A stretch of DNA of 64,000 nucleotides, from assembly GCF_030384885.1 (NCBI RefSeq), contig NZ_CP128613.1; one strand, 5' to 3'. A program made the translations under genes and the position numbers. How positions within the stretch are numbered: the stretch's first letter is position 1; each line of letters starts with the position of its first letter. The stretch comes from Escherichia coli (lineage in GTDB: Bacteria > Pseudomonadota > Gammaproteobacteria > Enterobacterales > Enterobacteriaceae). The notes beneath the pieces are model-generated. The model made no database searches. It was not told where the DNA came from and saw only the letters and a list, made by a program, of their open reading frames with translations. Positions 1 through 64,000 of this stretch are shown here, one piece after another.

Positions 1-58
1 TACGAATATGCAAGCATTCTGTGTTTCGCTGGTAAAGTCTTAAATTCAGATATGACAT
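1..58 (-). CDS. fimD: FimD outer-membrane usher, first 19 codons only (gene runs off the window start)
   Basis: Minus-strand ATG at 58-56 translates MSYLNLRLYQRNTECLHIR, matching the FimD N-terminus; lies downstream of fimC in operon order. Confidence 0.8.
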   Translation of the reverse strand, partial: MSYLNLRLYQRNTECLHIR

Positions 59-124
59 TATTCCTCCGGTTTAAAATTACCCGGCAGTCAATTCTTTTTA
101 TTCAGGCGAAAAATTCCCCCTGCG

Positions 125-850
125 TTATTCCATTACGCCCGTCATTTTTGGGGTAAGTGCGCCATAATCATTTATTGTTCGGTAAGTAATGTTGCTTCCT
201 GCATCAGAAGGTAATTTAACTGTGCTTTCGCCCATTGGAGGCACCAATGCATTTTCAAGAACCCGAGTTCCGGCATTCAACTCTGTTACCGTCAGGTAAT
301 AGGGTGTCGGGTTAATCAGCGTCAGAGAATTCGCGCTACGACGAAATCTTAACTTTTCTGCGGCCTGATCGGGTGGCAACGCTAATTTAGCCGGGCGATA
401 GTACAGTTTTATGCGGCTGATAATTGCGAGCTGTAGCGTATTCTCAGTCAATTTTGATTTATCCATTGACGGAATCGCTTTAACGTTCATCCAGAATAAA
501 CTTTCCCGGTCCTGTGGCAATTGGTTATTTGTGGCATCAAGAATACGTAAGGTATTCTCTTTTTTTCCCTTCATCGCAAACAGAGGAGGCGTCACGATAA
601 AACGGCCATCCTTTACACCATCGGCATTTTCCACCCATGATTGAATTAAATAGGTACTATTATCATCATTATTTGTCACGGCAAGTTGCACTTGTTTTTG
701 CCCTGCCGGATAAATTACGCGAGTCGCACCTAAGGCCACTCCTGCTTCCGCGCGTCCGGCAGTCATCATTGCCATGATCATCAGGATACCTGCCAGCAAG
801 CAGAATGTTATTTCCTGCAATTTCCTTACATTGACGTTTTTATTACTCAC
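125..850 (-). CDS. fimC: Type 1 fimbrial periplasmic chaperone FimC
   Basis: 241-aa ORF with signal peptide and PapD-like chaperone sequence; operon position between fimI and fimD. Confidence 0.95.
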   Translation of the reverse strand: MSNKNVNVRKLQEITFCLLAGILMIMAMMTAGRAEAGVALGATRVIYPAGQKQVQLAVTNNDDNSTYLIQSWVENADGVKDGRFIVTPPLFAMKGKKENTLRILDATNNQLPQDRESLFWMNVKAIPSMDKSKLTENTLQLAIISRIKLYYRPAKLALPPDQAAEKLRFRRSANSLTLINPTPYYLTVTELNAGTRVLENALVPPMGESTVKLPSDAGSNITYRTINDYGALTPKMTGVME

Positions 851-886
851 TGTCCTGTTCCTGTTATCACATTATCTGCTGAACAA

Positions 887-1426
887 TTACTGATAGGTTA
901 AAGAGAACCAGGCCTGAGCATTGGCGATGCCGCCAGTAACCCGACGCCCGGTAGCACGATATTTGGCGATGAAATGTAACGACGTAGAGCCTGAGTAAAG
1001 TCGTTTCCAGTTTGCTGGAGGACGATTAATCGGTACAAGGTTTCCTTCATCATCAAACAACGCTACGCCAATATTGGTGGCAATCCCTGGCCCCTCTCCC
1101 ACGGAAAGCACATCCGGATTTTTACCATCCGCGACACCGTGAAACGCCACACCCACACGTTCACTCACCACCGTGCTACATTCCCGTAAATGAATAACAA
1201 AAGGCACCGGTGCGCTATCTTCCCCAACCGCATGAAACCGGTTACTGCTGATTTGCCCCATATTGACCGTCATTTGTTTATCACCAGCTTCAATCCGGCA
1301 AGCTTCTGCAATAATGACGCCCTGAAATTGCATATTTCCGCCGGGCAACGTGGTGTTCCATTTATTTCCGGCCAGAGCAAACATTGGCAGCAACGACGCT
1401 AATAGAAATAATCTCTTCCTTTTCAT
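887..1426 (-). CDS. fimI: Fimbrin-like protein FimI
   Basis: ORF trimmed to internal start [13 protein letters not shown] (179 aa); pilin-like; sits between fimA and fimC. Confidence 0.85.
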
Positions 1427-1490
1427 CGTTATTTTTATCGCACAAGGGTGGGCATCCCTGCCCGTAATGACGTCCCTGAACCTGGGTAGG

Positions 1491-2039
1491 TTATTGATAC
1501 TGAACCTTGAAGGTCGCATCCGCATTAGCAGCACCTGGGGTTGCGGCACCGGTTGCAAAGTAACGCGCCTGGAACGGAATGGTGTTAGTACCGTTATTCA
1601 GGGTTGTTTCTGCACTAAATGTCGCACCGTCCAGCGCCAGCGCAGCACCGGTTCTGTCCAGAATTTGCACACCAACATTTGTTGCGCTACCTGCAGCAGA
1701 ACTCTGCAGAGCTAGTACATCAGTATGCGTAGCATCAATTGCCGTACCTAAGAAGGCAACAGCGGCTTTTGTAGCAACAGTGGTATCGCAATCATTCAGC
1801 TGAATGTTAAAACCAACGGCAGAGCTGGTTGCTCCAGCCTGCTTCAGGCTAGCGGTACGAACCTGGCCCAACTGAACGGTTTGATCAACAGAGCCTGCAT
1901 CAACTGCGCAAGCGGCGTTAACAACTTCCCCTTTGAAGTGAACGGTCCCACCATTTACCGTCGTAGTATCGGCCAGAGCCGCTGCGGAACTGAGGGACAG
2001 AGCCGACAGAACAACGATTGCCAGAGTTTTAATTTTCAT
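1491..2039 (-). CDS. fimA: Type 1 fimbrial major subunit FimA
   Basis: ORF trimmed to [23 protein letters not shown] (signal peptide), 182 aa ending FKVQYQ; ATG at 2039-2037. Confidence 0.95.
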
Positions 2040-2157
2040 GCTGCTTTCCTTTAAAAAAACTGTTTCTAAATCGACATGGGCAGTCGTTCTGTACACTTTG
2101 TTTTGAAACGAATTGGACTGCCAACACTGCACAGTTCTTCCCCAAAAGATGAAACAT

Positions 2158-2471
2158 TTGGGGCCATTTTGACTCATAGAGGAAAGCATTACGCACGAAC
2201 TTTCTTAGTTTATTATTTGGATTTATATTCTATTAATACATTATTTTATAGATTTTTATATTGAACGCAGTGGTTTTTGGAGAGATGAATGAGGAAGTTG
2301 CTTCGAGACACAAAAACGTTAGCTTTACCTATAGCGGAGGTTATGTGAAATTAATTTATAAGAGAAACAATTTACATATCAAACAGTTAGTTGCTTTATG
2401 TCGTTTTTTTATATTTTTATGCTTGAGAACAAATACAAAACTTTTTTATGATATGGACAGTTTGGCCCCAA
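2158..2471. promoter_or_regulatory. fimS: fim switch (fimS), 314-bp invertible phase-variation element flanked by 9-bp inverted repeats
   Basis: TTGGGGCCA at 2158-2166 and its reverse complement TGGCCCCAA at 2463-2471, exactly 314 bp end to end, between fimA and fimE. Confidence 0.9.
2423..2452 (+). promoter_or_regulatory. Candidate fimA sigma70 promoter inside the switch, pointing away from fimA as given (phase OFF)
   Basis: TTGAGA (2423-2428), 18-nt spacer, TATGAT (2447-2452) on the + strand; fimA is on the - strand at lower coordinates. Confidence 0.6.
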
Positions 2472-2518
2472 TTGTATTATATTCCTTTATCTTTTTATAT
2501 TATTATCAATAAGTTACA

Positions 2519-3115
2519 TCAGGCATCTTCTCTTTTTAATTTTTCGTTTATGAGATTATTTCTTTCCCATAATCCGGCAAAACGTGCAGCATTACTGGCG
2601 GTATAACGCACAGTATGGCGAATATTTCGATGCCCGAGGTAATCCTGAATTAAACGGGTATCTGCACCACGCTCCGCCAGTTCATAACCGCAAGCATGCC
2701 TTAACATATGAGGATGAGTCTGCGTCACGGTTCCAGCTTCAATACCGGCATCGCGAATAATGCGATAGGCCTGCTGGCGAGAAAGTCGACTCCCGCGGCG
2801 AGAAATAAATATGGCGTCGGTCTGGTCAGCGCCTTTCCAGTTAATACGTTCCTGGGTCCAGCGCTCCACAGCTTCACGCTCATCAAAACGTAACGGGTGA
2901 ACGGTAGAAAATCCGTTCTTCAGTCGGCGAATATTTATTCGACCTTCGTTAAGGTCAAGATCCTGATAATGCAGATCAAGCAGTTCACTAATACGCATCC
3001 CATGCCGATATGCCAACAAAATTAGGCAATAATCTCTGGCTCCCGTTGCCCCGTAACAAACCGCCTGCATCATGTCCTGAACTTCTTTACCGGTAAGATA
3101 ACGACGTTTACTCAC
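2519..3115 (-). CDS. fimE: Fim switch recombinase FimE (tyrosine recombinase, ON-to-OFF)
   Basis: 198 aa, MSKRRYLTGKEV..., tyrosine recombinase motifs (HxxR...Y); GTG start; ends 48 bp from the switch repeat. Confidence 0.95.
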   Translation of the reverse strand: MSKRRYLTGKEVQDMMQAVCYGATGARDYCLILLAYRHGMRISELLDLHYQDLDLNEGRINIRRLKNGFSTVHPLRFDEREAVERWTQERINWKGADQTDAIFISRRGSRLSRQQAYRIIRDAGIEAGTVTQTHPHMLRHACGYELAERGADTRLIQDYLGHRNIRHTVRYTASNAARFAGLWERNNLINEKLKREDA

Positions 3116-3592
3116 AATAGTAGTACTCCTGACTGAGATATATTTGAATGAATACCTATAGGAAACCTCGATCGGTTAAAATTAGCCCAATAGATAAAAA
3201 GATAACCACACAGGAAGTTATGTGGCTATCAGTCAATTACATTAAATATCATACAAAAATAAAATATCACTGATGTGACAACATCTATTTTCATTGATTT
3301 GATTCAATATAACAATAGATTGCAGCGGATTAACTTCCAGTTGCTTAAAAAATAAAGAAAAAAGTGCAGAAACAGGAGAACTTGAGTGATGTGTAAATTT
3401 ATGAATGATTTTGTTTATTTATTTTGAAGAACATAAACCATTGTATTTTGTATGGATATGGTTAACTTAATGTTTATTATGATAATTAAGAATCACACTT
3501 ACAATAACATCAATTAATAAATAGTTAATCATTTTTGATATATCGTAAGAATAATGTATTTTTTAACACCATCCCTGGTATCTCATCTATCT

Positions 3593-4195
3593 CTATAAAA
3601 CAGCGTGATGCTGTCGTCCTCTGGCTCTATCCCAGATGCCGTAAAAACGCCCTGCATTGCTGGCGGTATACCAGACAGTATGACGAATATTGCGATGCCC
3701 AAGATAATCCTGGATAAGTCGTGTATCTATTCCCATATTCGCCAAAGCAAAACCACACGAATGGCGTAACATATGCGGATGAATCTCCAGTGATAACCCA
3801 GCATTACCACCAGAAGTCGAGATAATATGGTAAAACTGTTGCCGAGAAAGCGGGTTCCCCTTACGTGATAAAAATACCCACTCGCTCTCAGCATGCGGAT
3901 AAGAAGTACGTATACTCAACCAGTTTTTTAAAGCCTGAACTTCTTTGTTCAATAGCGGGTGCGTTGTTGAAAAGCCTTTTTTTAATCGATGGATATAGAT
4001 ACACTTTGCCTTAAGATCAATATCCGAAATCCTCAATCGGCAAATTTCACTCGCCCGGAAACCATGAATAAAACAAAGCAAAGTCAGACAATAATTACGT
4101 GCTGCATGAGGCCCGGTATTTGCTGCTTTAAGGAGTGACTCGATTTCACTATGGGTCAGGAAGTTCCTTTTTTTGTTATCAGCCTTATTCTTCAT
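3593..4195 (-). CDS. fimB: Fim switch recombinase FimB (tyrosine recombinase)
   Basis: 200 aa, MKNKADNKKRNFLTHSEIESLL..., paralog of FimE. Confidence 0.95.
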   Translation of the reverse strand: MKNKADNKKRNFLTHSEIESLLKAANTGPHAARNYCLTLLCFIHGFRASEICRLRISDIDLKAKCIYIHRLKKGFSTTHPLLNKEVQALKNWLSIRTSYPHAESEWVFLSRKGNPLSRQQFYHIISTSGGNAGLSLEIHPHMLRHSCGFALANMGIDTRLIQDYLGHRNIRHTVWYTASNAGRFYGIWDRARGRQHHAVL

Positions 4196-5219
4196 CGTTT
4201 TCCCTTATAATTACAGACGCGCACTAGCTGTGCTGGGTTAGCAATAATCCAACATTTTAATCCTGATTATGTTTATAAAAGCGAACGTTTGCTTAATAAC
4301 TAACGTAAGTGGACCAGTTCTTCTGAGTGAACTTAAATGGAGTAGCGATAGTTACTTATAATAACTTTGCCATACAAACGCCATGCTCTTGCATGCTATG
4401 TACCTTTATATATTTATCAATGTGATACGAATCTAATAATAACCCTCATCATTAATGCAACTAATCTTATCTATATATCATGTGATATGTTCTGTAACAA
4501 GTAAAATCAACATAAAAAATTCAGCAAAATTTAATATTCGTTCAACTAGCCGTCTCACATATGACATTATTAGTCAACTGCATTTGCCACAAAATGGCTA
4601 TTTCATGGAACGCAGTAATTTCTTAGCGTCTATTATCATGCTAATTCTTAGGTCTCTAGCGATTATTCCTGCCTGGTTCGTCAGCTTACGCCATGAGATT
4701 GCTACATTCCTTTTTATCATGGAGATATGGGGGAAAGCAGGCGACGCTTTTTCATCTACATTCATTGGTAAATATGGCTTTGGTCACTACGCCTTAAACC
4801 TTCTTCAATCACAGCTATTCGCCGGGCGATACGGCAAACAAACTAAGTGAAGCATCATCCTGAAAACACCAATGCGTACTGAACATCAACAAGCCTCTCC
4901 TGATCGACTTCAGAAGTGACCAGTTACAAGCCACAAACCTGGAAACATATTTCATGATGAGAATTATGCTCAGCCTGATGGCGGGTAAACACTTATTTTC
5001 ACCACGCTCACTGAGTTAGCTTGCAAAGCTTTCCTTGTTTAGATTCTAAATAAATTATCTATAAAACAGATAGTTAAAAGAAAATCTTTAGTTTTTGAAG
5101 ACCACCGCAAGTGTTCGTCTGGCTTCACATGGCATCTTCCTCTTAGAAAAAGATCGACATATTTTGTGACACGAATTGCAAATCTGGTTTTGTTGTATGG
5201 ATTGCGTGATTTTTGATCT

Positions 5220-5242
5220 GGTATAACAGGTATAAAGGTGCA
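5220..5242. promoter_or_regulatory. NanR operator-like tandem GGTATA repeats in the fimB-nanC intergenic region
   Basis: GGTATA-ACA-GGTATA-AA-GGTGCA; NanR is known to bind tandem GGTATA hexamers. Confidence 0.6.
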
Positions 5243-5658
5243 CCACGATAGTCAATGAGACTGGGCATCTCGAAATCTATGGCAAACATCACTGCAGTTC
5301 TTTCACATCGGGTGATGAAAATGCACTTCAGTCTGAAAGGAATATGAAAATGAGATCAACAGACACTCTATTTTATGACTCTGGGTAAAATGGATTGAGT
5401 AAGTGATATAGCTTACGAACATTCAAATCAATCAAACATCAGAAGAGATTTTATACTCAGGTATTTAATCTGGATCTCTGTTTATTTAAATAATGTGGAA
5501 AGAGATTTTTCACAGGAGACATTATACAAAAAATATAAAATACAGCTATCGGTTGCCAAAGACACTATAAGCCTGGCAAAAAATATTACACAACATAAAT
5601 GCTAATTGTTTATGCGGGCTTTGTATTGCTTTCTGTATCCTACAAATGAGTGAAATTT

Positions 5659-6375
5659 ATGAAAAAGGCTAAAATACTTTCTGGCGTATTATTACTGTGC
5701 TTTTCGTCACCATTAATTTCTCAAGCTGCGACACTGGACGTACGTGGTGGATATCGTAGTGGAAGCCACGCCTATGAGACTCGACTCAAAGTCAGTGAGG
5801 GATGGCAAAATGGATGGTGGGCAAGCATGGAAAGTAATACCTGGAATACCATTCATGATAATAAAAAGGAAAATGCCGCACTCAATGATGTTCAGGTTGA
5901 AGTTAATTACGCGATTAAACTTGATGATCAATGGACGGTGCGCCCGGGAATGTTAACGCATTTTAGCAGTAACGGCACACGCTACGGACCCTACGTAAAA
6001 TTGTCCTGGGACGCGACAAAAGATCTTAATTTTGGCATTCGCTATCGTTACGACTGGAAAGCTTACCGACAACAAGACTTATCCGGTGATATGTCTCGTG
6101 ATAACGTTCATCGTTGGGATGGATATGTCACTTACCATATTAATAGTGATTTCACCTTCGCATGGCAAACGACGCTATACAGCAAACAAAACGATTATCG
6201 CTATGCAAACCATAAGAAATGGGCGACGGAAAATGCATTTGTTCTACAATACCATATGACGCCTGATATTACGCCATACATAGAATATGACTACCTTGAC
6301 CGTCAGGGTGTTTATAACGGCAGAGATAATTTATCAGAAAACAGTTATCGCATTGGTGTGTCATTTAAACTGTAG
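5659..6375 (+). CDS. nanC: N-acetylneuraminic acid outer-membrane channel NanC (KdgM family porin)
   Basis: 238 aa from ATG 5659 (MKKAKILSGVLLL..., signal peptide); ORF-track GTG start at 5650 trimmed. Confidence 0.9.
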   Translation: MKKAKILSGVLLLCFSSPLISQAATLDVRGGYRSGSHAYETRLKVSEGWQNGWWASMESNTWNTIHDNKKENAALNDVQVEVNYAIKLDDQWTVRPGMLTHFSSNGTRYGPYVKLSWDATKDLNFGIRYRYDWKAYRQQDLSGDMSRDNVHRWDGYVTYHINSDFTFAWQTTLYSKQNDYRYANHKKWATENAFVLQYHMTPDITPYIEYDYLDRQGVYNGRDNLSENSYRIGVSFKL

Positions 6376-6394
6376 TAGACAGGAGACAGTCACA

Positions 6395-7501
6395 ATGAAT
6401 AAAACAATAACGGCGCTTGCTATCATGATGGCTTCATTTGCCGCAAATGCGTCTGTATTACCGCAAACTCCGGTGCCATTTAAAAGTGGTACCGGAGCAA
6501 TTGATAACGACACTGTCTACATTGGTTTAGGTAGCGCAGGTACGGCATGGTACAAGCTGGATACACAGGCCAAAGATAAAAAATGGATAGCGTTAGCTGC
6601 ATTCCCTGGTGGGGCGAGAGATCAAGCAACCTCTGCATTTATTGATGGCAATCTGTACGTATTTGGCGGCATTGGCAAAAACAGCGAAGGCTTGACTCAG
6701 GTATTTAATGACGTATACAAATACAACCCCAAAACCAATAGCTGGGTTAAATTGATGTCACACGCGCCGATGGGTATGGCGGGTCATGTGACTTTTGTAC
6801 ACAACGGCAAGGCTTATGTTACTGGCGGTGTTAACCAAAATATCTTTAATGGCTATTTTGAAGATCTCAACAAAGCTGGAAAAGATTCAACCGCTATAGA
6901 GAAAATCAACGCCCACTATTTTGACAAAAAAGCAGAAGATTATTTCTTCAATAAGTTTCTGTTGTCTTTTGATCCCTCTACACAGCAATGGAGTTACGCT
7001 GGCGAATCTCCCTGGTACGGAACGGCTGGTGCGGCGGTTGTGAATAAAGGTGATAAAACCTGGCTTATTAATGGCGAAGCCAAACCAGGATTGCGAACGG
7101 ATGCCGTATTTGAACTTGATTTCACCGGTAATAATTTAAAATGGAATAAACTTGCTCCCGTCTCATCACCAGATGGCGTCGCTGGCGGTTTTGCGGGGAT
7201 AAGCAATGACTCACTTATATTTGCCGGGGGGGCCGGATTCAAGGGGTCGCGGGAAAATTATCAGAACGGTAAGAACTATGCGCATGAAGGCCTGAAAAAA
7301 TCATATAGCGCTGATATTCATCTTTGGCATAACGGGAAATGGGATAAATCTGGCGAATTATCGCAAGGTCGGGCCTACGGAGTATCATTGCCCTGGAATA
7401 ATAGTTTATTAATTATTGGCGGTGAAACTACAGGCGGCAAAGCGGTGACGGATTCAGTTTTGATCTCTGTGAAGGATAATAAAGTCACAGTACAAAACTA
7501 A
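6395..7501 (+). CDS. nanM: N-acetylneuraminate mutarotase NanM (Kelch-repeat beta-propeller)
   Basis: 368 aa from MNKTITALAIMMASFAANA (signal peptide), RBS AGGAGA at 6381-6386; ORF-track upstream extension trimmed. Confidence 0.9.
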   Translation: MNKTITALAIMMASFAANASVLPQTPVPFKSGTGAIDNDTVYIGLGSAGTAWYKLDTQAKDKKWIALAAFPGGARDQATSAFIDGNLYVFGGIGKNSEGLTQVFNDVYKYNPKTNSWVKLMSHAPMGMAGHVTFVHNGKAYVTGGVNQNIFNGYFEDLNKAGKDSTAIEKINAHYFDKKAEDYFFNKFLLSFDPSTQQWSYAGESPWYGTAGAAVVNKGDKTWLINGEAKPGLRTDAVFELDFTGNNLKWNKLAPVSSPDGVAGGFAGISNDSLIFAGGAGFKGSRENYQNGKNYAHEGLKKSYSADIHLWHNGKWDKSGELSQGRAYGVSLPWNNSLLIIGGETTGGKAVTDSVLISVKDNKVTVQN

Positions 7502-7565
7502 TGCTTCAGGGCCCCAGTAAAGGGGCCCTGCTATCAATTTATCATTTCAATTACGCGAAAATTAT

Positions 7566-8546
7566 ATGAACGCAATAATATCGCCCGATTATTACTATGT
7601 TCTTACCGTTGCTGGTCAGTCTAATGCCATGGCGTATGGCGAAGGACTGCCATTACCGGACAGGGAAGATGCGCCTCATCCCAGAATTAAACAATTAGCG
7701 AGATTTGCGCATACGCATCCCGGAGGCCCGTCATGTCACTTTAACGACATTATTCCACTGACTCACTGCCCACACGATGTTCAGGATATGCAGGGTTATC
7801 ACCATCCTCTGGCAACGAATCATCAAACACAGTACGGCACCGTTGGCCAGGCACTGCATATTGCACGGAAATTACTGCCCTTTATTCCTGATAATGCAGG
7901 GGTTCTCATCGTTCCGTGTTGCCGTGGCGGATCGGCTTTTACCGCGGGCAGCGAAGGGACATATTCAGAACGGCACGGAGCCAGCCATGATGCTTGTCGT
8001 TGGGGAACGGATACTCCGCTATACCAGGATTTAGTCAGCAGAACGCGAGCCGCACTGGCAAAAAATCCGCAGAACAAATTCCTCGGCGTATGCTGGATGC
8101 AAGGCGAATTTGACTTAATGACCAGTGACTACGCGTCACACCCTCAACACTTTAATCATATGGTTGAAGCCTTTCGTAGGGATCTAAAACAATACCATTC
8201 TCAGCTTAATAATATTACTGGCGCGCCGTGGTTTTGCGGCGATACCACCTGGTACTGGAAAGAAAGTTTCCCTCATGCGTATGAAGCTATTTATGGCAAT
8301 TATCAAAATAATATTTTAGCCAATATTATTTTCATCGACTTCCAGCAACAAGGTGAAAGAGGGCTGACGAACGCGCCTGATGAAGATCCGGACGATTTAA
8401 GCACGGGATATTTCGGTTCAGCGTACCGGTCACCGGAGAACTGGACGACGGCACTGCGAAGCAGTCATTTCAGCGCGGCAGCCCGTCGGGGGATTATTTC
8501 TGACAGGTTTGTAGAAGCAATTTTGCAGTTTTGGAGCGAAAGGTGA
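7566..8546 (+). CDS. nanS: 9-O-acetyl-N-acetylneuraminate esterase NanS
   Basis: 326 aa, MNAIISPDYYYVLTVAGQSNAMAYGEG... (SGNH-like esterase motif GQSN). Confidence 0.9.
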   Translation: MNAIISPDYYYVLTVAGQSNAMAYGEGLPLPDREDAPHPRIKQLARFAHTHPGGPSCHFNDIIPLTHCPHDVQDMQGYHHPLATNHQTQYGTVGQALHIARKLLPFIPDNAGVLIVPCCRGGSAFTAGSEGTYSERHGASHDACRWGTDTPLYQDLVSRTRAALAKNPQNKFLGVCWMQGEFDLMTSDYASHPQHFNHMVEAFRRDLKQYHSQLNNITGAPWFCGDTTWYWKESFPHAYEAIYGNYQNNILANIIFIDFQQQGERGLTNAPDEDPDDLSTGYFGSAYRSPENWTTALRSSHFSAAARRGIISDRFVEAILQFWSER

Positions 8547-8639
8547 GCGGGGAGTTTATTCATGGGGGATGTCCTTGTCCGTTCCCAAAACAGGCAACAA
8601 AAAACAAATGAGATCAAGGTAATATCTCTTCACTTGCAG

Positions 8640-8900
8640 GCTCGAACAGCAGGCAATTGCCAATATAATAATCTGGCACAAGGGTGAAAAACGCGCACCG
8701 CATAAACCGTTGTTATTGCTTACAGATTAGCCGGATGCCTTAATAGACATCCGCGCCTTTTCGATTATGGCTCGGAAATCTACGAACCTCTGCACAGTTT
8801 ACTGGAACGTTTTGGACCACAGCGTTCACAGTACCGACCTGATATGCCGTTCTGGCGATTATAAGGCGACGGATTCTGGCAAATAGACGATGATAATATG
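8640..8900 (+). pseudogene. Degraded fragment paralogous to the N-terminal domain of the HNH-nuclease gene at 19855-20730
   Basis: Frame-shifted translation gives NIIIWHKGEKRAPHKPLLLL and LFDYGSEIYEPLHSLLERFGPQRSQYRPDMPFWRL, matching NITIWRKGEQRAPHKPLLLL...RLFNYGSEIYEPLLDLLERYGPQRRDQRPDMPFWRL of the 20227-20775 ORF; stops and frameshifts present. Confidence 0.6.
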
Positions 8901-9128
8901 CTTAATGATGTTCAAAGAAATTAGGCCATCATTATATTATTGCTTGCATTTTCTTTCATTCCCAAAAGCACCCGCCATTAATCCCAGGCGCATTATGCAA
9001 AGGAAAATGATTAGGTAAACAATAAGATTTATAATCAGGAAAGGCGACTCGCAATAAAACGCAAAGTCGCCTTAACATTGGTAAAATATGCCCTTTACTA
9101 CTCCTGTATCATGAACGGCTCATCACAT

Positions 9129-12100
9129 TTAAAGCTGACGTTGATCCAGACTGCTATATATTGCCTTTATTTCATTTTTTACGCTTTCGCCACGGTACAC
9201 CAAAGACGTATCGTATCGTTGATACTTATCTTCCCGTGCAGCACTGAACCAGTTAAAAGATCCGACACACAGCAGTTCTTCATCCTCAATTACAATTTTG
9301 CTGTGGACACGATTAACCAATTTCGTAGCGATACCCATCTTATTGAGCTTTTCAACAGCATCATTCAGCAGATGTTTTTTCTCCTGACGCTTATCATCAT
9401 CGACATGCGCTATATTGCAGTTTTTATCCGTCACCACAGTAATATCAATGCCCCGGGAACGGGCCAAAGCCATTGATGCCAGAAATCCCGTTTGCTCCAT
9501 TTTTTGCCAGGATAACCAAGGGGAAATAATCGTTATTTTCTTTTGAGCTCCGGCAAGAGTCTTGTTCAAAAATTCATCATGCGGCTCCACGCCATGCAGC
9601 GTTGAAATTTGTGTATGTGCGGAAATTAAATCCTGTCGTTTATGAAACTCAAATTGCAACGCATTATTATCTGAAGAAAAGAGATATTTTGCCAATAACC
9701 CTCGCGGCGAAAATGCGGGCTGCATCTCGATAAGGTCCATATCGCCAAATACCAGAAAACTATCTTTAGCGCGTGAGACAGCAACATTGAGGATACTGCT
9801 GTTGCTATCAAGAAACCTGCCATCTTCATGTTTTGAGTAGACTGGAGAAAAGAGAACAATCGCCCTTTCCGCCCCCTGCAAGGAGTGCACAGTCCCCACT
9901 GTCAGTGAACCCTCCTCGTCTTTGCCATTAATTTCCAGCTTACGCAATGACGTTTTGATAGCATTAACCTGCGCCGAAAATGGCGTCACAACACCAACAA
10001 CTTTGTACAGTGGTTCCCCGTAATGGCGCTCTATATCATCCTTATGTGCCACCAGCCATGCTGCTATTGTTTCAGCTTCAAGAGGGTTATAACGGCTCCC
10101 CCCATTTGGCTTCATGCCTCTACCATCAATATGTAAATATCCCATTGCGGGGAAAATCGTCCCTTTTTCTATCCCTCTTTTAGGCTGCAACTTACCGTGA
10201 TAGCAAAGTGAGTTACAGTAGCCGATGATGTTATTGAAACAGCGACGATGCTCATACAGATACATTCCGCGCTCGAACTTGGGATCATACTGGTAGTGAG
10301 AGTTAAACTGGGCTACCTGCATTACGCTGCCAGATGCTGCACTTTTTCCAGACCCACACACGTGAGTATATGTATTTATTAACTCTTCCTGAGTGCCACC
10401 AGAAATAATATTCTCCTCAAGCATATTGCCCATATCAGTGACGGGTAGACAATTCCAGATTGGAGCTATTTGCTCCGTATCGCCAATCACCAGCGCTTTC
10501 TTCGCCAATGCAAAGGAAGCTGCAGCAACCTCCGGGAGTACCTGCCCGGCTTCATCGACAATCAGTAAATCAGCAAAGTTATATAAATAATTATTATCCG
10601 ATGTTCTATCGCCACCAAAAGATTTTCTTCTGTTCATATGGTAAGGCAACATGTAGCAGGTCATCACCACACAAGGAGTAAGTTTCATTCTTCTTAGCCA
10701 ACGAGCCTCGGCGATAGTTATCCCGGTAATTCCTTTTTCTTTTTGCAAATTATCTATAGCTGCCATATCAATCAGCCAACGCCCCTCCCAATAATGGGTC
10801 GCTACCAAGAACGCTGGAAAACGAATCTGAGTATCGGCAAGTTCATCCGCTCCTGAAAGATTCAATTCATCGTCACCTCTGTAACCCAAAGCATAAGTCA
10901 ACTCACGCCATTGTTTTGCAGCTTCTATTTCGCGTCGGGCTATATCCTTCGCATAGTTGATGTTCTGTTGGCACTCATCCTGCTCCTTTTGCGTTTTAGC
11001 AATCAAACTATCAATAAATTCATCAATATCTTCGGGATAATTTCCCTGGAACGATGTCATTCTTGTGCCAAACGTAGAGTCCAGGAAGAGGTTAATCTGG
11101 TAATGGCGTTTAGTACGAACAGCAGGAAGCCATGACAAAACCGCATACACTAGCGACTCATCAGCACGGTATTGCTGCCACTGCTTTTTACCTCTGGTTA
11201 AAAGTGAAATTTCATTGCCAATATTGAGAAGACGTGTATTTTCGTCCTGAAGATACTGGTCGAGATTCTCACTGATGGCTCGCTGTTCATGGCGGATATC
11301 ATTAAGCCTGCGCCATGCGGGTTCGATTTGCTGAAGTTGAATAAACTGTGAAGTTAAACGTTCATGCAAAAGCGTCACTACATGCTCTGGTGAATTGCAC
11401 TCTCCAGCTCCAAACGCCACCTCCGCTTTTTCAAGGTAAAATGCCCGGGCTTTTTCCAGATATTCCTGGGATTCAACGTGGTTAAAAAAATCTTCAGTCT
11501 GGTATTTCTTCGCAGCCTCAACCTGACGGCTTTTAGACGGAAAATAAGCGCCATAGCTTATTACCTCCGGCAACCAACGACCAGCCATTACGCCAAAACC
11601 AGTAGAGAAATCTTTTCCAAAGGCTTCAATAATATTGGTGACGGCCTGATTGTTAGTTGATGTGGCAATAATTACAGGAGGTTCAGCTTGATTAAGTGCG
11701 GCTCTAGTCCATTCGGTGGCGATAATAGAAAGCACCAGCGTAGTTTTACCCGTTCCCGGAGGACCGTTAACAGCGAGCATATCCCCCTGCTGTTGAGTCA
11801 GATAATGGCTCAGGGCATCGCGCTGCGCCACTGCCAGCGGAAACTTATCGCCGGAATGCCCCAGACGTTCGCAGAACATAGCATTCTTAGCGAGAAGTGG
11901 CTCTAGTGGAACCATTTCATTTGAGGCAAAACGCGTTAATAGAGGAACCTTAACCTGGCTCATCAGCAGATGGTCATACAAAGGCAGGATATGAACACTG
12001 GCCCCTACATGCTGGCTAGCTTTAACAATATAACCGTATCCAGCCCGTTCGTATGGCTCAGATGTAGCGACCCAATTTCCAGCGACGTTTCTTAAAAGGT

Positions 12101-12644
12101 TATCTGACTGTTGAAGATAATTTTGCCAATGCTGACGATACCTGGCATGGCGTTCCGCTTTCTCTTCGTCAGTTTCTTCGTAATGTTCTGGTTGACCTTC
12201 ATTAATGGTGGCTGTGTTATGCGTAGTTTTGTATTTGTCATATTGCACCAACTCACCAATAGAAAAATGACCGGAAGGGAGAGGTTCAAGCAGATCGCGG
12301 GGAATAGTGGCTGAAGCGGCAGGAAACAAAAAACCTTCCCTATTAAGAAGAGCGGAGGTAACCAGTGGCGTAATAATTGCGGGTGCACCTGCCGTTTGCT
12401 CTTTGCCATGCTTTACAATGCGGTTCCATACCTGGGGCCGTAACACGACTTCAACGTTTTTTACAGACTCCCCTTCACCGTCAAAAAATGCCCGAATAGT
12501 TTCGTCATCCAACTGCCCTGCGCTGATATTTATCCACCGAATGAATGATTCTGTATCTTTACGTGAAAACGTTCCTTTGCCAGATTCGGCGTCAGCTAAG
12601 GAGTTGCGCCAGTATGAAGTGAATCCCAATGTATTGCTGTCCAT
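9129..12644 (-). CDS. Large helicase-nuclease fusion: N-terminal unknown region, SF1 Upf1/DNA2-like helicase, C-terminal PLD (HKD) nuclease; type II Mokosh-like defence candidate
   Basis: 1171-aa ORF, ATG at 12644. Walker [13 protein letters not shown], Walker [10 protein letters not shown], helicase motif [18 protein letters not shown]-terminal HKD motif [19 protein letters not shown]. Confidence 0.85.
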
Positions 12645-12837
12645 TTCTCATTCCGTGACATAATAGAAATCATTGATTTCATTGATGTAAATATTACTTA
12701 TGATTAAACATTGTCCACGATGCGAGCGCGATCGCAATAAATATTGTGCCTGGAGGATGGATTAGATTTTCTGAAAGAGCTAAATCCTTAATAGATAAAC
12801 GCGTACATACTTGGTTCGGTATTCTTAAGGGATTTAA

Positions 12838-12961
12838 TATGGATTGAACCAGGTTGACGTTAGTTGAAAAAAACAGTGGAAAAGATTTGTGTGGCGCGGA
12901 TTTCAGGCATAAAAAAAGACCTCAGTTGAGGTCTATTTACATACTTTTGGTGCGAAGGCCG
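12838..12961. repeat. Direct repeat copy 1 (island-distal att-like site): leuX 3' flank plus 14 nt of tRNA 3' end
   Basis: 12894-12953 is a 60-bp perfect copy of 22361-22420; about 55 bp upstream shows roughly 85 percent similarity; ends in TGGTGCGAAGGCCG, matching the leuX 3' end with a 1-nt deletion. Confidence 0.8.
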
Positions 12962-13077
12962 CACCGCGATTCCAGACTCAACAATATGAAATCAATGGAC
13001 TTTTAAAAATGCGAAGTTACTTTGTATACTCACATGTATACTCAGTACCATTTCTTAAGAAATCAATTCATTCAATA

Positions 13078-13875
13078 CTACTCATCATCGTCTTCCACTG
13101 GTTCCAGCACATCAAGCGCAACTCTCACCATAGCGATAGAACCAATACGAATGAAAGCATCTTCTCCATCTTCGTCGGTTATCATAAAACGAACCGTGGT
13201 TTCAGGCTCGCAATCCAGCGCGTCAAAAAAAGCATTCAACTGGCCGATATCATCCGTCTCTTCGTTTTGCGGCGCATCTGGCTCAACACTCAGTGGAATC
13301 ACTGGTCCGCCGTTTACCAGCGTGATATGGACATTAAAATAATCGTCTTCGTAGGCATCATCCTCTTCGTCAACGATTGGCCGCAGACCATCAGAAAGGA
13401 ACTGATGAAATACCACTTCACGCATATTTAACGCATAACGATACTCGGAAGAATCAAAAACGAAGAAGCGTTCTATGTTTGGAGTGTTTTTTTCCTGAAA
13501 ATAATAATAAAACCTCCGCTTATCCACTGCTGAAATGGGCAACAGCAAATAGTCCCGCTGCCCCTGTAGCCAAAGTTTTACGGTCCAGAGACCGCTATCC
13601 ATTTCAATGCCGCTTGTGGCTATAGCCTCAAGATCTTCATCAGTTTTACGACGCTTTTTGCGGAAGTCATTTATCAACCGATCGCTTTCCGGGAACACTA
13701 CGTTTAGAGGCTTATCCAGAGCATTACATATTGCCTGTGCGAGCCCCAGCTTTGCAGCAACCTTCCCGGTTTCGATACGCTGAATTTGTTGCTGGCTGGT
13801 GCCGACCATAAACGCCAGCTCGCGCTGGGTGATAGATAGCTGGGTACGGAGCTGTTTGATGTTGTTCTGTAACAT
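13078..13875 (-). CDS. XRE-family HTH domain fused to an acidic C-terminal domain of unknown function
   Basis: N-terminal helix-turn-helix LSITQRELAFMVGTSQQQIQRIETGK; about 200-aa C-terminal region ending VEDDDE; preferred start ATG 13875 with GAAGGA RBS (alternative 13884). Confidence 0.7.
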   Translation of the reverse strand: MLQNNIKQLRTQLSITQRELAFMVGTSQQQIQRIETGKVAAKLGLAQAICNALDKPLNVVFPESDRLINDFRKKRRKTDEDLEAIATSGIEMDSGLWTVKLWLQGQRDYLLLPISAVDKRRFYYYFQEKNTPNIERFFVFDSSEYRYALNMREVVFHQFLSDGLRPIVDEEDDAYEDDYFNVHITLVNGGPVIPLSVEPDAPQNEETDDIGQLNAFFDALDCEPETTVRFMITDEDGEDAFIRIGSIAMVRVALDVLEPVEDDDE

Positions 13876-13989
13876 GGCATCCATCCTTCAGAAGGAGTAG
13901 AAAGTGCCATTAAAACACAAAATTGAGTATAAACACATAATCGTGTTTATACTCACTAATCAACACCCTTGAACGAAAAGAAAATCTCT

Positions 13990-14265
13990 TCATCGTTCTT
14001 CTCTAGTATGCCAGAGATCGACTATATAAATGTCATTGTCACGAAGTTCGTAGTGAACCTCATGGTCATCAAATAACACTTTTCGGACTTCCCGAGGTTC
14101 ATACCGAGTCTGCTGTACGCCAATTGCCGGATGTGCTGTAAGACCAGCACAACCAGTAATCAGGCGATCCAAAACGTCATCGGCGTGCTGGCGGCTATAC
14201 TGAAGGGCGAAACGGTAGATACGCTCAAGGTCATCCTGAGCTTTAAGCGTCCAGTAAATTTCCAT
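13990..14265 (-). CDS. ParE/RelE-superfamily toxin
   Basis: 91 aa, C-terminal IYIVDLWHTREER typical of ParE; starts 3 nt after the upstream RHH gene stop. Confidence 0.75.
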   Translation of the reverse strand: MEIYWTLKAQDDLERIYRFALQYSRQHADDVLDRLITGCAGLTAHPAIGVQQTRYEPREVRKVLFDDHEVHYELRDNDIYIVDLWHTREER

Positions 14266-14268
14266 TAA

Positions 14269-14517
14269 TCAGGATTTCTTTAAGCGATTAGCAAAATCCA
14301 CCATGTCCGAGTGGCTCACCACGCGACCGGCATCCACATCCGCAAGACCGGCCTGGATGCTCTGGTGACGCCGTTCTCTTTCGGCCAGCATACTGGTCAA
14401 CGCTTCCTTAATAATCCAGCTCTTAGAACGATCTAACTCAATTGCCAGATTCTCAACAGCAGCGGCCAATTCAATAGGTATCTGTGCGCTGATGGTTTGT
14501 TTAGTAAGCGAACCCAT
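14269..14517 (-). CDS. Ribbon-helix-helix (ParD/CopG-like) antitoxin
   Basis: Small ORF directly upstream of the ParE-like gene; RHH-like N-terminus; start at 14517 (GAGGT RBS) preferred over the ORF-track start 14541. Confidence 0.65.
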   Translation of the reverse strand: MGSLTKQTISAQIPIELAAAVENLAIELDRSKSWIIKEALTSMLAERERRHQSIQAGLADVDAGRVVSHSDMVDFANRLKKS

Positions 14518-14592
14518 AGGGATTACCTCGTTTAATAACATTTAATAACTCCTATTAATATTAGCATAAAGGTGCTTATAAAAACATCAATC

Positions 14593-15426
14593 TCATTTCG
14601 CAGGTAACATCCCCGGAAAGTGCTTCGCCACGATATCATTCATCTTCTCCACCAGATCCAGGCGTTTGAAAGTGATATGCCCACTGCCCTTCTGAAAGTA
14701 GCGAATAGTGAACAACTCATCTTCGAAAATCTGCTGATGCGGATTATCGCGCACAAAATCCATAAACCGGATGGAGACATCATGCCGGTTATCAGGAATG
14801 GTCTTTCCATCCAGCAGGTAGAACATCCGTTCCAGATCGGCAAGCTGATCTCTCCGCCAGCCCCAGTTCAGGCTGTAGCCCCATCTGTCATGCTTCACCA
14901 GATTGTTAACGATAATCTTCTTACCGAAATAACAGGGATTATTGGTTTTGTAATCCCAGCTCAATCCCTTAAATACATTGATAATCCCACGTTCGAAAAC
15001 GTCCTGCTTATTGTGGTGGAGTTGTTCAAAGGTACTCAGGATGTTGGCTTCGCTAATCGCCGGGAGATCGCCCTCCTCCAGGTTCTTTGCCCACTGACTG
15101 CGGGCTTCGGCATCCATCAAGGTCAACATCCCGGACTTCAGCATGAGATCGCGCCAGATGCTGCGATCGATATTGCGGGTGATCACCGGCATGGCTTTAT
15201 CCACCGGCTGCACCAGCCAGCAGTCGAAGGAATGGCCCTGACGCATCGCCCAATGCTCCGCCACATCACCACCGATGCTGGAGGTTAGCCGTGAGATATC
15301 ATCAAGCTTATGGATCAGGATTTCTATCAGACTCAACGCAGCATCACGACCCGTCACGATACGCTCAACACTGGTCGAGCAAATTAGCTCGTTATGATCG
15401 GTTAAGACTTCAGCTTCTGTTTGCAT
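14593..15426 (-). CDS. Conserved hypothetical protein of the type commonly encoded downstream of cbtA-family toxin genes (possibly DUF4942-like)
   Basis: 277 aa from ATG 15426 (ORF-track TTG start at 15450); no motif I can assign; position after CbtA-like toxin. Confidence 0.6.
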   Translation of the reverse strand: MQTEAEVLTDHNELICSTSVERIVTGRDAALSLIEILIHKLDDISRLTSSIGGDVAEHWAMRQGHSFDCWLVQPVDKAMPVITRNIDRSIWRDLMLKSGMLTLMDAEARSQWAKNLEEGDLPAISEANILSTFEQLHHNKQDVFERGIINVFKGLSWDYKTNNPCYFGKKIIVNNLVKHDRWGYSLNWGWRRDQLADLERMFYLLDGKTIPDNRHDVSIRFMDFVRDNPHQQIFEDELFTIRYFQKGSGHITFKRLDLVEKMNDIVAKHFPGMLPAK

Positions 15427-15540
15427 AATCTTTTGTCCGTATAAAAGCAAATGCGCCAGCCATGAACAGCAGGCGCATTATGCAGGGAGTTATGAGGGAA
15501 GTAATTTTGGCGATGTAAATCGGGAAGGAGACTCGCAGAT

Positions 15541-15882
15541 TCACCGTGCCGTGGTGTTATGGCAGCGACGCAGCAGACCTGTAGCCTGCCGCGCCCGCAA
15601 AATATCGACCGCACGAAGATAAGGCGTCTGTTCCCGCCAGCTAAATCCTTTCCTGTCGATACGGATCAATTCGTACTTCTCCACCAGAAAATTGATGGCA
15701 TCAACCAGAGTGATCCCGGCGTCTATGTGTTCCTGAATCACCTTTTCATTGTTGAATGGTGTGTCATTAAGGTTCAGTCCGTAGTGCTGCTCCAGCAGGC
15801 GGGCCAGTAATGTTTGCCAGACCACGACGGGCGACAGATATGACGTCGTCGCCCGCAGCGTCGTTGCAGGAATAATTTTCAT
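15541..15882 (-). CDS. CbtA/YeeV/YkfI-family toxin
   Basis: 113 aa, [60 protein letters not shown] resembles YeeV/YkfI/YpjF. Confidence 0.8.
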
Positions 15883-15912
15883 AACGATGTTCCGTATTAA
15901 GGAGGTTAAAAC

Positions 15913-16248
15913 TCAGCGTTGAGTGGGATAAATAGCGATATAGACGTAACCACAGGAACCCAGCGTATCGGCTTCGCAGGTTAGTCCTTTGGCGTATAGC
16001 GTGACGGTACGTTGTTGGCAGGGGGAGAGTTCACCGTCAGCCAGTTTCAGCTCCAGTTGTTTCATCAACACCGGAAAAGCCTGGTCGATATGCAGCAGAT
16101 CCGGGGAGCTGAATTTCCCGGTAATTGCGGCCCGATCAGCCAGGTAATGCAGGTTATGTCTTTCCTGTACCAGTCGAGCAGTGAAGCGTGGTGTTACGGT
16201 ACAGGGAAGCCCCCATTCTTGTTGCATGACCTTGTCCTTTTGCAGCAT
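15913..16248 (-). CDS. CbeA/YeeU/YafW-family antitoxin
   Basis: 111 aa, WGLPCTVTPRFTARLVQERHNLHYLADRAAI...TVTLYAKGLTCEADTLGSCGYVYIAIYP resembles YeeU/YfjZ; directly upstream of the toxin. Confidence 0.8.
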   Translation of the reverse strand: MLQKDKVMQQEWGLPCTVTPRFTARLVQERHNLHYLADRAAITGKFSSPDLLHIDQAFPVLMKQLELKLADGELSPCQQRTVTLYAKGLTCEADTLGSCGYVYIAIYPTQR

Positions 16249-16360
16249 TACAGCCAGCCCCGTTCGGCAAAAGAGAGGACATCCCCCGCCCCAATAATGA
16301 AATGATCCAGCACCCTCACTTTCACCAAATCCAGTGTCTTAACAATATTCGTTGTAATAA

Positions 16361-16909
16361 GTCTGTCGGCCCGACTGGGTTCCCTATGAGGTTGTCACGC
16401 ACACCACAGAATTCCTGCGCGAAGGCATCAAACGGGAGAAATTAAGCGACGCACAAATCCGCGAACTGGAAGAACAAGGCATAGATCCCAATACGCTGGA
16501 GTTTGATGGTAAGGCGCTGGATGAGGCGATCTACAACAAAGACACCAACCGCTATATCCTGCGTAACCTGATGGAAAATGGCCTGAAAGATCGGGACGGC
16601 CAGTTGCCTGGTAAAACCATCATTTTCGCCCGTAACCACAAACACGCGCTGCTGTTGAATGAATTGTTCGACGATATGTACCCGGAAGGGATTGATGCTG
16701 GCGTTGATTTTAAAGATCGCACGCAGGCGGCGTTTGTTGTACCAAAAGAAGATATTGCTGCGCAGAAATACGACCTCTCTATTAATCGTTATAAAGAAGT
16801 GGTGTATCAGGCTGAGGAGTATGAAGATCCGAAAGTGATACTGAAGCGGTTAAAAGATCTGGAAAATGAGATTCTGGCGGATCTGAATGAGCTGGAGGGA
16901 ATGCTGTGA
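16361..16909 (+). pseudogene. 5'-truncated remnant of the R-M gene that precedes hsdS (hsdM-like C-terminus)
   Basis: In-frame coding sequence from 16361 with no start until ATG 16571; C-terminal KYDLSINRYKE motif; stop overlaps hsdS start (GTGA at 16906-16909). Confidence 0.5.
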
Positions 16910-18090
16910 GTTGGCCGTTAGGAAAAGTTTCCGATATTGCTGCTGTTATATCCGGTTTTGCTTTTAAAAGCGAATGGTTTGGTACAGGAGACGCAAAGGT
17001 TATCCGAATTGGCGATCTTAAGAACGGAAAAATCGATCTTAGTGATGCAATGATCTTTGATCATAAAACTAATAAAGTTCGCGAACAATTTAGAATCAAA
17101 AGCGGCGATATTTTAATGGCTCTTTCTGGCGCAACTGTTGGGAAGATCGCAGTTGCTGATGCTGAAGCTGAAGGTGCATATCTTAATCAACGAGTAGCAG
17201 TGATTCGAGGGCGAAATCATGAAAATGCAGAATATTTAAAATACGTATTTTCAGGACACCCTCTCCAAAAACTACTCCTAAATGCAGGTGGTGCGGCACA
17301 GCCAAATCTTAGCTCTAAAGACTTGGCAGAGATGGAAATACCTATTCCCCCTCTTACCGAACAAAAAAGAATCTCAACCATACTTGATAAAGTAAATGGC
17401 ATACGTCAAAAGCGCGAGCAAGCCATAAAGCTGGCTGATAATTTTTTGCATACCATTTTTCATGAGATGTTTGGCGATCCTGTTAAAAACCCGAAGGGAT
17501 GGGATGTCGCCTCTTTATTAGAATATGGTTCATTCAAAAATGGAATGAATTTTTCAAAAGGTGAATTGGGATCTGCTTTGAAGTGCCTAGGAGTTGGTGA
17601 TTTCAAATCACTGGCAACGATTACCTGTATGGACAATATCGGTGAAATTGAATTAAATACTCTTCCTTCGGATGATTATCTTTTGAAAGATGGTGATATT
17701 GTCTTTGTCCGTTCTAATGGTAATAAAGCCTTGGTCGGAAGATGTCTTACTATTTATCCAAACAAAGAGAAAGTCACATTTAGTGGGTTTTGCATTCGAT
17801 ACAGAATAAAAAATCCTGCAATCACGCCAGAATATCTCAACTTCCTTTTCCGTACACCGTCAATGAAACAGCAAATGTTGAGCGGGGGCCAAGGGGCTAA
17901 TATTCAGAATATTAGCCAAGGTACCTTATCTGCACTCAGGATACCTGTACCTCCATTGGATAAACAACTTGCTTTTGCCAGATTGGTTGATTTCCATGCA
18001 TCTATTGTGAAAAAACAATATGATAAAATGGCTGAATCCGAAAAACTCTTCAATGCCTTGACTGGTGATTTTTTCACATTTAATGAGTGA
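16906..18090 (+). CDS. hsdS: Type I restriction-modification specificity subunit HsdS
   Basis: 394 aa, two target-recognition-like halves with conserved spacer motifs (NQRVAVIRG, LPPLTEQKRI, IPVPPLDKQ); GTG start with RBS GGAGGGA. Confidence 0.85.
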   Translation: MSWPLGKVSDIAAVISGFAFKSEWFGTGDAKVIRIGDLKNGKIDLSDAMIFDHKTNKVREQFRIKSGDILMALSGATVGKIAVADAEAEGAYLNQRVAVIRGRNHENAEYLKYVFSGHPLQKLLLNAGGAAQPNLSSKDLAEMEIPIPPLTEQKRISTILDKVNGIRQKREQAIKLADNFLHTIFHEMFGDPVKNPKGWDVASLLEYGSFKNGMNFSKGELGSALKCLGVGDFKSLATITCMDNIGEIELNTLPSDDYLLKDGDIVFVRSNGNKALVGRCLTIYPNKEKVTFSGFCIRYRIKNPAITPEYLNFLFRTPSMKQQMLSGGQGANIQNISQGTLSALRIPVPPLDKQLAFARLVDFHASIVKKQYDKMAESEKLFNALTGDFFTFNE

Positions 18091-18145
18091 TGGTTTATAG
18101 GATAACTCATTCATTACAAAATTTATTAAATACATAGAGGGGCAA

Positions 18146-18691
18146 ATGGGTACATATATCTCAGATAAAACAGAAACATGTTTTGATGAATATTCTTTAA
18201 TCGAAAAAGTCGGGGATGGCTATAAGATTAGTGTGTACTCATTTAAGCTTCATACAGGAAATCCTTACCAGCCACATATATCAGAAAGTTATAGTGGTGA
18301 TATTTTTATTAGCTATTTGTACTATGGAAATGATTCTTATTACGAGCGCAGACGTCAGGAATACAGAAAATATTTATCATTAAAAGAAATCCACCTTGCT
18401 ATTCTAAAGATGTTTCCAGATGAGCGAAGAATTGCGATAGGTATAAAAAAAGAAAATTACAGTACCGTAAAAATAACTTATGCGGCAGCGGATGAAGTAT
18501 ATCTTCTTGATATTAAAAATAAAGAGACATTATTGTTAGATAATATATTATGTCTATATGATGTTATTTATAAGCATGAAAGCAACATTAATAAATTGGA
18601 AGGCGAGTTAGCAAGTAGTAAAAAAGAACTCCAAAGTATGAAGATAGATATAAAAGAAAAATGTAAATCTATTCTTGATATTGTTGATTAG
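18146..18691 (+). CDS. Hypothetical protein, AT-rich, predicted C-terminal coiled coil
   Basis: 181-aa ORF, ATG 18146 with RBS AGAGGGG; markedly lower GC than neighbours; no recognisable motif. Confidence 0.55.
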   Translation: MGTYISDKTETCFDEYSLIEKVGDGYKISVYSFKLHTGNPYQPHISESYSGDIFISYLYYGNDSYYERRRQEYRKYLSLKEIHLAILKMFPDERRIAIGIKKENYSTVKITYAAADEVYLLDIKNKETLLLDNILCLYDVIYKHESNINKLEGELASSKKELQSMKIDIKEKCKSILDIVD

Positions 18692-18811
18692 TAAAAACAA
18701 CCCCAGTGGCAATAATTCATTGATATGGAACTCTTCTAATGGCTGAAATATTTTCTTTGCGTTATGATGTTTTGTTCTACAGCCTTGAGATTTCACGTCA
18801 GGAAAGTAACC

Positions 18812-19777
18812 ATGCCTTTAGATTTAAGTAATACTTTAGTTATTGGCATTAGCGCAACTGCGCTTTTTGACATGAGCGAATCGGATCGCATGTTTCGGGA
18901 AACCTATGCGACCGATCCGGATAGTGCCATTGAGAAGTATCGTGCTTATATGCTGGAACACGAAAACCAGCCTTTACAGCCCGGAACAGGCTACCCCTTA
19001 GTCAAAGCGTTGCTGGGGCTGAACCGGTACCGCCAGCCGGATGATAAATCGCCGTTGGTTGAGGTTGTTGTGATGTCGCGCAACAGTCCTGATACCGGTA
19101 TCCGCGTTTTGAATACCATTCGCCATGACAAACTCGATATTACACGTTCAGCTTTTACCGCAGGTGAAACCGTTGCCGATTACCTTGATGCCTTTGATGT
19201 GGATCTGTTTTTAACAACCAACGTTGAAGATGCGCAAAAGGTGATTGATTCCCGATTCTGCGCCGCTGCAATCCTGAAAGATCCGCCTTCTGACGCATCT
19301 GATATCCCGGAAGGGCAAGTGCGCATTGCTTTTGACGGCGACGCGGTACTTTTTTCCGATCAAAGCGAACTGGTTTATAAGACCCAAGGAATGGCTGCCT
19401 TTCATGCTCAGGAAGACGCGCAGCAGGATATCCCTATGGAAGAGGGGCCTTATGCCACTTTGCTAAAAAAAATAGCCAAGCTTCAGGAACGATTGCCGAC
19501 CCGCGTTGAGTATTCTCCTGTTCGTATTGCGCTGGTGACAGCCCGAAATAGCCCTTCGGAAATGCGCGTTATTAAAACGCTAAGAAGCTGGGGGGTATAT
19601 GTCGATGAAGCTTTTTTTCTTGGCGGTGTAGAGAAAACAAAAGTTCTGAAGGCGTTTAGGCCACACATTTTCTTTGACGATCAGGATGTGCATTTGATCG
19701 CGGCTGCAAAGGTAGTACCTTCTGGTAAAGTACCTTATGCCAGTAACTCCGAACTGGCAGAACGTGAAGCATCGTAA
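18812..19777 (+). CDS. HAD-superfamily 5'-nucleotidase-like protein
   Basis: 321 aa from MPLDLSNTLVIGISATALFD; HAD-like motifs FDGDAVLF (DxDxV), VTARNSPSE, FFDDQDVH; RBS AGGAAAG. Confidence 0.6.
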   Translation: MPLDLSNTLVIGISATALFDMSESDRMFRETYATDPDSAIEKYRAYMLEHENQPLQPGTGYPLVKALLGLNRYRQPDDKSPLVEVVVMSRNSPDTGIRVLNTIRHDKLDITRSAFTAGETVADYLDAFDVDLFLTTNVEDAQKVIDSRFCAAAILKDPPSDASDIPEGQVRIAFDGDAVLFSDQSELVYKTQGMAAFHAQEDAQQDIPMEEGPYATLLKKIAKLQERLPTRVEYSPVRIALVTARNSPSEMRVIKTLRSWGVYVDEAFFLGGVEKTKVLKAFRPHIFFDDQDVHLIAAAKVVPSGKVPYASNSELAEREAS

Positions 19778-19854
19778 TTATCGCTAACAAACCATTTAGT
19801 CATTAAGGCTGGATGGTTTGTATACCACACGCAAAATAACTGCCCTCCCCCAGA

Positions 19855-20730
19855 TCAATGCTCTCCTCTGAACACCTCTTTTCTGTGCCATTCCACAAAC
19901 CGCTCGCCAGGATAATTTTCTTTAACCGGTGGCAACGCAATCGCCTTTCCTGCAAAATCCCAGAACAGCCGCTGTACCACCCCACCGCCATTTACCGCGC
20001 CGGAAACCACCACACGCATATTTTCATCCAAACCAATCGAACCACGATCAAACGCTTTATGATGGATGGCGCACAATGCCAGGCCATTAGGTACTTCACA
20101 AGGGCCATGGTGCTGCTTCCATCTGATATGAGCGGCTTCCAGAGCAATCGGCGCATTGTCGTGGCGCATGTTAAAGCCGCAGATAGCGCACTGATAATTG
20201 TAAGCACGTAGCACCATCTGACGGAACTACGGATCGCGTTGACGGAGAGAGGTGCGAATATCAAAACCCATCTCGTCAGCTATCTCTTCCTGAATACTGG
20301 CCGGGAAATGCGCCTCCAGGAGCTGCTGCGCCAGCGTATCAATTAACCTGTGATTTTTTGCCACCAAAGCAAAATTATCGGCATCAAATCCACCAGCAAC
20401 ATTATATTCAATGAGTTCACGTCGGGGCGGCTGGCGGCTACCACTGGTTGAGCACAGTTCCGCGTTATGTAGTTCCCAGAAGCCATCGCCCTTCAGACGC
20501 CAGAACGGCATGTCCGGGCGCTGGTCACGGCGCTGCGGTCCATAACGTTCCAGTAGATCCAACAGGGGCTCGTAGATTTCAGAACCATAGTTAAACAGGC
20601 GACCATGACCCTGCCGATAGTGTGAGAGAACGTACAGCAGCAATAATGGCTTATGTGGCGCACGTTGTTCGCCTTTGCGCCAGATGGTGATATTTGATAT
20701 CGCTTGTTTTAGGGTTTTGTCAGAGGTCAT
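19855..20730 (-). pseudogene. HNH endonuclease-family gene with unknown N-terminal domain, interrupted by one in-frame amber (TAG) codon
   Basis: ORFs 20227-20775 and 19855-20217 are in the same frame, separated only by TAG at 20229-20227 plus 3 sense codons; C-terminal part has HNH motifs CAICGF...EAAHIRWKQHHGP...NGLALCAIHHKAFD. Confidence 0.7.
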
Positions 20731-20861
20731 TGCGTTGGAGAATCCATGAGCACATATTTGCGATGATGCTCGCAACTATATGTACATTCAAGGCATTATT
20801 GCAGACATCCTTTTTCTCTGGCGGTTCTGTACCTGGCAGATAGAATTCTGATAACAACGGT

Positions 20862-20908
20862 AAAAAATACAGCGACCAACCAGTCCTAAGCGGGCTGGTT
20901 GGTCTTTT
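20862..20908. terminator. Hairpin terminator downstream of intB (bidirectional appearance)
   Basis: Stem GACCAACCAG / CTGGTTGGTC with T-run on + (TTTT 20905-20908) and A-run upstream (T-run on minus). Confidence 0.5.
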
Positions 20909-20945
20909 AAATTTAAACATCAGCCGAGGAATAACGGCATTCAAC

Positions 20946-22214
20946 TCACTCGCCATTCCCCCGGTTGATCTTCGCATAGTCAAACGGCGTAATCGCTCTT
21001 TCCCGATTGGCATCCAGAAAATCAGCCCACCACTGTAACATCAGCTTGCGCTCATCCAGATGTTCCGCTTTATGGATATACGCCGCCCTCACCGAATTGC
21101 GTTCCATATGGCTCATCTGGCGCTCCACCGCATCCTTCGACCATAGCCCTGACTCAATTAACGAACTACAGGCCATTGTACGGAAGCCGTGGCCGCAAAC
21201 TTCAACCTTAGTGTCATAACCCATCACCCGTAGCGCACTGTTTACCGTGTTCTCGCTCATGGGCTTACGCGGATCGTGATCGCCAATAAAAATCAGCTCA
21301 TGTTCGCCACAGAACTGTTTTATCTGCTTCAGGATCGCCAGCGCCTGCTTTGAAAGCGGCACCAGATGAGGTGTGCGCATCTTTGAACCTCGCTGAGAAT
21401 GTTTCACGCCGGGAATCGGTTCTCGCTCAGGCGGGATGGTCCACATTGATGTTTCAAAATCGATCTCTGACCAGCGAGCAAAACGCAGCTCACTGGATCG
21501 AATAAAAATAAGCAGAGTAAGTTCGGTTGCCCAGCGGGTTAGCGGCCTGCCGGTATAGCCGTCTATTTTCTCAAGCAACTCAGGGATGCGCTTTAACTCC
21601 AGCGCCGGACGATGCTGTCGATTACTGGAAGCAACCGCCCCTGCCATCTCTTGCGCCGGATTGTAATCAATTAACCCGCTTTGCACTGCATAACGCATGA
21701 TGGCCGTGGTGCGCTGTTGAAGGCGGGAAGCCACCTCAAGACGTCCGGATTTCTCCACGGCTTTAATAGGAATTAACAGATCGCGGGTGCCCAGTTCAGC
21801 AATATTGTGGGAACCAATTGCCGGGAAGATATTGTCCTCCAGGCTCTTTTTTACACGATTAGCATGATCTTCCGACCATTTTTGGTTGGTTACGAGCCAC
21901 TCTTTGGCAACCTTCTCGAAAGTAATAATCTCTTTCGCCTGCTCTTCTTTCACAGCACGCTTATGCTCACGAGGATCGATACCAGCAGCTACCAGCTTTC
22001 TGGCCTCTTCCCTTTTCTTCCTGGCATCCGCCAGCGAAACATCCGGGTAAACGCCGAACGCCATCAAATGTTGTTTACCACCAAAACGGAAACGAAATCG
22101 CCAATACTTTGAACCGCCAGGTTTTACAAGTAAGGACATGCCGTCGCCGTCAACAAGTGAATACTCTTTCTCCTCAGGTTTCGCAGAGCGAACTTTAGTA
22201 TCCGTTAGGGCCAT
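20946..22214 (-). CDS. intB: P4-type tyrosine integrase (IntB-like)
   Basis: 422 aa from MALTDTKVRSAKPEEKEY with RBS GGAAGGAAG; C-terminal tyrosine-recombinase catalytic region; adjacent to tRNA-Leu. Confidence 0.9.
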   Translation of the reverse strand: MALTDTKVRSAKPEEKEYSLVDGDGMSLLVKPGGSKYWRFRFRFGGKQHLMAFGVYPDVSLADARKKREEARKLVAAGIDPREHKRAVKEEQAKEIITFEKVAKEWLVTNQKWSEDHANRVKKSLEDNIFPAIGSHNIAELGTRDLLIPIKAVEKSGRLEVASRLQQRTTAIMRYAVQSGLIDYNPAQEMAGAVASSNRQHRPALELKRIPELLEKIDGYTGRPLTRWATELTLLIFIRSSELRFARWSEIDFETSMWTIPPEREPIPGVKHSQRGSKMRTPHLVPLSKQALAILKQIKQFCGEHELIFIGDHDPRKPMSENTVNSALRVMGYDTKVEVCGHGFRTMACSSLIESGLWSKDAVERQMSHMERNSVRAAYIHKAEHLDERKLMLQWWADFLDANRERAITPFDYAKINRGNGE

Positions 22215-22304
22215 AATGGTCTTCCTTCCATTGGTATCTCGTGAGTATACAAGCAATATCGAATCGGCAAATATACTCATTAGTATACTCACAAGCCTGT
22301 TGAT

Positions 22305-22420
22305 GTGGGTTGAGTCAGGTTGACTTCAGTTGAGGGGAAAAGCTGGAAAAGCCTTGTGTAGCGCGGATTTCAGGCATAAAAAAAGACCTCAGTTGAGGTC
22401 TATTTACATACTTTTGGTGC
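22305..22420. repeat. Direct repeat copy 2 (integrase-proximal), covering the leuX terminator hairpin and tRNA 3' end
   Basis: 22361-22420 identical to 12894-12953; contains GACCTCAGTTGAGGTC hairpin plus T-run on the minus strand (leuX terminator). Confidence 0.8.
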
Positions 22421-22499
22421 CGAAGGCCGGACTCGAACCGGCACGTATTTCTACGGTTGATTTTGAATCAACTGCGTCTACCGATTTCGCCACTTCGGC
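22415..22499 (-). tRNA. leuX: tRNA-Leu (CAA anticodon), leuX
   Basis: Reverse complement reads GCCGAAGTGGCGAAATCGGTAGACGCAGTTGATTCAAAATCAACCGTAGAAATACGTGCCGGTTCGAGTCCGGCCTTCGGCACCA, 85 nt with encoded CCA. Confidence 0.95.
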
Positions 22500-22694
22500 A
22501 CTGAAGAGGTATGCGGAAAACGTTGTGGATTATACCTGTCACGCGCCACCATGCAAGCGCCAGCTTGCTCCCACCTCGCTAAGTGCTGAAATTTTCAGCA
22601 TTACATACAGCGATGTGCAACCTTTGTCACACTCCAGGCACCACGCCCTACCATGCTCTACACTTCCCAGACAACACCAGAGAAGGACAAAAAT

Positions 22695-23714
22695 ATGTCG
22701 ATGATAAAAAGCTATGCCGCAAAAGAGGCTGGCGGCAAACTGGAAGTTTATGAGTACGATCCCGGTGAACTGAAACCACAAGATGTCGAAGTGCAGGTGG
22801 ATTACTGCGGGATCTGCCATTCCGATCTGTCGATGATCGACAACGAATGGGGATTTTCACAATATCCGCTGGTTGCCGGGCATGAGGTGATTGGTCGCGT
22901 GGTGGCGCTCGGGAGCGCCGCGCAGGATAAAGGTTTGCAGGTCGGTCAGCGTGTCGGGATTGGCTGGACGGCGCGTAGCTGCGGGCATTGCGACGCCTGT
23001 ATTAGCGGTAATCAGATCAACTGCGAGCAAGGTGCGGTGCCAACAATTATGAATCGCGGCGGTTTTGCCGAGAAGTTGCGTGCAGACTGGCAATGGGTGA
23101 TCCCACTGCCGGAAAATATCGATATCGAGTCCGCCGGGCCGCTGTTGTGCGGCGGTATCACGGTCTTTAAACCACTGTTGATGCACCATATCACCGCCAC
23201 CAGTCGCGTTGGGGTAATTGGTATTGGCGGGCTGGGGCATATCGCTATAAAACTTCTGCACGCAATGGGATGCGAGGTGACGGCCTTTAGTTCGAATCCG
23301 GCGAAAGAGCAGGAGGTGCTGGCGATGGGTGCCGATAAAGTGGTGAATAGCCGCGATCCGCAGGCTCTGAAAGCACTGGCGGGGCAGTTCGATCTCATTA
23401 TCAATACCGTGAACGTCAGCCTCGACTGGCAGCCCTATTTTGAGGCGCTGACGTATGGCGGTAATTTCCACACCGTCGGTGCGGTTCTCACGCCGTTGCC
23501 GGTTCCGGCCTTTACGCTGATTGCGGGCGATCGCAGTGTCTCTGGCTCTGCTACCGGCACGCCTTATGAGTTGCGTAAGCTGATGCGCTTTGCCGCCCGC
23601 AGCAAGGTTGCGCCGACCACCGAACAGTTCCCAATGTCGAAAATTAACGACGCCATTAAGCATGTACGCGATGGTAAAGCGCGCTACCGAGTGGTCCTGA
23701 AAGCCGACTTCTGA
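22695..23714 (+). CDS. ahr: NADPH-dependent aldehyde reductase Ahr (zinc alcohol dehydrogenase family)
   Basis: 339 aa from [14 protein letters not shown]; zinc-ADH motifs ([15 protein letters not shown]). Confidence 0.95.
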
Positions 23715-23843
23715 TCCCTTTGCCGGGTGCCTGTCGCCCGGCTTTTAAATCTCTTTGGAAGGCGTCTCGCAATCTGCTGAATTTAGCGGTGAAGAGTGCG
23801 CAGCCGTTGCCTATACTCCAGGCAGGAAACTGGAGGATATCTC

Positions 23844-25346
23844 ATGAGCGAACCCCTGTTAATTGCCCGCACGCCGGACACAGAACTGTTTTTGCTGCCG
23901 GGAATGGCTAACCGTCACGGGCTGATTACTGGCGCAACGGGGACGGGTAAAACCGTTACGCTGCAAAAACTGGCAGAGTCATTGTCGGAAATCGGTGTTC
24001 CGGTGTTTATGGCCGATGTGAAAGGTGATTTAACGGGAGTAGCGGAGGAAGGTACATCTTCGGAAAAACTGCTCGCAAGGCTTAAAAATATCGGCGTCAA
24101 TGACTGGCAACCACATGCTAATCCGGTGGTGGTGTGGGATATCTTTGGCGAAAAAGGCCACCCGGTGCGGGCGACGGTTTCAGACCTGGGGCCGCTGTTG
24201 CTGGCGCGACTGTTGAATCTCAACGATGTGCAATCTGGCGTGCTGGATATCATCTTCCGCATTGCTGATGATCAGGGGCTGTTACTGCTCGACTTTAAAG
24301 ATTTGCGGGCGATTACCCAGTACATCGGCGATAACGCCAAATCCTTCCAGAATCAGTACGGTAATATCAGTAGCGCATCGGTTGGTGCCATCCAGCGCGG
24401 GCTGTTATCGCTGGAACAGCAAGGCGCAGCACACTTCTTTGGTGAGCCGATGCTGGATATCAAAGACTGGATGCGTACCGATACCAACGGTAAAGGCGTT
24501 ATCAATATCCTCAGCGCCGAGAAGCTTTATCAGATGCCGAAACTGTACGCCGCCAGCCTGCTGTGGATGCTTTCAGAGTTATATGAACAATTGCCTGAAG
24601 CGGGCGATCTGGAGAAACCAAAACTGGTGTTTTTCTTCGACGAAGCACATCTGCTGTTTAACGATGCGCCACAGGTACTGCTGGATAAGATTGAGCAGGT
24701 GATAAGGCTTATTCGCTCAAAAGGCGTGGGCGTCTGGTTCGTTTCGCAAAACCCGTCGGATATCCCGGATAATGTGCTCGGCCAGCTAGGTAATCGCGTT
24801 CAACACGCTTTGCGGGCTTTTACGCCCAAAGATCAGAAAGCAGTAAAAGCTGCGGCGCAAACCATGCGGGCCAATCCGGCGTTTGATACCGAAAAGACAA
24901 TCCAGGAACTGGGGACCGGCGAGGCGTTAATCTCGTTTCTCGATGCGAAAGGAAGTCCTTCAGTGGTGGAACGGGCGATGGTTATCGCGCCTTGTTCGCG
25001 AATGGGGCCGGTGACGGAAGATGAGCGTAACGGCCTGATTAATCACTCCCCGGTGTATGGCAAGTACGAGGATGACGTGGACCGGGAATCCGCCTATGAG
25101 ATGTTGCAAAAAGGCTTTCAGGCCAGTACCGAGCAGCAAAATAATCCTCCCGCGAAAGAGAAAGAGGTGGCGGTGGATGACGGTATTCTTGGTGGATTGA
25201 AGGATATTTTGTTTGGCACTACCGGACCACGCGGCGGGAAGAAAGATGGCGTGGTGCAAACAATGGCGAAAAGCGCCGCCCGCCAGGTGACGAATCAGAT
25301 TGTGCGTGGTGTGCTGGGGAGTTTGCTGGGGGGGAGAAGAAGGTAA
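23844..25346 (+). CDS. yjgR: P-loop ATPase YjgR (DUF853)
   Basis: 500 aa from [10 protein letters not shown], Walker [17 protein letters not shown]. Confidence 0.9.
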
Positions 25347-25364
25347 GTCAGGTGCGATTTGTCT

Positions 25365-25404
25365 TTGCCTGATGCGACGCTGGCGCGCCTTATCATGCCT
25401 ACAC
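25365..25404. repeat. REP element
   Basis: GCCTGATGCGACGCTGGCGCGCCTTATCATGCCTACA, typical REP palindromic unit. Confidence 0.7.
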
Positions 25405-25506
25405 TACTGCAATATATTGAATTTTCATGATTTTTCAGGCATGAACGAAGCACACTTTGCTAACAATAATAAAGGGAGCTTTCGCTCCCTTTATTCGTTC
25501 ATCAGG

Positions 25507-26589
25507 TTACGATTTTCTCATTAACAGCCACAGGCTGATTAAGAAGAAGCTGGCGCTTGGCAGCAACGCGCCGATAATCGGCGGGATGCCGTAAACCAAC
25601 GTCAGCGGGCCGAAGATCTGGTCCAGTACGTAGAAGACAAAACCGAAGCTGATACCGGTGACCACACGCACGCCCATCGGTACGCTACGCAGTGGGCCAA
25701 AGATAAACGACAGCGCCATCAGCATCATCACCGCCACGGATAGCGGCTGGAAGATTTTGCTCCACATGTTGAGCTGATAACGTCCGGCATCCTGACCGCT
25801 CGACTTCAGATACTTCACATAGTTGTGCAAACCACTGATGGAGAGGGCATCCGGGTCCAGTGCCACCACGCCCAGTTTGTCCGGCGTGAGGTTGGTTTTC
25901 CAGGTACCGCTCACCGTCTGTGAACCAGTGATCTGTTTCGGATTGGTCAGATCAGATTCATCAACCTGCGACAGACGCCATACTTTATGTTCCGGGTCAA
26001 ACTTCGCGGTAGCGGCATAGCGAACAGATTGCAGACGACGATTCTCATTAAAGGCATAGATACTGATGCCACCTAACTCTTCGTCACCTTTAACCCGCTC
26101 AATGTAGACGAAGTTGTTGCCATCTTTTGCCCATAAACCTTGCTGGGTAGAGAGCAACGAGCCACCGTACATCGCCTGCGCGCGGTAGTTACGCGCCATC
26201 TGCTCGCCCTGCGGTGCGACCCATTCGCCAATCGCCATCGTCAACAAGACCAGCGGAATGGCGGTTTTCATCACCGACAGCGCCACCTGCATACGGGTAA
26301 AACCAGAAGCCTGCATGACCACCAGTTCGCTGCGCTGTGCCAGCATCCCCAACCCAAGTAATGCACCCAGCAGAGCCGCCATCGGGAAGAAGATTTGCAC
26401 ATCTTTCGGCACGCTCAGCAAGGTATACATTCCTGCGCCTAACGCGTCGTAACTCCCCTGCCCGGCTTTTTTCAGCTGATCGACAAACTTGATAATGCCC
26501 GACAGCGACACCAGCATGAACAGCGTCATCATGATGGTGGTGAAAATAGTTTTACCGATATAGCGGTCAAGTACGCCAAAAGGTTGCAT
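25507..26589 (-). CDS. lptG: LPS export ABC permease LptG
   Basis: 360 aa from MQPFGVLDRYIGK; start overlaps lptF stop (ATGA). Confidence 0.95.
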   Translation of the reverse strand: MQPFGVLDRYIGKTIFTTIMMTLFMLVSLSGIIKFVDQLKKAGQGSYDALGAGMYTLLSVPKDVQIFFPMAALLGALLGLGMLAQRSELVVMQASGFTRMQVALSVMKTAIPLVLLTMAIGEWVAPQGEQMARNYRAQAMYGGSLLSTQQGLWAKDGNNFVYIERVKGDEELGGISIYAFNENRRLQSVRYAATAKFDPEHKVWRLSQVDESDLTNPKQITGSQTVSGTWKTNLTPDKLGVVALDPDALSISGLHNYVKYLKSSGQDAGRYQLNMWSKIFQPLSVAVMMLMALSFIFGPLRSVPMGVRVVTGISFGFVFYVLDQIFGPLTLVYGIPPIIGALLPSASFFLISLWLLMRKS

Positions 26590-27689
26590 CACACCGCTCC
26601 TTTACGCGAAAAACTGGCGCGCAGGCGGCGGACCGGCACGGTGTCCCAAAGGTTGAGAACAATCGCCAAAGCCAGATAAATCAGGTTTACGGTCCACATC
26701 CACAACGTCGGGTCCAGCTTACCTTTACCGCCGTTCGATTTCAGGGAGGTCTGGATCAGGAAGAACAACAGATACAGCAGCATGGCTGGCAGCATCGACA
26801 GTACGCGCCCCTGACGCGGGTTAACCACGCTCAGCGGAACGACCATAAGCGCCATCATAAACACGGTGAATACCAGCGTGATACGCCAGTTCAGTTCTGC
26901 GCGGGCACGATCGGTGTCAGTGTTCCACAATGTGCGCATGTCCATCTGGTCAGTATCGTTCGGGTCGAGCGCCACCGCCTGGTGACCAATGATCGCCTGA
27001 TAATCCTGGAAGTCCGTAATGCGGAAATCGCGTAACAGTGCAGTGCCTTCGAAGCGCGTTCCCTGGTTGAGAGTGACGACCTGGGAGCCGTCGCGCAGCT
27101 GGGTTAAATGTCCGGAATCGGCCACCACCACAGAAGGACGTGCATTACCTTTTGGTCGAATTTGCGCGAGGAACACATCTTTGAAATCGCTGCCGTCAAC
27201 GCTTTCGATGAACAGCACCGAGCTGCCATTAGTCGCTTGCTGGAATTGCCCTTGCGCCAGCGCCGCCATGCCAGGGTTCGCTTTCGCTTCTGCTAACACT
27301 TCATCCTGATGACGCGATGACCACGGTCCCGCCCACATCACGTTAACCGCCGCGACGATTGCCGTGAATACCGCAAGGATCATTGCCGCTTTCACCAGAA
27401 CCGCTTTGCTCAAGCCGCAGGCATGCATTACCGTAATTTCACTTTCGGTATACAGTTTGCCCAGCGTCATCAGCAGCCCGAGGAACAGGCTTAATGGCAG
27501 GATAAGCTGCGCCATTTCCGGCACGCCCAACCCGAGAAGGGAGAGCACCAGATTCGCCGGAATATCGCCGTCAACCGCTGCGCCGAGGATCCTCACTAAC
27601 TTTTGACAGAAGAAGATCAAAAGCAAGATGAAGAGTATCGCCAGCTGGCTTTTGAGCGTCTCCCGCACCAGATATCTTATGATTATCAC
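26589..27689 (-). CDS. lptF: LPS export ABC permease LptF
   Basis: 366 aa, MIIIRYLVRETLKSQ... Confidence 0.95.
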   Translation of the reverse strand: MIIIRYLVRETLKSQLAILFILLLIFFCQKLVRILGAAVDGDIPANLVLSLLGLGVPEMAQLILPLSLFLGLLMTLGKLYTESEITVMHACGLSKAVLVKAAMILAVFTAIVAAVNVMWAGPWSSRHQDEVLAEAKANPGMAALAQGQFQQATNGSSVLFIESVDGSDFKDVFLAQIRPKGNARPSVVVADSGHLTQLRDGSQVVTLNQGTRFEGTALLRDFRITDFQDYQAIIGHQAVALDPNDTDQMDMRTLWNTDTDRARAELNWRITLVFTVFMMALMVVPLSVVNPRQGRVLSMLPAMLLYLLFFLIQTSLKSNGGKGKLDPTLWMWTVNLIYLALAIVLNLWDTVPVRRLRASFSRKGAV

Positions 27690-27952
27690 TTTAAATACGC
27701 CCGTAAAAACTCGTCTTTTGCAGGATTTTAGCTTGTTTCATGGCTTAAACGTCATTTATTCTCTTGAGTCGTCGAAATCGTCGCTAAGATAATTATACTC
27801 AACGGATTCACCTCTCAGATTTTGTTCTGACGTGCCAATGCCGTAATAACGTTAAGATTAACACGAAGTCATCGCAACAGCGGACATGAGTTACGAAAGC
27901 TTGCAATTCTATCTGTAGCCACCGCCGTTGTCTTTAAGATTCAGGAGCGTAG

Positions 27953-29467
<1,515 letters not shown>

Positions 29468-29488
29468 TTGCATCAGGCTGTGTTGTTA

Positions 29489-29576
<88 letters not shown>

Positions 29577-29629
29577 AACGCTGTGTATTACCAAATGCAT
29601 ATTTAAATCCACCACAAGAAGCCCCATTT

Positions 29630-30073
29630 ATGAAAAACGCGACGTTCTACCTTCTGGACAATGACACCACCGTCGATGGCTTAAGCGCCGTTGAGCAGCT
29701 GGTGTGCGAAATTGCCGCAGAACGTTGGCGCAGCGGTAAGCGCGTGCTCATCGCCTGTGAAGATGAAAAGCAGGCTTACCGGCTGGATGAAGCCCTGTGG
29801 GCGCGTCCGGCGGAAAGCTTTGTTCCGCATAATTTAGCGGGAGAAGGACCGCGCGGCGGTGCGCCGGTGGAGATCGCCTGGCCACAAAAGCGTAGCAGCA
29901 GCCCGCGCGATATATTGATTAGTCTGCGAACAAGCTTTGCAGATTTTGCCACCGCTTTCACAGAAGTGGTAGACTTCGTTCCTTATGAAGATTCTCTGAA
30001 ACAACTGGCGCGCGAACGCTATAAAGCCTACCGCGTGGCTGGTTTCAACCTGAATACGGCAACCTGGAAATAA
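29630..30073 (+). CDS. holC: DNA polymerase III chi subunit HolC
   Basis: 147 aa, [46 protein letters not shown]. Confidence 0.95.
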
Positions 30074-42393: not shown

Positions 42394-42855
42394 ATGACAC
42401 ACGATAATAAATTGCAGGTTGAAGCTATTAAACGCGGCACGGTAATTGACCATATCCCCGCCCAGATCGGTTTTAAGCTATTGAGTCTGTTCAAGCTGAC
42501 CGAAACGGATCAGCGCATCACCATTGGTCTGAACCTGCCTTCTGGCGAGATGGGGCGCAAGGATCTGATCAAAATCGAAAATACCTTTTTAAGTGAGGAT
42601 CAGGTTGATCAACTGGCGTTATATGCACCGCAAGCCACGGTTAACCGTATCGACAACTATGAAGTGGTGGGTAAATCGCGCCCCAGTCTGCCAGAGCGCA
42701 TCGACAATGTGCTGGTCTGCCCGAACAGCAACTGTATCAGCCATGCCGAACCGGTTTCATCCAGCTTTGCCGTGCGAAAACGCGCCAATGATATCGCGCT
42801 CAAATGCAAATACTGTGAAAAAGAGTTTTCCCATAATGTGGTGCTGGCCAATTAA
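42394..42855 (+). CDS. pyrI: Aspartate carbamoyltransferase regulatory subunit PyrI
   Basis: 153 aa, C-terminal zinc domain with four cysteines (CPNSNC...CKYCEKEF). Confidence 0.97.
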
Positions 42856-42872
42856 TTGCGGTTGGTAATAAA

Positions 42873-42904
42873 AGTCTGGCTCCCTATAATGAGCCAGACT
42901 TTTT
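42873..42904 (+). terminator. Rho-independent terminator after pyrI
   Basis: Stem AGTCTGGCTC / GAGCCAGACT followed by TTTT. Confidence 0.7.
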
Positions 42905-42927
42905 ACCGCTGTAATAAAGGAGAAATC

Positions 42928-43314
42928 ATGAGCAAAACTATCGCGACGGAAAATGCACCGGCAGCTATCGGTCCTTACGTACAGGGCGTTGATCTGGGCA
43001 ATATGATCATCACCTCCGGTCAGATCCCGGTAAATCCGAAAACGGGCGAAGTACCGGCAGACGTCGCTGCACAGGCACGTCAGTCGCTGGATAACGTAAA
43101 AGCGATCGTCGAAGCCGCTGGCCTGAAAGTGGGCGATATCGTTAAAACCACCGTGTTTGTGAAAGATCTGAACGACTTCGCAACCGTAAACGCTACCTAC
43201 GAAGCGTTCTTCACCGAGCACAATGCCACCTTCCCGGCACGTTCTTGCGTTGAAGTTGCCCGTCTGCCGAAAGACGTGAAGATTGAGATCGAAGCGATCG
43301 CTGTTCGTCGCTAA
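42928..43314 (+). CDS. ridA: Enamine/imine deaminase RidA (YjgF)
   Basis: 128 aa from MSKTIATENAPAAIGPYVQG; RBS AAGGAG; ORF-track upstream extension trimmed. Confidence 0.95.
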   Translation: MSKTIATENAPAAIGPYVQGVDLGNMIITSGQIPVNPKTGEVPADVAAQARQSLDNVKAIVEAAGLKVGDIVKTTVFVKDLNDFATVNATYEAFFTEHNATFPARSCVEVARLPKDVKIEIEAIAVRR

Positions 43315-43380
43315 TCTCTTTCAAAAAGATAATCCAGGTTTCGCGCCTGGATTATCTGATTCAACCACGGAGGGTTGAAG

Positions 43381-43836
43381 ATGGCTAAATCCCGTTTCAC
43401 AGATAAGCAAATTGCTGAAATTTTACAGCGGTCAAAAGAGGGGGCATCTAATAAGGAGCTTTGTGAACACTATCAATTTAGCGTTAACACGCTGCGGCGC
43501 TGGCAAGAACAGCACGCTGACGGCATCAGAAGCGAATTAAAAAAAATAGAATCTAAAGCACAGATCGTCTTTCTGCTTTTCATTGCTATTGTCATTATAC
43601 TCACGCTTATATTTGGTAAACCTACAGGTGGATGGGCAATACCGCCTTTATTACTCTATTGTGTTTATTATATCCGCCTGTATCGCAACATCTCCGCCAG
43701 ACATATAAAAAAAGAAGACATTTTTCTCTCTCGTTCTGTTAATAACAGCTATAGCGCCCTTTATAATTTGAGCTGGACGTTTATTTGTTTTTTTATTTTT
43801 GCAGTAATCTATTTTTTTATTCAGGTGTTTTCGTAA
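43381..43836 (+). CDS. Hypothetical small protein: transposase-like N-terminal HTH fused to AT-rich hydrophobic C-terminus
   Basis: ATG 43381 with RBS GGAGGG; N-terminus FTDKQIAEILQRSKEGASNKELCEHYQFSVNTLRRWQ resembles IS-family OrfA HTH; C-terminal half predicted transmembrane and AT-rich. Confidence 0.5.
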   Translation: MAKSRFTDKQIAEILQRSKEGASNKELCEHYQFSVNTLRRWQEQHADGIRSELKKIESKAQIVFLLFIAIVIILTLIFGKPTGGWAIPPLLLYCVYYIRLYRNISARHIKKEDIFLSRSVNNSYSALYNLSWTFICFFIFAVIYFFIQVFS

Positions 43837-43880
43837 CAGACTGACCTGAAAGAGTATTTCAGGCCAGCTTCATCACTTGC

Positions 43881-46577
43881 TTACTGCCAGCCGTAACGAC
43901 GGCTATAGAACCCTTTCACCAACTGGGTTAACGTCATATACCCTGCCAGAATCGCAACCAGCCACGGGAAATAGCTTAACGGCAGCGCCTGCAGTTGCAG
44001 ATAACTGGCCAACGGCGAAAACGGCAATGCGATCCCGACTATCATCACAATCACGGTCATGATCATTAACGGCCACGATGCACAGCTCTGAATAAACGGT
44101 ACACGACGGGTACGGATCATATGCACAATCAGCGTTTGCGACAGTAATCCCACCACAAACCAGCCCGACTGGAACAGCGTTTGCGTTTCCGGCGTGTTGG
44201 CATGGAATACCCACCACATCAGGCAAAACGTCAGAATATCGAAGATCGAACTGATCGGTCCGAAGAAGATCATAAAGCGCCCCAAATCCGCCGGATTCCA
44301 ACGCTGAGGCTTTTGAACTTGCTCGTCGTCGACGTTATCAAACGGGATCGCCACCTGTGACACATCGTACAGCAGGTTCTGGATCAGTAAGTGTAAAGGC
44401 AGCATCGGCAGGAAGGGCAAGAAAGCACTCGCCACCAGCACGCTGAACACATTACCGAAGTTAGAACTCGCCGTCATTTTGATGTATTTCAGCATGTTGG
44501 CGAAAGTGCGACGTCCCTCAATAACCCCCTCCTCCAGCACCATCAGGCTTTTTTCCAGCAGGATGATATCAGCCGCTTCACGGGCAATATCTACCGCGCC
44601 GTCCACAGAAATGCCGATATCCGCAGCGCGTAAGGCGGGAGCATCATTAATACCATCGCCCATAAAGCCAACCACATGCCCTTCGCGCTTTAGCAAGGTC
44701 ACGATGCGTTCTTTATGCATCGGCGTCAGGCGAGCAAACAGCGTGGTGCGCTGTGCAAGATTTGCCAGTTCGTCGTCAGATAGCGTTTCAATATCACTAC
44801 CAATGACCACCTCTCCCGCGTCCAGTCCCACTTCATGGCACACTTTCGCCGCCACTAACTCGCTGTCGCCAGTAAGGATTTTCACGGTAATGCCACTCGC
44901 TTTTAATGCCTTCAGTGCCGGAGCTGTTGTCTCTTTCGGCGGATCAAGGAAAGCAATATATCCTTCGAGGATCAGGTCGGATTCATCCGCCCGCTGGTAA
45001 TCCCCTTCACGTGCTGGCAGGTATTTCGTCGCCACCGCAACCACGCGCAGCCCCTGACGATTCAGCGTATCAGTAACCCGCTTAATCTTACGCAGTATGA
45101 TGTCATCAAGCGGCACAATCTCACCATTGTGACGCACCTGCGAACACACATTGAGGATTTCCTGCAATGCGCCTTTGCAAACCAGTTGATGATGTTCGGT
45201 ATTCTCTGCCACTACCACCGACATCCGGCGACGCTCGAAATCAAACGGAATCTCATCAATTTTTTGCCAACGACTGGCCAGCGAGCGCGCTGACTCTTCA
45301 TCCGTACCTTCGAGCACCGCTGTATCAAGCAGGTTTTTAAGTCCGGTCTGATAATGACTGTTCAACCACGCGCTATGCAGCACCCGTTCGCTGGTTTTAC
45401 CGGAGATATCGGTATGATTCTCCAGCACAATTTTATCCTGCGTCAGGGTGCCGGTTTTATCAGTGCACAGAATATCCATAGCGCCAAAGTTCTGAATGGC
45501 ATCCAGATGTTTGACGATCACTTTCTGTTTCGACAGCTTTACGGCACCACGCGCCAGCGTCGAAGTGACAATCATCGGCAACATTTCTGGCGTTAAGCCT
45601 ACCGCGACCGAAAGTGCGAACAGTGCCGCTTCCCACCAGTCACCTTTGGTGTAACCGTTGATCAGCAACACCACCGGAGCCATCACCAGCATAAAGCGAA
45701 TCAGCAGCATACTGACGCGGCTAATCCCTTGCTGAAAGGCATTCGGCTCGCTTTCCTGCTCACTAACACGCCCCGCCAGTTGACCAAACCAGGTGTTGGC
45801 TCCTGTAGCAATCACCATTGCTTGTGCCGTGCCGCTCACCACGGTGGTACCCATAAAACACAGGGTGTCGCACTCCAGCGGATTGCTGTGCTCCGGCTGG
45901 CGAGTGGTAGCAGCTTTTTCCACGGGCAGAGACTCACCGGTTAACGACGCCTGAGCGACAAACAGATCCCGCGCCTGCAAGATACGTAAATCTGCCGGGA
46001 TCATATCCCCCGCCGCCAGTTTTATAATATCGCCGGGCACTAGTTGGTCTATCGGAATTTCCAGCCAGCCATTTTCACCTTTATCGTTAATTACGCGCAG
46101 TACCGTCGCGGTATTACTGACCATCGCTTTCAGGGCATCTGCCGCTTTGGTGGAACGAGCTTCCTGAATAAAGTTCAGCAACGTAGAAATAGCGACCATT
46201 AGCGCGATAACACCTGCGGCAAATAAATCTTCCGTGGCGTAAGAAATAGCACCGAGAATGGTGAGCAAAATATTAAAGGGGTTGCGATAGCAGACCCATA
46301 AATGTACCCACCACGGCGACGGTTGTTGCGCGGGTAATTTATTTTCACCATGTTGTTCGCGGGCAGATTCCACTTCCGCCTGATTTAACCCTTCCGGATG
46401 GGTATTGAACGTTTTCCATAATTCCTGTTCTGGCATCACCGCCATTTTCAGGCAATGCGCACTTAAGGACGGCGGGACCGCCGTATTCACTGTCTGCTGC
46501 GCGCCAGGCAATGGATCGCGATGAACCAGACGGGAAGGTAAATGGCGAATGAGCCGGGTAAAAATTTCTTTAAACAT
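43881..46577 (-). CDS. mgtA: Mg2+-importing P-type ATPase MgtA
   Basis: 898 aa, P-type ATPase motifs DKTGTLT and GDGINDAPAL. Confidence 0.97.
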   Translation of the reverse strand: MFKEIFTRLIRHLPSRLVHRDPLPGAQQTVNTAVPPSLSAHCLKMAVMPEQELWKTFNTHPEGLNQAEVESAREQHGENKLPAQQPSPWWVHLWVCYRNPFNILLTILGAISYATEDLFAAGVIALMVAISTLLNFIQEARSTKAADALKAMVSNTATVLRVINDKGENGWLEIPIDQLVPGDIIKLAAGDMIPADLRILQARDLFVAQASLTGESLPVEKAATTRQPEHSNPLECDTLCFMGTTVVSGTAQAMVIATGANTWFGQLAGRVSEQESEPNAFQQGISRVSMLLIRFMLVMAPVVLLINGYTKGDWWEAALFALSVAVGLTPEMLPMIVTSTLARGAVKLSKQKVIVKHLDAIQNFGAMDILCTDKTGTLTQDKIVLENHTDISGKTSERVLHSAWLNSHYQTGLKNLLDTAVLEGTDEESARSLASRWQKIDEIPFDFERRRMSVVVAENTEHHQLVCKGALQEILNVCSQVRHNGEIVPLDDIILRKIKRVTDTLNRQGLRVVAVATKYLPAREGDYQRADESDLILEGYIAFLDPPKETTAPALKALKASGITVKILTGDSELVAAKVCHEVGLDAGEVVIGSDIETLSDDELANLAQRTTLFARLTPMHKERIVTLLKREGHVVGFMGDGINDAPALRAADIGISVDGAVDIAREAADIILLEKSLMVLEEGVIEGRRTFANMLKYIKMTASSNFGNVFSVLVASAFLPFLPMLPLHLLIQNLLYDVSQVAIPFDNVDDEQVQKPQRWNPADLGRFMIFFGPISSIFDILTFCLMWWVFHANTPETQTLFQSGWFVVGLLSQTLIVHMIRTRRVPFIQSCASWPLMIMTVIVMIVGIALPFSPLASYLQLQALPLSYFPWLVAILAGYMTLTQLVKGFYSRRYGWQ

Positions 46578-46850
46578 AAGGAGTCCCTCCGCACTGACTG
46601 AAACAGTGCAGAAATGTCTTCAGGCGTGGCGAAGCCTTACCTGAAGGTAATAAAGCTGAGCTGGGACGTTAAAACGTCACGGCCTTACGCATCCGGTAAC
46701 GCCGTGAAAAGACGGGCTTACCGGAAAAGTTTTAATCTCCGTCGAGGGAGAGGCGTGGGATCAGGTTCCATATAACCTCCGATAAGTGAAAAAAGCGCCG
46801 CAAATAATAAGGAGAATCCAATAATATTCGTGGCATTTATGGCGATATAA
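46578..46850 (-). promoter_or_regulatory. mgtA 5' leader (Mg2+/proline-sensing regulatory leader containing mgtL)
   Basis: Long leader upstream of mgtA containing the proline-rich mgtL ORF; established for mgtA. Confidence 0.7.
46718..46771 (-). CDS. mgtL: mgtA leader peptide MgtL
   Basis: 17-aa [20 protein letters not shown] with GGAGG RBS, inside the mgtA leader. Confidence 0.85.
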
Positions 46851-46953
46851 TACCTACTGGCAACTAAACCAACGATAAACCAGACTTTACCCATTGCTGA
46901 ATGCACGGGTAAAGTTAGGCTCAAATAATGAAACGCAATTACGGGACAACAGG

Positions 46954-47901
46954 ATGCAAAATCGGCTGACCATCAAAGACATCGCGCGCTTAAGCGGCGT
47001 GGGGAAATCTACGGTTTCCCGAGTGCTGAATAACGAAAGCGGCGTGAGTCAGCGCACGCGCGAGCGCGTGGAAGCAGTGATGAATCAGCATGGATTTTCC
47101 CCTTCCCGCTCCGCGCGCGCTATGCGTGGGCAAAGCGATAAAGTGGTCGCCATCATTGTTACCCGTCTGGATTCGTTGTCAGAAAATCTCGCCGTCCAAA
47201 CCATGCTGCCAGCGTTCTATGAACAAGGTTACGACCCGATCATGATGGAAAGTCAGTTTTCTCCGCAATTAGTTGCCGAACATTTGGGGGTGCTGAAACG
47301 GCGTAATATCGACGGCGTAGTGCTGTTCGGTTTTACCGGCATAACCGAAGACATGTTAGCCCACTGGCAGTCATCGCTGGTTCTGCTGGCGCGTGACGCA
47401 AAAGGCTTTGCTTCGGTCTGTTATGACGACGAAGGGGCAATCAAGATCCTGATGCAACGGCTGTATGACCAGGGGCATCGTAATATCAGTTATCTCGGCG
47501 TACCGCACAGTGACGTGACGACCGGTAAGCGACGTCACGAAGCCTACCTGGCGTACTGCAAAGCGCATAAACTTCATCCCGTCGCCGCCCTGCCAGGCCT
47601 TGCGATGAAGCAAGGCTATGAGAATGTCGCAAAAGTGATTACCCCTGAAACCACCGCGTTACTGTGCGCAACCGACACGCTGGCACTTGGCGCAAGTAAA
47701 TACTTGCAAGAGCAACGCATCGACACCTTGCAACTGGCGAGCGTCGGTAATACACCGTTAATGAAATTCCTCCATCCGGAGATCGTCACCGTTGACCCAG
47801 GTTACGCCGAAGCCGGACGCCAGGCGGCCAGCCAGTTAATTGCGCAGGTAACCGGGCGCAGCGAACCGCAACAAATCATCATCCCTGCCACCCTATCCTG
47901 A
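46954..47901 (+). CDS. treR: Trehalose operon repressor TreR (LacI family)
   Basis: 315 aa from MQNRLTIKDIARLSGVGKSTVSRVLNNE (LacI-type HTH). Confidence 0.95.
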   Translation: MQNRLTIKDIARLSGVGKSTVSRVLNNESGVSQRTRERVEAVMNQHGFSPSRSARAMRGQSDKVVAIIVTRLDSLSENLAVQTMLPAFYEQGYDPIMMESQFSPQLVAEHLGVLKRRNIDGVVLFGFTGITEDMLAHWQSSLVLLARDAKGFASVCYDDEGAIKILMQRLYDQGHRNISYLGVPHSDVTTGKRRHEAYLAYCKAHKLHPVAALPGLAMKQGYENVAKVITPETTALLCATDTLALGASKYLQEQRIDTLQLASVGNTPLMKFLHPEIVTVDPGYAEAGRQAASQLIAQVTGRSEPQQIIIPATLS

Positions 47902-47940
47902 TCGTTTCCTGAACGATAAATTGTGATCTTCGCTGCGTTT

Positions 47941-47954
47941 CGGGAACGTTCCCG
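47941..47954. promoter_or_regulatory. Candidate TreR operator (LacI-family type palindrome) upstream of treB
   Basis: Perfect 14-bp palindrome CGGGAACGTTCCCG, 66 bp upstream of treB; a second inverted repeat ATCGTT...AACGAT at 47901-47917. Confidence 0.5.
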
Positions 47955-48019
47955 TTTTTAAATTTTTCCGCGCACTATATTCTGCAGCCAACCAAAAATG
48001 TCATCTGCCATGGGGCTTT

Positions 48020-49441
48020 ATGATGAGCAAAATAAACCAAACGGATATCAATCGGTTGATTGAACTGGTCGGCGGTCGCGGCAATATTGCGACGGTGAGC
48101 CACTGTATTACTCGCCTGCGCTTTGTCCTCAACCAACCGGCCAATGCCAGACCGAAAGAGATTGAGCAACTCCCCATGGTGAAAGGCTGTTTCACCAATG
48201 CCGGGCAATTTCAGGTGGTAATTGGCACCAACGTGGGTGATTACTATCAAGCGCTGATAGCGACGACCGGACAGGCGCAGGTTGATAAAGAGCAGGTGAA
48301 AAAAGCTGCCCGGCAGAATATGAAATGGCATGAGCAGTTGATCTCTCATTTCGCGGAGATCTTCTTCCCGCTGCTGCCCGCGTTGATTAGTGGTGGTTTG
48401 ATCCTCGGTTTTCGCAATGTGATCGGCGATTTGCCCATGAGCAACGGTCAAACGCTGGCGCAAATGTACCCTTCCCTGCAAACGATCTACGATTTTCTAT
48501 GGTTGATCGGTGAAGCGATCTTCTTCTACCTGCCGGTCGGAATTTGCTGGTCAGCGGTGAAAAAAATGGGCGGCACGCCGATCCTCGGTATCGTGCTTGG
48601 CGTGACGCTGGTTTCCCCACAGTTGATGAACGCTTATCTGCTCGGGCAGCAGCTACCGGAAGTATGGAACTTTGGCATGTTCAGCATCGCCAAAGTGGGC
48701 TATCAGGCACAGGTTATTCCGGCACTGTTAGCCGGGCTGGCGCTGGGCGTGATAGAAACTCGCCTTAAGCGTATCGTGCCGGATTATCTCTATCTGGTGG
48801 TGGTGCCGGTCTGTTCGCTGATCCTCACGGTGTTCCTCGCCCATGCGCTGATTGGTCCGTTTGGTCGCATGATTGGCGATGGCGTTGCCTTTGCGGTGCG
48901 TCACCTGATGACCGGCAGCTTTGCCCCCATTGGTGCGGCATTGTTTGGCTTCCTTTACGCACCGCTGGTGATCACCGGCGTACACCAGACCACGCTTGCT
49001 ATAGATTTGCAGATGATTCAAAGCATGGGTGGCACGCCAGTGTGGCCGCTTATTGCGCTGTCGAATATCGCTCAGGGCTCCGCCGTGATAGGCATTATCA
49101 TTTCCAGCCGCAAGAGCAATGAACGCGAGATCTCCGTGCCTGCCGCTATCTCCGCCTGGCTTGGGGTCACTGAGCCTGCAATGTACGGCATCAACCTGAA
49201 ATATCGCTTCCCGATGCTGTGCGCGATGATTGGTTCTGGTCTGGCAGGATTACTATGCGGTCTGAACGGCGTTATGGCGAATGGCATCGGCGTAGGCGGC
49301 CTGCCGGGAATTCTCTCTATTCAACCGAGCTACTGGCAAGTGTTTGCGCTGGCAATGGCTATCGCCATCATCATCCCGATTGTACTCACCTCGTTTATCT
49401 ACCAGCGGAAATACCGCCTGGGTACGCTGGACATTGTTTAA
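48020..49441 (+). CDS. treB: PTS trehalose-specific EIIBC component TreB
   Basis: 473 aa, EIIB cysteine motif (ATVSHCITRLR) and EIIC membrane domain. Confidence 0.97.
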   Translation: MMSKINQTDINRLIELVGGRGNIATVSHCITRLRFVLNQPANARPKEIEQLPMVKGCFTNAGQFQVVIGTNVGDYYQALIATTGQAQVDKEQVKKAARQNMKWHEQLISHFAEIFFPLLPALISGGLILGFRNVIGDLPMSNGQTLAQMYPSLQTIYDFLWLIGEAIFFYLPVGICWSAVKKMGGTPILGIVLGVTLVSPQLMNAYLLGQQLPEVWNFGMFSIAKVGYQAQVIPALLAGLALGVIETRLKRIVPDYLYLVVVPVCSLILTVFLAHALIGPFGRMIGDGVAFAVRHLMTGSFAPIGAALFGFLYAPLVITGVHQTTLAIDLQMIQSMGGTPVWPLIALSNIAQGSAVIGIIISSRKSNEREISVPAAISAWLGVTEPAMYGINLKYRFPMLCAMIGSGLAGLLCGLNGVMANGIGVGGLPGILSIQPSYWQVFALAMAIAIIIPIVLTSFIYQRKYRLGTLDIV

Positions 49442-49449
49442 TTTTCTTC

Positions 49450-49467
49450 GGGGCGCAATTGCGCCCC
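49450..49467. repeat. Perfect 18-bp palindrome between treB and treC (intercistronic stem-loop)
   Basis: GGGGCGCAATTGCGCCCC; no T-run follows. Confidence 0.8.
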
Positions 49468-49490
49468 CTCGTATTTGCAGGAATAACGTA

Positions 49491-51146
49491 ATGACGAATC
49501 TTCCCCACTGGTGGCAAAACGGCGTTATCTACCAGATTTATCCCAAGAGTTTTCAGGACACCACGGGCAGCGGTACCGGCGATTTACGTGGCGTTATCCA
49601 ACGCCTGGACTATCTGCATCAACTGGGCGTCGATGCTATCTGGCTAACCCCCTTTTATGTCTCTCCCCAGGTCGATAACGGATACGACGTAGCGAACTAT
49701 ACGGCGATAGATCCCACTTACGGTACGCTGGACGATTTTGACGAAATGGTGACGCAGGCGAAATCACGCGGCATTCGTATCATTCTCGATATGGTGTTTA
49801 ATCATACTTCTACCCAACATGCCTGGTTTCGCGAGGCGCTGAGCAAAGAAAGCCCTTACCGTCAGTTTTATATCTGGCGCGATGGTGAACCAGAAACGCC
49901 ACCGAATAACTGGCGTTCAAAATTTGGCGGTAGTGCGTGGCGCTGGCATGCGGAAAGCGAACAGTACTATTTGCATCTCTTTGCACCAGAACAGGCGGAT
50001 CTCAACTGGGAGAATTCGGCGGTACGCGCCGAGCTGAAAAAAGTCTGTGAGTTCTGGGCCGATCGCGGGGTCGACGGGTTGCGCCTGGATGTGGTGAATC
50101 TGATCTCCAAAGACCCGCGTTTCCCTGAAGACCTGGATGGCGACGGACGTCGCTTCTACACCGACGGGCCACGAGCACACGAGTTTTTGCACGAGATGAA
50201 CCGCGATGTGTTTACGCCTCGCGGGTTAATGACCGTGGGTGAAATGTCCTCCACTAGCCTTGAGCATTGCCAGCGATACGCGGCTCTGACAGGCAGTGAA
50301 TTGTCGATGACCTTTAATTTTCATCACCTGAAGGTCGATTATCCCGGTGGTGAAAAATGGACGCTGGCTAAACCTGACTTTGTGGCGTTGAAAGCATTGT
50401 TCCGCCACTGGCAACAAGGAATGCACAACGTGGCATGGAATGCCTTGTTCTGGTGTAACCACGATCAGCCGCGCATTGTTTCTCGTTTTGGTGATGAAGG
50501 GGACTACCGCGAACCTGCGGCAAAAATGCTGGCGATGGTGCTGCATGGCATGCAGGGAACGCCATATATCTATCAGGGCGAAGAGATTGGCATGACTAAT
50601 CCACATTTCACGCGCATTACTGACTATCGCGACGTGGAGAGCCTCAATATGTTTGCCGAACTGCGCAACGATGGGCGTGACGCCGACGAGTTATTGGCAA
50701 TCCTCGCCAGTAAATCCCGTGACAATAGTCGCACGCCAATGCAATGGAGCAACGGCGATAATGCCGGGTTTACAACGGGTGAACCGTGGATTGGCCTGGG
50801 CGATAACTATCAAGAAATCAACGTAGAAGCTGCGCTGGCCGATGAGTCCTCGGTGTTTTACACCTACCAAAAGTTAATCGCACTGCGTAAGCAAGAAGCC
50901 GTCCTGACATGGGGCAATTACCAGGATCTGCTGCCAGACAGCCCTGTATTGTGGTGCTATCGCCGTGAATGGAAGGGGCAAACCTTGCTGGTCATTGCCA
51001 ACCTTAGCCGTGAGATCCAACCCTGGCAGCCAGGGCAAATGCGCGGAAACTGGCAGCTTGTGATGCATAACTACGAAGAAGCCTCAGCACAACCCTGTGC
51101 CATGACTTTACGGCCTTTTGAGGCCGTCTGGTGGTTACAGAAGTAA
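49491..51146 (+). CDS. treC: Trehalose-6-phosphate hydrolase TreC (GH13)
   Basis: 551 aa from MTNLPHWWQNGVIYQIYPKSF; ORF-track upstream extension trimmed. Confidence 0.97.
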   Translation: MTNLPHWWQNGVIYQIYPKSFQDTTGSGTGDLRGVIQRLDYLHQLGVDAIWLTPFYVSPQVDNGYDVANYTAIDPTYGTLDDFDEMVTQAKSRGIRIILDMVFNHTSTQHAWFREALSKESPYRQFYIWRDGEPETPPNNWRSKFGGSAWRWHAESEQYYLHLFAPEQADLNWENSAVRAELKKVCEFWADRGVDGLRLDVVNLISKDPRFPEDLDGDGRRFYTDGPRAHEFLHEMNRDVFTPRGLMTVGEMSSTSLEHCQRYAALTGSELSMTFNFHHLKVDYPGGEKWTLAKPDFVALKALFRHWQQGMHNVAWNALFWCNHDQPRIVSRFGDEGDYREPAAKMLAMVLHGMQGTPYIYQGEEIGMTNPHFTRITDYRDVESLNMFAELRNDGRDADELLAILASKSRDNSRTPMQWSNGDNAGFTTGEPWIGLGDNYQEINVEAALADESSVFYTYQKLIALRKQEAVLTWGNYQDLLPDSPVLWCYRREWKGQTLLVIANLSREIQPWQPGQMRGNWQLVMHNYEEASAQPCAMTLRPFEAVWWLQK

Positions 51147-51158
51147 GTATCCGCTAAG

Positions 51159-51188
51159 CCCCGGTAATACTGGTCATTCCGGGGTTTT
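51159..51188 (+). terminator. Rho-independent terminator after treC
   Basis: Stem CCCCGG...CCGGGG followed by TTTT. Confidence 0.7.
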
Positions 51189-51290
51189 GCCTTTCAGTAT
51201 GTTGTTTTTGTTGATTTTATAATCAAAAAATTCATTAAAAAATTTACATAACGCTGTAGCGCCCGTCATCCGTACGCTCTGCTTTTTACT

Positions 51291-51335
51291 TTGAGCTACA
51301 TCAAAAAAAGTTCAAACATCCTTGATGCAAAGCAC
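51291..51335. promoter_or_regulatory. Tandem FNR-like sites in the nrdDG promoter
   Basis: TTGAGCTACATCAA (51291-51304) and weaker TTGATGCAAAGCAC (51322-51335), centres 31 bp apart. Confidence 0.6.
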
Positions 51336-51378
51336 TATATATAGACTTTAAAATGCGCCCCGACCCAATATGTTGTAT
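51332..51378. promoter_or_regulatory. Two NrdR-box-like palindromes overlapping the nrdD promoter
   Basis: gcaCTATATATAGact (51332-51347) and accCAATATGTTGtat (51363-51378), 31 bp start to start. Confidence 0.5.
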
Positions 51379-51427
51379 TAATCGACTATAATTGCTACTA
51401 CAGCTCCCCACGAAAAAGGTGCGGCGT

Positions 51428-51513
51428 TGTGGATAAGCGGATGGCGATTGCGGAAAGCACCGGAAAACGAAACGAAAAAACCGGAAAACGCCTTTCCCAA
51501 TTTCTGTGGATAA
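51428..51513 (+). promoter_or_regulatory. Two perfect DnaA-box 9-mers in the nrdD 5' leader
   Basis: TGTGGATAA (reverse complement of TTATCCACA) at 51428-51436 and 51505-51513, same orientation, 77 bp apart, 27-112 bp upstream of nrdD ATG. Confidence 0.6.
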
Positions 51514-51539
51514 CCTGTTCTTAAAAATATGGAGCGATC

Positions 51540-53678
51540 ATGACACCGCATGTGATGAAACGAGACGGCTGCAAAGTGCCGTTTAAATCAGAGCGCATCA
51601 AAGAAGCGATTCTGCGTGCAGCTAAAGCAGCGGAAGTCGATGATGCAGATTATTGCGCCACTGTTGCCGCGGTTGTCAGCGAGCAGATGCAGGGCCGCAG
51701 CCAGGTGGATATCAACGAGATCCAGACCGCCGTTGAAAACCAGCTGATGTCGGGTCCATACAAACAACTGGCTCGTGCTTACATCGAGTACCGTCACGAT
51801 CGCGATATTGAACGTGAAAAACGCGGTCGCCTGAATCAGGAGATCCGTGGTCTGGTCGAGCAGACCAACGCCTCGTTGCTCAACGAAAACGCCAACAAAG
51901 ACAGCAAGGTGATTCCAACCCAGCGCGACCTGCTGGCCGGGATTGTGGCTAAACACTATGCACGTCAGCACCTGCTGCCGCGTGACGTGGTGCAGGCGCA
52001 TGAGCGTGGCGATATTCACTATCACGATCTCGATTACTCGCCGTTCTTCCCGATGTTCAACTGCATGTTGATCGACCTGAAAGGTATGCTGACCCAGGGC
52101 TTTAAGATGGGTAACGCCGAGATTGAACCACCGAAGTCGATCTCTACGGCAACCGCGGTAACAGCGCAGATTATTGCTCAGGTCGCCAGTCATATTTATG
52201 GCGGCACCACCATTAACCGTATCGATGAAGTGCTGGCACCGTTTGTCACCGCCAGCTACAACAAACACCGCAAGACCGCAGAAGAGTGGAACATCCCGGA
52301 CGCCGAAGGTTACGCTAACTCTCGTACCATCAAAGAGTGCTACGATGCCTTCCAGTCGCTGGAGTACGAAGTAAACACCCTGCACACCGCCAACGGTCAA
52401 ACACCGTTTGTGACCTTTGGTTTTGGTCTGGGCACCAGCTGGGAGTCTCGCCTGATTCAGGAGTCTATCCTGCGTAACCGTATCGCGGGCCTCGGTAAAA
52501 ACCGTAAAACTGCGGTGTTCCCGAAACTGGTGTTTGCGATTCGCGATGGCCTGAACCATAAAAAAGGCGATCCGAACTACGACATCAAACAGCTGGCGCT
52601 GGAGTGCGCAAGCAAGCGCATGTATCCAGATATCCTGAACTACGATCAGGTAGTGAAAGTCACCGGTTCGTTTAAAACCCCGATGGGCTGCCGCAGCTTC
52701 CTCGGCGTGTGGGAAAATGAAAACGGCGAACAGATCCACGATGGTCGTAACAACCTCGGCGTGATCAGCCTGAACCTGCCGCGCATTGCGCTGGAAGCGA
52801 AAGGCGATGAGGCCACCTTCTGGAAGCTGCTGGATGAACGTCTGGTGCTGGCACGTAAGGCGCTGATGACCCGTATCGCTCGTCTCGAAGGCGTTAAAGC
52901 GCGCGTGGCCCCGATCCTCTATATGGAAGGTGCTTGTGGCGTTCGTCTGAATGCTGACGACGACGTTTCTGAAATCTTCAAAAACGGTCGTGCGTCTATT
53001 TCGCTGGGTTACATCGGCATCCACGAAACCATTAACGCGCTGTTTGGCGGCGAGCATGTGTATGACAACGAGCAGCTGCGCGCGAAAGGTATCGCCATTG
53101 TTGAACGTCTGCGTCAGGCGGTGGATCAGTGGAAAGAAGAAACGGGTTACGGTTTTAGCCTTTACAGCACGCCAAGTGAAAACCTGTGCGACCGCTTCTG
53201 CCGTCTCGATACCGCGGAGTTTGGCGTGGTGCCGGGCGTGACTGATAAAGGTTACTACACCAACAGTTTCCACCTCGATGTGGAGAAGAAGGTGAACCCG
53301 TACGACAAGATCGACTTTGAAGCGCCTTACCCGCCGCTGGCGAACGGTGGCTTCATTTGCTACGGCGAATATCCAAACATTCAGCACAACCTGAAGGCGC
53401 TGGAAGATGTCTGGGATTACAGCTATCAGCATGTACCGTATTACGGCACCAATACGCCGATTGATGAGTGTTACGAGTGTGGTTTTACCGGTGAGTTTGA
53501 GTGCACCAGTAAAGGCTTCACCTGCCCGAAATGTGGTAACCATGACGCCTCCCGTGTGTCGGTGACTCGCCGCGTGTGCGGATATTTAGGTAGCCCGGAT
53601 GCGCGTCCGTTTAACGCTGGTAAGCAGGAAGAAGTTAAGCGCCGCGTTAAACATTTGGGAAATGGGCAGATCGGTTAA
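51540..53678 (+). CDS. nrdD: Anaerobic ribonucleoside-triphosphate reductase NrdD
   Basis: 712 aa, C-terminal glycyl-radical region and zinc-ribbon cysteines (CYECGF...CPKCG). Confidence 0.97.
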   Translation: MTPHVMKRDGCKVPFKSERIKEAILRAAKAAEVDDADYCATVAAVVSEQMQGRSQVDINEIQTAVENQLMSGPYKQLARAYIEYRHDRDIEREKRGRLNQEIRGLVEQTNASLLNENANKDSKVIPTQRDLLAGIVAKHYARQHLLPRDVVQAHERGDIHYHDLDYSPFFPMFNCMLIDLKGMLTQGFKMGNAEIEPPKSISTATAVTAQIIAQVASHIYGGTTINRIDEVLAPFVTASYNKHRKTAEEWNIPDAEGYANSRTIKECYDAFQSLEYEVNTLHTANGQTPFVTFGFGLGTSWESRLIQESILRNRIAGLGKNRKTAVFPKLVFAIRDGLNHKKGDPNYDIKQLALECASKRMYPDILNYDQVVKVTGSFKTPMGCRSFLGVWENENGEQIHDGRNNLGVISLNLPRIALEAKGDEATFWKLLDERLVLARKALMTRIARLEGVKARVAPILYMEGACGVRLNADDDVSEIFKNGRASISLGYIGIHETINALFGGEHVYDNEQLRAKGIAIVERLRQAVDQWKEETGYGFSLYSTPSENLCDRFCRLDTAEFGVVPGVTDKGYYTNSFHLDVEKKVNPYDKIDFEAPYPPLANGGFICYGEYPNIQHNLKALEDVWDYSYQHVPYYGTNTPIDECYECGFTGEFECTSKGFTCPKCGNHDASRVSVTRRVCGYLGSPDARPFNAGKQEEVKRRVKHLGNGQIG

Positions 53679-53701
53679 TCTTCACTCTGCGCTAAGCAAA
53701 T

Positions 53702-53786
53702 GCCGGATGTGGCGTAAACGCCTTATCCGGCCTACATTTGGCAACGGCTGTAGGCCTGATAAGACGCAACAGCGTCGCATCAGGCG
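53702..53786. repeat. BIME (two REP units) between nrdD and nrdG
   Basis: GCCGGATGTGGCGTAAACGCCTTATCCGGCCTACA and GTAGGCCTGATAAGACGCAACAGCGTCGCATCAGGC. Confidence 0.8.
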
Positions 53787-53835
53787 TTGATTGCCTGATA
53801 CCGCCTACACGCGGACTGATAAGCCAGGCGAAATA

Positions 53836-54300
53836 ATGAATTATCATCAGTACTATCCTGTCGACATCGTCAACGGCCCCGGCACTCGCTGCACCCTGTT
53901 TGTCTCCGGGTGTGTTCATGAATGCCCCGGTTGCTATAACAAAAGCACCTGGCGGGTAAATTCCGGTCAGCCATTTACCAAAGCAATGGAAGACCAGATC
54001 ATTAACGATCTGAATGACACCCGCATCAAACGCCAGGGTATTTCCCTCTCCGGCGGCGATCCGCTGCATCCGCAAAACGTGCCGGATATTCTAAAACTGG
54101 TACAACGCATCCGCGCCGAATGTCCGGGTAAAGACATCTGGGTGTGGACAGGCTATAAATTCGACGAACTCAACGCTGCGCAAATGCAGGTTGTTGATTT
54201 GATTAACGTGCTGGTCGACGGCAAATTTATGCAGGATCTAAAAGACCCTTCCCTGATCTGGCGCGGCAGCAGCAATCAGGTGGTGCATCATTTGCGTTAG
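53836..54300 (+). CDS. nrdG: Anaerobic RNR activating enzyme NrdG (radical SAM)
   Basis: 154 aa from MNYHQYYPVDIVNGPGTRCTLFVSGCVHECPGCYN; ORF-track upstream extension trimmed. Confidence 0.95.
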   Translation: MNYHQYYPVDIVNGPGTRCTLFVSGCVHECPGCYNKSTWRVNSGQPFTKAMEDQIINDLNDTRIKRQGISLSGGDPLHPQNVPDILKLVQRIRAECPGKDIWVWTGYKFDELNAAQMQVVDLINVLVDGKFMQDLKDPSLIWRGSSNQVVHHLR

Positions 54301-54540
54301 TCACTCATCCAGCCGGACCTTAATGGCCTCCTGTGGGTTGGCCAGTCGTTCCCTGACAGTGCGTAACAAGGCTTCTTCACTATCACTGACAGTGAGCGTT
54401 TTTACCGGCATTCGTCCATTTTCCGCAACGTACTGAAACAGCAGCCGCACTGCTTCAGTAGGCGTGATATTTAATTTTTCCAGCACCGCATAAGCCTCAT
54501 TTTTCAGTTTGTCATCCAGGCGGACGTTAAGTGTGGCCAT
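54301..54540 (-). CDS. Orphan RelB/DinJ-like ribbon-helix-helix antitoxin-family protein
   Basis: 79 aa, MATLNVRLDDKLKNEAYAVLEKLNITPTEAVRLLFQYVAENGRMP aligns with the DinJ N-terminus; no toxin ORF adjacent; stop codon abuts nrdG stop. Confidence 0.6.
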   Translation of the reverse strand: MATLNVRLDDKLKNEAYAVLEKLNITPTEAVRLLFQYVAENGRMPVKTLTVSDSEEALLRTVRERLANPQEAIKVRLDE

Positions 54541-54730
54541 TATGCCTCCGGTAATTATGAAAAGTGTAATGCATTATAGCATTACATATGCATTACATTC
54601 ATTTCTGGAAAACGCCTCGCAAAAATGAGGACGACACGCAGGAATATGCGGTAGTGAAGATAGATATTGCGGTGATTTTTCGAAGGGGAAGAAAGCGTTG
54701 GGCGGTAACGTTTCACCGCCCAATAAGGAA

Positions 54731-55120
<390 letters not shown>

Positions 55121-55169
55121 TCACTTCCTTTTTCTTATTAAGATTTGGCGCGGCAGGTCGCGCCTTTTT

Positions 55170-56522
55170 TTACTGCCCGGCGATTTTCATCTCCGGCAAC
55201 AGCACAGAACCACACTGTATATTGCTGCGTGTTTCAATATCGTTACCGACGGTGACAATATTGCGCCACATATCTTTTAAATTACCTGCGATGGTGATTT
55301 CGCTAACCGGATACTGAATTTCGCCATTCTCTACCCAGAAGCCCGCAGCACCACGGGAATAATCACCGGTAATGGCACTCACTCCCTGGCCCATCAGTTC
55401 CGTCACCACCAGCCCGGTGCCCATCTCTTTGAGCATTTGTTCGAAGCTTAGCCCTTGCCCGGCAATTCGCCAATTATGAATACCGCCTGCATGTCCGGTG
55501 CTTTTCAGCCCCAGTTTACGTGCGGAATAGCTGGTCAGCAGCCACTGGGTCAGAATGCCATCTTTAATAATATCGCGACGCTCGGTGCGCACACCTTCGC
55601 TGTCGAATGGCGTCGATGCCAGCCCTTTCAGCAGATGCGGATGCTCTTCAATGGTCAGCCAATCCGGTAGAATTTGTTTACCCAGCGAATCCAGCAGGAA
55701 GGTGGATTTACGGTAGACCGATCCACCCGCTATCGCCCCAACCAGATGGCCAAAAAGCCCGGTTGCCACTTCATTGGCAAAAATTACCGGCGCTTTCATG
55801 GTGGAAAGTTTACGCGGTGACAGGCGCGATAAAGTACGGCGAGCACAGTCGGCCCCGACCCACTCTGGCGTTTGCAGATCGCTCATCGCGCGACCAATGG
55901 TGTAGGCGTAATCACGCTCCATATCGCCATTTTCTTCGGCAATTACGCAGCTTGAGAGTGAATGACGCGTTGAGCAATAACCCTGCAACATGCCGTGGCT
56001 GTTGCCAAAAACTTTTACGCCGTAGTGGCTGTTAAAACTGCCGCCTTCGGTATTGGTGATGCGTTTATCCGCCTGTAATGCTGCCTGTTCTGCGCGAGCC
56101 GCCAGTTCAATAGCTTCATCCGGGGAAACTTCCGCAGGGTGAAACAAGTCGAGATCCGGCGCGTCAAAGGCCAGCAGCTCTTTGTCTGCCACGCCGGCAC
56201 AGGGATCTGGCGAAGTGTAACGAGCAATATCCAGCGCTGCCTGTACGGTGCGGGCAATGGCCTGCGGGCTTAAATCGGTAGACGATGCGCTACCTTTACG
56301 GTTCTGGTGATAAACAGTGATCCCCAGCGCGCCATCGCTATTGAATTCGACATTCTCCACTTCGCCATATCGCGTGCTAACGCTAATGCCGGTGGTCTTG
56401 CTGACGGCAACTTCCGCACCGTCCGATTTGCCTGAGGCCAACTCCAGCGCAGTGGAAACTGCTTCTTCCAGAATCTTGCGCTGCGCTTCAACTTGAGAGA
56501 TTACTTTCATTGCAAGTGCCAT
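55170..56522 (-). CDS. pmbA: Metalloprotease PmbA (TldE)
   Basis: 450 aa, [29 protein letters not shown]... Confidence 0.95.
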
Positions 56523-56615
56523 AATGTAGAGAGTTTCTCTGAAGTCTAACAGAGAACCGTTTTTCAGTGCGCATCTTAACTGGTAACATTAGCCTCTTTT
56601 TTTAAGGAGCCTGAG

Positions 56616-57167
56616 ATGACTAAGCAGCCCGAAGACTGGCTCGACGACGTTCCCGGTGATGACATCGAAGACGAAGACGATGAAATTATCTGGGTCAGTA
56701 AAAGTGAAATTAAACGCGATGCCGAGGAGCTAAAACGCCTTGGCGCAGAAATTGTTGATCTGGGGAAAAACGCGCTGGATAAGATCCCGTTAGACGCGGA
56801 TCTGCGTGCGGCTATCGAGTTAGCCCAGCGTATTAAGATGGAAGGTCGCCGCCGCCAGTTGCAGCTCATCGGTAAGATGCTGCGCCAGCGCGACGTAGAA
56901 CCGATCCGTCAGGCGCTGGATAAGCTGAAAAACCGCCACAACCAGCAAGTGGTGTTGTTCCATAAACTGGAAAACCTGCGCGATCGTCTGATCGAGCAAG
57001 GTGATGACGCCATCGCTGAAGTATTGAATCTGTGGCCCGATGCCGATCGTCAGCAACTGCGAACTCTGATCCGCAACGCGAAGAAAGAGAAAGAAGGGAA
57101 TAAGCCGCCGAAATCCGCGCGCCAGATTTTCCAGTATCTGCGTGAGTTAGCGGAAAACGAAGGGTAA
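56616..57167 (+). CDS. yjgA: Ribosome-associated protein YjgA (DarP, DUF615)
   Basis: 183 aa, [43 protein letters not shown]. Confidence 0.9.
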
Positions 57168-57192
57168 TTTTCGTTGTTGATGTGAGTATGGT

Positions 57193-57296
57193 TTGCCGGA
57201 TGCGGTGCACCTGTAGGCCTGATAAGACGCATCAAGCGTCGCATCAGGCACTATGCTCAAATGCCGGATGCGGCGTGAACGCCTTATCCGGCCTAC
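57193..57296. repeat. BIME (REP cluster) between yjgA and mpl
   Basis: GCCGGATGCGGTGCACCTGTAGGCCTGATAAGACGCATCAAGCGTCGCATCAGGC and GCCGGATGCGGCGTGAACGCCTTATCCGGCCTACA. Confidence 0.8.
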
Positions 57297-57322
57297 ACAC
57301 ACTATATCAGGCTGAGGCCGAA

Positions 57323-58696
57323 TTACTGCGCGGCTTCCGCTTTCTTCGCTAGCCCATCCAGCAGTTTCTGATGAATTCCACCAAAACCGCCGTTGCTCAT
57401 CACCAGAATATGGTCGCCAGGCTGAGCGGTTTTCACCACCATATCTGCCAGTGTATCCACATCGCCACTCCAGTGTGCAGGCTGAACGCAGGCTTCTGCC
57501 ACTTCTGCGACCTGCCAAGGAATATGCGCCGGTTGCAGCAGGAAGACTTCATCGGCACGACCTAATGAAGGTGCCAAATCGTCTTTGCAGATCCCCATTT
57601 TCATGGTGTTTGAGCGCGGTTCCAGCACGGCAATAATGCGCGCCGTACCGCCAACTTTGCCGCGCAGCGCAGCCAGCGTTGCCAGAATCGCCGTCGGGTG
57701 ATGGGCAAAATCGTCATACACCGTCACGCCATTTGCTTCTCCGCGCAACTCCAGACGACGACGAGCGTTAATAAACGAACCCAGCGCGTTAGCAGCATCT
57801 GCCGGCGCTACGCCAACATGACGGGCCGCCGCAATCGCCATCAGGCCGTTGTGCATATTATGTTCGCCCACCAGCGACCATTTCACTTCGCCCACTTTTT
57901 CGCCATCCAGCAAGACTTCCCATTCGGAAGCGTCAGTGGTCAGCTTTTTCGCCTGCCAGTGCCCCTGCTCGCCCACCAGCTCCTGCTCGCTCCAGCAGCC
58001 CATCGCCATGGTTTGTTTCAGGTTGATGTCGTTTTCCGGCCAGATAATACGCCCCTGCCCCGGAACGATACGCACCAGATGGTGGAACTGTTTCTGGATC
58101 GCTTTCAGGTCGTCAAAGATATCGGCATGATCGAACTCAAGGTTGTTGAGGATCAGCGTACGCGGGCAGTAATGGACAAATTTAGAGCGTTTGTCGAAGA
58201 AGGCGCAGTCATACTCATCCGCTTCGATAACAAAGAAGTCGCTTTCGCCTAAACGTGCCGAAACGTCAAAGTTCCCCGGAACACCGCCGATCACAAAACC
58301 CGGTTTATAGCCACACTGTTCCAGAATCCAGGTCGCCATTCCCGCGGTGGTGGTTTTGCCGTGTGTACCGGCAACGGCCAACACCCAGCGGTCACGCAGC
58401 ACAAAATCGTGCAGCCACTGCGGGCCAGACATATAAGGGATGTTTTTTTCCAGTACCACTTCCACACACGGATTTCCACGGGTCATGGCGTTGCCAATGA
58501 TCACCAGATCCGGCTGCGGGTCGAGCTGGCTGGCATCGTAACCCTGAATCAGTTCAATGCCTTGCTTCTCAAGTAAGGTGCTCATCGGCGGATACACATT
58601 GGCGTCCGAACCCGTTACTTCATGGCCTAACTGGCGCGCCAGCATCGCCAGACCGCCCATAAATGTGCCACAAATTCCTAAAATATGAATGCGCAT
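57323..58696 (-). CDS. mpl: UDP-N-acetylmuramate:L-alanyl-gamma-D-glutamyl-meso-DAP ligase Mpl
   Basis: 457 aa, Mur ligase family (GTHGKTTT P-loop). Confidence 0.95.
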   Translation of the reverse strand: MRIHILGICGTFMGGLAMLARQLGHEVTGSDANVYPPMSTLLEKQGIELIQGYDASQLDPQPDLVIIGNAMTRGNPCVEVVLEKNIPYMSGPQWLHDFVLRDRWVLAVAGTHGKTTTAGMATWILEQCGYKPGFVIGGVPGNFDVSARLGESDFFVIEADEYDCAFFDKRSKFVHYCPRTLILNNLEFDHADIFDDLKAIQKQFHHLVRIVPGQGRIIWPENDINLKQTMAMGCWSEQELVGEQGHWQAKKLTTDASEWEVLLDGEKVGEVKWSLVGEHNMHNGLMAIAAARHVGVAPADAANALGSFINARRRLELRGEANGVTVYDDFAHHPTAILATLAALRGKVGGTARIIAVLEPRSNTMKMGICKDDLAPSLGRADEVFLLQPAHIPWQVAEVAEACVQPAHWSGDVDTLADMVVKTAQPGDHILVMSNGGFGGIHQKLLDGLAKKAEAAQ

Positions 58697-58871
58697 ACGT
58701 CACTATCCTTTTTTAATCTGCCGCTCATTTTACGCATATGTCGGGCAAGTGAGAAACGCATTTCAGGATAATCCGTAATTTGCTGGCGCGATTCACCTGA
58801 GCGCAACATTGAGATTATTTGTTAAGATTGTTGCGGTCGCTTTACTCCATAAACATTGCAGGGAAAGTTTT

Positions 58872-59870
58872 ATGAAAACGTTAGGTGAATTTATTGTCGA
58901 AAAGCAGCACGAGTTTTCTCATGCTACCGGTGAGCTCACTGCTTTGCTGTCGGCAATAAAACTGGGCGCCAAGATTATCCATCGCGATATCAACAAAGCA
59001 GGACTGGTTGATATCCTGGGTGCCAGCGGTGCTGAGAACGTGCAGGGCGAGGTTCAGCAGAAACTCGACTTGTTCGCTAATGAAAAACTGAAAGCCGCAC
59101 TGAAAGCACGCGATATCGTTGCGGGCATTGCCTCTGAAGAAGAAGATGAGATTGTCGTCTTTGAAGGCTGTGAACACGCAAAATACGTGGTGCTGATGGA
59201 CCCACTGGATGGCTCGTCCAACATCGATGTTAACGTCTCTGTCGGTACCATTTTCTCCATTTACCGCCGTGTTACCCCTGTCGGTACGCCGGTAACGGAA
59301 GAAGACTTCCTCCAGCCTGGTAACAAACAGGTTGCGGCAGGTTACGTGGTATACGGCTCCTCTACCATGTTGGTTTACACCACCGGATGCGGTGTTCACG
59401 CCTTTACTTACGATCCTTCGCTTGGCGTTTTCTGCCTGTGCCAGGAACGGATGCGCTTCCCGGAGAAAGGCAAAACCTACTCCATCAACGAAGGGAACTA
59501 CATTAAGTTTCCAAACGGGGTGAAGAAGTACATTAAATTCTGTCAGGAAGAAGATAAGTCCACCAACCGTCCATATACCTCACGTTATATCGGTTCACTG
59601 GTCGCAGATTTCCACCGTAACCTGCTGAAAGGTGGGATTTATCTCTACCCAAGCACCGCCAGCCACCCGGACGGTAAACTGCGTTTACTGTATGAGTGCA
59701 ACCCGATGGCGTTCCTCGCGGAACAAGCGGGCGGTAAAGCGAGCGATGGCAAAGAGCGTATTCTGGATATCATCCCGGAAACCCTGCACCAGCGTCGTTC
59801 GTTCTTTGTCGGCAATGACCATATGGTTGAAGATGTCGAACGCTTTATCCGTGAGTTCCCGGACGCGTAA
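58872..59870 (+). CDS. fbp: Fructose-1,6-bisphosphatase class 1 Fbp
   Basis: 332 aa from [26 protein letters not shown]-track upstream extension trimmed. Confidence 0.95.
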
Positions 59871-59907
59871 ATGAGTTAACGCCGGAGCAGTCCGGCGTTT
59901 TCAATTA

Positions 59908-60423
59908 TCAATTAACAAAGGTTAATTTGACTCGTTTAGATACGCAAAAATAGGGGATCCAGATTGCAAGATGGATGATACTTTTCAGAAGCTCCCATGC
60001 ATCTGTCAATTCAAATGAGGCATTAAGAAAGTGCATTGTCCCCCAAATATCAGCCACAATGAATGCAAACAGTGACAGAAGAAGGGCAATATAATACTGT
60101 GGAAGCTGGCGTTTTTTGTTAAAAAACAAATAAGTAGTATAAATCAACAGCAGAAACAAAACGGCAAATCCGGCGGTTTCCAGATAAAGTGCCGTCCTGA
60201 GCGGTTCTTCGTAAATTACGCGAGTAAGCCCCCAAGTATGGATAATTGAATACGCGTTCGCAAGAATACCAAGCACTAAACCAATTGCCGGCAGAAATAG
60301 CCAGCCGCCAATCCCTGTAAGCTTTTTATCCGCACAACTTTTACAATAATCGTCAGGTGGTAAAACAGCCACACCACAGTTTTTACATGTTGTTTGTAAT
60401 TCTTCGCCGTCCTTCACCCACAT
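59908..60423 (-). CDS. Hypothetical membrane protein with N-terminal zinc ribbon, in an AT-rich segment between fbp and yjfF
   Basis: 171-aa ORF; CKNCGVAVLPPDDYCKSC (CxxC-x10-CxxC) followed by about four hydrophobic helices; lower GC than flanks. Confidence 0.5.
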   Translation of the reverse strand: MWVKDGEELQTTCKNCGVAVLPPDDYCKSCADKKLTGIGGWLFLPAIGLVLGILANAYSIIHTWGLTRVIYEEPLRTALYLETAGFAVLFLLLIYTTYLFFNKKRQLPQYYIALLLSLFAFIVADIWGTMHFLNASFELTDAWELLKSIIHLAIWIPYFCVSKRVKLTFVN

Positions 60424-60450
60424 AAAAATATCCTTATATATCAGTAAAAT

Positions 60451-61455
60451 TTATTCTTTTAGTCTAATTTCCGGACTCACTCTCATTACTGGCGAACTCT
60501 GGCGATTCTCCCACAGCACCGTTAATCCACGCTGTAAGGCAATAAAAATGAACAGCAAAATGCCGATGGCGATTTTCGTCCACCAGGAACTCAGCGTGCC
60601 ATCAAAGTTTATGTAAGTCTGAATTAGCCCCTGAATCGCCACGCCAAAAAGCGTCCCTAATACCGTTCCAACGCCACCGCTCAAAAGTGTACCGCCAATC
60701 ACCACTGAGGCGATAGCGTCCAGTTCCACACCTACGCCCGCCAGCGCATATCCGGCTTGGGTATAAATCGAGAAAACAATCCCCGCCAGTGTTGCCAGTC
60801 CGGTGGAGAGCATATAAATGCGAATAGTGGTGCTGCGAGTGGAAACCCCCATCAGGTTCGCCGACGTTGCGTTGCCGCCAATGGCGTATACCTGATTACC
60901 AAAACGGGTACGATGCGCGAGGAATATGCCGATAACCACCACCGCCAGCATCAGTAGCCCCATCGCACTTAAGCGACCGCCACCAGGGATTTTCCATGCA
61001 AGGCTTGAGAGCGTGTCATAAACAGGATGGTTTATCGGGATCGATTCTTCCGAAACGAGATAGCTGACGCCGCGCAAAAAGAACATTCCTGCCAGGGTAA
61101 TGATAAACGCCGGGATCTTCAGGGCGTCAATCAGAAGCCCCATAAATGCGCCGAAGGCACAGCCCATCACCAGCACCAGTGGAAACGCCAGCAGCGGCGA
61201 GAGGCCGAAATCGCCAATCACCTTTGCCAGAAACACCCCAGTAAAGGCGATCACCGAACCGACGGAGAGATCGATCCCTCCGGAGAGGATCACAAAGGTC
61301 ATGCCGACGGCAATAATCCCCAGAAAGGCGTTATCGGTCAGGATATTGCAGATCACTCTTGTGGAAGCAAAACCGGGGAACTGCGTCAGGCAGTAGAGAT
61401 AGCCCAACACAAAGACGCCGATGGTGATCATCAGTGGCAAGTTACGTTTTATCAC
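60451..61455 (-). CDS. yjfF: ABC transporter permease YjfF (galactofuranose transporter)
   Basis: 334-aa ORF, polytopic permease. Confidence 0.9.
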   Translation of the reverse strand: MIKRNLPLMITIGVFVLGYLYCLTQFPGFASTRVICNILTDNAFLGIIAVGMTFVILSGGIDLSVGSVIAFTGVFLAKVIGDFGLSPLLAFPLVLVMGCAFGAFMGLLIDALKIPAFIITLAGMFFLRGVSYLVSEESIPINHPVYDTLSSLAWKIPGGGRLSAMGLLMLAVVVIGIFLAHRTRFGNQVYAIGGNATSANLMGVSTRSTTIRIYMLSTGLATLAGIVFSIYTQAGYALAGVGVELDAIASVVIGGTLLSGGVGTVLGTLFGVAIQGLIQTYINFDGTLSSWWTKIAIGILLFIFIALQRGLTVLWENRQSSPVMRVSPEIRLKE

Positions 61456-62467
61456 GGCTACGCACTCCTTTAATCAGACTGATAAAGCGTTGCGACTGAA
61501 CAATCAGCACGCAAAGCACCACTACCGCTTTCACCACCTGGTTCATCTCTGGCGGAAAGCCAGAAAGTAAAATTCCGGTGTTCATCCCCTGAATAATCAG
61601 CGCCCCTACCACTGAGAGCAGCAGGTTAAAACGCCCGCCCATCAGCGATCCGCCGCCAATCACCACCGCAAGAATGGCGTCCAGCTCCAGCCATAATCCG
61701 GCGTTGTTGGCATCGGCACCGCGAATATCCGCCGCCACGATAATGCCCGCAATCGCCGCACACAGCCCGCTCAACACATAAGTGAGCATGACGATGATTC
61801 GTGTGTTGACTCCGGCATTTTTTGCCGCCCGAATGTTGATACCAACGGCTTCGATAAACATCCCCAGTGCCGTTTTGCGGGTCAACAGCCAGAAGAGGAG
61901 AAGCGTCAGTACCGCAATAATGACTGGTGTTGGCAGGAACACCAGCGATCCGCTGCCAAACCATGAGAGATCCGGCGAGTTAAACGTGACGATCTGTCCG
62001 GAGGTGATCAGTTGCGCCACGCCGCGCCCGGCGACCATCAGGATCAGGGTGGCGACAAACGGCTGAATTTTGAGGATCGCTACCAGTATGCCGTTCCACA
62101 ACCCCGCCAGGATGCCGGTGCCCAGGGCGCTTAACAAAACAATCGGCAGGCTGAATCCCGCGACCGTCATCGCAGCCGTTGTGGCTCCGGCGATAGCCAT
62201 CACCGCCCCTACGGAGAGATCGATACCACCGGTGGCGATAACCAGCGTCATGCCAATCGCCAGTAGCGCAACCGGGGCGGCGCGATTAAGAATGTCGATG
62301 GGGCTACCGAACAAACGCCCATCCTGAAGCACGACCTGCCAGAAATGCGGGGCCACCAGGCTATCGACCAGCAGCACCAGCAATAGCGCCGCCAGCTGCG
62401 GCATTCCCGTTGGCCAGCGAAAGCGCCTTTTCGACGGCGTAGTGCCCGGGAGAGATTGAGGCATCAC
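61442..62467 (-). CDS. ytfT: ABC transporter permease YtfT
   Basis: 341 aa from MPQSLPGTTPSKRRF; overlaps yjfF start. Confidence 0.9.
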   Translation of the reverse strand: MMPQSLPGTTPSKRRFRWPTGMPQLAALLLVLLVDSLVAPHFWQVVLQDGRLFGSPIDILNRAAPVALLAIGMTLVIATGGIDLSVGAVMAIAGATTAAMTVAGFSLPIVLLSALGTGILAGLWNGILVAILKIQPFVATLILMVAGRGVAQLITSGQIVTFNSPDLSWFGSGSLVFLPTPVIIAVLTLLLFWLLTRKTALGMFIEAVGINIRAAKNAGVNTRIIVMLTYVLSGLCAAIAGIIVAADIRGADANNAGLWLELDAILAVVIGGGSLMGGRFNLLLSVVGALIIQGMNTGILLSGFPPEMNQVVKAVVVLCVLIVQSQRFISLIKGVRSRDKT

Positions 62468-62477
62468 ACAGTTCTCC

Positions 62478-64000: not shown

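What the first reader, a model, noticed from the sequence alone, without database searches (positions are those of the whole stretch)
18146..19777. Gene pair of unknown function in the island: AT-rich 181-aa protein plus HAD-type 5'-nucleotidase-like protein
Two co-oriented genes sit between hsdS and the HNH nuclease gene, each with a good RBS. The downstream one has HAD phosphatase motifs (FDGDAVLF, VTARNSPSE, FFDDQDVH) and resembles cytosolic 5'-nucleotidases; the upstream one is very AT-rich with a predicted coiled coil and no motif I recognise. A nucleotide-dephosphorylating enzyme inside a defence island is a plausible nucleotide-depletion or signal-degrading effector; I do not know a described system with exactly this composition. 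The sharp GC contrast between the two genes may instead mean they are unrelated insertions.
Basis: inference. Interest (0 to 1): 0.65.

Follow-up and report, generated by a model that had tools for sequence, protein, structure and literature searches.

The report
Nucleotidase gene beside swappable defence slot
The two neighbouring genes are real but are not a team: one is a highly conserved nucleotide-dephosphorylating enzyme, already catalogued as an untested anti-phage candidate, that forms the fixed edge of a mobile restriction island, and the other is a rare orphan gene sitting in the island's exchangeable cargo slot.

Summary
Both ORFs exist. ORF A (18146-18691, 181 aa, about 30% GC) is as described. 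ORF B starts at 18812, not 18764, so it is 321 aa, not 337.

B is a full-length PF06189 protein, the family of human cN-IA 5'-nucleotidase. It also matches the PADLOC candidate PDC-S08. All four HAD catalytic motifs are invariant, and its N-terminal half is a degenerate copy of the catalytic half.

The "pair" reading fails:
- B occurs in 71 of 5426 complete E. coli genomes; A occurs in 2.
- The B family has at least 7993 protein clusters; the A family has about 9.
- In 13 sampled E. coli islands, B, the integrase and the tRNA are constant. The interval between the type I R-M genes and B holds at least 8 different cargo sets, including Dsr1 and SIR2 proteins.
- All A-bearing loci descend from one hsdS-A-B arrangement. 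B is dead in three of the five distinct ones, while A is always intact.
- A evolves about ten times faster than its neighbours (dN/dS 0.2-0.4 against 0.02).

Outside these islands, most B homologs sit in ordinary chromosomal contexts. I found no experimental test of PDC-S08. In this window the R-M genes and the neighbouring PT-dependent nuclease are already inactivated.

Verdict: ordinary catalogued candidate plus an orphan cargo gene. Moderate to low interest.

The parts
16378..16909 (+). Remnant of the type I R-M genes: a 307-bp hsdR fragment (16378-16684) fused by a 2.9-kb deletion to the last ~230 bp of hsdM. It reads as a 112-aa chimeric ORF at 16571-16909.
   Evidence: Megablast against the intact locus L001: window 16378-16684 matches hsdR 7327-7633, and window 16678 onward matches L001 10579 onward. 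ORF translation.
16906..18090 (+). hsdS, the type I specificity subunit. It is intact but orphaned. Its 3' half (TRD2, from about 17380) is co-inherited with ORF A.
   Evidence: PADLOC Specificity_I E 3e-164. A-bearing loci share homology from 17380 through A.
18146..18691 (+). ORF A: 181-aa orphan protein, about 30% GC. It has a beta-rich N-terminal region with an invariant YxYYGxDSxxERR motif and a C-terminal long helix or coiled coil (residues 126-180). It is the cargo of the variable slot.
   Evidence: dN/dS 0.21-0.42. No Pfam, NCBIfam, PADLOC, PHROG or PDB match.
18692..18811 (+). A-B spacer. It has no terminator-like structure. Only its last 11-20 nt (the RBS of B) are shared with islands that lack A, so this is the right-hand breakpoint of the variable slot.
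18812..19777 (+). ORF B: 321-aa HAD-superfamily 5'-nucleotidase of the cN-IA family (PF06189; PADLOC PDC-S08). Residues ~1-160 are a degenerate HAD-like half. Residues ~165-310 are the catalytic half (D175, D177, T243, K275, D289, D290).
19787..19821 (.). 15-bp perfect hairpin between the convergent genes B and the PT-dependent nuclease. It is a likely bidirectional terminator ending the hsdS-A-B transcription unit.
   Evidence: Fold -21.1 kcal/mol, z -4.5, 0 of 200 shuffles as stable.
19855..20730 (-). Phosphorothioated-DNA-binding restriction endonuclease (SBD-HNH, type IV). It is a pseudogene split by an internal stop.
   Evidence: NCBIfam NF045808: two ORFs cover profile positions 1-163 and 169-284. 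PGAP note 'internal stop' in the identical locus.
20946..22214 (-). Tyrosine integrase of the island.
   Evidence: PGAP annotation in the identical locus L001, offset 6099.
22415..22499 (-). tRNA-Leu (CAA), the integration site of the island.
   Evidence: ARAGORN.

Best explanation
The two genes are separate modules of one mobile island, not a system.

Shown for B:
- It is a stand-alone, strongly conserved 5'-nucleotidase of the cN-IA/PF06189 family.
- It is built from a catalytically dead HAD-like N-terminal half and an intact C-terminal HAD phosphatase half.
- In E. coli it is the constant, integrase-proximal flank of a family of tRNA-integrated type I R-M islands.

Shown for A:
- It is a rare, fast-evolving orphan gene in the exchangeable slot between the R-M genes and B. 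Other islands carry Dsr1, SIR2-family or other unknown genes there.
- hsdS, A and B are probably read as one transcript ending at the hairpin after B. Comparative genomics shows they are inherited and lost independently.

Inferred for B:
- It dephosphorylates (deoxy)nucleoside monophosphates using Asp175 as nucleophile and Mg2+.
- The dead N-terminal half acts as a regulatory or oligomerisation domain, as expected for an allosterically regulated cN-I enzyme.
- In the island it acts on the dNMP pool produced when DNA is broken down. That would drain or clean precursors a phage could reuse. It would work beside restriction enzymes, not with A.

Inferred for A: it is an independent cargo gene, probably defence-related because of its position, that oligomerises through its C-terminal helix.
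For: Family assignment of B:
- Pfam PF06189 E 5.6e-119, model positions 1-300 of 302. PADLOC PDC-S08 E 2.9e-135. PF06189 is the NT5C1A family (PMC5098729).
- Catalytic motifs are invariant in 28 homologs of 71-91% identity.
- Internal duplication: BLASTP E 3e-6 between the two halves. The N-half has I/A in place of D175/D177 and TT in place of DD (sequence).

Independence of A and B:
- B is in 71 of 5426 E. coli genomes, A in 2.
- The A family is 9 clusters among 5.8 billion proteins and 5 representatives among 1.84 billion. B has at least 7993 clusters.
- 13 sampled E. coli loci show at least 8 cargo sets upstream of B with a constant right flank. Cargo includes Dsr1 and PDC-S25 SIR2.
- Homology between islands resumes 0-20 nt before B's start codon.
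- A is intact where B is frameshifted (FLI21), internally deleted (Salmonella) or truncated (Arsenophonus).
- Remote A homologs lie in a prophage and next to a gene whose C-terminal fragment looks RibF-like by eye. No B is in the prophage locus; the other contigs are only ~1 kb, too short to tell.
- Protein identity across genera: HsdR 91-99%, HsdM 93-98%, B 96%, A 67-88%. dN/dS: A 0.21-0.42, hsdM 0.02-0.03, B 0.02.

B beside restriction genes in unrelated taxa.

No terminator between hsdS, A and B; a strong hairpin after B.
Against: - No enzymatic or phage-challenge data exist for B or A. I found no experimental test of PDC-S08 or PF06189 in defence.
- PDC candidates were defined by 'guilt by embedding' alone.
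- Most B homologs at 62% identity or more are not next to recognisable defence genes: 10 of 41 loci had R-M, type IV, SIR2 or integrase hits with my limited reference set. Others sit beside citrate synthase, rsmB/gltP, PBP1C, recD or sbcCD.
- The 46-50% identity clade has housekeeping synteny.
- B's very low dN/dS is more typical of a metabolic enzyme than of an arms-race gene.
- All known A loci derive from a single hsdS-A-B ancestor. So A has never been seen to arise away from B, and a past functional link cannot be formally excluded.
- The N-terminal domain of A could not be modelled (pLDDT 49).
Confidence: 0.6

Rival explanations
1. A and B form a two-gene defence system. A would be the sensor or regulator, and B the nucleotide-depleting or signal-degrading effector.
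For: - They are adjacent and co-oriented, with a 120-nt spacer and no terminator between them.
- Every A-bearing locus has B or a remnant of B downstream.
- A validated two-gene system with a HAD hydrolase exists: Rst_Hydrolase-Tm, whose hydrolase is PF05761.
Against: - B occurs without A in 69 of 71 E. coli genomes and in thousands of other clusters.
- A-B co-occurrence is explained by one ancestral arrangement.
- B is inactivated in 3 of 5 distinct A loci while A stays intact and under purifying selection.
- A evolves about 10 times faster than B.
- No A homolog lies within 10 kb of any of about 160 other B loci (reference 'A' gave no hits).
- A HAD phosphomonoesterase is not expected to cleave cyclic-nucleotide signals.
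Confidence: 0.07
2. B is simply a metabolic or housekeeping 5'-nucleotidase that hitch-hikes on the island. It has no role in phage defence, and its PADLOC listing is a false positive of guilt by embedding.
For: - dN/dS is 0.02, and B is 72% identical between E. coli and Desulfomicrobium.
- Most homologs are in ordinary chromosomal neighbourhoods.
- Clostridial homologs show conserved synteny with sfsA-mutY and DUF1653-like genes.
- PDCs are untested, and a single embedded instance sufficed for listing.
- PDC-S08 showed a 50/50 split between phage-resistant and susceptible P. aeruginosa strains (PMC10855318).
- B is frameshifted in 2 of 13 sampled E. coli loci.
Against: - B is accessory in E. 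coli (1.3% of genomes) and, in all 13 sampled loci, lies between a type I R-M and the island integrase.
- It recurs next to R-M or type IV genes in unrelated settings: Desulfomicrobium (type III + GmrSD), P. putida plasmid (integrase-B-DUF262), Stutzerimonas, Pseudoalteromonas, Shewanella, and metagenomic contigs.
- That is far more often than a random 20-kb window would contain such genes.
Confidence: 0.25
3. A is an accessory of the type I R-M system. It would be co-transcribed with hsdS and either modulate restriction or act as a back-up when restriction is inhibited, in the manner of PrrC.
For: - A always lies about 55 nt after hsdS of the same HsdR(1137 aa)/HsdM(544 aa) family, with no terminator in between.
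- A is co-inherited with the TRD2 half of hsdS.
- Genes embedded in type I R-M loci are often defence genes (10.1101/2024.01.29.577857).
Against: - The same R-M family carries other cargo at this position in most islands.
- A is intact in loci where the R-M is destroyed: this window and FLI21.
- Remote homologs are in a prophage and beside a gene whose C-terminal fragment looks RibF-like by eye, not beside hsd genes.
- A has no recognisable nuclease, ATPase or DNA-binding domain.
Confidence: 0.12

Closest known systems
Cytosolic 5'-nucleotidase IA (human NT5C1A, Pfam PF06189)
   Same: Full-length match to the family HMM (E 5.6e-119, model positions 1-300 of 302). Same HAD catalytic motifs. By homology, the same reaction is expected: (d)NMP to nucleoside plus phosphate.
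   Different: B is bacterial, island-borne and accessory. Its substrate range and regulation are untested. No family member has a solved structure by sequence search. The tandem layout of a dead HAD half plus a live HAD half was inferred here.
PADLOC phage defence candidate PDC-S08
   Same: B matches the model over positions 8-318 of 323 at E 2.9e-135. Single-gene candidate. Found beside or within type I R-M loci, which is how PDCs were defined.
   Different: PDC-S08 is a prediction only. I found no experimental validation. Here B is not embedded between hsd genes but lies at the far end of a cargo slot.
Rst_Hydrolase-3Tm (HAD hydrolase plus membrane protein, from P2/P4 hotspots)
   Same: A validated E. 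coli anti-phage system whose enzyme is a HAD-superfamily '5'-nucleotidase-like' hydrolase. It is encoded as a two-gene unit on a mobile element (family assignment from DefensePredictor supplementary table).
   Different: Its hydrolase belongs to PF05761 (cN-II family), not PF06189. B hits no PADLOC model other than PDC-S08 at E<=1. The partner there is a multi-pass membrane protein, whereas A shows no obvious long hydrophobic (membrane-spanning) stretch on reading its sequence (no transmembrane predictor was run) and is not a conserved partner.
PUA-Cal-HAD and CARF-HAD effectors
   Same: HAD phosphatases acting on nucleotides as the output of anti-phage immunity. PUA-Cal-HAD depletes dNTPs after sensing m6-dAMP (PMC12871103). 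CARF-HAD acts in type III CRISPR (PMC12715507). Both are listed; known to me from abstracts only.
   Different: Those enzymes are fused to dedicated sensor domains (PUA/calcineurin-like, CARF). B has only the PF06189 architecture. Its possible sensor is the degenerate HAD half.
Defence-gene hotspots of integrative elements and genes embedded in type I R-M loci (e.g. PrrC in EcoprrI)
   Same: A variable cargo interval is bounded by conserved genes on a tRNA-integrated element. The cargo includes known defence genes Dsr1 and SIR2. Guilt by embedding is the same logic.
   Different: The slot here lies after hsdS (or hsdR) and before B, not between hsd genes. A has no recognisable effector domain.

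Membership tests
HAD superfamily phosphatase | Motif I DxDx[TV] (nucleophile and acid/base Asp) | tested here: met
   D175-G-D177-A-V179 is invariant in 28 homologs.
HAD superfamily phosphatase | Motif II Ser/Thr, motif III Lys, motif IV acidic pair | tested here: met
   T243, K275 and D289-D290 are invariant.
HAD superfamily phosphatase | Rossmannoid HAD fold | tested here: met
PF06189 / cytosolic 5'-nucleotidase IA family | Full-length match to the family profile | tested here: met
   E 5.6e-119, residues 17-328 of the 337-aa ORF against model positions 1-300 of 302.
PF06189 / cytosolic 5'-nucleotidase IA family | 5'-nucleotidase activity on AMP and pyrimidine dNMPs, with allosteric activation | not testable with these tools
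   Requires an enzyme assay.
PADLOC PDC-S08 | Match to the PDC-S08 HMM as a single-gene candidate | tested here: met
   PDLC04900 E 2.9e-135, positions 8-318 of 323.
PADLOC PDC-S08 | Demonstrated anti-phage activity | not testable with these tools
   No experimental report found. PDCs are predictions.
Obligate two-gene system A+B | Co-occurrence of the two genes across genomes beyond shared ancestry | tested here: not met
   B is in 71 E. coli genomes and A in 2. No A homolog near about 160 other B loci. All A loci derive from one arrangement.
Obligate two-gene system A+B | Joint retention or joint loss | tested here: not met
   B is frameshifted, deleted or truncated in FLI21, Salmonella and Arsenophonus, with A intact.
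Rst_Hydrolase-3Tm | Hydrolase of the PF05761-type HAD family matching the system's model | tested here: not met
   PDC-S08 is the only PADLOC hit at E<=1. Pfam gives PF06189 only.
Rst_Hydrolase-3Tm | Adjacent multi-pass membrane partner | tested here: not met
   No obvious long hydrophobic (membrane-spanning) stretch on reading A's sequence; no transmembrane predictor was run. The AF2 secondary structure is beta strands plus one long, largely charged helix.
   Not met in E. coli: 1.3% of genomes, always in tRNA-integrated islands. Met for the 46-50% identity Clostridia clade, with the DUF1653-like-B-sfsA/mutY arrangement. Met for several proteobacterial homologs of 64-82% identity.

The most novel reading that the evidence does not exclude
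The mobile clade of PF06189 nucleotidases may be a functional partner of restriction, especially of modification-dependent (type IV) nucleases.

B is directly followed by DUF262/GmrSD genes in Desulfomicrobium, a P. putida plasmid and Stutzerimonas. It lies near McrBC, SRA-HNH or the PT-dependent HNH nuclease elsewhere.

B could clear or drain non-canonical dNMPs such as hm-dCMP, hm-dUMP, m6-dAMP or PT-linked products. That would either starve phages that build modified DNA at the dNMP level, or stop modified nucleotides from being salvaged into host DNA and provoking self-restriction.

In parallel, the interval between the R-M genes and B would be a recombination-swappable slot. Its uncharacterised cargo (A and at least five other unknown gene sets) would then be new defence genes.
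Probability: 0.15. Interest if true: 0.7.

Novelty: already known. Interest (0 to 1): 0.35.

Why it matters
Little changes for the original claim, because there is no new two-gene system here. Two useful points remain.

- **B is widespread and untested.** PDC-S08/PF06189 is an unusually conserved enzyme, homologous to a human nucleotidase, that repeatedly sits at the edge of restriction islands. Its role there has never been tested. A dNMP-level pool effector would be a different point of attack from the known dNTP, NAD or ATP depletion systems.
- **The slot is a place to look for new defence genes.** The interval between the R-M genes and B is bounded by conserved sequence on both sides and already contains Dsr1 and SIR2 genes in some strains. 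ORF A and several other unknown cargo sets are therefore cheap, well-defined candidates for phage-challenge screens.

Tried and rejected
- **Annotation of A.** Pfam (single sequence and per-member), NCBIfam, PADLOC, PHROGs, and PDB sequence and profile searches gave only coiled-coil noise.
- **Structure of A.** AF2 with 7 sequences gave pLDDT 49. Only the C-terminal helix is reliable, so I ran no fold search on it.
- **Exhaustive HMM search for A relatives.** It returned 5 representatives, two of them marginal (E ~1e-4). These share the YxYYGxDSxxERR motif but sit in unrelated contexts.
- **A in phage or plasmid collections.** None found.
- **B in viral contigs.** Only 2 loci, so B is not a phage gene.
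- **Rfam and terminator scans of the region.** Nothing apart from the hairpin after B.
- **Literature.** Searches for PDC-S08, PF06189, NT5C1A plus phage defence, and nucleotidase plus GmrSD found no functional study. The PADLOC 'embedding' preprint and its supplements do not mention S08 or nucleotidase by name.
- **Hypotheses rejected.** 'A is not a real gene' is rejected by conservation across four genera and dN/dS of 0.2-0.4. 'B degrades cyclic-nucleotide signals' is rejected because HAD enzymes are phosphomonoesterases.
- **Limit of the neighbourhood counts.** Counts used a small home-made reference set. 'No hit' there does not prove a non-defence context.
Full report
**What is in the sequence**

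The window is an E. coli chromosome segment around tRNA-Leu (CAA) at 22415-22499, next to ahr, yjgR, lptGF and pepA. Left of the tRNA lies a small integrative island. Its layout is: integrase (20946-22214, minus strand), a PT-DNA-dependent restriction endonuclease (19855-20730, minus strand), ORF B, ORF A, hsdS, and a remnant of hsdR/hsdM.

ORF A is 18146-18691, 181 aa, with GAGGGG 5 nt before its ATG. Four lines of evidence put the true start at 18812, giving MPLDLSNT... and 321 aa:
- The AGGAAAG Shine-Dalgarno sequence sits before 18812.
- PGAP annotates this start in a 100% identical locus.
- The initiator Met is invariant in 28 homologs.
- DNA homology to other islands begins at 18792-18812.

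GC is about 30% in A and 48% in B. There is no terminator-like structure between hsdS and A or between A and B. A 15-bp perfect hairpin (19787-19821, z = -4.5) follows B. The three co-oriented genes therefore probably share a transcript.

**What B is**

B matches Pfam PF06189 '5-nucleotidase' end to end (E 5.6e-119). This is the family of human cytosolic 5'-nucleotidase IA (PMC5098729 Table 1). B also matches the PADLOC model PDC-S08 (E 2.9e-135).

- **Internal duplication.** The N-terminal half is a diverged copy of the C-terminal half (BLASTP E 3e-6). In the N-half the catalytic Asp residues are replaced: GISATALF against FDGDAVLF, and LFLTT against IFFDD.

**What A is**

A has no match in Pfam, NCBIfam, PADLOC, PHROGs or PDB beyond coiled-coil noise.

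- **Family size.** Its family is tiny: 9 clusters among 5.8 billion proteins, and 5 representatives among 1.84 billion in an exhaustive profile search. It occurs in E. coli, Salmonella, Pectobacterium and Arsenophonus.
- **It is a real gene.** It is full length and 67-92% identical across genera. It carries an invariant core ISYLYYGNDSYYERRRQEYRK, and dN/dS is 0.21-0.42.
- **Remote relatives.** Two marginal relatives (P0131, P0132) keep the motif YxYYGxDSxxERR and a C-terminal helix. They sit in a prophage accessory region and downstream of a gene whose 33-residue C-terminal fragment looks RibF-like by eye, which I did not test by any search.
- **Structure.** AlphaFold2 was uninformative (pLDDT 49), except for a long C-terminal helix at residues 126-180.

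**Are they a pair? No.**

*Distribution.*
- In 5426 complete E. coli genomes, B is present in 71 and A in 2.
- B's family has at least 7993 clusters. Members are 72-91% identical across Shewanella, Pseudoalteromonas, Photobacterium, Azotobacter and even Desulfomicrobium.

*Island architecture.*
- I looked at 13 E. coli loci.
- The right-hand side is constant: B, sometimes the PT-dependent nuclease, the integrase, and tRNA-Leu, tRNA-Sec or tRNA-Phe.
- A type I R-M system is always upstream.
- The interval directly upstream of B holds at least eight different gene sets:
  1. A
  2. Three hypotheticals
  3. A 228-aa hypothetical plus Dsr1
  4. 582-aa plus 88-aa proteins
  5. A helicase plus a 421-aa protein
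  6. IS5 plus a small ORF
  7. A SIR2-family PDC-S25 protein
  8. A 580-aa protein
- Dsr1 and the SIR2 protein are confirmed by PADLOC. The other cargo has no PADLOC hit.
- DNA homology between islands stops in hsdS and resumes 0-20 nt before B's start codon. A therefore sits in a swappable slot and B is its fixed right border.

*One origin for all A loci.*
- The A-bearing loci share continuous homology from the middle of hsdS (17380) through A into B. They are one ancestral arrangement, so their A-B adjacency is not independent evidence of a link.
- Within this small group B decays while A persists. B is frameshifted in E. coli FLI21. It has an internal deletion in Salmonella. Only its first ~134 nt remain in Arsenophonus.

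*Rate of evolution.*
- A evolves much faster than its neighbours. Protein identity across genera is HsdR 91-99%, HsdM 93-98%, B 96% and A 67-88%.
- dN/dS is 0.02-0.03 for hsdM and B.

*Wider survey.* No A homolog was found near about 160 further B loci from genomes and metagenomes.

**Is B a defence gene?**

Evidence for:
- B is accessory in E. coli and always lies in R-M islands.
- It recurs beside restriction genes in unrelated settings:
  - Shewanella: variable type I, McrBC or Zorya cargo upstream, and a dynamin-like GTPase cluster downstream.
  - Desulfomicrobium: a type III-like R-M, then B 28 nt later, then GmrSD.
  - Pseudoalteromonas: integrase-B ... HNH/SRA-HNH, and hsdRMS-B ... McrBC.
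  - P. putida plasmid pKF715A: integrase-B-DUF262.
  - Stutzerimonas and P. endophytica: hsdRMS ... B-DUF262.
  - Metagenomic contigs with hsdMSR-B and B-McrBC.

Evidence against:
- PDC candidates were defined purely by being embedded in BREX, DISARM or type I R-M loci and are untested (10.1101/2024.01.29.577857).
- I found no functional study of PDC-S08 or PF06189 in defence.
- Among 41 loci with 62% identity or more to B, only 10 had R-M, type IV, SIR2 or integrase neighbours detectable with my reference set.
- Others sit beside citrate synthase, rsmB/gltP (conserved in two Methylophilaceae-like loci), PBP1C, recD, sbcCD, queC or c-di-GMP genes.
- The 46-50% identity clade, mostly Lachnospiraceae, has conserved synteny: a DUF1653-like gene, B, then an sfsA-mutY fusion.
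- B's very low dN/dS looks like a metabolic enzyme.

The family is therefore mainly an ordinary, conserved nucleotidase. One sub-lineage has been captured by mobile restriction islands.

**Most likely mechanism (inferred)**

B is a Mg2+-dependent phosphomonoesterase using Asp175 as nucleophile. It would convert (d)NMPs to nucleosides. The dead N-terminal HAD-like half would serve as a regulatory or oligomerisation domain, as expected from the allosterically controlled cN-I enzymes. This rests on established knowledge of cN-I and was not tested here.

Its neighbours across taxa are nucleases that generate or respond to unusual nucleotides: restriction enzymes, type IV nucleases, RecD, SbcCD and MutY. 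This makes a role in disposing of dNMPs from DNA breakdown, possibly non-canonical ones, the best guess.

For A, I can only say that it is an independently inherited, fast-evolving cargo gene. It probably oligomerises through its C-terminal helix. Its position among Dsr1 and SIR2 alternatives makes a defence role plausible but unproven.

**State of the island in this window**

The type I R-M is dead. A 2.9-kb deletion joins an hsdR fragment to the 3' end of hsdM. The PT-dependent nuclease carries an internal stop. Only hsdS, A and B remain intact.

**Verdict**

The two-gene-system interpretation is not supported. B is a member of an already catalogued, experimentally untested candidate family, and A is an orphan. 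Interest is moderate to low. The most useful leads are the recurrent B/type IV adjacency and the well-bounded cargo slot.

Noticed in passing
window 9129-12644 (- strand): The 1171-aa helicase/PLD-like protein is a full-length MkoC (Mokosh type II), PADLOC E = 0 over positions 1-1135 of 1136. It lies in a second island, left of the one studied.
   Followed up: partly
window 12834-12961 versus about 22300-22430: A 130-bp stretch is 87% identical to the region between the integrase and tRNA-Leu. It looks like an att-type repeat bounding a ~9.5-kb island, which implies tandem islands at this tRNA.
   Followed up: partly
window 16378-16909: The type I R-M is inactivated. Only 307 bp of hsdR remain, fused through a few bases of overlap to the last ~230 bp of hsdM. 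This gives a 112-aa chimeric ORF and leaves hsdS orphaned.
   Followed up: yes
window 19855-20730 (- strand): The PT-DNA-binding restriction endonuclease (SBD-HNH) is split by an internal stop into 182-aa and 120-aa ORFs. The same gene is intact in E. coli W and GF43, but also a pseudogene in several other strains.
   Followed up: yes
window 18812-19777 (protein residues 1-160 versus 165-310): B is an internal duplication: a catalytically dead HAD-like N-terminal half plus a live C-terminal half (BLASTP E 3e-6; two Rossmann-like halves in the model). I did not check whether this has been described for cN-IA.
   Followed up: partly
L017 9001-12149; L106 7001-9803; L025 9595-12392; L070; L022; L119: B is directly followed, co-oriented, by DUF262/GmrSD-family type IV nucleases in Desulfomicrobium, P. 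putida pKF715A and Stutzerimonas. McrBC lies one or two genes downstream in P. luteoviolacea and in a metagenomic contig. This may be the real functional neighbour of B.
   Followed up: partly
L047-L099, and the low-identity loci within L126-L188: In the 46-50% identity clade (mostly Lachnospiraceae/Clostridia), the nucleotidase gene sits between a DUF1653-like gene and an sfsA-mutY fusion gene. The same region holds glyA, holA, comEC and hom, which is housekeeping-type synteny.
   Followed up: partly
L012-L016 (Shewanella): The identical nucleotidase protein flanks a variable region that carries type I R-M plus different cargo in different genomes: McrBC, an ArdC-like/MPTase protein, an AAA_15 ATPase set, or Zorya. 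In four of the five loci a conserved cluster of dynamin-like GTPases lies downstream. This looks like another defence hotspot bounded by B.
   Followed up: no
L106 9970-12760; L016 15840-18633: A VWA / PP2C phosphatase / Ser-Thr kinase triad lies just downstream of B (after a DUF262 gene or GTPase genes) in the P. putida plasmid and in a Shewanella-like contig.
   Followed up: no
L002 6232-7940; L004 5852-7859; L005 6229-7494; L003 3344-4030; L189 4168-5910: Other cargo in the same slot between the R-M genes and B are uncharacterised proteins. The first four sets have no PADLOC hit. The 580-aa protein of L189 was not searched. These are candidate unknown defence genes on the same footing as A.
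   Followed up: partly
L104 9722-10686; L010 10668-11009; L008 about 10660-10800; L192 6013-6977: B is repeatedly a pseudogene: frameshifted in E. coli FLI21 and A19, internally deleted in Salmonella, truncated in Arsenophonus. This suggests weak or conditional selection for it on these islands.
   Followed up: partly
L111 1213-4274; L060 8179-12451; L113 7234-8948: Chromosomal B homologs lie immediately after recD, immediately before sbcCD, or after queC. This fits a link to DNA breakdown or modified-nucleotide metabolism.
   Followed up: no
window 13078-16248 (- strand): The rest of the island holds several small genes without family hits. These include a 268-aa protein with an N-terminal HTH (PADLOC HTH_VI; antitoxin-like NCBIfam hits), a 91-aa/90-aa overlapping-type gene pair, and 285-, 113- and 111-aa ORFs.
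   Followed up: no

Follow-up and report, generated by a model that had tools for sequence, protein, structure and literature searches.

In Escherichia coli K-12, the subsidiary gluconate/L-idonate (GntII) locus comprises idnK and idnDOTR (b4264–b4268). In the established pathway, L-idonate is turned into 5-ketogluconate by IdnD (L-idonate 5-dehydrogenase) and then into gluconate by IdnO (5-ketogluconate 5-reductase), and the gluconate is phosphorylated by IdnK; IdnT is the importer of the substrate and IdnR the regulator of the operon. The product names in the K-12 annotation accord with these pathway roles. In MG1655 the annotated order is yjgR (b4263), idnR, idnT, idnO, idnD, idnK and ahr (b4269), with 5,126 bp from the yjgR start to the ahr stop. 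This arrangement agrees with the K-12 map given in an earlier, sequence-only reading of the DNA studied here, and disposes of the objection that ahr and yjgR might be neighbours in K-12 as well.

The portions of four reports considered here describe idn as variable in the manner of an accessory block, which is also how it appears at the locus under study. idnO, idnD, idnR, idnK and idnT are listed as a block in a Scoary table of pangenome associations, at 83% of one genome set versus around 31.5% of the other (PMC8545132); terms for L-idonate degradation are enriched in non-O157 STEC associated with HUS (PMC4216125); idnK was not detected in the ST131 strains JJ1886 and S250 (PMC5369007); and Salmonella Typhi is described as being without idnDOTK, with idnD affecting gut fitness in farm animals (PMC6138749). 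These portions treat presence and absence only, without the anatomy of the junction or the alternative 90-bp segment described below. The feature under study is an ordinary, already documented accessory-gene polymorphism, found in its majority state, and idn presence or absence is of some ecological interest given the portions of these reports that concern gut fitness in Salmonella and enrichment in some groups of pathogenic E. coli. The small addition made here is the anatomy of the junction, together with the probable standing of the idn-less form as an old allele with a 90-bp spacer segment of its own.

Anatomy of the ahr–yjgR junction

The window, by which we mean the whole stretch of 64,000 nucleotides analysed, is 100% identical to the 5.03-Mb chromosome NZ_CP027579.1 of E. 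coli 2013C-4282, which was used for all chromosome-wide searches. In the window, ahr and yjgR are contiguous and co-directional (Table 1). The ahr stop codon is a TGA at 23712–23714 and yjgR begins with an ATG, leaving a measured gap of 129 bp that contains no idn homologue; both the distance of about 130 bp and the absence of idn genes between the two flanking genes had been noticed in the sequence-only reading. Ahr matched NF047908.1 over profile positions 1–335 of 335 (555.8 bits, cut-off 470), as expected of a member of this equivalog family, and is 98.5% identical in protein sequence to K-12 Ahr. An alternative in-frame ATG lies upstream at 22653; the start given in Table 1 is preferred because it agrees with both the family match and RefSeq. 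YjgR is 98.4% identical to its K-12 counterpart; its NCBIfam matches, to HerA and CedD, were all sub-threshold.

Table 1. Positions of the junction, its flanking genes and selected genes of the adjacent island in the window
Feature	Coordinates	Strand	Basis or remark
Island: 1,137-aa DEAD/DEAH helicase	11798–15211		
Island: type I R-M subunits M and S	15275–18090		
Island: phosphorothioate-DNA-dependent restriction endonuclease pseudogene	19855–20730		
leuX, tRNA-Leu(CAA)	22415–22499	−	ARAGORN; also annotated in the identical RefSeq genome; landmark on the left side of the locus
ahr (yjgB), NADPH-dependent aldehyde reductase	22695–23714	+	NCBIfam NF047908 equivalog and RefSeq; left flank of the slot
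ahr–yjgR spacer, 129 bp	23715–23843	+	Direct sequence reading and ORF list
90-bp segment of the idn-less allele, in place of the 5,087-bp idnK–idnDOTR cassette	23715–23804	+	BLAST break points
Intrinsic-terminator-like hairpin, GCCGGGTG/CGCCCGGC, 8 pairs, then TTTT	23722–23746	+	Terminator scan
yjgR leader, 39 bp, common to both alleles	23805–23843	+	100% identical to K-12
yjgR, HerA-like/DUF853 P-loop ATPase	23844–25346	+	RefSeq annotation; right flank of the slot

BLAST comparison of the window with K-12 gave two collinear blocks, window 22505–23714 with K-12 4496399–4495190 (94.5% identity) and window 23805–25500 with K-12 4490102–4488407 (94.6% identity), between which the window has 90 bp and K-12 has 5,087 bp (NC_000913.3 4490103–4495189). 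One break point coincides with the ahr stop and the other lies precisely 39 bp ahead of yjgR; apart from words of 9–12 nt, nothing in the K-12 region corresponds to the 90-bp segment. The difference from K-12 is a replacement. Both arrangements occupy the same chromosomal site, with leuX and ahr on one side and yjgR, lptG, lptF and pepA on the other, and the 39-bp yjgR leader is identical in the two; the window lacks all five idn genes and has in their place the 90 bp with a putative ahr terminator. In K-12, ahr converges with idnK, their stop codons lie only 3 bp apart, and the hairpin of the window is missing.

The hairpin itself spans 23722–23742, beginning 8 nt past the ahr stop codon. Its predicted fold (−16.3 kcal/mol, z = −2.95) and the run of T residues that follows suggest that it may serve as the terminator of ahr. 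The yjgR leader contains TATACT (23812–23817), a Shine–Dalgarno sequence, GGAGGA (23832–23837), and an inverted repeat, CTCCAG/CTGGAG (6 bp with 8 nt between; 23816–23821 and 23830–23835), that overlaps the Shine–Dalgarno sequence. The leader is almost invariant in the loci of E. albertii and two Citrobacter described below, although coding DNA is only around 82% identical between E. coli and Citrobacter, and its core, GGTTGCCTATACTCCA, is also conserved in Enterobacter and Leclercia; a promoter role is conceivable. We only infer regulatory roles for spacer and leader because no Rfam family matched the spacer at E ≤ 1, the fold of 23800–23860 was no better than shuffles (z = −0.29) and a sigma-70 consensus scan of the + strand of spacer and leader called no promoter. 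On these respective grounds, a known RNA element in the spacer, a structured yjgR leader and a sigma-70 promoter for yjgR were dropped.

A 12-mer, TC[C/T]CTTTGCCGG, occurs both at the start of the 90-bp segment (window 23715–23726) and in K-12 (NC_000913.3 4490105–4490116), where it ends the idn-specific sequence, 2 bp from the shared block. The score of this match was reached by 22 of 1,000 shuffles; it could be the vestige of an insertion event, or chance.

Distribution and age of the two alleles

Allele frequencies were taken from a set of 5,426 complete E. coli genomes. Of these, 3,212 (59%) have ahr directly next to yjgR, and the 90-bp segment was found in 3,222, with at least 80% of its length in 3,211. 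The K-12 idn cassette is present in 2,055 genomes, near full length in 2,038 and at least 99% identical to K-12 in 1,973. The idn-less (3,212 by contiguity, 3,222 by segment) and idn-positive (2,055) classes are nearly complementary, and the idn-less form is the majority form in E. coli, K-12 having the minority form. O157:H7, IAI1 and ATCC 8739 are idn-less, whereas K-12 and O104:H4 carry idn. We take K-12 and ATCC 8739 to belong to phylogroup A and O104:H4 and IAI1 to B1, which places both alleles within each of these two phylogroups. The junctions of O157:H7, IAI1, ATCC 8739 and E. albertii NBRC 107761 resemble that of the window, with ahr, a spacer of 129–130 bp containing the 90-bp segment, and yjgR. 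The segment is 95–98% identical in most E. coli and matches at 83 of 90 positions in E. albertii; the genes flanking the slot in the window are unusually diverged, with most genomes 90–96% identical over ahr–yjgR and the best other genome 97.3%.

Related species were sampled by a contig scan based on YjgR, with one genome per species. The matches listed were mostly from Betaproteobacteria and included eight usable Enterobacterales loci, none of them from Salmonella; one E. albertii and two Citrobacter loci served as close outgroups. In E. albertii, ahr and yjgR are separated by a 129-bp spacer that matches the 90-bp segment at 83 of 90 positions, a score reached by none of 1,000 shuffles. Citrobacter werkmanii is likewise idn-less, with a 136-bp spacer whose right part matches the segment at 41 of 48 positions (again 0 of 1,000 shuffles). 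The spacer is thus orthologous in these two related species, as expected of an old allele and not of a lineage-specific scar. The other Citrobacter, sp. FP75, carries idnK, idnD, idnO, idnT and idnR in the same slot, in the same orientation and with the same right-hand boundary as K-12; its left boundary differs, in that ahr is separated from idnK by a hairpin spacer of 31 bp, compared with 3 bp in K-12. DNA identity between K-12 and FP75 is 78.5–83.3% for the idn genes and 83.6% and 82.2% for the flanking ahr and yjgR, values that are indistinguishable. Because the 90-bp spacer segment is kept in E. albertii and C. werkmanii and the idn genes of FP75 are as diverged as their flanks, both alleles appear to be old.

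These comparisons lead us to a reading that we favour with considerable confidence: the slot is polymorphic, with the idn-less allele present in the window; both alleles are old, the idn-less one did not come from deletion of a K-12-type cassette, and the two are probably exchanged by recombination. The slot is bounded by the ahr stop codon and the conserved 39-bp yjgR leader. In the idn-less allele, the 90 bp would supply ahr with a terminator of its own; in the K-12 allele, the slot holds the 5.1-kb GntII cassette, with idnK convergent with ahr, followed by idnD, idnO, idnT and idnR co-directional with yjgR. The idn-less allele would either never have been interrupted or have been re-acquired by recombination, as opposed to arising by deletion of a K-12-type cassette, and within E. 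coli, lineages may have exchanged the two alleles by way of homologous recombination in the genes on either side.

As a different explanation, the lineage of this strain might recently have deleted the idn operon of a K-12-like ancestor. The operon lies at precisely this site in K-12 and in 2,055 other genomes, differences of this kind often arise through gene loss, and one report attributes the absence of idnDOTK from Salmonella Typhi to loss (PMC6138749). We nevertheless consider a recent deletion very unlikely. The 90 bp in the slot are absent from the K-12 allele; 3,222 E. coli genomes share them, as do E. albertii and, for part of their length, C. werkmanii, and the segment contains neither residual idn fragments nor a K-12-type junction, only a 9–12-nt word. 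No deletion of a K-12-type cassette could give rise to the 90-bp segment, so the window probably does not carry a fresh deletion; the idn-less form is probably an old alternative allele. An allele that does look decayed, in strain MLI104K2 (NZ_CP116925.1), differs from that of the window by keeping pieces of idnK, idnT and idnR and a K-12-type right junction. This 928-bp mosaic (positions 8959–9886 of locus L083), unique among the 5,426 genomes, consists of 18 bp of the idnK 3′ end, around 37 bp of idn-less spacer, a 5′ fragment of idnT, a fragment of idnR and the K-12-type right junction; the idnT and idnR fragments are around 88% identical to K-12 and the joins lie at short shared words. It looks like the outcome of illegitimate recombination, or of decay of a diverged idn cassette.

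More distant genera fill the slot differently. Enterobacter, Leclercia and Enterobacter sp. Ag1 have around 1.8–1.9 kb between ahr and yjgR, which in Enterobacter cloacae (locus L006, 8217–9863) codes, on the opposite strand, for an ATP-dependent glycerone (dihydroxyacetone) kinase (TIGR02361, 575.8 bits). Local alignments of the 90-bp segment with the Enterobacter and Leclercia slots were no better than shuffles, 395 and 840 of 1,000 of which, respectively, reached the score; on this account we rejected an ancestry of the segment reaching back to these genera, which MAFFT alignment had suggested. A broader proposal, which we put forward tentatively, is that several species share an ancient cassette slot at the ahr–yjgR junction. 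An empty allele, with an ahr terminator of its own, and an idn allele would each be older than the Escherichia/Citrobacter boundary or have crossed it repeatedly, and glycerone kinase would be a third occupant, in Enterobacter and Leclercia; the dimorphism in E. coli might then be maintained by selection on the availability of L-idonate and 5-ketogluconate in the gut and shuffled among phylogroups by recombination mediated by the flanks.

Around 150 of the 5,426 E. coli genomes have neither idn nor the 90-bp segment. Counts of matched places suggest that these have a single partial match, for instance with one flank missing. Glycerone kinase was considered as the slot occupant in these genomes and set aside: a homologue 67% identical over at least 80% of the query was found in only 18 E. 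coli genomes, at positions in the genome that the search leaves unspecified, so the group is not accounted for in this way.

Possible allele exchange, polarity and flank diversity

Exchange between lineages was assessed in one strain pair and in a set of ten E. coli sequences. Between O104:H4, which carries idn, and IAI1, which does not, identity reaches 99.83% across 7 kb on the right of the slot, where the first 600 bp contain no mismatch. On the left, over ahr and the leuX spacer, it is only 96.6%, and divergence there peaks beside the slot. This pattern, as expected of a recombination tract that ended at the slot, suggests that such a tract replaced ahr together with the slot content. Across the ten sequences, ahr identity per quarter is 96.7–99.8% among idn-positive strains and 92.7–96.8% among idn-less strains. 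Four differences are fixed between the two classes within the final 19 bp of ahr; yjgR has none.

The direction of the change is a question of polarity within the two-old-alleles reading, not an alternative to it. The idn-less form could be ancestral and the K-12 cassette a later insertion in place of the 90 bp, having arisen once before or near the divergence of Escherichia and Citrobacter and spread by recombination. The orthology of the spacer and its putative ahr terminator across three species is in keeping with this polarity, as are the far greater ahr diversity among the idn-less members of the ten-strain set and the fact that 1,973 of the 2,055 cassettes share 99% or more identity with K-12, which would fit a younger haplotype within E. 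coli. Against it, the cassette is as diverged from its FP75 copy as the core flanks are and is thus not young overall, and the more distant Enterobacter and Leclercia give no polarity. On balance, we see the arguments for and against an idn-less ancestor as evenly weighted. The wider reading, in which two old alleles are exchanged by recombination, accommodates this polarity.

The flanks of the slot are themselves variable. Among the ten E. coli, ahr and yjgR are around 92–98% identical, with minima of around 92–94%, compared with around 98–100% for lptFG and pepA among mainstream strains, which makes 22695–25346 a local peak of diversity relative to 25507–29467 (lptG–lptF and pepA). The peak is possibly due to the neighbouring leuX hotspot. 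The flanking genes are also sometimes inactivated: the annotation of E. coli strain 131 lists yjgR (locus L085, 12130–13632) as a pseudogene containing an internal stop, and ahr is annotated as incomplete in E. coli RMDEC465 (locus L091, 7096–8112).

Predicted idonate catabolism and surroundings of the locus

Searches of the 64-kb window found no idn homologue closer than 28% protein identity. With K-12 IdnD and IdnO as tblastn queries, the window yielded only paralogues at 25–27% identity (ahr itself and bdcA); IdnK and IdnT had no match, and IdnR matched only a LacI-family paralogue at 46957–47850 (21%). The interval between ahr and yjgR, at 129 bp, holds no idnK, idnT or idnR. For the rest of the chromosome, we ran a chimeric query, in which the strain's own junction was joined to K-12 idnO/idnD, against NZ_CP027579.1 in blastn mode. 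The junction was the sole place matched, that is, no idnO or idnD DNA was detected anywhere on this chromosome at blastn sensitivity, whereas a positive control of the same design with gntU/gntK matched two places, indicating that gntK and gntU are present.

These searches bear on the notion that the idn genes have been relocated to another part of the genome. Since the window amounts to just 64 kb of the 5.03-Mb chromosome, there is room for such a move, but nothing was found in its favour: the idnO/idnD query matched one place where the gntU/gntK control matched two, and all 2,070 matches to K-12 idn in the genome collection were chromosomal, with none on a plasmid. We regard relocation as extremely improbable, even more so than a recent deletion; absence of the operon as part of the idn-less allele accounts for the observations better.

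Because the chimeric query revealed no idnO or idnD and the control found gntU and gntK, we predict that the strain has lost L-idonate and 5-ketogluconate catabolism and retained the main, GntI system. From its gene content, it would be without the route from L-idonate through 5-ketogluconate and gluconate to 6-phosphogluconate, would use neither L-idonate nor 5-ketogluconate, and would have one gluconokinase instead of two; the predicted loss is limited to L-idonate and 5-ketogluconate use. The sequence-only reading had proposed a strain-level difference in gluconate/idonate catabolic potential, of which the idonate part stands as a prediction; the gluconate part is tempered by the presence of the main gluconate genes, gntK and gntU.

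Among the 5,426 complete genomes, none other is closely related to the source strain, judged from regions such as window 22600–25400 and 40000–44000: the best match other than itself is 97.3% identical over ahr–yjgR and 99.2% over bdcA–pyrBI. Its lptFG and pepA are 96–97.5% identical to those of mainstream E. coli, which share 98.3–100% among themselves, and these values suggest that the strain represents a rare, deep lineage. To the left of the locus, leuX is the attachment site of a genomic island (window around 2600–22214) with a tyrosine integrase at 20946–22214. Besides the genes in Table 1, the island encodes a 5′-nucleotidase, WYL, GTPase, RadC and DUF932 proteins and a CbtA/YeeU toxin–antitoxin. 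A different island occupies leuX in every strain compared.

What the first reader, a model, noticed from the sequence alone, without database searches (positions are those of the whole stretch)
43381..43836. Chimeric ORF between ridA and mgtA: transposase-type HTH fused to AT-rich membrane segment
The ORF has a strong RBS (GGAGGG) and an N-terminal 55 aa resembling the HTH of IS-family OrfA transposase proteins, then switches to a hydrophobic AT-rich C-terminal half (43560-43836). No DDE transposase domain and no terminal inverted repeats are present. It looks like an IS remnant exapted into a small membrane protein, or a truncated IS read-through.
Basis: inference. Interest (0 to 1): 0.45.

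Follow-up and report, generated by a model that had tools for sequence, protein, structure and literature searches.

The report
Membrane-anchored transposase-type HTH protein gene
The ORF between ridA and mgtA is a real, conserved but often lost gene for a small inner-membrane protein whose DNA-binding head was borrowed long ago from an insertion-sequence protein; databases wrongly call it a transposase, and its function is untested.

Summary
Window 43381-43836 (+) is an intact 151-aa ORF with GGAGGG six bases upstream. It has a Pfam HTH_Tnp_1 head (aa 2-51, 36 bits, above the curated cut-off) and a hydrophobic tail with three predicted membrane helices. There is no DDE domain and there are no IS-type terminal repeats.

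It is not a local chimera or a decaying IS. Intact ~150-aa homologues with the same two-module design lie just downstream of ridA in Escherichia, Salmonella salamae, Citrobacter, Klebsiella spallanzanii, Superficieibacter, Pseudescherichia and Phytobacter. A second clade lies beside tRNA-Ser or an SMR pump gene. Every intact protein recovered with the membrane module alone also has the HTH.

Within Escherichia, dN/dS is 0.15-0.23 in both halves, and dS resembles that of the flanking genes. The gene is single-copy, always at this locus, in 442 of 5426 complete E. coli genomes. K-12 has REP-like palindromes there instead. One relative carries an ERIC insertion in the gene.

Best reading: an old domestication of an IS3-OrfA-type HTH, working as a membrane-tethered DNA-binding protein, like transmembrane transcription regulators such as BcrR. 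The identity is well supported. The mechanism is inferred. Moderate interest.

The parts
43320..43364 (+). 19-nt-arm inverted repeat directly after the ridA stop. It is probably the ridA terminator-like hairpin, with a weak T tract. The ORF has no promoter-like site of its own behind it.
   Evidence: I1, 84% complementary; no promoter-like site between ridA and the ORF; hairpin AAAGATAATCCAG...CTGGATTATC kept in Escherichia, K. spallanzanii, Citrobacter FP75; K-12 has a hairpin with different stem bases.
43369..43374 (+). Shine-Dalgarno GGAGGG, 6 nt before the ATG
   Evidence: A GGAG-type site at the same spacing is conserved in all 15 aligned orthologous upstream regions.
43381..43836 (+). 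CDS, 151 aa, annotated 'transposase' (WP_001130089.1) in RefSeq. It belongs to an uncharacterised HTH + 3-TM family.
43384..43533 (+). HTH_Tnp_1 (IS3 OrfA-type) helix-turn-helix, aa 2-51. The invariant residues include the predicted third (recognition) helix L38-R39-R40-W41.
   Evidence: AF2 helices 8-19, 24-31, 35-78
43504..43563 (+). Connector, aa 42-61. It continues the recognition helix into TM1, with a conserved hydrophobic stripe (W41, H45, I49, L53, I56, A60) that could form a dimer interface.
   Evidence: single helix 35-78; conservation. The dimer role is inference.
43537..43544 (+). A8 homopolymer in codons L53-K54-K55. It is Escherichia-specific, and database frameshift variants diverge exactly here.
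   Evidence: variants P0013 and P0028
43564..43617 (+). Predicted TM1, aa 62-79
   Evidence: (family mean KD 2.64)
43636..43683 (+). Predicted TM2, aa 86-101. It is less hydrophobic, especially in E. coli.
   Evidence: mean KD 1.33; helix 80-105
43684..43770 (+). Conserved basic loop, aa 102-130 (family motif R-x-iS-x-x-hI-x-x-e-x-x-fLsRsG-x-G-x-x-N-a-f-Y-x-x-sW). It is predicted to be cytoplasmic.
   Evidence: 5.3 K+R vs 1.8 D+E on average; R102, R118, Y128, W132 invariant
43771..43827 (+). Predicted TM3, aa 131-149
   Evidence: mean KD 2.0; helix 126-150
43841..43867 (.). 11-nt-arm hairpin in the 44-nt spacer between the ORF stop and the convergent mgtA stop. It is a possible shared transcript end but lacks a canonical T tract.
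   Evidence: I6; not called as a terminator

Best explanation
Window 43381-43836 encodes a genuine 151-aa inner-membrane protein.

Architecture. A cytoplasmic three-helix HTH of the IS3-OrfA type (aa 2-51) has a third helix that runs on without a break, through an amphipathic connector, into TM1. TM2, a conserved basic cytoplasmic loop and TM3 follow. There is essentially no periplasmic domain (a 6-aa loop and a 2-aa tail).

Family. It is the Escherichia orthologue of an uncharacterised two-module family seen only in Enterobacteriaceae among named genomes. The family has been inherited at the ridA-proximal position in at least seven genera. It is kept by moderate purifying selection but is often lost.

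What it is not. It is not a transposase and not part of an insertion sequence. It is an old domestication of a transposase-type DNA-binding domain.

Inferred mechanism. It acts as a membrane-tethered DNA-binding protein, that is, a transmembrane transcription regulator in the broad sense, closest in design to BcrR. It probably dimerises through the connector and TM helices. It binds a specific DNA site at the inner face of the membrane. Any signal would be sensed within the bilayer or by the cytoplasmic loop.

Shown here: gene reality, architecture, homology of the head, conservation, synteny and selection. Inferred: topology, dimerisation, DNA binding and a regulatory role.
For: - Intact ORF with a conserved RBS. 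An open frame by chance has probability about 4e-5.
- HTH_Tnp_1 scores above Pfam's cut-off in 16 of 17 members. The nearest non-family relatives are IS3-family OrfA N-termini at 35-40% identity.
- Full-length ~150-aa homologues occur in E. albertii, E. marmotae, an unnamed Escherichia sp., S. enterica salamae, Citrobacter, K. spallanzanii, Superficieibacter, P. vulneris and Phytobacter. Wherever the context was read, they lie in the order pyrI-ridA-ORF.
- Between genera the ORF is 40-59% identical, while PyrI is 85-98% and MgtA 83-97%.
- Within Escherichia, dN/dS is 0.15-0.23 overall. By half it is 0.11-0.27 (HTH) and 0.16-0.35 (TM). Binomial tests against neutrality give p = 2e-8 to 7e-6.
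- dS of the ORF (0.25-0.35) is close to that of the flanks (0.08-0.63), which indicates vertical descent.
- A profile of the membrane half retrieves only proteins that also carry the HTH, apart from truncated or frameshifted forms.
- Invariant residues occur in both modules.
- The AF2 model has mean pLDDT 78.6 and pTM 0.65, with helices 8-19, 24-31, 35-78, 80-105, 111-118 and 126-150.
- The charge distribution fits an N-in, loop2-in topology.
- The protein meets the published working definition of a TTR: a predicted DNA-binding domain plus a TM region (PMC10269533).
Against: - There is no expression, localisation or DNA-binding data, and no paper mentions the protein.
- No promoter-like site lies between ridA and the ORF. 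The ORF sits just behind a terminator-like hairpin, so expression may be low or depend on read-through.
- There is no conserved partner gene, operator or target operon that would suggest what it regulates.
- TM2 is only weakly hydrophobic in E. coli, so the topology is uncertain.
- The gene is dispensable. It is absent from 92% of complete E. coli genomes, and relatives show an ERIC insertion and frameshifts.
- dN is about ten times that of the neighbouring genes.
- No structural analogue of the whole protein was found in the PDB or in viral models.
Confidence: 0.45

Rival explanations
1. Conflict or defence role. The membrane-anchored HTH captures or blocks incoming foreign DNA (phage, plasmid) at the inner membrane, or otherwise acts in exclusion, rather than regulating host genes.
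For: - Patchy accessory distribution with frequent loss.
- Fast protein evolution relative to the flanks: omega is about 10x higher, and identity between genera is 40-59% against 83-98% for PyrI and MgtA.
- Clade-B and C. youngae copies lie at tRNA-Ser sites or beside a truncated P4-type integrase fragment, which are typical island hot spots.
- The gene stands alone, with no conserved partner.
- The HTH also resembles small-terminase HTHs weakly.
Against: - PADLOC gives only a weak match confined to the HTH, to a model labelled DrmC (E = 6e-4).
- There is no phage or island context at the ridA locus.
- dS matches the flanks, so descent there is vertical rather than by horizontal turnover.
- No viral structural analogue was found.
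Confidence: 0.15
2. Transposition modulator. As an OrfA look-alike, the protein binds the terminal repeats of IS3-family elements, or titrates their OrfA/OrfAB, and damps their activity.
For: - The HTH is homologous to IS3 OrfA.
- In IS3-family elements, OrfA proteins are known regulators of transposition (established knowledge of IS911 and IS2).
- A conserved hydrophobic stripe follows the HTH where OrfA has its leucine zipper.
Against: - The closest IS3-family matches are Sphingomonas, Ralstonia and Burkholderia elements at only 35-40% identity.
- tblastn of 72,556 plasmid records returned only 10 matching records at E <= 1e-3, and none was an enterobacterial IS OrfA. No cognate resident IS is therefore evident.
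- The gene has been kept for a long evolutionary time at one chromosomal site, whatever the IS content.
Confidence: 0.1
3. The function lies in the membrane module. The protein would be a small membrane protein that modulates a neighbouring transporter, in the way MgtS and MgtR act on MgtA/MgtC, with the HTH secondary.
For: The gene is convergent with and 44 nt from mgtA in E. coli, and adjacent to or near mgtA in six other genera. The TM2-loop-TM3 region holds invariant residues.
Against: - An Escherichia sp. keeps an intact gene although mgtA-treRBC is deleted, giving ridA-ORF-nrdD.
- In one lineage a TRAP transporter lies between the ORF and mgtA.
- Clade-B and C. youngae copies are nowhere near mgtA.
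- The HTH is the better conserved half: 0.78 vs 0.60 mean identity to consensus.
Confidence: 0.07
4. Non-functional relic: a truncated IS3-family orfA fused by deletion to random AT-rich spacer, open by chance or only recently formed.
For: - IS-type HTH with no DDE domain and no IRs.
- AT-rich sequence.
- Absent from most E. coli.
- Occasional frameshifted, truncated or ERIC-disrupted copies.
Against: - Intact orthologues occur in at least 10 genera at 40-59% identity.
- dN/dS is 0.15-0.23 in both halves, with p <= 7e-6.
- The RBS is conserved.
- The chance of an open frame is about 4e-5 per sequence.
Confidence: 0.03

Closest known systems
IS3-family OrfA proteins (Pfam HTH_Tnp_1, e.g. the orfA products of IS911, IS2 and IS407-group elements)
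   Same: Homologous N-terminal HTH: 36 bits, above the Pfam cut-off, and 35-40% identity to IS3-family OrfA N-termini. A helical segment with a hydrophobic stripe follows the HTH, where OrfA has its leucine zipper.
   Different: There is no orfB or DDE domain, no terminal inverted repeats and no target duplication. The gene is single-copy and fixed at one chromosomal position across genera. The C-terminus is a 3-TM membrane module that IS proteins lack.
Transmembrane transcription regulators (TTRs) without an extracytoplasmic sensor, typified by BcrR of Enterococcus faecalis (N-terminal HTH + 4 TM)
   Same: The design is the same: a small protein with an N-terminal cytoplasmic HTH followed directly by several TM helices and no sizeable external domain. 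It meets the TTR working definition of PMC10269533.
   Different: The HTH is of the transposase (HTH_Tnp_1) type, not XRE. No sequence relationship was detected. There is no adjacent target operon such as bcrABD. DNA binding and regulation are untested.
ToxR/CadC-type membrane-bound activators
   Same: A cytoplasmic DNA-binding head tethered to the inner membrane in a single polypeptide.
   Different: Those proteins use an OmpR-type winged helix, a single TM helix and a large periplasmic sensor domain. This protein has three TM helices and no periplasmic domain.

Membership tests
IS3-family insertion sequence / transposase | N-terminal HTH_Tnp_1 DNA-binding domain | tested here: met
   E = 8.4e-9, 36 bits vs cut-off 24.1; 16 of 17 family members.
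IS3-family insertion sequence / transposase | DDE (rve) catalytic domain, normally orfB in the -1 frame reached by frameshifting | tested here: not met
   Pfam lists no rve/DDE match even at E <= 10. NCBIfam IS3 transposase scores 16 bits vs cut-off 160. Only 44 nt separate the stop from mgtA. A -1 shift at the A8 run hits a stop after 3 codons.
IS3-family insertion sequence / transposase | Terminal inverted repeats flanking the element | tested here: not met
   no inverted-repeat pair brackets the ORF, only local hairpins and A/T-run matches.
IS3-family insertion sequence / transposase | Mobility: several copies or variable positions within and between genomes | tested here: not met
   One copy, found between ridA and mgtA wherever the context was read, in 442 of 5426 E. 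coli genomes. The single 'plasmid' hit carries the same chromosomal block. The gene is syntenic in at least 7 genera.
IS3-family insertion sequence / transposase | Leucine zipper after the HTH (OrfA multimerisation) | tested here: inconclusive
   A conserved hydrophobic stripe spans aa 38-60 on one long helix, but it runs into TM1. No coiled-coil prediction or multimer model was made.
Transmembrane transcription regulators (TTR, definition of PMC10269533) | Predicted DNA-binding domain | tested here: met
   The definition was read.
Transmembrane transcription regulators (TTR, definition of PMC10269533) | At least one predicted transmembrane region | tested here: met
   Hydropathy of TM1 and TM3 and long helices in the AF2 model. 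No dedicated TM predictor was available.
Transmembrane transcription regulators (TTR, definition of PMC10269533) | DNA-binding domain on the cytoplasmic side | tested here: inconclusive
   The charge distribution favours N-in: the segment before TM1 and loop 2 are K/R-rich, and loop 1 is only 6 aa. This is a prediction only, and TM2 is weakly hydrophobic.
Transmembrane transcription regulators (TTR, definition of PMC10269533) | Sequence-specific DNA binding and control of transcription | not testable with these tools
   Needs EMSA, DAP-seq, ChIP-seq or RNA-seq.
BcrR-type one-component membrane sensors | XRE-type HTH homologous to BcrR | tested here: not met
   Pfam shows transposase/homeodomain-like HTH models and no HTH_3/XRE match. 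The resemblance is one of design only.
BcrR-type one-component membrane sensors | Adjacent operon under its control | tested here: not met
   No partner gene is conserved across contexts: ridA/mgtA, ridA/TRAP transporter, ridA/nrdD, tRNA-Ser/SMR, LamB/NemA-like.
Uncharacterised enterobacterial HTH_Tnp_1 + 3-TM family (defined here) | About 150 aa; HTH, connector, TM1, TM2, basic loop with the fLsRsG...Y..sW motif, then TM3; invariant L27, C28, Y31, F33, S34, L38, R39, R40, W41, H45, L53, I98, R102, R118, Y128, W132 | tested here: met
   The window protein carries every invariant residue.

The most novel reading that the evidence does not exclude
This could be the first recognised family in which an insertion-sequence OrfA DNA-binding head has been permanently fused to a dedicated three-helix membrane module. 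The result would be a membrane-resident DNA reader. It would either couple gene expression to the state of the bilayer without any external sensor, or intercept foreign DNA or IS ends at the membrane. On this reading the gene is kept as a presence/absence polymorphism in E. coli, and an Escherichia-specific A8 tract could switch between tethered and soluble HTH-only forms.
Probability: 0.2. Interest if true: 0.6.

Novelty: new variant of a known kind. Interest (0 to 1): 0.35.

Why it matters
1. Annotation. Hundreds of RefSeq entries call this protein 'transposase', with the GO term 'DNA transposition'. It has no catalytic domain, no IS ends and no mobility, so counts of transposases and IS elements in Enterobacteriaceae are slightly inflated.

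2. Evolution. It is a clean, datable example of domestication of a mobile-element DNA-binding domain. The fusion predates the split of several enterobacterial genera and has stayed at one locus.

3. Regulation. If the protein binds DNA, it would add a transposase-type HTH and a new conserved TM module to the still mostly uncharacterised class of transmembrane transcription regulators.

4. Testability. The presence/absence polymorphism in E. coli (8% carriers, with REP elements in the rest) provides natural isogenic-like contrasts for testing function.

Tried and rejected
- IS ends: repeat search over 43200-44000 found no bracketing inverted repeats.
- DNA similarity of the ORF to anything else in 5426 E. 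coli genomes at blastn sensitivity: only the same locus. There is thus no resident IS of origin.
- Rfam over 42800-44000: only sub-threshold eukaryotic miRNA/snoRNA noise.
- PADLOC: one weak HTH-only match to a model labelled DrmC. PHROGs: weak transposase and small-terminase HTH matches. Neither was taken as evidence of function.
- Pfam for the C-terminal half: only sub-threshold, low-complexity TM matches (DUF2207_C, Renin_r, DUF3139).
- PDB by sequence profile, PDB by Foldseek and viral models: no significant whole-protein match, only local HTH superpositions. The afdb50 library was unavailable.
- Profile of the membrane half alone against 5.8 billion proteins: no HTH-less or differently fused relatives.
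- Literature: no paper found for the accession numbers, for the ridA-mgtA 'transposase', or for membrane-anchored or domesticated IS3 OrfA proteins.
- Promoter scan: nothing between ridA and the ORF. The internal match at 43739-43767 is no more than the shuffles give.
- Error to flag: my RidA query was translated one base out of frame. Its identity values are meaningless, and only the positions were used. ridA was re-analysed in the correct frame.
- The A8 tract as an IS3-style frameshift signal was rejected as a family feature. It occurs only in Escherichia, and the -1 frame ends at once.

Full report
**1. The observation**

The sequence shows an ORF from ATG 43381 to TAA 43834-43836 on the + strand, 151 codons long. 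GGAGGG lies at 43369-43374, six bases upstream. The ORF sits between ridA (42928-43314, +) and the convergent mgtA (43881-46577, -).

On the opposite strand and in the other frames there are only ORFs of 27-43 codons. Only 3.5e-5 of composition-matched shuffles stay open over 151 codons.

Pfam places HTH_Tnp_1 on residues 2-51 (E = 8.4e-9, 36 bits, curated cut-off 24.1). It reports no DDE/rve domain. NCBIfam's IS3, IS481 and IS630 transposase models touch only the first ~50 residues, at 13-16 bits against cut-offs of 100-224.

From residue 62 the protein is strongly hydrophobic. GC falls from 0.43 to 0.34, against about 0.52-0.53 in ridA and mgtA. No inverted repeats bracket the ORF. The only notable ones are a hairpin just after ridA (43320-43364) and one between the ORF and mgtA (43841-43867).

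**2. Distribution in E. coli**

RefSeq annotates the ORF as 'transposase' (WP_001130089.1). It occurs in 442 of 5426 complete E. coli genomes. It is essentially single-copy, and wherever the context was read it lies between ridA and mgtA.

There are two main alleles. One is at least 99% identical to the window (about 42 genomes). The other is about 92% identical (about 397 genomes; WP_001118337.1).

The one hit on a record called a plasmid carries the whole chromosomal block bdcR-pyrBI-ridA-ORF-mgtA-treR.

The remaining ~5000 genomes, K-12 included, have a 205-bp spacer with no trace of the ORF. It holds a different ridA hairpin and two palindromes that I recognise as REP elements (the REP identification rests on my own knowledge of the consensus).

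One strain, WB61, retains only the last 94 nt of the ORF, with ambiguous bases at the junction.

**3. A conserved family, not a local chimera**

An exhaustive HMMER search of 1.8 billion representative proteins found full-length ~150-aa relatives at 42-53% identity. A scan of one genome per species then named the organisms:
- E. albertii
- an Escherichia sp.
- Klebsiella spallanzanii
- Superficieibacter electus
- three Citrobacter
- Pseudescherichia vulneris
- Phytobacter massiliensis
- Leclercia
- an Enterobacter sp.

E. marmotae, Salmonella enterica subsp. salamae and further Leclercia species were added by the word-indexed searches.

All of these ORFs are intact and collinear.

The order pyrI-ridA-ORF holds in Escherichia, Salmonella salamae, Citrobacter NCU1 and FP75, K. 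spallanzanii, Superficieibacter, P. vulneris and Phytobacter. It is usually followed by mgtA. Across these genera the ORF is 40-59% identical, while PyrI is 85-98% and MgtA 83-97% identical.

A second clade is 40-44% identical to the E. coli proteins. It comprises Leclercia, Enterobacter kpr-6 and metagenomic contigs. These copies lie beside tRNA-Ser genes and/or an EmrE-like SMR gene.

The C. youngae copy is clade A by sequence (73% to Citrobacter NCU1). It nevertheless lies after an SMR gene and a truncated P4-type integrase fragment. Its homology to the NCU1 locus is confined to the coding sequence. The gene has therefore moved at least once, without recognisable element ends.

A profile of the membrane half alone retrieved only proteins that also carry the HTH, apart from truncated or frameshifted forms. 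The two modules are a fixed pair.

**4. Selection**

Within Escherichia, Nei-Gojobori dN/dS is 0.15-0.23 overall, leaving aside the two near-identical E. albertii alleles, which differ at only 7 sites. By half it is 0.11-0.27 for the HTH part and 0.16-0.35 for the membrane part. Binomial tests against neutrality give p = 2e-8 to 7e-6.

The ORF's dS is 0.25 between the two E. coli alleles and 0.35 to E. albertii. This is in the range of the flanking pyrI, ridA and mgtA (0.08-0.16 and 0.28-0.63). That argues for vertical descent with the locus. Its dN, however, is about ten times higher than that of the flanks.

The Shine-Dalgarno site is kept in all 15 aligned upstream regions, including the non-syntenic ones.

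Invariant residues fall in both modules: L27, C28, Y31, F33, S34, L38, R39, R40, W41 and H45 in the HTH, and I98, R102, R118, Y128 and W132 in the membrane part.

The compositional contrast that suggested a chimera is small in GC3 (0.41 vs 0.35) and disappears in other genera.

**5. Anatomy**

AlphaFold2 with the 17-sequence alignment gives mean pLDDT 78.6 and pTM 0.65. The predicted helices are 8-19, 24-31, 35-78, 80-105, 111-118 and 126-150.

The recognition helix thus continues without a break through a connector (aa 42-61) into TM1. The connector carries a conserved hydrophobic stripe (W41, H45, I/V49, L53, I/L/M56, A60).

Family-wide mean hydropathy is 2.64 for TM1, 1.33 for TM2 and 2.0 for TM3. 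Loop 1 is six residues long. Loop 2 carries on average 5.3 K+R against 1.8 D+E. By the positive-inside rule, the HTH and loop 2 are cytoplasmic and the C-terminus is outside. There is no periplasmic domain.

TM2 is only marginally hydrophobic in E. coli, so this topology is a prediction.

**6. Most likely mechanism**

Shown: the gene encodes a conserved membrane protein with a transposase-type HTH.

Inferred: the HTH binds DNA, because the residues of the predicted third (recognition) helix are invariant. The protein dimerises through the connector and TM helices, as IS3 OrfA proteins do through their zipper. It acts from the membrane on a specific DNA site.

This is the design of transmembrane transcription regulators. 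The survey PMC10269533 defines them as a DNA-binding domain plus a TM region, and reports that about 57% have no other recognisable domain. The nearest characterised analogue in layout is BcrR (HTH + 4 TM, no external domain). There is no sequence relationship with BcrR and no adjacent target operon.

I put about 0.9 on the identity of the gene and about 0.35-0.4 on the regulator mechanism.

**7. Rivals**

- A defence or exclusion role fits the patchy distribution, the fast protein evolution and the hot-spot contexts of clade B. It has no direct support.
- An OrfA-mimic role in IS control is weakened by the lack of any close enterobacterial IS relative. The best IS3-family matches are from Sphingomonas, Ralstonia and Burkholderia at 35-40% identity.
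- A role as a partner of MgtA is weakened by an Escherichia sp. that keeps the gene after losing mgtA-treRBC, and by the non-syntenic copies.
- The dead-relic reading is contradicted by sections 3 and 4.

**8. Caveats**

- Expression is unproven.
- No promoter-like site lies between ridA and the ORF, which begins 17 nt after a terminator-like hairpin with a poor T tract. Transcription probably depends on read-through from ridA. In Leclercia, a promoter-like site lies 20 nt upstream, behind the tRNA-Ser terminator.
- The gene is dispensable and decays in some lineages. There are frameshifted and truncated database variants, and an Escherichia sp. has a 125-bp ERIC element inserted at codon ~78 (the ERIC identification rests on its match to the ERIC1R/ERIC2 primer sequences, from my own knowledge).

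**9. Novelty and verdict**

No paper or curated family describes this protein. No Pfam model covers the membrane module. No solved or viral structure resembles the whole protein.

It is best filed as a new variant of a known kind: a membrane-tethered HTH protein built on a domesticated IS3-OrfA head.

For a specialist it is a tidy mis-annotation and a neat domestication case, not a major surprise. Interest is 0.35.

Noticed in passing
L018 4001-4578 (Escherichia sp. MOD1-EC7003): The orthologous gene is split at about codon 78 by a 125-bp insertion. Its core (GTGAATCCCCAGGAGCTTACAT / AAGTAAGTGACTGGGGTGAGCG) matches the ERIC1R and ERIC2 primer sequences, so it is an ERIC/IRU element inserted at a TATA site inside a coding sequence.
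   Followed up: partly
window 43537-43544: An A8 homopolymer in codons L53-K54-K55 is conserved in all five Escherichia alleles examined but not in most other genera (Citrobacter FP75 has A7 there). The database frameshift variants P0013 and P0028 diverge exactly here. A -1 shift in the window allele would give an HTH-only product ending ...LKKNRI*. This could be a mutational or slippage hot spot, or simply sequencing error in homopolymers.
   Followed up: partly
L003 1716-1920 (E. coli K-12, equivalent of window 43315-43880): In about 92% of complete E. coli genomes the whole ORF is replaced by a 205-bp spacer with two REP-like palindromes (a BIME-like arrangement) and different hairpins. No remnant of the ORF remains.
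   Followed up: partly
L031 2929-3138 (E. coli WB61): A deletion variant keeps the RBS and start region and the last 94 nt of the ORF. The junction contains ambiguous bases (N), so an assembly artefact cannot be excluded. PGAP marks it as an incomplete pseudogene.
   Followed up: partly
L030 (NZ_AP023207.1, 'plasmid' pMTY18781-2, 93.8 kb): A record deposited as a circular plasmid carries the chromosomal block bdcR-bdcA-yjgH-pyrLBI-ridA-ORF-mgtA-mgtL-treR. It is either an excised chromosomal segment or a mis-assigned contig.
   Followed up: no
L015 3393-4453; L021 2913-4447; L027 382-1547; L019 3778-4486: Non-syntenic copies lie next to tRNA-Ser genes and/or an EmrE-like SMR efflux gene. In C. 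youngae a truncated P4-type integrase fragment runs into the gene's start. The SMR adjacency occurs with both sequence clades, which could indicate a shared hot spot or a functional link.
   Followed up: partly
L005 4457-5136 and L018 (Escherichia sp.): In these genomes mgtA-mgtL-treRBC is missing, and ridA-ORF is followed by nrdD-nrdG-cybC. Only a ~30-codon scrap of the mgtA N-terminus remains (L005 4522-4611).
   Followed up: no
P0018 (258 aa): This protein consists of five tandem HTH_Tnp_1-like repeats (KPRHxEEQILxILQQAKxG...FYxWRKKY), an unusual array of transposase-type HTH units. Its origin was not looked up.
   Followed up: no
window, whole 64 kb: The overall GC of the window is 0.484, below that of ridA and mgtA (0.52-0.53). 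Other AT-rich, possibly acquired, segments probably lie elsewhere in the window.
   Followed up: no

What the first reader, a model, noticed from the sequence alone, without database searches (positions are those of the whole stretch)
49450..49467. Perfect 18-bp GC-rich palindrome between treB and treC
GGGGCGCAATTGCGCCCC sits 9 bp after the treB stop and 24 bp before the treC start, with no T-run. It would form a very stable intercistronic hairpin that could set differential mRNA stability or processing within the operon.
Basis: seen in the sequence. Interest (0 to 1): 0.25.

Follow-up and report, generated by a model that had tools for sequence, protein, structure and literature searches.

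The report
Conserved RNA hairpin ending treB transcripts
The palindrome is a real RNA hairpin between the trehalose transporter gene (treB) and the trehalose-6-phosphate hydrolase gene (treC), conserved across enterobacteria, and published E. coli K-12 data place an abundant transcript end 5 bases after it, so it is an ordinary operon-internal end-forming and stabilising element.

Summary
GGGGCGCAATTGCGCCCC is at window 49450-49467, 8 nt after the treB stop and 23 nt before the treC ATG. An 18-bp perfect palindrome is not rare by chance: about 23% of simulated 64-kb windows contain one.

The element is nevertheless real. The 7-bp all-GC stem with a 4-nt loop is kept in about 75 of 84 species-level Enterobacteriaceae loci.
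- 98.5% of alignment cells are paired, and 4 of 7 pairs show compensatory changes.
- There are six G.U wobbles and no A.C pairs, which points to the + strand RNA.
- Stem identity to the window is 93.5%, against 46% at neighbouring four-fold degenerate sites.
- The loop varies, so the perfect palindrome is an Escherichia/Kluyvera accident.

Published Term-seq of E. coli MG1655 (Adams 2021) maps a treB 3' end exactly 5 nt after the stem. It has 425,606 reads, against 64,109 at the operon-terminal treC end.

The tail after the stem is U-rich and varies between genera. It is a perfect U-tract in some, and degenerate in Escherichia, Citrobacter and Salmonella.

Best reading: a terminator-like hairpin that creates and protects the 3' end of a treB-only transcript. 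In E. coli the ends probably come from processing (GC^AUU fits the RNase E motif) and/or leaky termination. It is a new member of a known kind, of modest interest.

The parts
48020..49441 (+). treB (PTS trehalose EIIBC, 473 aa), the upstream cistron; stop TAA at 49439-49441
   Evidence: ORF list. RefSeq annotation of near-identical E. coli records. 99% identity to E. coli TreB clusters.
49442..49449 (+). 8-nt pyrimidine spacer UUUUCUUC between the treB stop and the hairpin. It is not A-rich, so the element does not look like a bidirectional terminator.
   Evidence: The stop-to-stem distance varies from 5 to 15 nt among genera.
49450..49456 (+). 5' arm of the stem, GGGGCGC
   Evidence: Covariation.
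49457..49460 (+). tetraloop AAUU. It varies between genera (AGUU, CGUU, GUUU, GAAA, GCUG, UUCG and others), so the palindrome centre is not conserved.
   Evidence: Loop identity to the window is 56%.
49461..49467 (+). 3' arm of the stem, GCGCCCC
49468..49478 (+). U-rich tail CUCGUAUUUGC. Position 49472 corresponds to the 3'-terminal nucleotide mapped in E. coli K-12, 5 nt after the stem. GU^AUU here (GC^AUU in K-12) fits the RNase E core motif RN^WUU.
   Evidence: Term-seq entry. Coordinate check on the K-12 sequence. Motif as stated in PMC5222698. Tail composition across genera.
49479..49482 (+). treC Shine-Dalgarno AGGA, 8 nt before the ATG. The (C)AGGA block is nearly invariant in the alignment.
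49491..51146 (+). treC (trehalose-6-phosphate hydrolase, 551 aa), the downstream cistron
   Evidence: The ORF frame of 49344..51146 with the ATG at 49491. RefSeq annotation.

Best explanation
The element acts as RNA in the treBC mRNA. It is a very stable 7-bp G-C stem with a tetraloop that marks and protects the 3' end of a treB-only transcript. As a result the transporter message outlasts or outnumbers the treC part of the operon message.

Shown:
- The hairpin is under purifying selection as a base-paired structure on the sense strand.
- In E. coli K-12 an abundant steady-state 3' end lies 5 nt after it.

Inferred for E. coli:
- Most ends arise from full-length or longer transcripts. RNase E would cleave in the single-stranded tail (GC^AUU in K-12, GU^AUU in the window), or 3'-to-5' exonucleases would trim back after any downstream break.
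- The hairpin then blocks PNPase and RNase II.
- Weak intrinsic termination at the degenerate U-rich tail adds to this.
- In genera where the tail is a true U-tract, the same hairpin works as a leaky intrinsic terminator.
- Read-through or uncleaved molecules supply treC.
- The net effect is more treB than treC mRNA.
For: Structure:
- 98.5% of 343 cells are paired. 4 of 7 pairs carry compensatory double changes, in 11 cells. 0 of 500 shuffles reach any measure, and slid controls give only 47-77% paired.
- RNAalifold independently predicts only this helix.
- There are six G.U/U.G cells and no A.C cells, so pairing is preserved only on the + strand.

Selection: stem positions are 93.5% identical to the window, against 45.7% at four-fold degenerate sites in the last 60 treB codons and 56% in the loop.

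In vivo end: MG1655 Term-seq, LB OD 0.4, gives a 3' end at 4464728(-) with 425,606 reads, 6.6 times the treC terminator end (64,109) on the same strand. treB has five internal ends above threshold and treC has none. The position is verified as the 5th nt after the stem.

Processing route:
- The cut site matches RN^WUU.
- treBC is among the operons whose transcripts fall when RNase E is overproduced.
- The E. coli tail fails a terminator score, at -18 to -24.
- The hairpin is conserved whether or not a U-tract follows.
- Stable stem-loops without U-tracts are documented as exonuclease-protective 3' ends in E. coli (PMC6061677).
Against: - The mapped end, 5 nt after the stem, lies inside the 4-8 nt range seen for bona fide intrinsic terminators in the same dataset. 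Its position therefore does not separate termination from processing.
- The RNase E motif is short, about 1/64 per position by chance, and no RNase E-dependent site at this junction was found in the supplements I could search.
- No half-life or Northern data were found, so '6.6-fold' refers to 3'-end reads, not mRNA or protein ratios.
- The hairpin is dispensable in nature. It is degraded in Salmonella (C.C mismatch plus G.U, -7 versus -15 kcal/mol).
- It is absent in Atlantibacter and Edwardsiella.
- It is removed by a 16-bp deletion in 12-13 of 5421 E. coli genomes.
- The Term-seq evidence is from K-12, not the window strain.
Confidence: 0.55

Rival explanations
1. The element is primarily a leaky intrinsic (Rho-independent) terminator, an intra-operon attenuator. 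RNA polymerase itself stops 5-9 nt after the hairpin in a fixed fraction of rounds, and only read-through transcripts carry treC. On this view processing plays no major part.
For: - The hairpin has typical terminator geometry: 7 G-C pairs and a 4-nt loop, -15 kcal/mol.
- The tail is U-rich in most genera. Mean U content is 55% in the first 9 nt, and U dominates at +1, +2, +7 and +8.
- 17 of 60 distinct variants score as terminators. Several are textbook cases, such as CCCC-UUUUUUUGAC, CCCCC-UUUUUUUUC and CCCC-UUCUUUUUUG.
- The lenient scan flags the window copy.
- The K-12 3' end, 5 nt from the stem, lies within the 4-8 nt seen at accepted terminators in the same table.
- No Rho-termination region is listed for treB or treC in that study (no occurrences in file 2).
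Against: - In Escherichia and Citrobacter the proximal U residues are replaced (CUCGC..., AUCGU...) and the score is -18 to -31. K-12 has only 3 U in the first 9 nt.
- There is no upstream A-tract.
- The stem is conserved much more strictly than the U-tract, which suggests the shared function needs only the hairpin.
- A strong terminator ahead of an essential pathway enzyme would need an explanation.
Confidence: 0.3
2. The hairpin mainly serves treC translation or stability. Sitting a fixed 19-25 nt before the treC ATG, it would insulate the treC ribosome-binding site from upstream structure. After a cut upstream of it, it could alternatively act as a protective 5' stem-loop for a treC message.
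For: - The stem-to-ATG distance is tightly constrained (19-25 nt, mode 22), while the stop-to-stem distance ranges from 5 to 15 nt.
- When the intergenic region expands (Buttiauxella L067/L070, Mangrovibacter L090), a GC hairpin plus U-rich tail remains next to the treC ribosome-binding site.
Against: - The mapped end is on the 3' side of the hairpin, so the hairpin stays with treB.
- No conserved pairing with the Shine-Dalgarno or AUG region exists.
- The constant spacing may only reflect conservation of the tail and Shine-Dalgarno sequence.
- Only 3-4 expansion events are available.
Confidence: 0.06
3. The palindrome is a DNA site, either an operator for a dimeric regulator or a cruciform or restriction-type site, and the RNA hairpin is a by-product.
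For: It is a perfect 18-bp inverted repeat in E. coli, and the two 7-bp arms are nearly invariant in sequence in many genera.
Against: - The centre of the palindrome is not conserved, with more than 20 different loops.
- The arms change by compensatory substitutions: GGGGCCG/CGGCCCC, GGGGCCA/UGGCCCC, GGGCGCGG/CCGCGCCC, GGGGAGCGU/GCGCUCCCC and GGGGUGC/GCACCCC.
- Strand-asymmetric G.U pairs are tolerated but A.C pairs are not.
- It lies inside a transcription unit, 1.4 kb from the promoter.
- The TreR-type palindrome is elsewhere, at 47941-47954.
Confidence: 0.02
4. It is a copy of a dispersed repeat (REP/BIME or another mobile palindromic unit), or a chance palindrome without function.
For: 18-bp perfect palindromes occur by chance in about 23% of simulated windows. 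REP-like insertions do land in this intergenic region in Buttiauxella.
Against: - It is unique in the 64-kb window even with a free loop and one mismatch.
- There is no Rfam match at E <= 10.
- It is orthologously placed and under strong purifying selection across genera.
- It is associated with a transcript end in vivo.
Confidence: 0.02

Closest known systems
Protective 3' stem-loops without U-tracts at steady-state mRNA ends in E. coli (Dar & Sorek 2018, PMC6061677)
   Same: A stable stem-loop of terminator-like size and energy that lacks a proper U-tract and an upstream A-tract. A precise steady-state 3' end lies a few nt downstream. The proposed role is a barrier to PNPase and RNase II.
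   Different: Those ends were defined for Rho-dependent transcription units, mostly at operon ends. This one lies 23 nt before a translated downstream cistron of the same operon. No Rho-termination region is recorded there. In other genera the same hairpin carries a real U-tract.
Intercistronic stabilising hairpins / selective RNA processing and stabilisation (malE-malF REP hairpins in E. coli and puf operon hairpins, both from memory; SRPS operons of Clostridium, PMC4423207, seen)
   Same: A stem-loop at the 3' side of an upstream cistron in a polycistronic mRNA. The upstream segment accumulates over the downstream one, and stoichiometry is set after transcription initiation.
   Different: It is not a REP element: it is unique rather than dispersed. 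No half-life data exist for treB versus treC. It is a single short 7-bp hairpin rather than tandem REPs.
Leaky intra-operon intrinsic terminators (attenuators), e.g. the rplL-rpoB attenuator and the rpsU-dnaG terminator in E. coli (from memory)
   Same: A GC-rich hairpin plus a U-rich tail between two cistrons, giving a promoter-proximal short transcript and a read-through long transcript. Orthologues in Kosakonia, Klebsiella michiganensis, Trabulsiella and several Enterobacter-like species are canonical.
   Different: In the window and in E. coli generally the U-tract is degenerate and fails a terminator score. Termination has not been demonstrated.
RNase E cleavage sites, core motif RN^WUU (Chao et al. 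2017, PMC5222698)
   Same: The K-12 3' end falls at G-C^A-U-U, in a single-stranded AU-rich stretch next to a stable helix.
   Different: This is a motif match only. RNase E dependence at this site is untested, and the motif is weak or absent in some genera (for example Raoultella, UUCGUUGUAG).

Membership tests
Canonical intrinsic (Rho-independent) terminator | GC-rich stem of about 5-14 bp with a 3-8 nt loop | tested here: met
   7 G-C pairs, 4-nt loop, -15 kcal/mol.
Canonical intrinsic (Rho-independent) terminator | U-tract of about 7-9 nt directly after the stem, especially proximal U residues | tested here: not met
   The window tail is CUCGUAUUUG and the K-12 tail is CUCGCAUUCG. The d'Aubenton-Carafa-type scores are -18.7 and -24.4. 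Only a lenient 5-of-8 T rule is passed by the window copy. The feature is met in orthologues of other genera: 17 of 60 variants score above 0.
Canonical intrinsic (Rho-independent) terminator | Transcript 3' ends a few nt after the stem in vivo | tested here: met
   The MG1655 Term-seq end is 5 nt after the stem. Accepted terminators in the same table end 4-8 nt after their stems. This is K-12, not the window strain.
Canonical intrinsic (Rho-independent) terminator | Factor-independent release by purified RNA polymerase | not testable with these tools
   This needs in vitro transcription.
Exonuclease-protective 3' stem-loop / intercistronic mRNA stabiliser | Stable stem-loop conserved as a structure on the sense strand | tested here: met
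   98.5% of cells are paired, 4 of 7 pairs are compensatory, 0 of 500 shuffles reach the observed values, and G.U pairs occur but A.C pairs do not. Stem identity is 93.5% against 46% at four-fold sites.
Exonuclease-protective 3' stem-loop / intercistronic mRNA stabiliser | Precise abundant steady-state 3' end immediately downstream | tested here: met
   425,606 reads at 4464728(-), the highest non-tRNA value on that strand in the part of the table read.
Exonuclease-protective 3' stem-loop / intercistronic mRNA stabiliser | Upstream cistron mRNA more abundant or longer-lived than the downstream one | tested here: inconclusive
   The evidence is indirect only. The 3'-end reads are 6.6:1 (treB end versus treC end), and treB has five internal ends against none for treC. 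No half-life or coverage data were found.
Exonuclease-protective 3' stem-loop / intercistronic mRNA stabiliser | The end shifts or is lost in pnp/rnb/rne mutants or when the stem is disrupted | not testable with these tools
   Natural 16-bp deletion strains exist for the experiment.
RNase E cleavage site | RN^WUU core in a single-stranded region | tested here: met
   GC^AUU in K-12 and GU^AUU in the window, downstream of the helix. The motif is short, so this is weak evidence.
RNase E cleavage site | The cleavage product depends on RNase E activity | not tested
   The Salmonella TIER-seq supplements held have no treB or treC entry. The only finding is that treBC transcripts drop on RNase E overproduction.
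REP/BIME dispersed palindromic repeats | Many similar copies per genome, roughly 35-nt imperfect palindrome consensus | tested here: not met
   There is a single copy in the 64-kb window, even with a free loop and one mismatch. A whole-genome count was not possible.
Operator for a dimeric DNA-binding regulator | Half-site sequence, not pairing, conserved; strand-symmetric | tested here: not met
   There are compensatory arm changes, a variable centre and strand-asymmetric wobble pairs.
Any curated Rfam family | Covariance-model match | tested here: not met
   No hit at 49400-49500 at E <= 10. The only real hit in 46500-52000 is the Mg riboswitch upstream of mgtA.

The most novel reading that the evidence does not exclude
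The hairpin could be a translation-sensing attenuator. It starts only 5-15 nt (8 nt here) after the treB stop codon, so a ribosome finishing treB sits against or over the 5' arm. When translation keeps pace with RNA polymerase, hairpin formation is delayed and transcription and the message continue into treC. When treB translation or membrane insertion lags, the hairpin forms and the transcript ends or is trimmed there. The treC:treB ratio would then report the translational state of the transporter gene. Lineages would tune the set-point through the U-tract, which runs from none in Escherichia and Salmonella to perfect in Kosakonia and Klebsiella michiganensis.
Probability: 0.12. Interest if true: 0.5.

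Novelty: new member of a known kind. Interest (0 to 1): 0.3.

Why it matters
It shows that treBC, usually drawn as a simple two-gene operon with one transcript, has a conserved internal RNA element. In K-12 that element coincides with the most abundant 3' end of the operon.

This gives a concrete route to unequal transporter and hydrolase expression. It also offers a graded natural series: the same hairpin with tails running from no U-tract to a perfect one, plus natural deletion and decay alleles. That series could be used to separate how much termination and how much exonuclease protection contribute to operon stoichiometry.

It does not change any concept. Elements of this kind are well documented.

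Tried and rejected
- **Palindrome statistics.** Perfect 18-mers are not rare, so significance had to come from comparative data.
- **Rfam.** A scan of 46500-52000 at E <= 10 gave nothing at the site.
- **Dispersed repeat.** No other copy exists in the window.
- **Second helix.** A helix pairing the tail with the treC Shine-Dalgarno/AUG region appears in the single-sequence fold but is not conserved. I dropped it.
- **DNA operator reading.** Rejected because of compensatory changes and wobble asymmetry.
- **Original treB paper.** The Klein et al. 1995 paper on treB (J Bacteriol; tried by PubMed id and a remembered PMC id) and the SEnd-seq paper (tried under a PMC id recalled from memory) are not held.
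- **Supplements with no treB/treC entry.** This applies to TERMITe, Salmonella TIER-seq and SMRT-Cappable-seq.
- **Supplements not held as text.** This applies to Dar & Sorek 2018, the 3'-UTR valve paper, the nanopore paper and the 2024 RNase E paper.
- **Text searches.** Searches for treB with terminator, Term-seq, RNase E, UTR/Hfq or stem-loop found no paper that discusses this hairpin.
- **Taxonomic reach.** Taxa beyond Enterobacteriaceae plus Edwardsiella were not reached. The genome scan kept only the best 80 of 311 relatives, and the protein search listed only hits of at least 84% identity.

Full report
**Observation**

The 18-mer GGGGCGCAATTGCGCCCC is at window 49450-49467 on the + strand. 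The treB ORF (48020-49441, 473 aa) ends with TAA at 49439-49441, and treC (551 aa) starts with ATG at 49491. RefSeq annotation of near-identical E. coli records names the two genes treB and treC. The neighbourhood is mgtA with its Mg riboswitch, then treR, treB, treC and nrdD.

As RNA the sequence folds into a 7-bp all-G-C stem with an AAUU loop. The energy is -15 kcal/mol and the fold takes 97% of the ensemble.

Perfect palindromy is not by itself significant. 46 of 200 Markov simulations of the window contain a perfect palindrome of 18 bp or more. This particular sequence, or GGGGCGC-N4-GCGCCCC with one mismatch allowed, is unique in the window and expected about 0.02-0.04 times.

The statement 'no T-run' is half right. 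The tail CTCGTATTTG has 5 T in 8 bases and passes a lenient terminator scan. It fails a d'Aubenton-Carafa-type score at -18.7 (approximate, because modern energy parameters were used).

**Within E. coli**

The junction is present in 5421 of 5426 complete genomes. The hairpin is identical in the strains sampled. The tail is polymorphic:
- most strains: CTCGCATTTG
- K-12: CTCGCATTCG
- the window: CTCGTATTTG

Twelve to thirteen genomes from varied hosts carry a 16-bp deletion between two TTGC direct repeats. It removes the 3' arm and part of the tail. treB and treC are still annotated as intact in these genomes. The remnant does not fold.

**Across genera**

A scan of species-representative genomes with TreB returned 80 loci at 86-97% protein identity. 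I placed the treB stop and the treC start in each by tblastn. I added Salmonella, Cronobacter, Edwardsiella and Mangrovibacter through exact-protein look-ups.

In 77 loci with a short intergenic region there is a strong hairpin (dG <= -8 kcal/mol). It is nearly always a 7-bp stem with a 4-nt loop. It lies 5-15 nt after the treB stop and 19-25 nt (mode 22) before the treC ATG.

The arms are GGGGCGC/GCGCCCC in most genera. The loop takes more than 20 forms, including AGTT, CGTT, GTTT, GAAA, GCTG and TTCG. The perfect palindrome (loop AATT) is therefore limited to E. coli and some Kluyvera.

More distant genera keep the helix with different sequences:

| Lineage | Stem arms |
|---|---|
| Buttiauxella | GGGGCCG/CGGCCCC and GGGGCCA/TGGCCCC |
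| Franconibacter (labelled 'Enterobacter pulveris') | GGGCGCGG/CCGCGCCC |
| L083 | GGGCGGG/CCCGCCC |
| Citrobacter gillenii | GGGGTGC/GCACCCC |
| Cronobacter | GGGGAGCGU-UUCG-GCGCUCCCC |

**Covariation and selection**

I ran the pair counts on a MAFFT alignment of 49 distinct intergenic regions (A2).
- 98.5% of cells form standard pairs.
- 4 of 7 pairs show changes on both sides, in 11 cells.
- No shuffle out of 500 reaches any of the five measures.
- Sliding the partner by 1-3 columns drops pairing to 47-77%.
- RNAalifold, run independently, predicts only this helix and no conserved pairing with the treC ribosome-binding site.
- Six cells are G.U or U.G and none is A.C. This is the signature of selection on the + strand RNA rather than on duplex DNA or the antisense strand.

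The compensatory events come from perhaps four to six lineages, so the count of independent events is small.

Selection is clear from identity to the window:

| Positions | Identity to the window |
|---|---|
| Stem | 93.5% |
| Four-fold degenerate sites, last 60 treB codons | 45.7% |
| Loop | 56% |

**Losses**

The element is not indispensable.
- Salmonella enterica has GGGGCGC-AGTT-GCCTCCC, with a C.C mismatch and a G.U pair. Its energy is about -7 kcal/mol.
- Atlantibacter has a 39-nt intergenic region without the hairpin.
- Edwardsiella hoshinae has no comparable GC hairpin.
- Two Buttiauxella loci carry a REP-like insertion of about 80 nt between the stop codon and a different GC hairpin (GAGGCC/GGCCTC).
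- Mangrovibacter has a 221-nt region with similar hairpins at both ends and a canonical terminator in the middle.

**The tail**

The 9 nt after the stem average 55% U. U is strongly preferred at +1, +2, +7 and +8, giving a consensus of UUCGCAUUU.

By the terminator score, 17 of 60 distinct variants are positive and about a dozen are borderline. Several are textbook terminators:
- CCCC-UUUUUUUGAC
- CCCCC-UUUUUUUUC
- CCCC-UUCUUUUUUG
- CGCCCCCC-UUUUUUGU

The Escherichia and Citrobacter variants score -18 to -31, because the proximal U residues are replaced. The conserved core is therefore the hairpin. The U-tract is lineage-specific.

**Experimental evidence already published**

Supplementary file 1 of Adams et al. 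2021 (eLife, PMC7815308) reports Term-seq of E. coli MG1655. The LB OD 0.4 sheet lists a 3' end at 4464728 on the - strand with 425,606 reads. It is classed as the primary 3' end of treB, within the sequence ...TTTTCTTCGGGGCGCAATTGCGCCCCCTCGC|ATTCGCAGGA.

Using the K-12 record (treC 4463054-4464709, treB 4464759-4466180, both on the - strand) and its sequence, that coordinate is the fifth nucleotide after the stem: CUCGC^AUUC.

On the same strand and sheet:
- treC's own terminator end (4463010) has 64,109 reads.
- treB has five internal ends of 24-49 thousand reads each.
- treC has no internal ends.

Read counts in that table differ systematically between strands, so I compared only same-strand values. 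treB appears only in the LB 0.4 sheet (locates the sheets). From my own knowledge, yeast extract supplies trehalose early in LB growth, which would induce the operon at that stage.

Neither treB nor treC appears in that study's list of Rho-termination regions.

Accepted intrinsic terminators in the same table (treC, yjiY, fecA, dapD, ytfP) have mapped ends 4-8 nt after their stems. The 5-nt position therefore does not discriminate between termination and processing.

The site G-C^A-U-U matches the RNase E core motif RN^WUU, with its critical U at +2 (PMC5222698). The window has G-U^A-U-U. treBC is listed among operons whose transcripts decline when RNase E is overproduced (PMC11788932).

Dar & Sorek 2018 (PMC6061677) showed that in E. 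coli stable stem-loops lacking U-tracts mark precise steady-state 3' ends and protect them from PNPase and RNase II.

**Interpretation**

Two things are shown. The hairpin is a selected RNA structure on the treBC message, and in K-12 the most abundant 3' end of the operon lies 5 nt after it.

One thing is inferred: it raises treB-only mRNA relative to treC-containing mRNA.

How the end is made is unresolved. I favour end formation by RNase E cleavage or exonucleolytic trimming with hairpin protection for Escherichia, with some leaky termination (confidence about 0.55). My reasons are that the hairpin is conserved regardless of the U-tract, the E. coli tail is a poor terminator tail, and the end coincides with an RNase E motif.

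The main rival is a leaky intrinsic terminator as the principal source of ends (0.3). It is well supported in genera with true U-tracts and cannot be excluded for E. coli.

A role centred on treC translation or 5' protection (0.06) rests only on the constant spacing to the ATG.

DNA-operator, dispersed-repeat and chance explanations are effectively excluded by covariation, wobble asymmetry, uniqueness and orthologous conservation.

**Comparison with what is known, and novelty**

The element works like the protective stem-loops of Dar & Sorek and like classical intercistronic stabilisers and attenuators. Examples are malE-malF, the puf operon, SRPS operons and the rplL-rpoB attenuator; apart from SRPS, these are cited from memory.

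It is not a REP element and matches no Rfam family. For the window sequence it fails the U-tract criterion of a canonical intrinsic terminator.

I found no paper in the searchable library that discusses this hairpin. Its 3' end sits unremarked in a supplementary table.

I rate it a new member of a known kind, with modest interest (0.3). Its main value is as a natural allelic series for separating termination from 3'-end protection. That series consists of the same stem with U-tracts from absent to perfect, plus decay and deletion alleles.

Noticed in passing
window 47941-47954 (+), between the treR stop (47901) and the treB start (48020): A 14-bp perfect palindrome CGGGAACGTTCCCG followed by TTTTTAAATT. 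It is one of only eight perfect palindromes of at least 14 bp in the window and is flagged as terminator-like. It could be the treR terminator, a LacI-type (TreR) operator, or both.
   Followed up: no
window 46671-46786 (-): A full-length match to the Mg2+ riboswitch (RF01056, 122 bits, E = 3.5e-25) in the mgtA leader. The Salmonella locus L086 has an mgtL peptide gene called at the equivalent place.
   Followed up: no
window 49380-49560; 49472 and 49476: This 181-bp stretch is only 96.7-97.2% identical to most E. coli genomes, and only 3 of 5421 are at least 99% identical (best: strain 2013C-4282). The window therefore comes from an uncommon treBC allele or lineage. Its tail has T at 49472 where other E. 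coli have C, and T at 49476 where K-12 has C.
   Followed up: partly
L004 (E. coli SL124) 362-396; also H13-H24: A 16-bp deletion between two TTGC direct repeats removes the 3' arm of the hairpin in 12-13 of 5421 complete E. coli genomes. They come from human, pig, chicken and swan hosts and fall on two slightly different sequence backgrounds. treB and treC stay annotated as intact. These strains are natural knock-outs for the experiment.
   Followed up: partly
L086/L087 (Salmonella enterica) 3420-3468: The orthologous hairpin is decayed: GGGGCGC-AGTT-GCCTCCC has one C.C mismatch and one G.U pair, about -7 kcal/mol. Its tail AACGCACUUG has few U residues. The Escherichia-Citrobacter-Salmonella group seems to have weakened the element step by step.
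   Followed up: partly
L067 and L070 (Buttiauxella) intergenic 129-130 nt; L074 98 nt; L090 (Mangrovibacter) 3420-3640: The intergenic region is expanded by REP-like or other palindromic insertions. In L067 and L070 the insertion lies between the treB stop and a GC hairpin next to treC. Mangrovibacter has similar hairpins (ACGGGCGGCTTACCCGCCCGT and ACGGGCAGCTTACCCGTCCGT) at both ends, plus a canonical terminator between them.
   Followed up: no
L016 (Trabulsiella odontotermitis strain 01): No TreC N-terminal match was found downstream of treB within the 2.5-kb flank, unlike all the other loci.
   Followed up: no
Adams et al. 2021, Supplementary file 1, LB 0.4 sheet: Term-seq average read counts differ greatly by strand. 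The smallest listed values are about 23,469 on the - strand and about 800 on the + strand. Counts should therefore be compared only within a strand.
   Followed up: no
Alignment A2, loop columns 30-33: In Escherichia, Citrobacter, Enterobacter and Kosakonia the tetraloop is almost always NNTT, with the last two bases conserved. Klebsiella and Raoultella use GCTG, GATG, GAAA or CCAG. The reason is unknown.
   Followed up: no

Follow-up and report, generated by a model that had tools for sequence, protein, structure and literature searches.

The window analysed here, a 64-kb stretch of an Escherichia coli genome, carries nrdD, nrdG, a 79-aa open reading frame (ORF), cybC and pmbA in that order, with nrdG on the plus strand and the ORF, cybC and pmbA on the minus strand. 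The ORF (54301..54540, minus strand) encodes a protein, MATLNVRLDD...KVRLDE, that we identify as a solo RelB-type antitoxin on the basis of the ORF call, profile and structure matches and alignment with alleles that carry a full toxin-antitoxin pair. It matches the Pfam RelB profile PF04221 over residues 1-76 (E=7.6e-16, 58.2 bits against a cut-off of 22.4), the NCBIfam RelB/DinJ antitoxin equivalog NF008412 over residues 1-79 (E=1e-37, 128.2 bits, cut-off 96) and TIGR02384 (72.2 bits, cut-off 45.65); all three scores exceed the curated cut-offs, and such profile similarity is far beyond chance. Comparison with solved structures gives an end-to-end alignment with K-12 RelB (4FXE; E=4e-20; 37 of 79 residues identical), while residues 1-48 align with 2K29, the N-terminal DNA-binding domain of RelB (E=3.3e-13). 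These two alignments indicate a ribbon-helix-helix DNA-binding domain at the N-terminus. Residues 49-79 in turn align to residues 49-78 of RelB in the RelB-RelE complex (4FXE), only the terminal leucine being missing.

None of the DinJ structures was matched by the protein at E<=0.01, the natural solved structures matched being those of RelB only, and by these comparisons it is nearer to RelB than to DinJ. A DinJ-specific identity was set aside on these grounds, and also because the partner encoded in full alleles matches RelE structures (2e-35) and is not of the YafQ type. The gene itself is already known as a member of a well-studied antitoxin family: in every solo genome inspected RefSeq assigns it the accession WP_000212714.1 and the product name 'type II toxin-antitoxin system RelB/DinJ family antitoxin', and the exact 79-aa sequence is recorded, with names of the RelB/DinJ type, on at least 1000 contigs in public databases.

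The antitoxin gene is convergent with nrdG (53836..54300, plus strand) and the two stop codons abut, the nrdG TAG occupying 54298-54300 and the antitoxin TGA, which reads TCA on the plus strand, 54301-54303. The terminator scan detected no terminator-like site on the plus strand 3' of nrdG, either ahead of the antitoxin gene or further on before cybC, so that nrdDG transcripts, when induced under anaerobiosis, may extend across the antitoxin gene in the antisense direction. On the other side lies cybC (54731..55117, minus strand), which encodes 128 aa including a signal peptide and gives a complete Cytochrom_B562 match (E=5.8e-34). Its stop codon is directly followed by a terminator-like hairpin (54698..54723, minus strand), recognised by the terminator scan, as inverted repeat I2 and from alignment with empty alleles. 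In the K-12-derived strain ER2683 (locus L004, 2146-2580, compared with 54731-55186 of the window) cybC is missing its first 7 codons together with the ATG, and the sequence upstream is unrelated. PGAP still annotates cybC in ER2683 as a 121-aa CDS with the start codon ATT; the C-terminus reads ...NSYHKKYR there and ...NAYHQKYR in the window.

The preliminary description of this stretch had proposed an orphan antitoxin of the RelB/DinJ type, convergent with nrdG through abutting stops and adjoined by no toxin gene, next to an intact cybC with its signal peptide that was described as a pseudogene in K-12; it had suggested a profile search and a look at reference annotation as checks. Both checks bear it out, as does the ER2683 allele for cybC, and the family assignment can be narrowed towards RelB.

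Some features of the surroundings are recorded here for completeness. The nrdD-nrdG spacer (53665-53817) contains three overlapping REP/BIME-like palindromic units, which yield sub-threshold matches to the Rfam family naRNA4 (34-40 bits against a gathering score of 59.5). A non-coding RNA in the region was considered and rejected, the Rfam scan of 53500-55300 having returned nothing beyond these sub-threshold matches of the naRNA4/REP type in the nrdD-nrdG spacer, and none in the cassette. The 601 bp around the ORF are 100% identical to strain 2013C-4282, and the use of that genome as an equal of the window was likewise discarded: its segment NZ_CP027579.1 2913999-2977998 does not match the window position by position over 64 kb, a naive comparison giving 12576 mismatches that are probably due to indel offsets. 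Consequently, the annotation of its tRNA-Leu (leuX) island, which carries a RelE/ParE and CopG pair and a CbtA/YeeU pair, is not transferable to the window.

Upstream of the ORF we observed an arrangement that, read on the gene strand, runs ATGTAATGC-AT-ATGTAATGC-TATAAT-GCATTACA. This predicted operator and promoter (54565..54597, minus strand) was delineated from the repeats I1, I3, D1 and D2, from direct reading of the sequence and from conservation across genera. Three TGTAATGC half-sites (54565-54572, 54579-54586 and 54590-54597), two direct and one inverted, lie around a perfect -10 hexamer, TATAAT (54573-54578, minus strand), which is extended by a preceding TGC. A Shine-Dalgarno sequence, GGAGG (54545..54549, minus strand), precedes the ATG by 4 nt and is conserved across genera, and the operator/promoter layout is preserved in about 30 enterobacterial species loci. 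A strict scan for the two-hexamer sigma-70 consensus returned no promoter; the putative promoter is called from the perfect extended -10 element and its conservation, not from the scan. Promoter, operators and ribosome-binding site all look intact, and the gene appears to have its own promoter overlapped by repeated operator sites, as is expected of the RelB/DinJ family. In the 64-kb window these three sites form the only cluster of TGTAATGC, and no copy lies in the upstream regions of nrdD or cybC. Single copies occur at 13721, 16245, 22598, 28547, 34397, 38437, 39752 and 56074, none of them paired or clustered; the total in the window is 11 (these eight and the three at the promoter) versus 2.65 expected from shuffles.

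What the locus lacks is the adjacent, co-transcribed toxin of a complete type II module. A tblastn search of the whole 64-kb window with the cognate toxin produced only chance-level matches (E>=0.03), and the small ORFs in 54574-54734 (48-49 aa) have no Pfam match. A hidden toxin nearby was thereby rejected, given that tblastn of both toxin and antitoxin over the window recovers the ORF only.

The state of this site in the species was examined in 5426 complete E. coli genomes by means of a 601-bp query across the nrdG/cybC site, which matched 5425 of them but extended over most of its length in only 451, the genomes that carry the cassette. The commonest state is empty: in about 4970 of the 5426 genomes nrdG and cybC are separated by a 38-bp hairpin spacer, and the hairpin at 54698..54723 marks the cybC-side boundary of the segment that takes the place of this spacer. 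The nrdG/cybC hairpin of the empty alleles is absent from the cassette-bearing ones. A full pair, with the toxin gene present, is found in 393 genomes; its antitoxin has 80 aa (WP_000212715.1), and between antitoxin and nrdG it encodes a 96-aa RelE-family toxin (WP_001105433.1 or variants) whose stop codon abuts nrdG. The solo state was counted with a 61-bp probe spanning the junction described below, one uninterrupted match being required, and exactly 60 of the 5426 genomes share this junction, among them O145:H28 strains, IAI39, CE10 (O7:K1) and 2013C-4282. Finally, in the O158:H23 strain CFIAFB20140388 (locus L014, 402-2702) the toxin is split by IS100, an IS21-family element with istA/istB, and the 80-aa antitoxin is intact; by this insertion the antitoxin has become solo in function through a separate, independent event.

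Alignment of the window with a full-pair allele revealed that exactly 284 bp are missing and that these correspond to the toxin gene. The corresponding segment of full alleles is bounded by a direct repeat and extends from the first copy up to the other: TCATCCAG[C/T]CG is located at the 3' end of the toxin gene and TCATCCAGTCG at the 3' end of the antitoxin gene, where the toxin gene starts. Both copies are present in every full allele, strain GF4-3 having a perfect 11-bp repeat, and they owe their existence to the ending ...RLDE that toxin and antitoxin share. A single copy, TCATCCAG[C/T]CG, survives in the window at the deletion junction (54305..54315, no strand assigned), where the alignment places the crossover in the CG at 54314-54315; the toxin-side variant, with C at 54313, is the one found here. 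On the minus strand, 54301..54313 aligns with the stop codon and the last four codons of the RelE-family toxin, and the same bases in full-pair alleles end the 96-aa protein (...ATKRLDE and stop) beside nrdG. The solo ORF is accordingly chimeric, its codons 1 to about 76 coming from the antitoxin gene and its last codons and TGA from the toxin 3' end, which accounts for its length of 79 rather than 80 aa and for a stop that abuts nrdG. As judged from the alignment, the 284-bp loss bears the classical signature of a deletion between short repeats, by slippage or illegitimate recombination. The preliminary description was thus right to see a solo gene, but in treating it as free-standing it missed that the gene is the survivor of a relBE-like operon.

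The lost toxin matches the RelE structure 4V7K (E=2e-35) with 61 of 94 residues identical. It retains K52, K54, R61, R81 and Y87, which we take to be the catalytic residues of RelE, and with these in place it was probably active before the deletion.

To place the E. coli alleles in a wider context we assembled 35 loci, one genome per species, with the antitoxin as query, so that the set is biased toward intact antitoxins. The antitoxin is immediately convergent to nrdG in 31 of the 35, toxin-coding sequence follows 3' of it in 33 (26 intact, 7 frameshifted or truncated), and the toxin ATG usually overlaps the end of the antitoxin gene by 11 nt. The pair lies beside nrdG in Citrobacter, Salmonella enterica arizonae and diarizonae, Enterobacter, Klebsiella pneumoniae, Kluyvera, Kosakonia, Trabulsiella and Pluralibacter. 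From the gene numbering, STM4449-STM4450 of Salmonella Typhimurium is presumably the same locus as the E. coli pair. As the pair adjoins nrdG across genera of Enterobacteriaceae, the distribution points to an old, ancestral paired state from which the solo and empty states are derived. Decay of the toxin is not confined to the deletion seen in the window: 9 of the 35 loci have a toxin gene that is missing through deletion, frameshifted or truncated, and the antitoxin is intact in all 35 of this antitoxin-selected set. Broken toxins were detected in E. coli E69, E. whittamii, Citrobacter NCU1, Enterobacter asburiae, Huaxiibacter, Kosakonia quasisacchari and Rosenbergiella (loci L017, L019, L021, L028, L029, L041 and L046; toxin positions about 2733-3020). 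In L042 and L047 the toxin stop is lost and the frame extends to about 117 aa.

The sequence beyond the operators adds to this picture. In Klebsiella and Salmonella a gene for a 636-660-aa regulator ends just upstream of the antitoxin promoter; the encoded protein has PRD, PTS_EIIA_2 and HTH domains, and in L043 and L022 it ends in ...ECVSRF before the stop. Upstream alignment delimits in the window a conserved block (54603..54640, minus strand) that seems to be in part a relic of the 3' end of this PRD/EIIA regulator gene: the former TGA stop reads TGC, and about 40 nt of homology to that junction are kept. The block was considered as an extra regulatory site, but it better fits such a relic of a gene that E. 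coli has lost, although the homology fades within about 40 nt. A tblastn search with the regulator protein against the E. coli spacer was not significant. The relic constitutes further evidence of a reductive history at the site.

The number of times the 284-bp deletion arose can be approached through the haplotypes. The ten solo alleles fall into several cassette haplotypes, each nearer to a sampled full-pair haplotype than to the other solo groups. Over 413 positions, O145:H28, IAI39 and CFSAN061772 show 2 differences from the GF4-3 full allele and 13-18 from the group of the window; SCPM-O-B-8794 is 2 positions off the full alleles of Ec-U4-19 and E69; and Escherichia sp. E1V33 and E. whittamii have a divergent right-hand segment in common. 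At the junction, the nrdG stop (TAG or TAA) and the base at 54313 (C or T) occur in all four combinations. The simplest reading of these patterns suggests recurrent deletion at the same repeat; they would also suit one deletion spread by homologous recombination in short tracts. Parsimony on small neighbour-joining trees of 16 loci gives 3-4 state changes from few informative sites, and with recombination in E. coli such counts do not separate the two.

Both the polymorphism of the solo alleles and the conservation of the pair give a hint that the antitoxin is still under selection. In the ten solo alleles six polymorphic codons show synonymous changes only and two are amino-acid-changing, against about 58 synonymous and 176 non-synonymous sites; unconstrained evolution would be expected to yield a ratio of about 3:1 in the opposite direction. 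The protein is identical in 7 of the 10 solo alleles, including that of the window, on backgrounds with differing nrdG and cybC alleles, and it is also identical in E1V33, which represents a separate species-level lineage of Escherichia. In type II systems the antitoxin is usually less conserved than the toxin. The reverse is seen here: in 23 intact pairs across genera mean identity is 81% for the antitoxin versus 74% for the toxin, antitoxin identity is the higher in 84% of 253 pairwise comparisons, and pN/pS is 0.17 versus 0.23. Within the antitoxin, conservation across genera is highest in the DNA-binding half (mean identity 86% versus 75%). These observations run contrary to a purely neutral remnant, but they hint at selection only weakly, because much of the polymorphism may be older than the deletions and the loci were collected with the antitoxin as query. 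If the deletions are recurrent, most of the solo polymorphism would have been inherited from full-pair ancestors, in which the antitoxin was indispensable. Moreover, a gene of 240 bp gathers few disabling mutations over within-species time.

Taken together, we favour the view that the ORF is the surviving, autoregulated antitoxin half of an old relBE-type operon whose toxin was lost by a repeat-mediated deletion, and that it has no essential present job; we would put the probability of this reading at roughly 0.7. The starting state was a chromosomal relBE-type operon convergent to nrdG, as it still stands across Enterobacteriaceae. The 284-bp deletion between direct repeats of 8-11 bp (TCATCCAG[C/T]CG) then removed the toxin gene and fused the antitoxin frame to the last codons and stop of the toxin, shortening the protein from 80 to 79 aa. 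The promoter, the three-site TGTAATGC operator and the ribosome-binding site appear untouched by this event, and since its expression signals are preserved the solo gene is probably still transcribed. Its ribbon-helix-helix N-terminus would bind its own operator, with repression probably weaker in the absence of the toxin as co-repressor, and its C-terminal half, to judge from the alignment with RelB, should still bind a RelE-type toxin. K-12 relBE is reportedly autoregulated in this manner and its antitoxin is said to be degraded by Lon; by analogy, RelB-like dimers would be expected to occupy the sites, to repress more weakly when alone and to form a Lon-labile protein. Such a harmless remnant could persist because loss of the toxin is safe whereas loss of the antitoxin first is not, and because 240 bp decay slowly. 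The analysis demonstrates what the gene is, where it came from, the signature of the deletion and how the alleles are distributed in the population; expression, DNA binding and competence to bind a toxin are likely properties of the gene, and a selected function probably is not.

A selected role would nonetheless give these observations another meaning. It is conceivable, though we regard it as rather unlikely, that the orphan is maintained because it neutralises related RelE-type toxins of plasmids, phages or paralogous relBE loci, and so blunts post-segregational killing, an idea discussed for orphan antitoxins in general (PMC7354431). The excess of synonymous polymorphism and the occurrence of the same protein in diverged backgrounds would be explained, as would repeated loss of the toxin with the antitoxin kept; the toxin-binding C-terminal half is whole save for its last leucine, and homologues of the lost toxin of the RelE/ParE family occur on 3937 plasmid records, 1678 of them from Escherichia. 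The mobile homologues are, however, no closer than the K-12 RelBE paralogue. On true plasmids, identity to the lost toxin peaks at about 67%, and the best plasmid antitoxins reach no more than 54% identity to the ORF; higher plasmid identities were set aside, as they came from records of several megabases or from a 550-kb replicon entered as a plasmid. Phage toxin matches reach at most 69%. Type II pairs are, furthermore, usually insulated from one another, and anti-addiction has not been demonstrated as a common use of orphans (PMC7354431). The polymorphism pattern, as noted, can come from full-pair ancestors.

A broader form of the same thought takes the antitoxin to be what selection maintains in the nrdG-linked module, the solo gene being a domesticated RelB with a toxin-independent job. 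It draws on the repeated loss of the toxin, by the 284-bp deletion, by IS100 and, in at least seven further species, by frameshifts, next to an antitoxin that stays intact and evolves more slowly. We hold this to be improbable too, at about the level of the preceding proposal. If it were true, the job might be immunity to incoming RelE-type toxins or transcriptional control, possibly tied to anaerobic antisense read-through from nrdDG.

Still less probable is the specific proposal of a domesticated transcription factor acting, independently of any toxin, on nrdDG, cybC or distant targets. In its favour one may cite the DNA-binding half as the most conserved part, the greater conservation of antitoxin than of toxin, and the place beside nrdG, which is kept family-wide. 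Yet autoregulation would lead one to expect a conserved DNA-binding half just as well, TGTAATGC sites cluster in the window nowhere but at its own promoter, the other eight being scattered singletons, and the gene is absent from about 4970 of 5426 E. coli (>90%), so that no conserved regulatory role is needed in the species. That the solo state is original and the toxin was inserted later, or that an unrecognised toxin lies nearby, is very improbable: all that speaks for it is that the two states differ by one 284-bp segment. Against it, toxin sequence with an identically overlapping start occupies this position in other genera, the terminal bases of the solo ORF are those of the toxin 3' end of full alleles, the segment is flanked by repeats as a deletion predicts, and the window has no toxin homologue and no Pfam match in the small flanking ORFs.

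If the ORF is a toxin-deleted remnant, as we favour, its importance is modest, it being an annotated family member of a kind that is common, and toxin loss between short repeats is an ordinary and common route of decay for toxin-antitoxin pairs. What is new here is the origin by a repeat-mediated 284-bp toxin deletion from an ancient nrdG-linked relBE-type pair; our search found no literature on this E. coli nrdG/cybC antitoxin locus or its deletion. The site offers a clean natural series, empty, full pair, repeat-deleted toxin and IS100-disrupted toxin, in otherwise similar genomes that include the pathogens O145:H28 and O7:K1. This series could be used to study the function of solo antitoxins (cross-protection, regulation, plasmid exclusion) and the rates at which the halves of a pair decay.

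Orphan antitoxins are abundant in E. coli (PMC10790755), and those of Klebsiella derive for the most part from pairs that have degraded (PMC7354431, section 4.2). The ORF resembles the orphans of these E. coli and Klebsiella pneumoniae surveys as an antitoxin without an adjacent toxin whose surroundings betray a former pair, and differs in that the exact deletion, its repeat signature and its distribution over several haplotypes are resolved here. STM4449-STM4450 of Salmonella Typhimurium appears among relEB-type modules in PMC3868539, which has been retracted and serves here for the locus name only. With the ccd locus of Erwinia chrysanthemi, set against that of the F plasmid, the ORF has in common that a chromosomal antitoxin could in principle neutralise a mobile toxin of the same family (PMC7354431, section 2.3); unlike that complete pair, for which cross-neutralisation was demonstrated, it is toxinless and has no close mobile homologue. 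Nearer at hand is relBE of the Qin prophage in K-12, whose RelB (4FXE, 2K29) is of the same family and length, with 37 of 79 residues identical, both proteins apparently combining a ribbon-helix-helix N-terminus with a C-terminal half that wraps the toxin. The lost partner is 65% identical to K-12 RelE with the catalytic residues kept, and the TGTAAT-type repeats that overlap the -10 element here resemble those reportedly found in the K-12 operator relO. The ORF differs from K-12 relBE in being a paralogue beside nrdG rather than in a prophage, in having no toxin downstream and in a C-terminus one residue shorter. Closest of all is the full pair WP_000212715.1 and WP_001105433.1 of other E. 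coli, with an antitoxin identical save for the terminal leucine and with the same promoter, operator and flanks, from which the window departs by the missing toxin gene.
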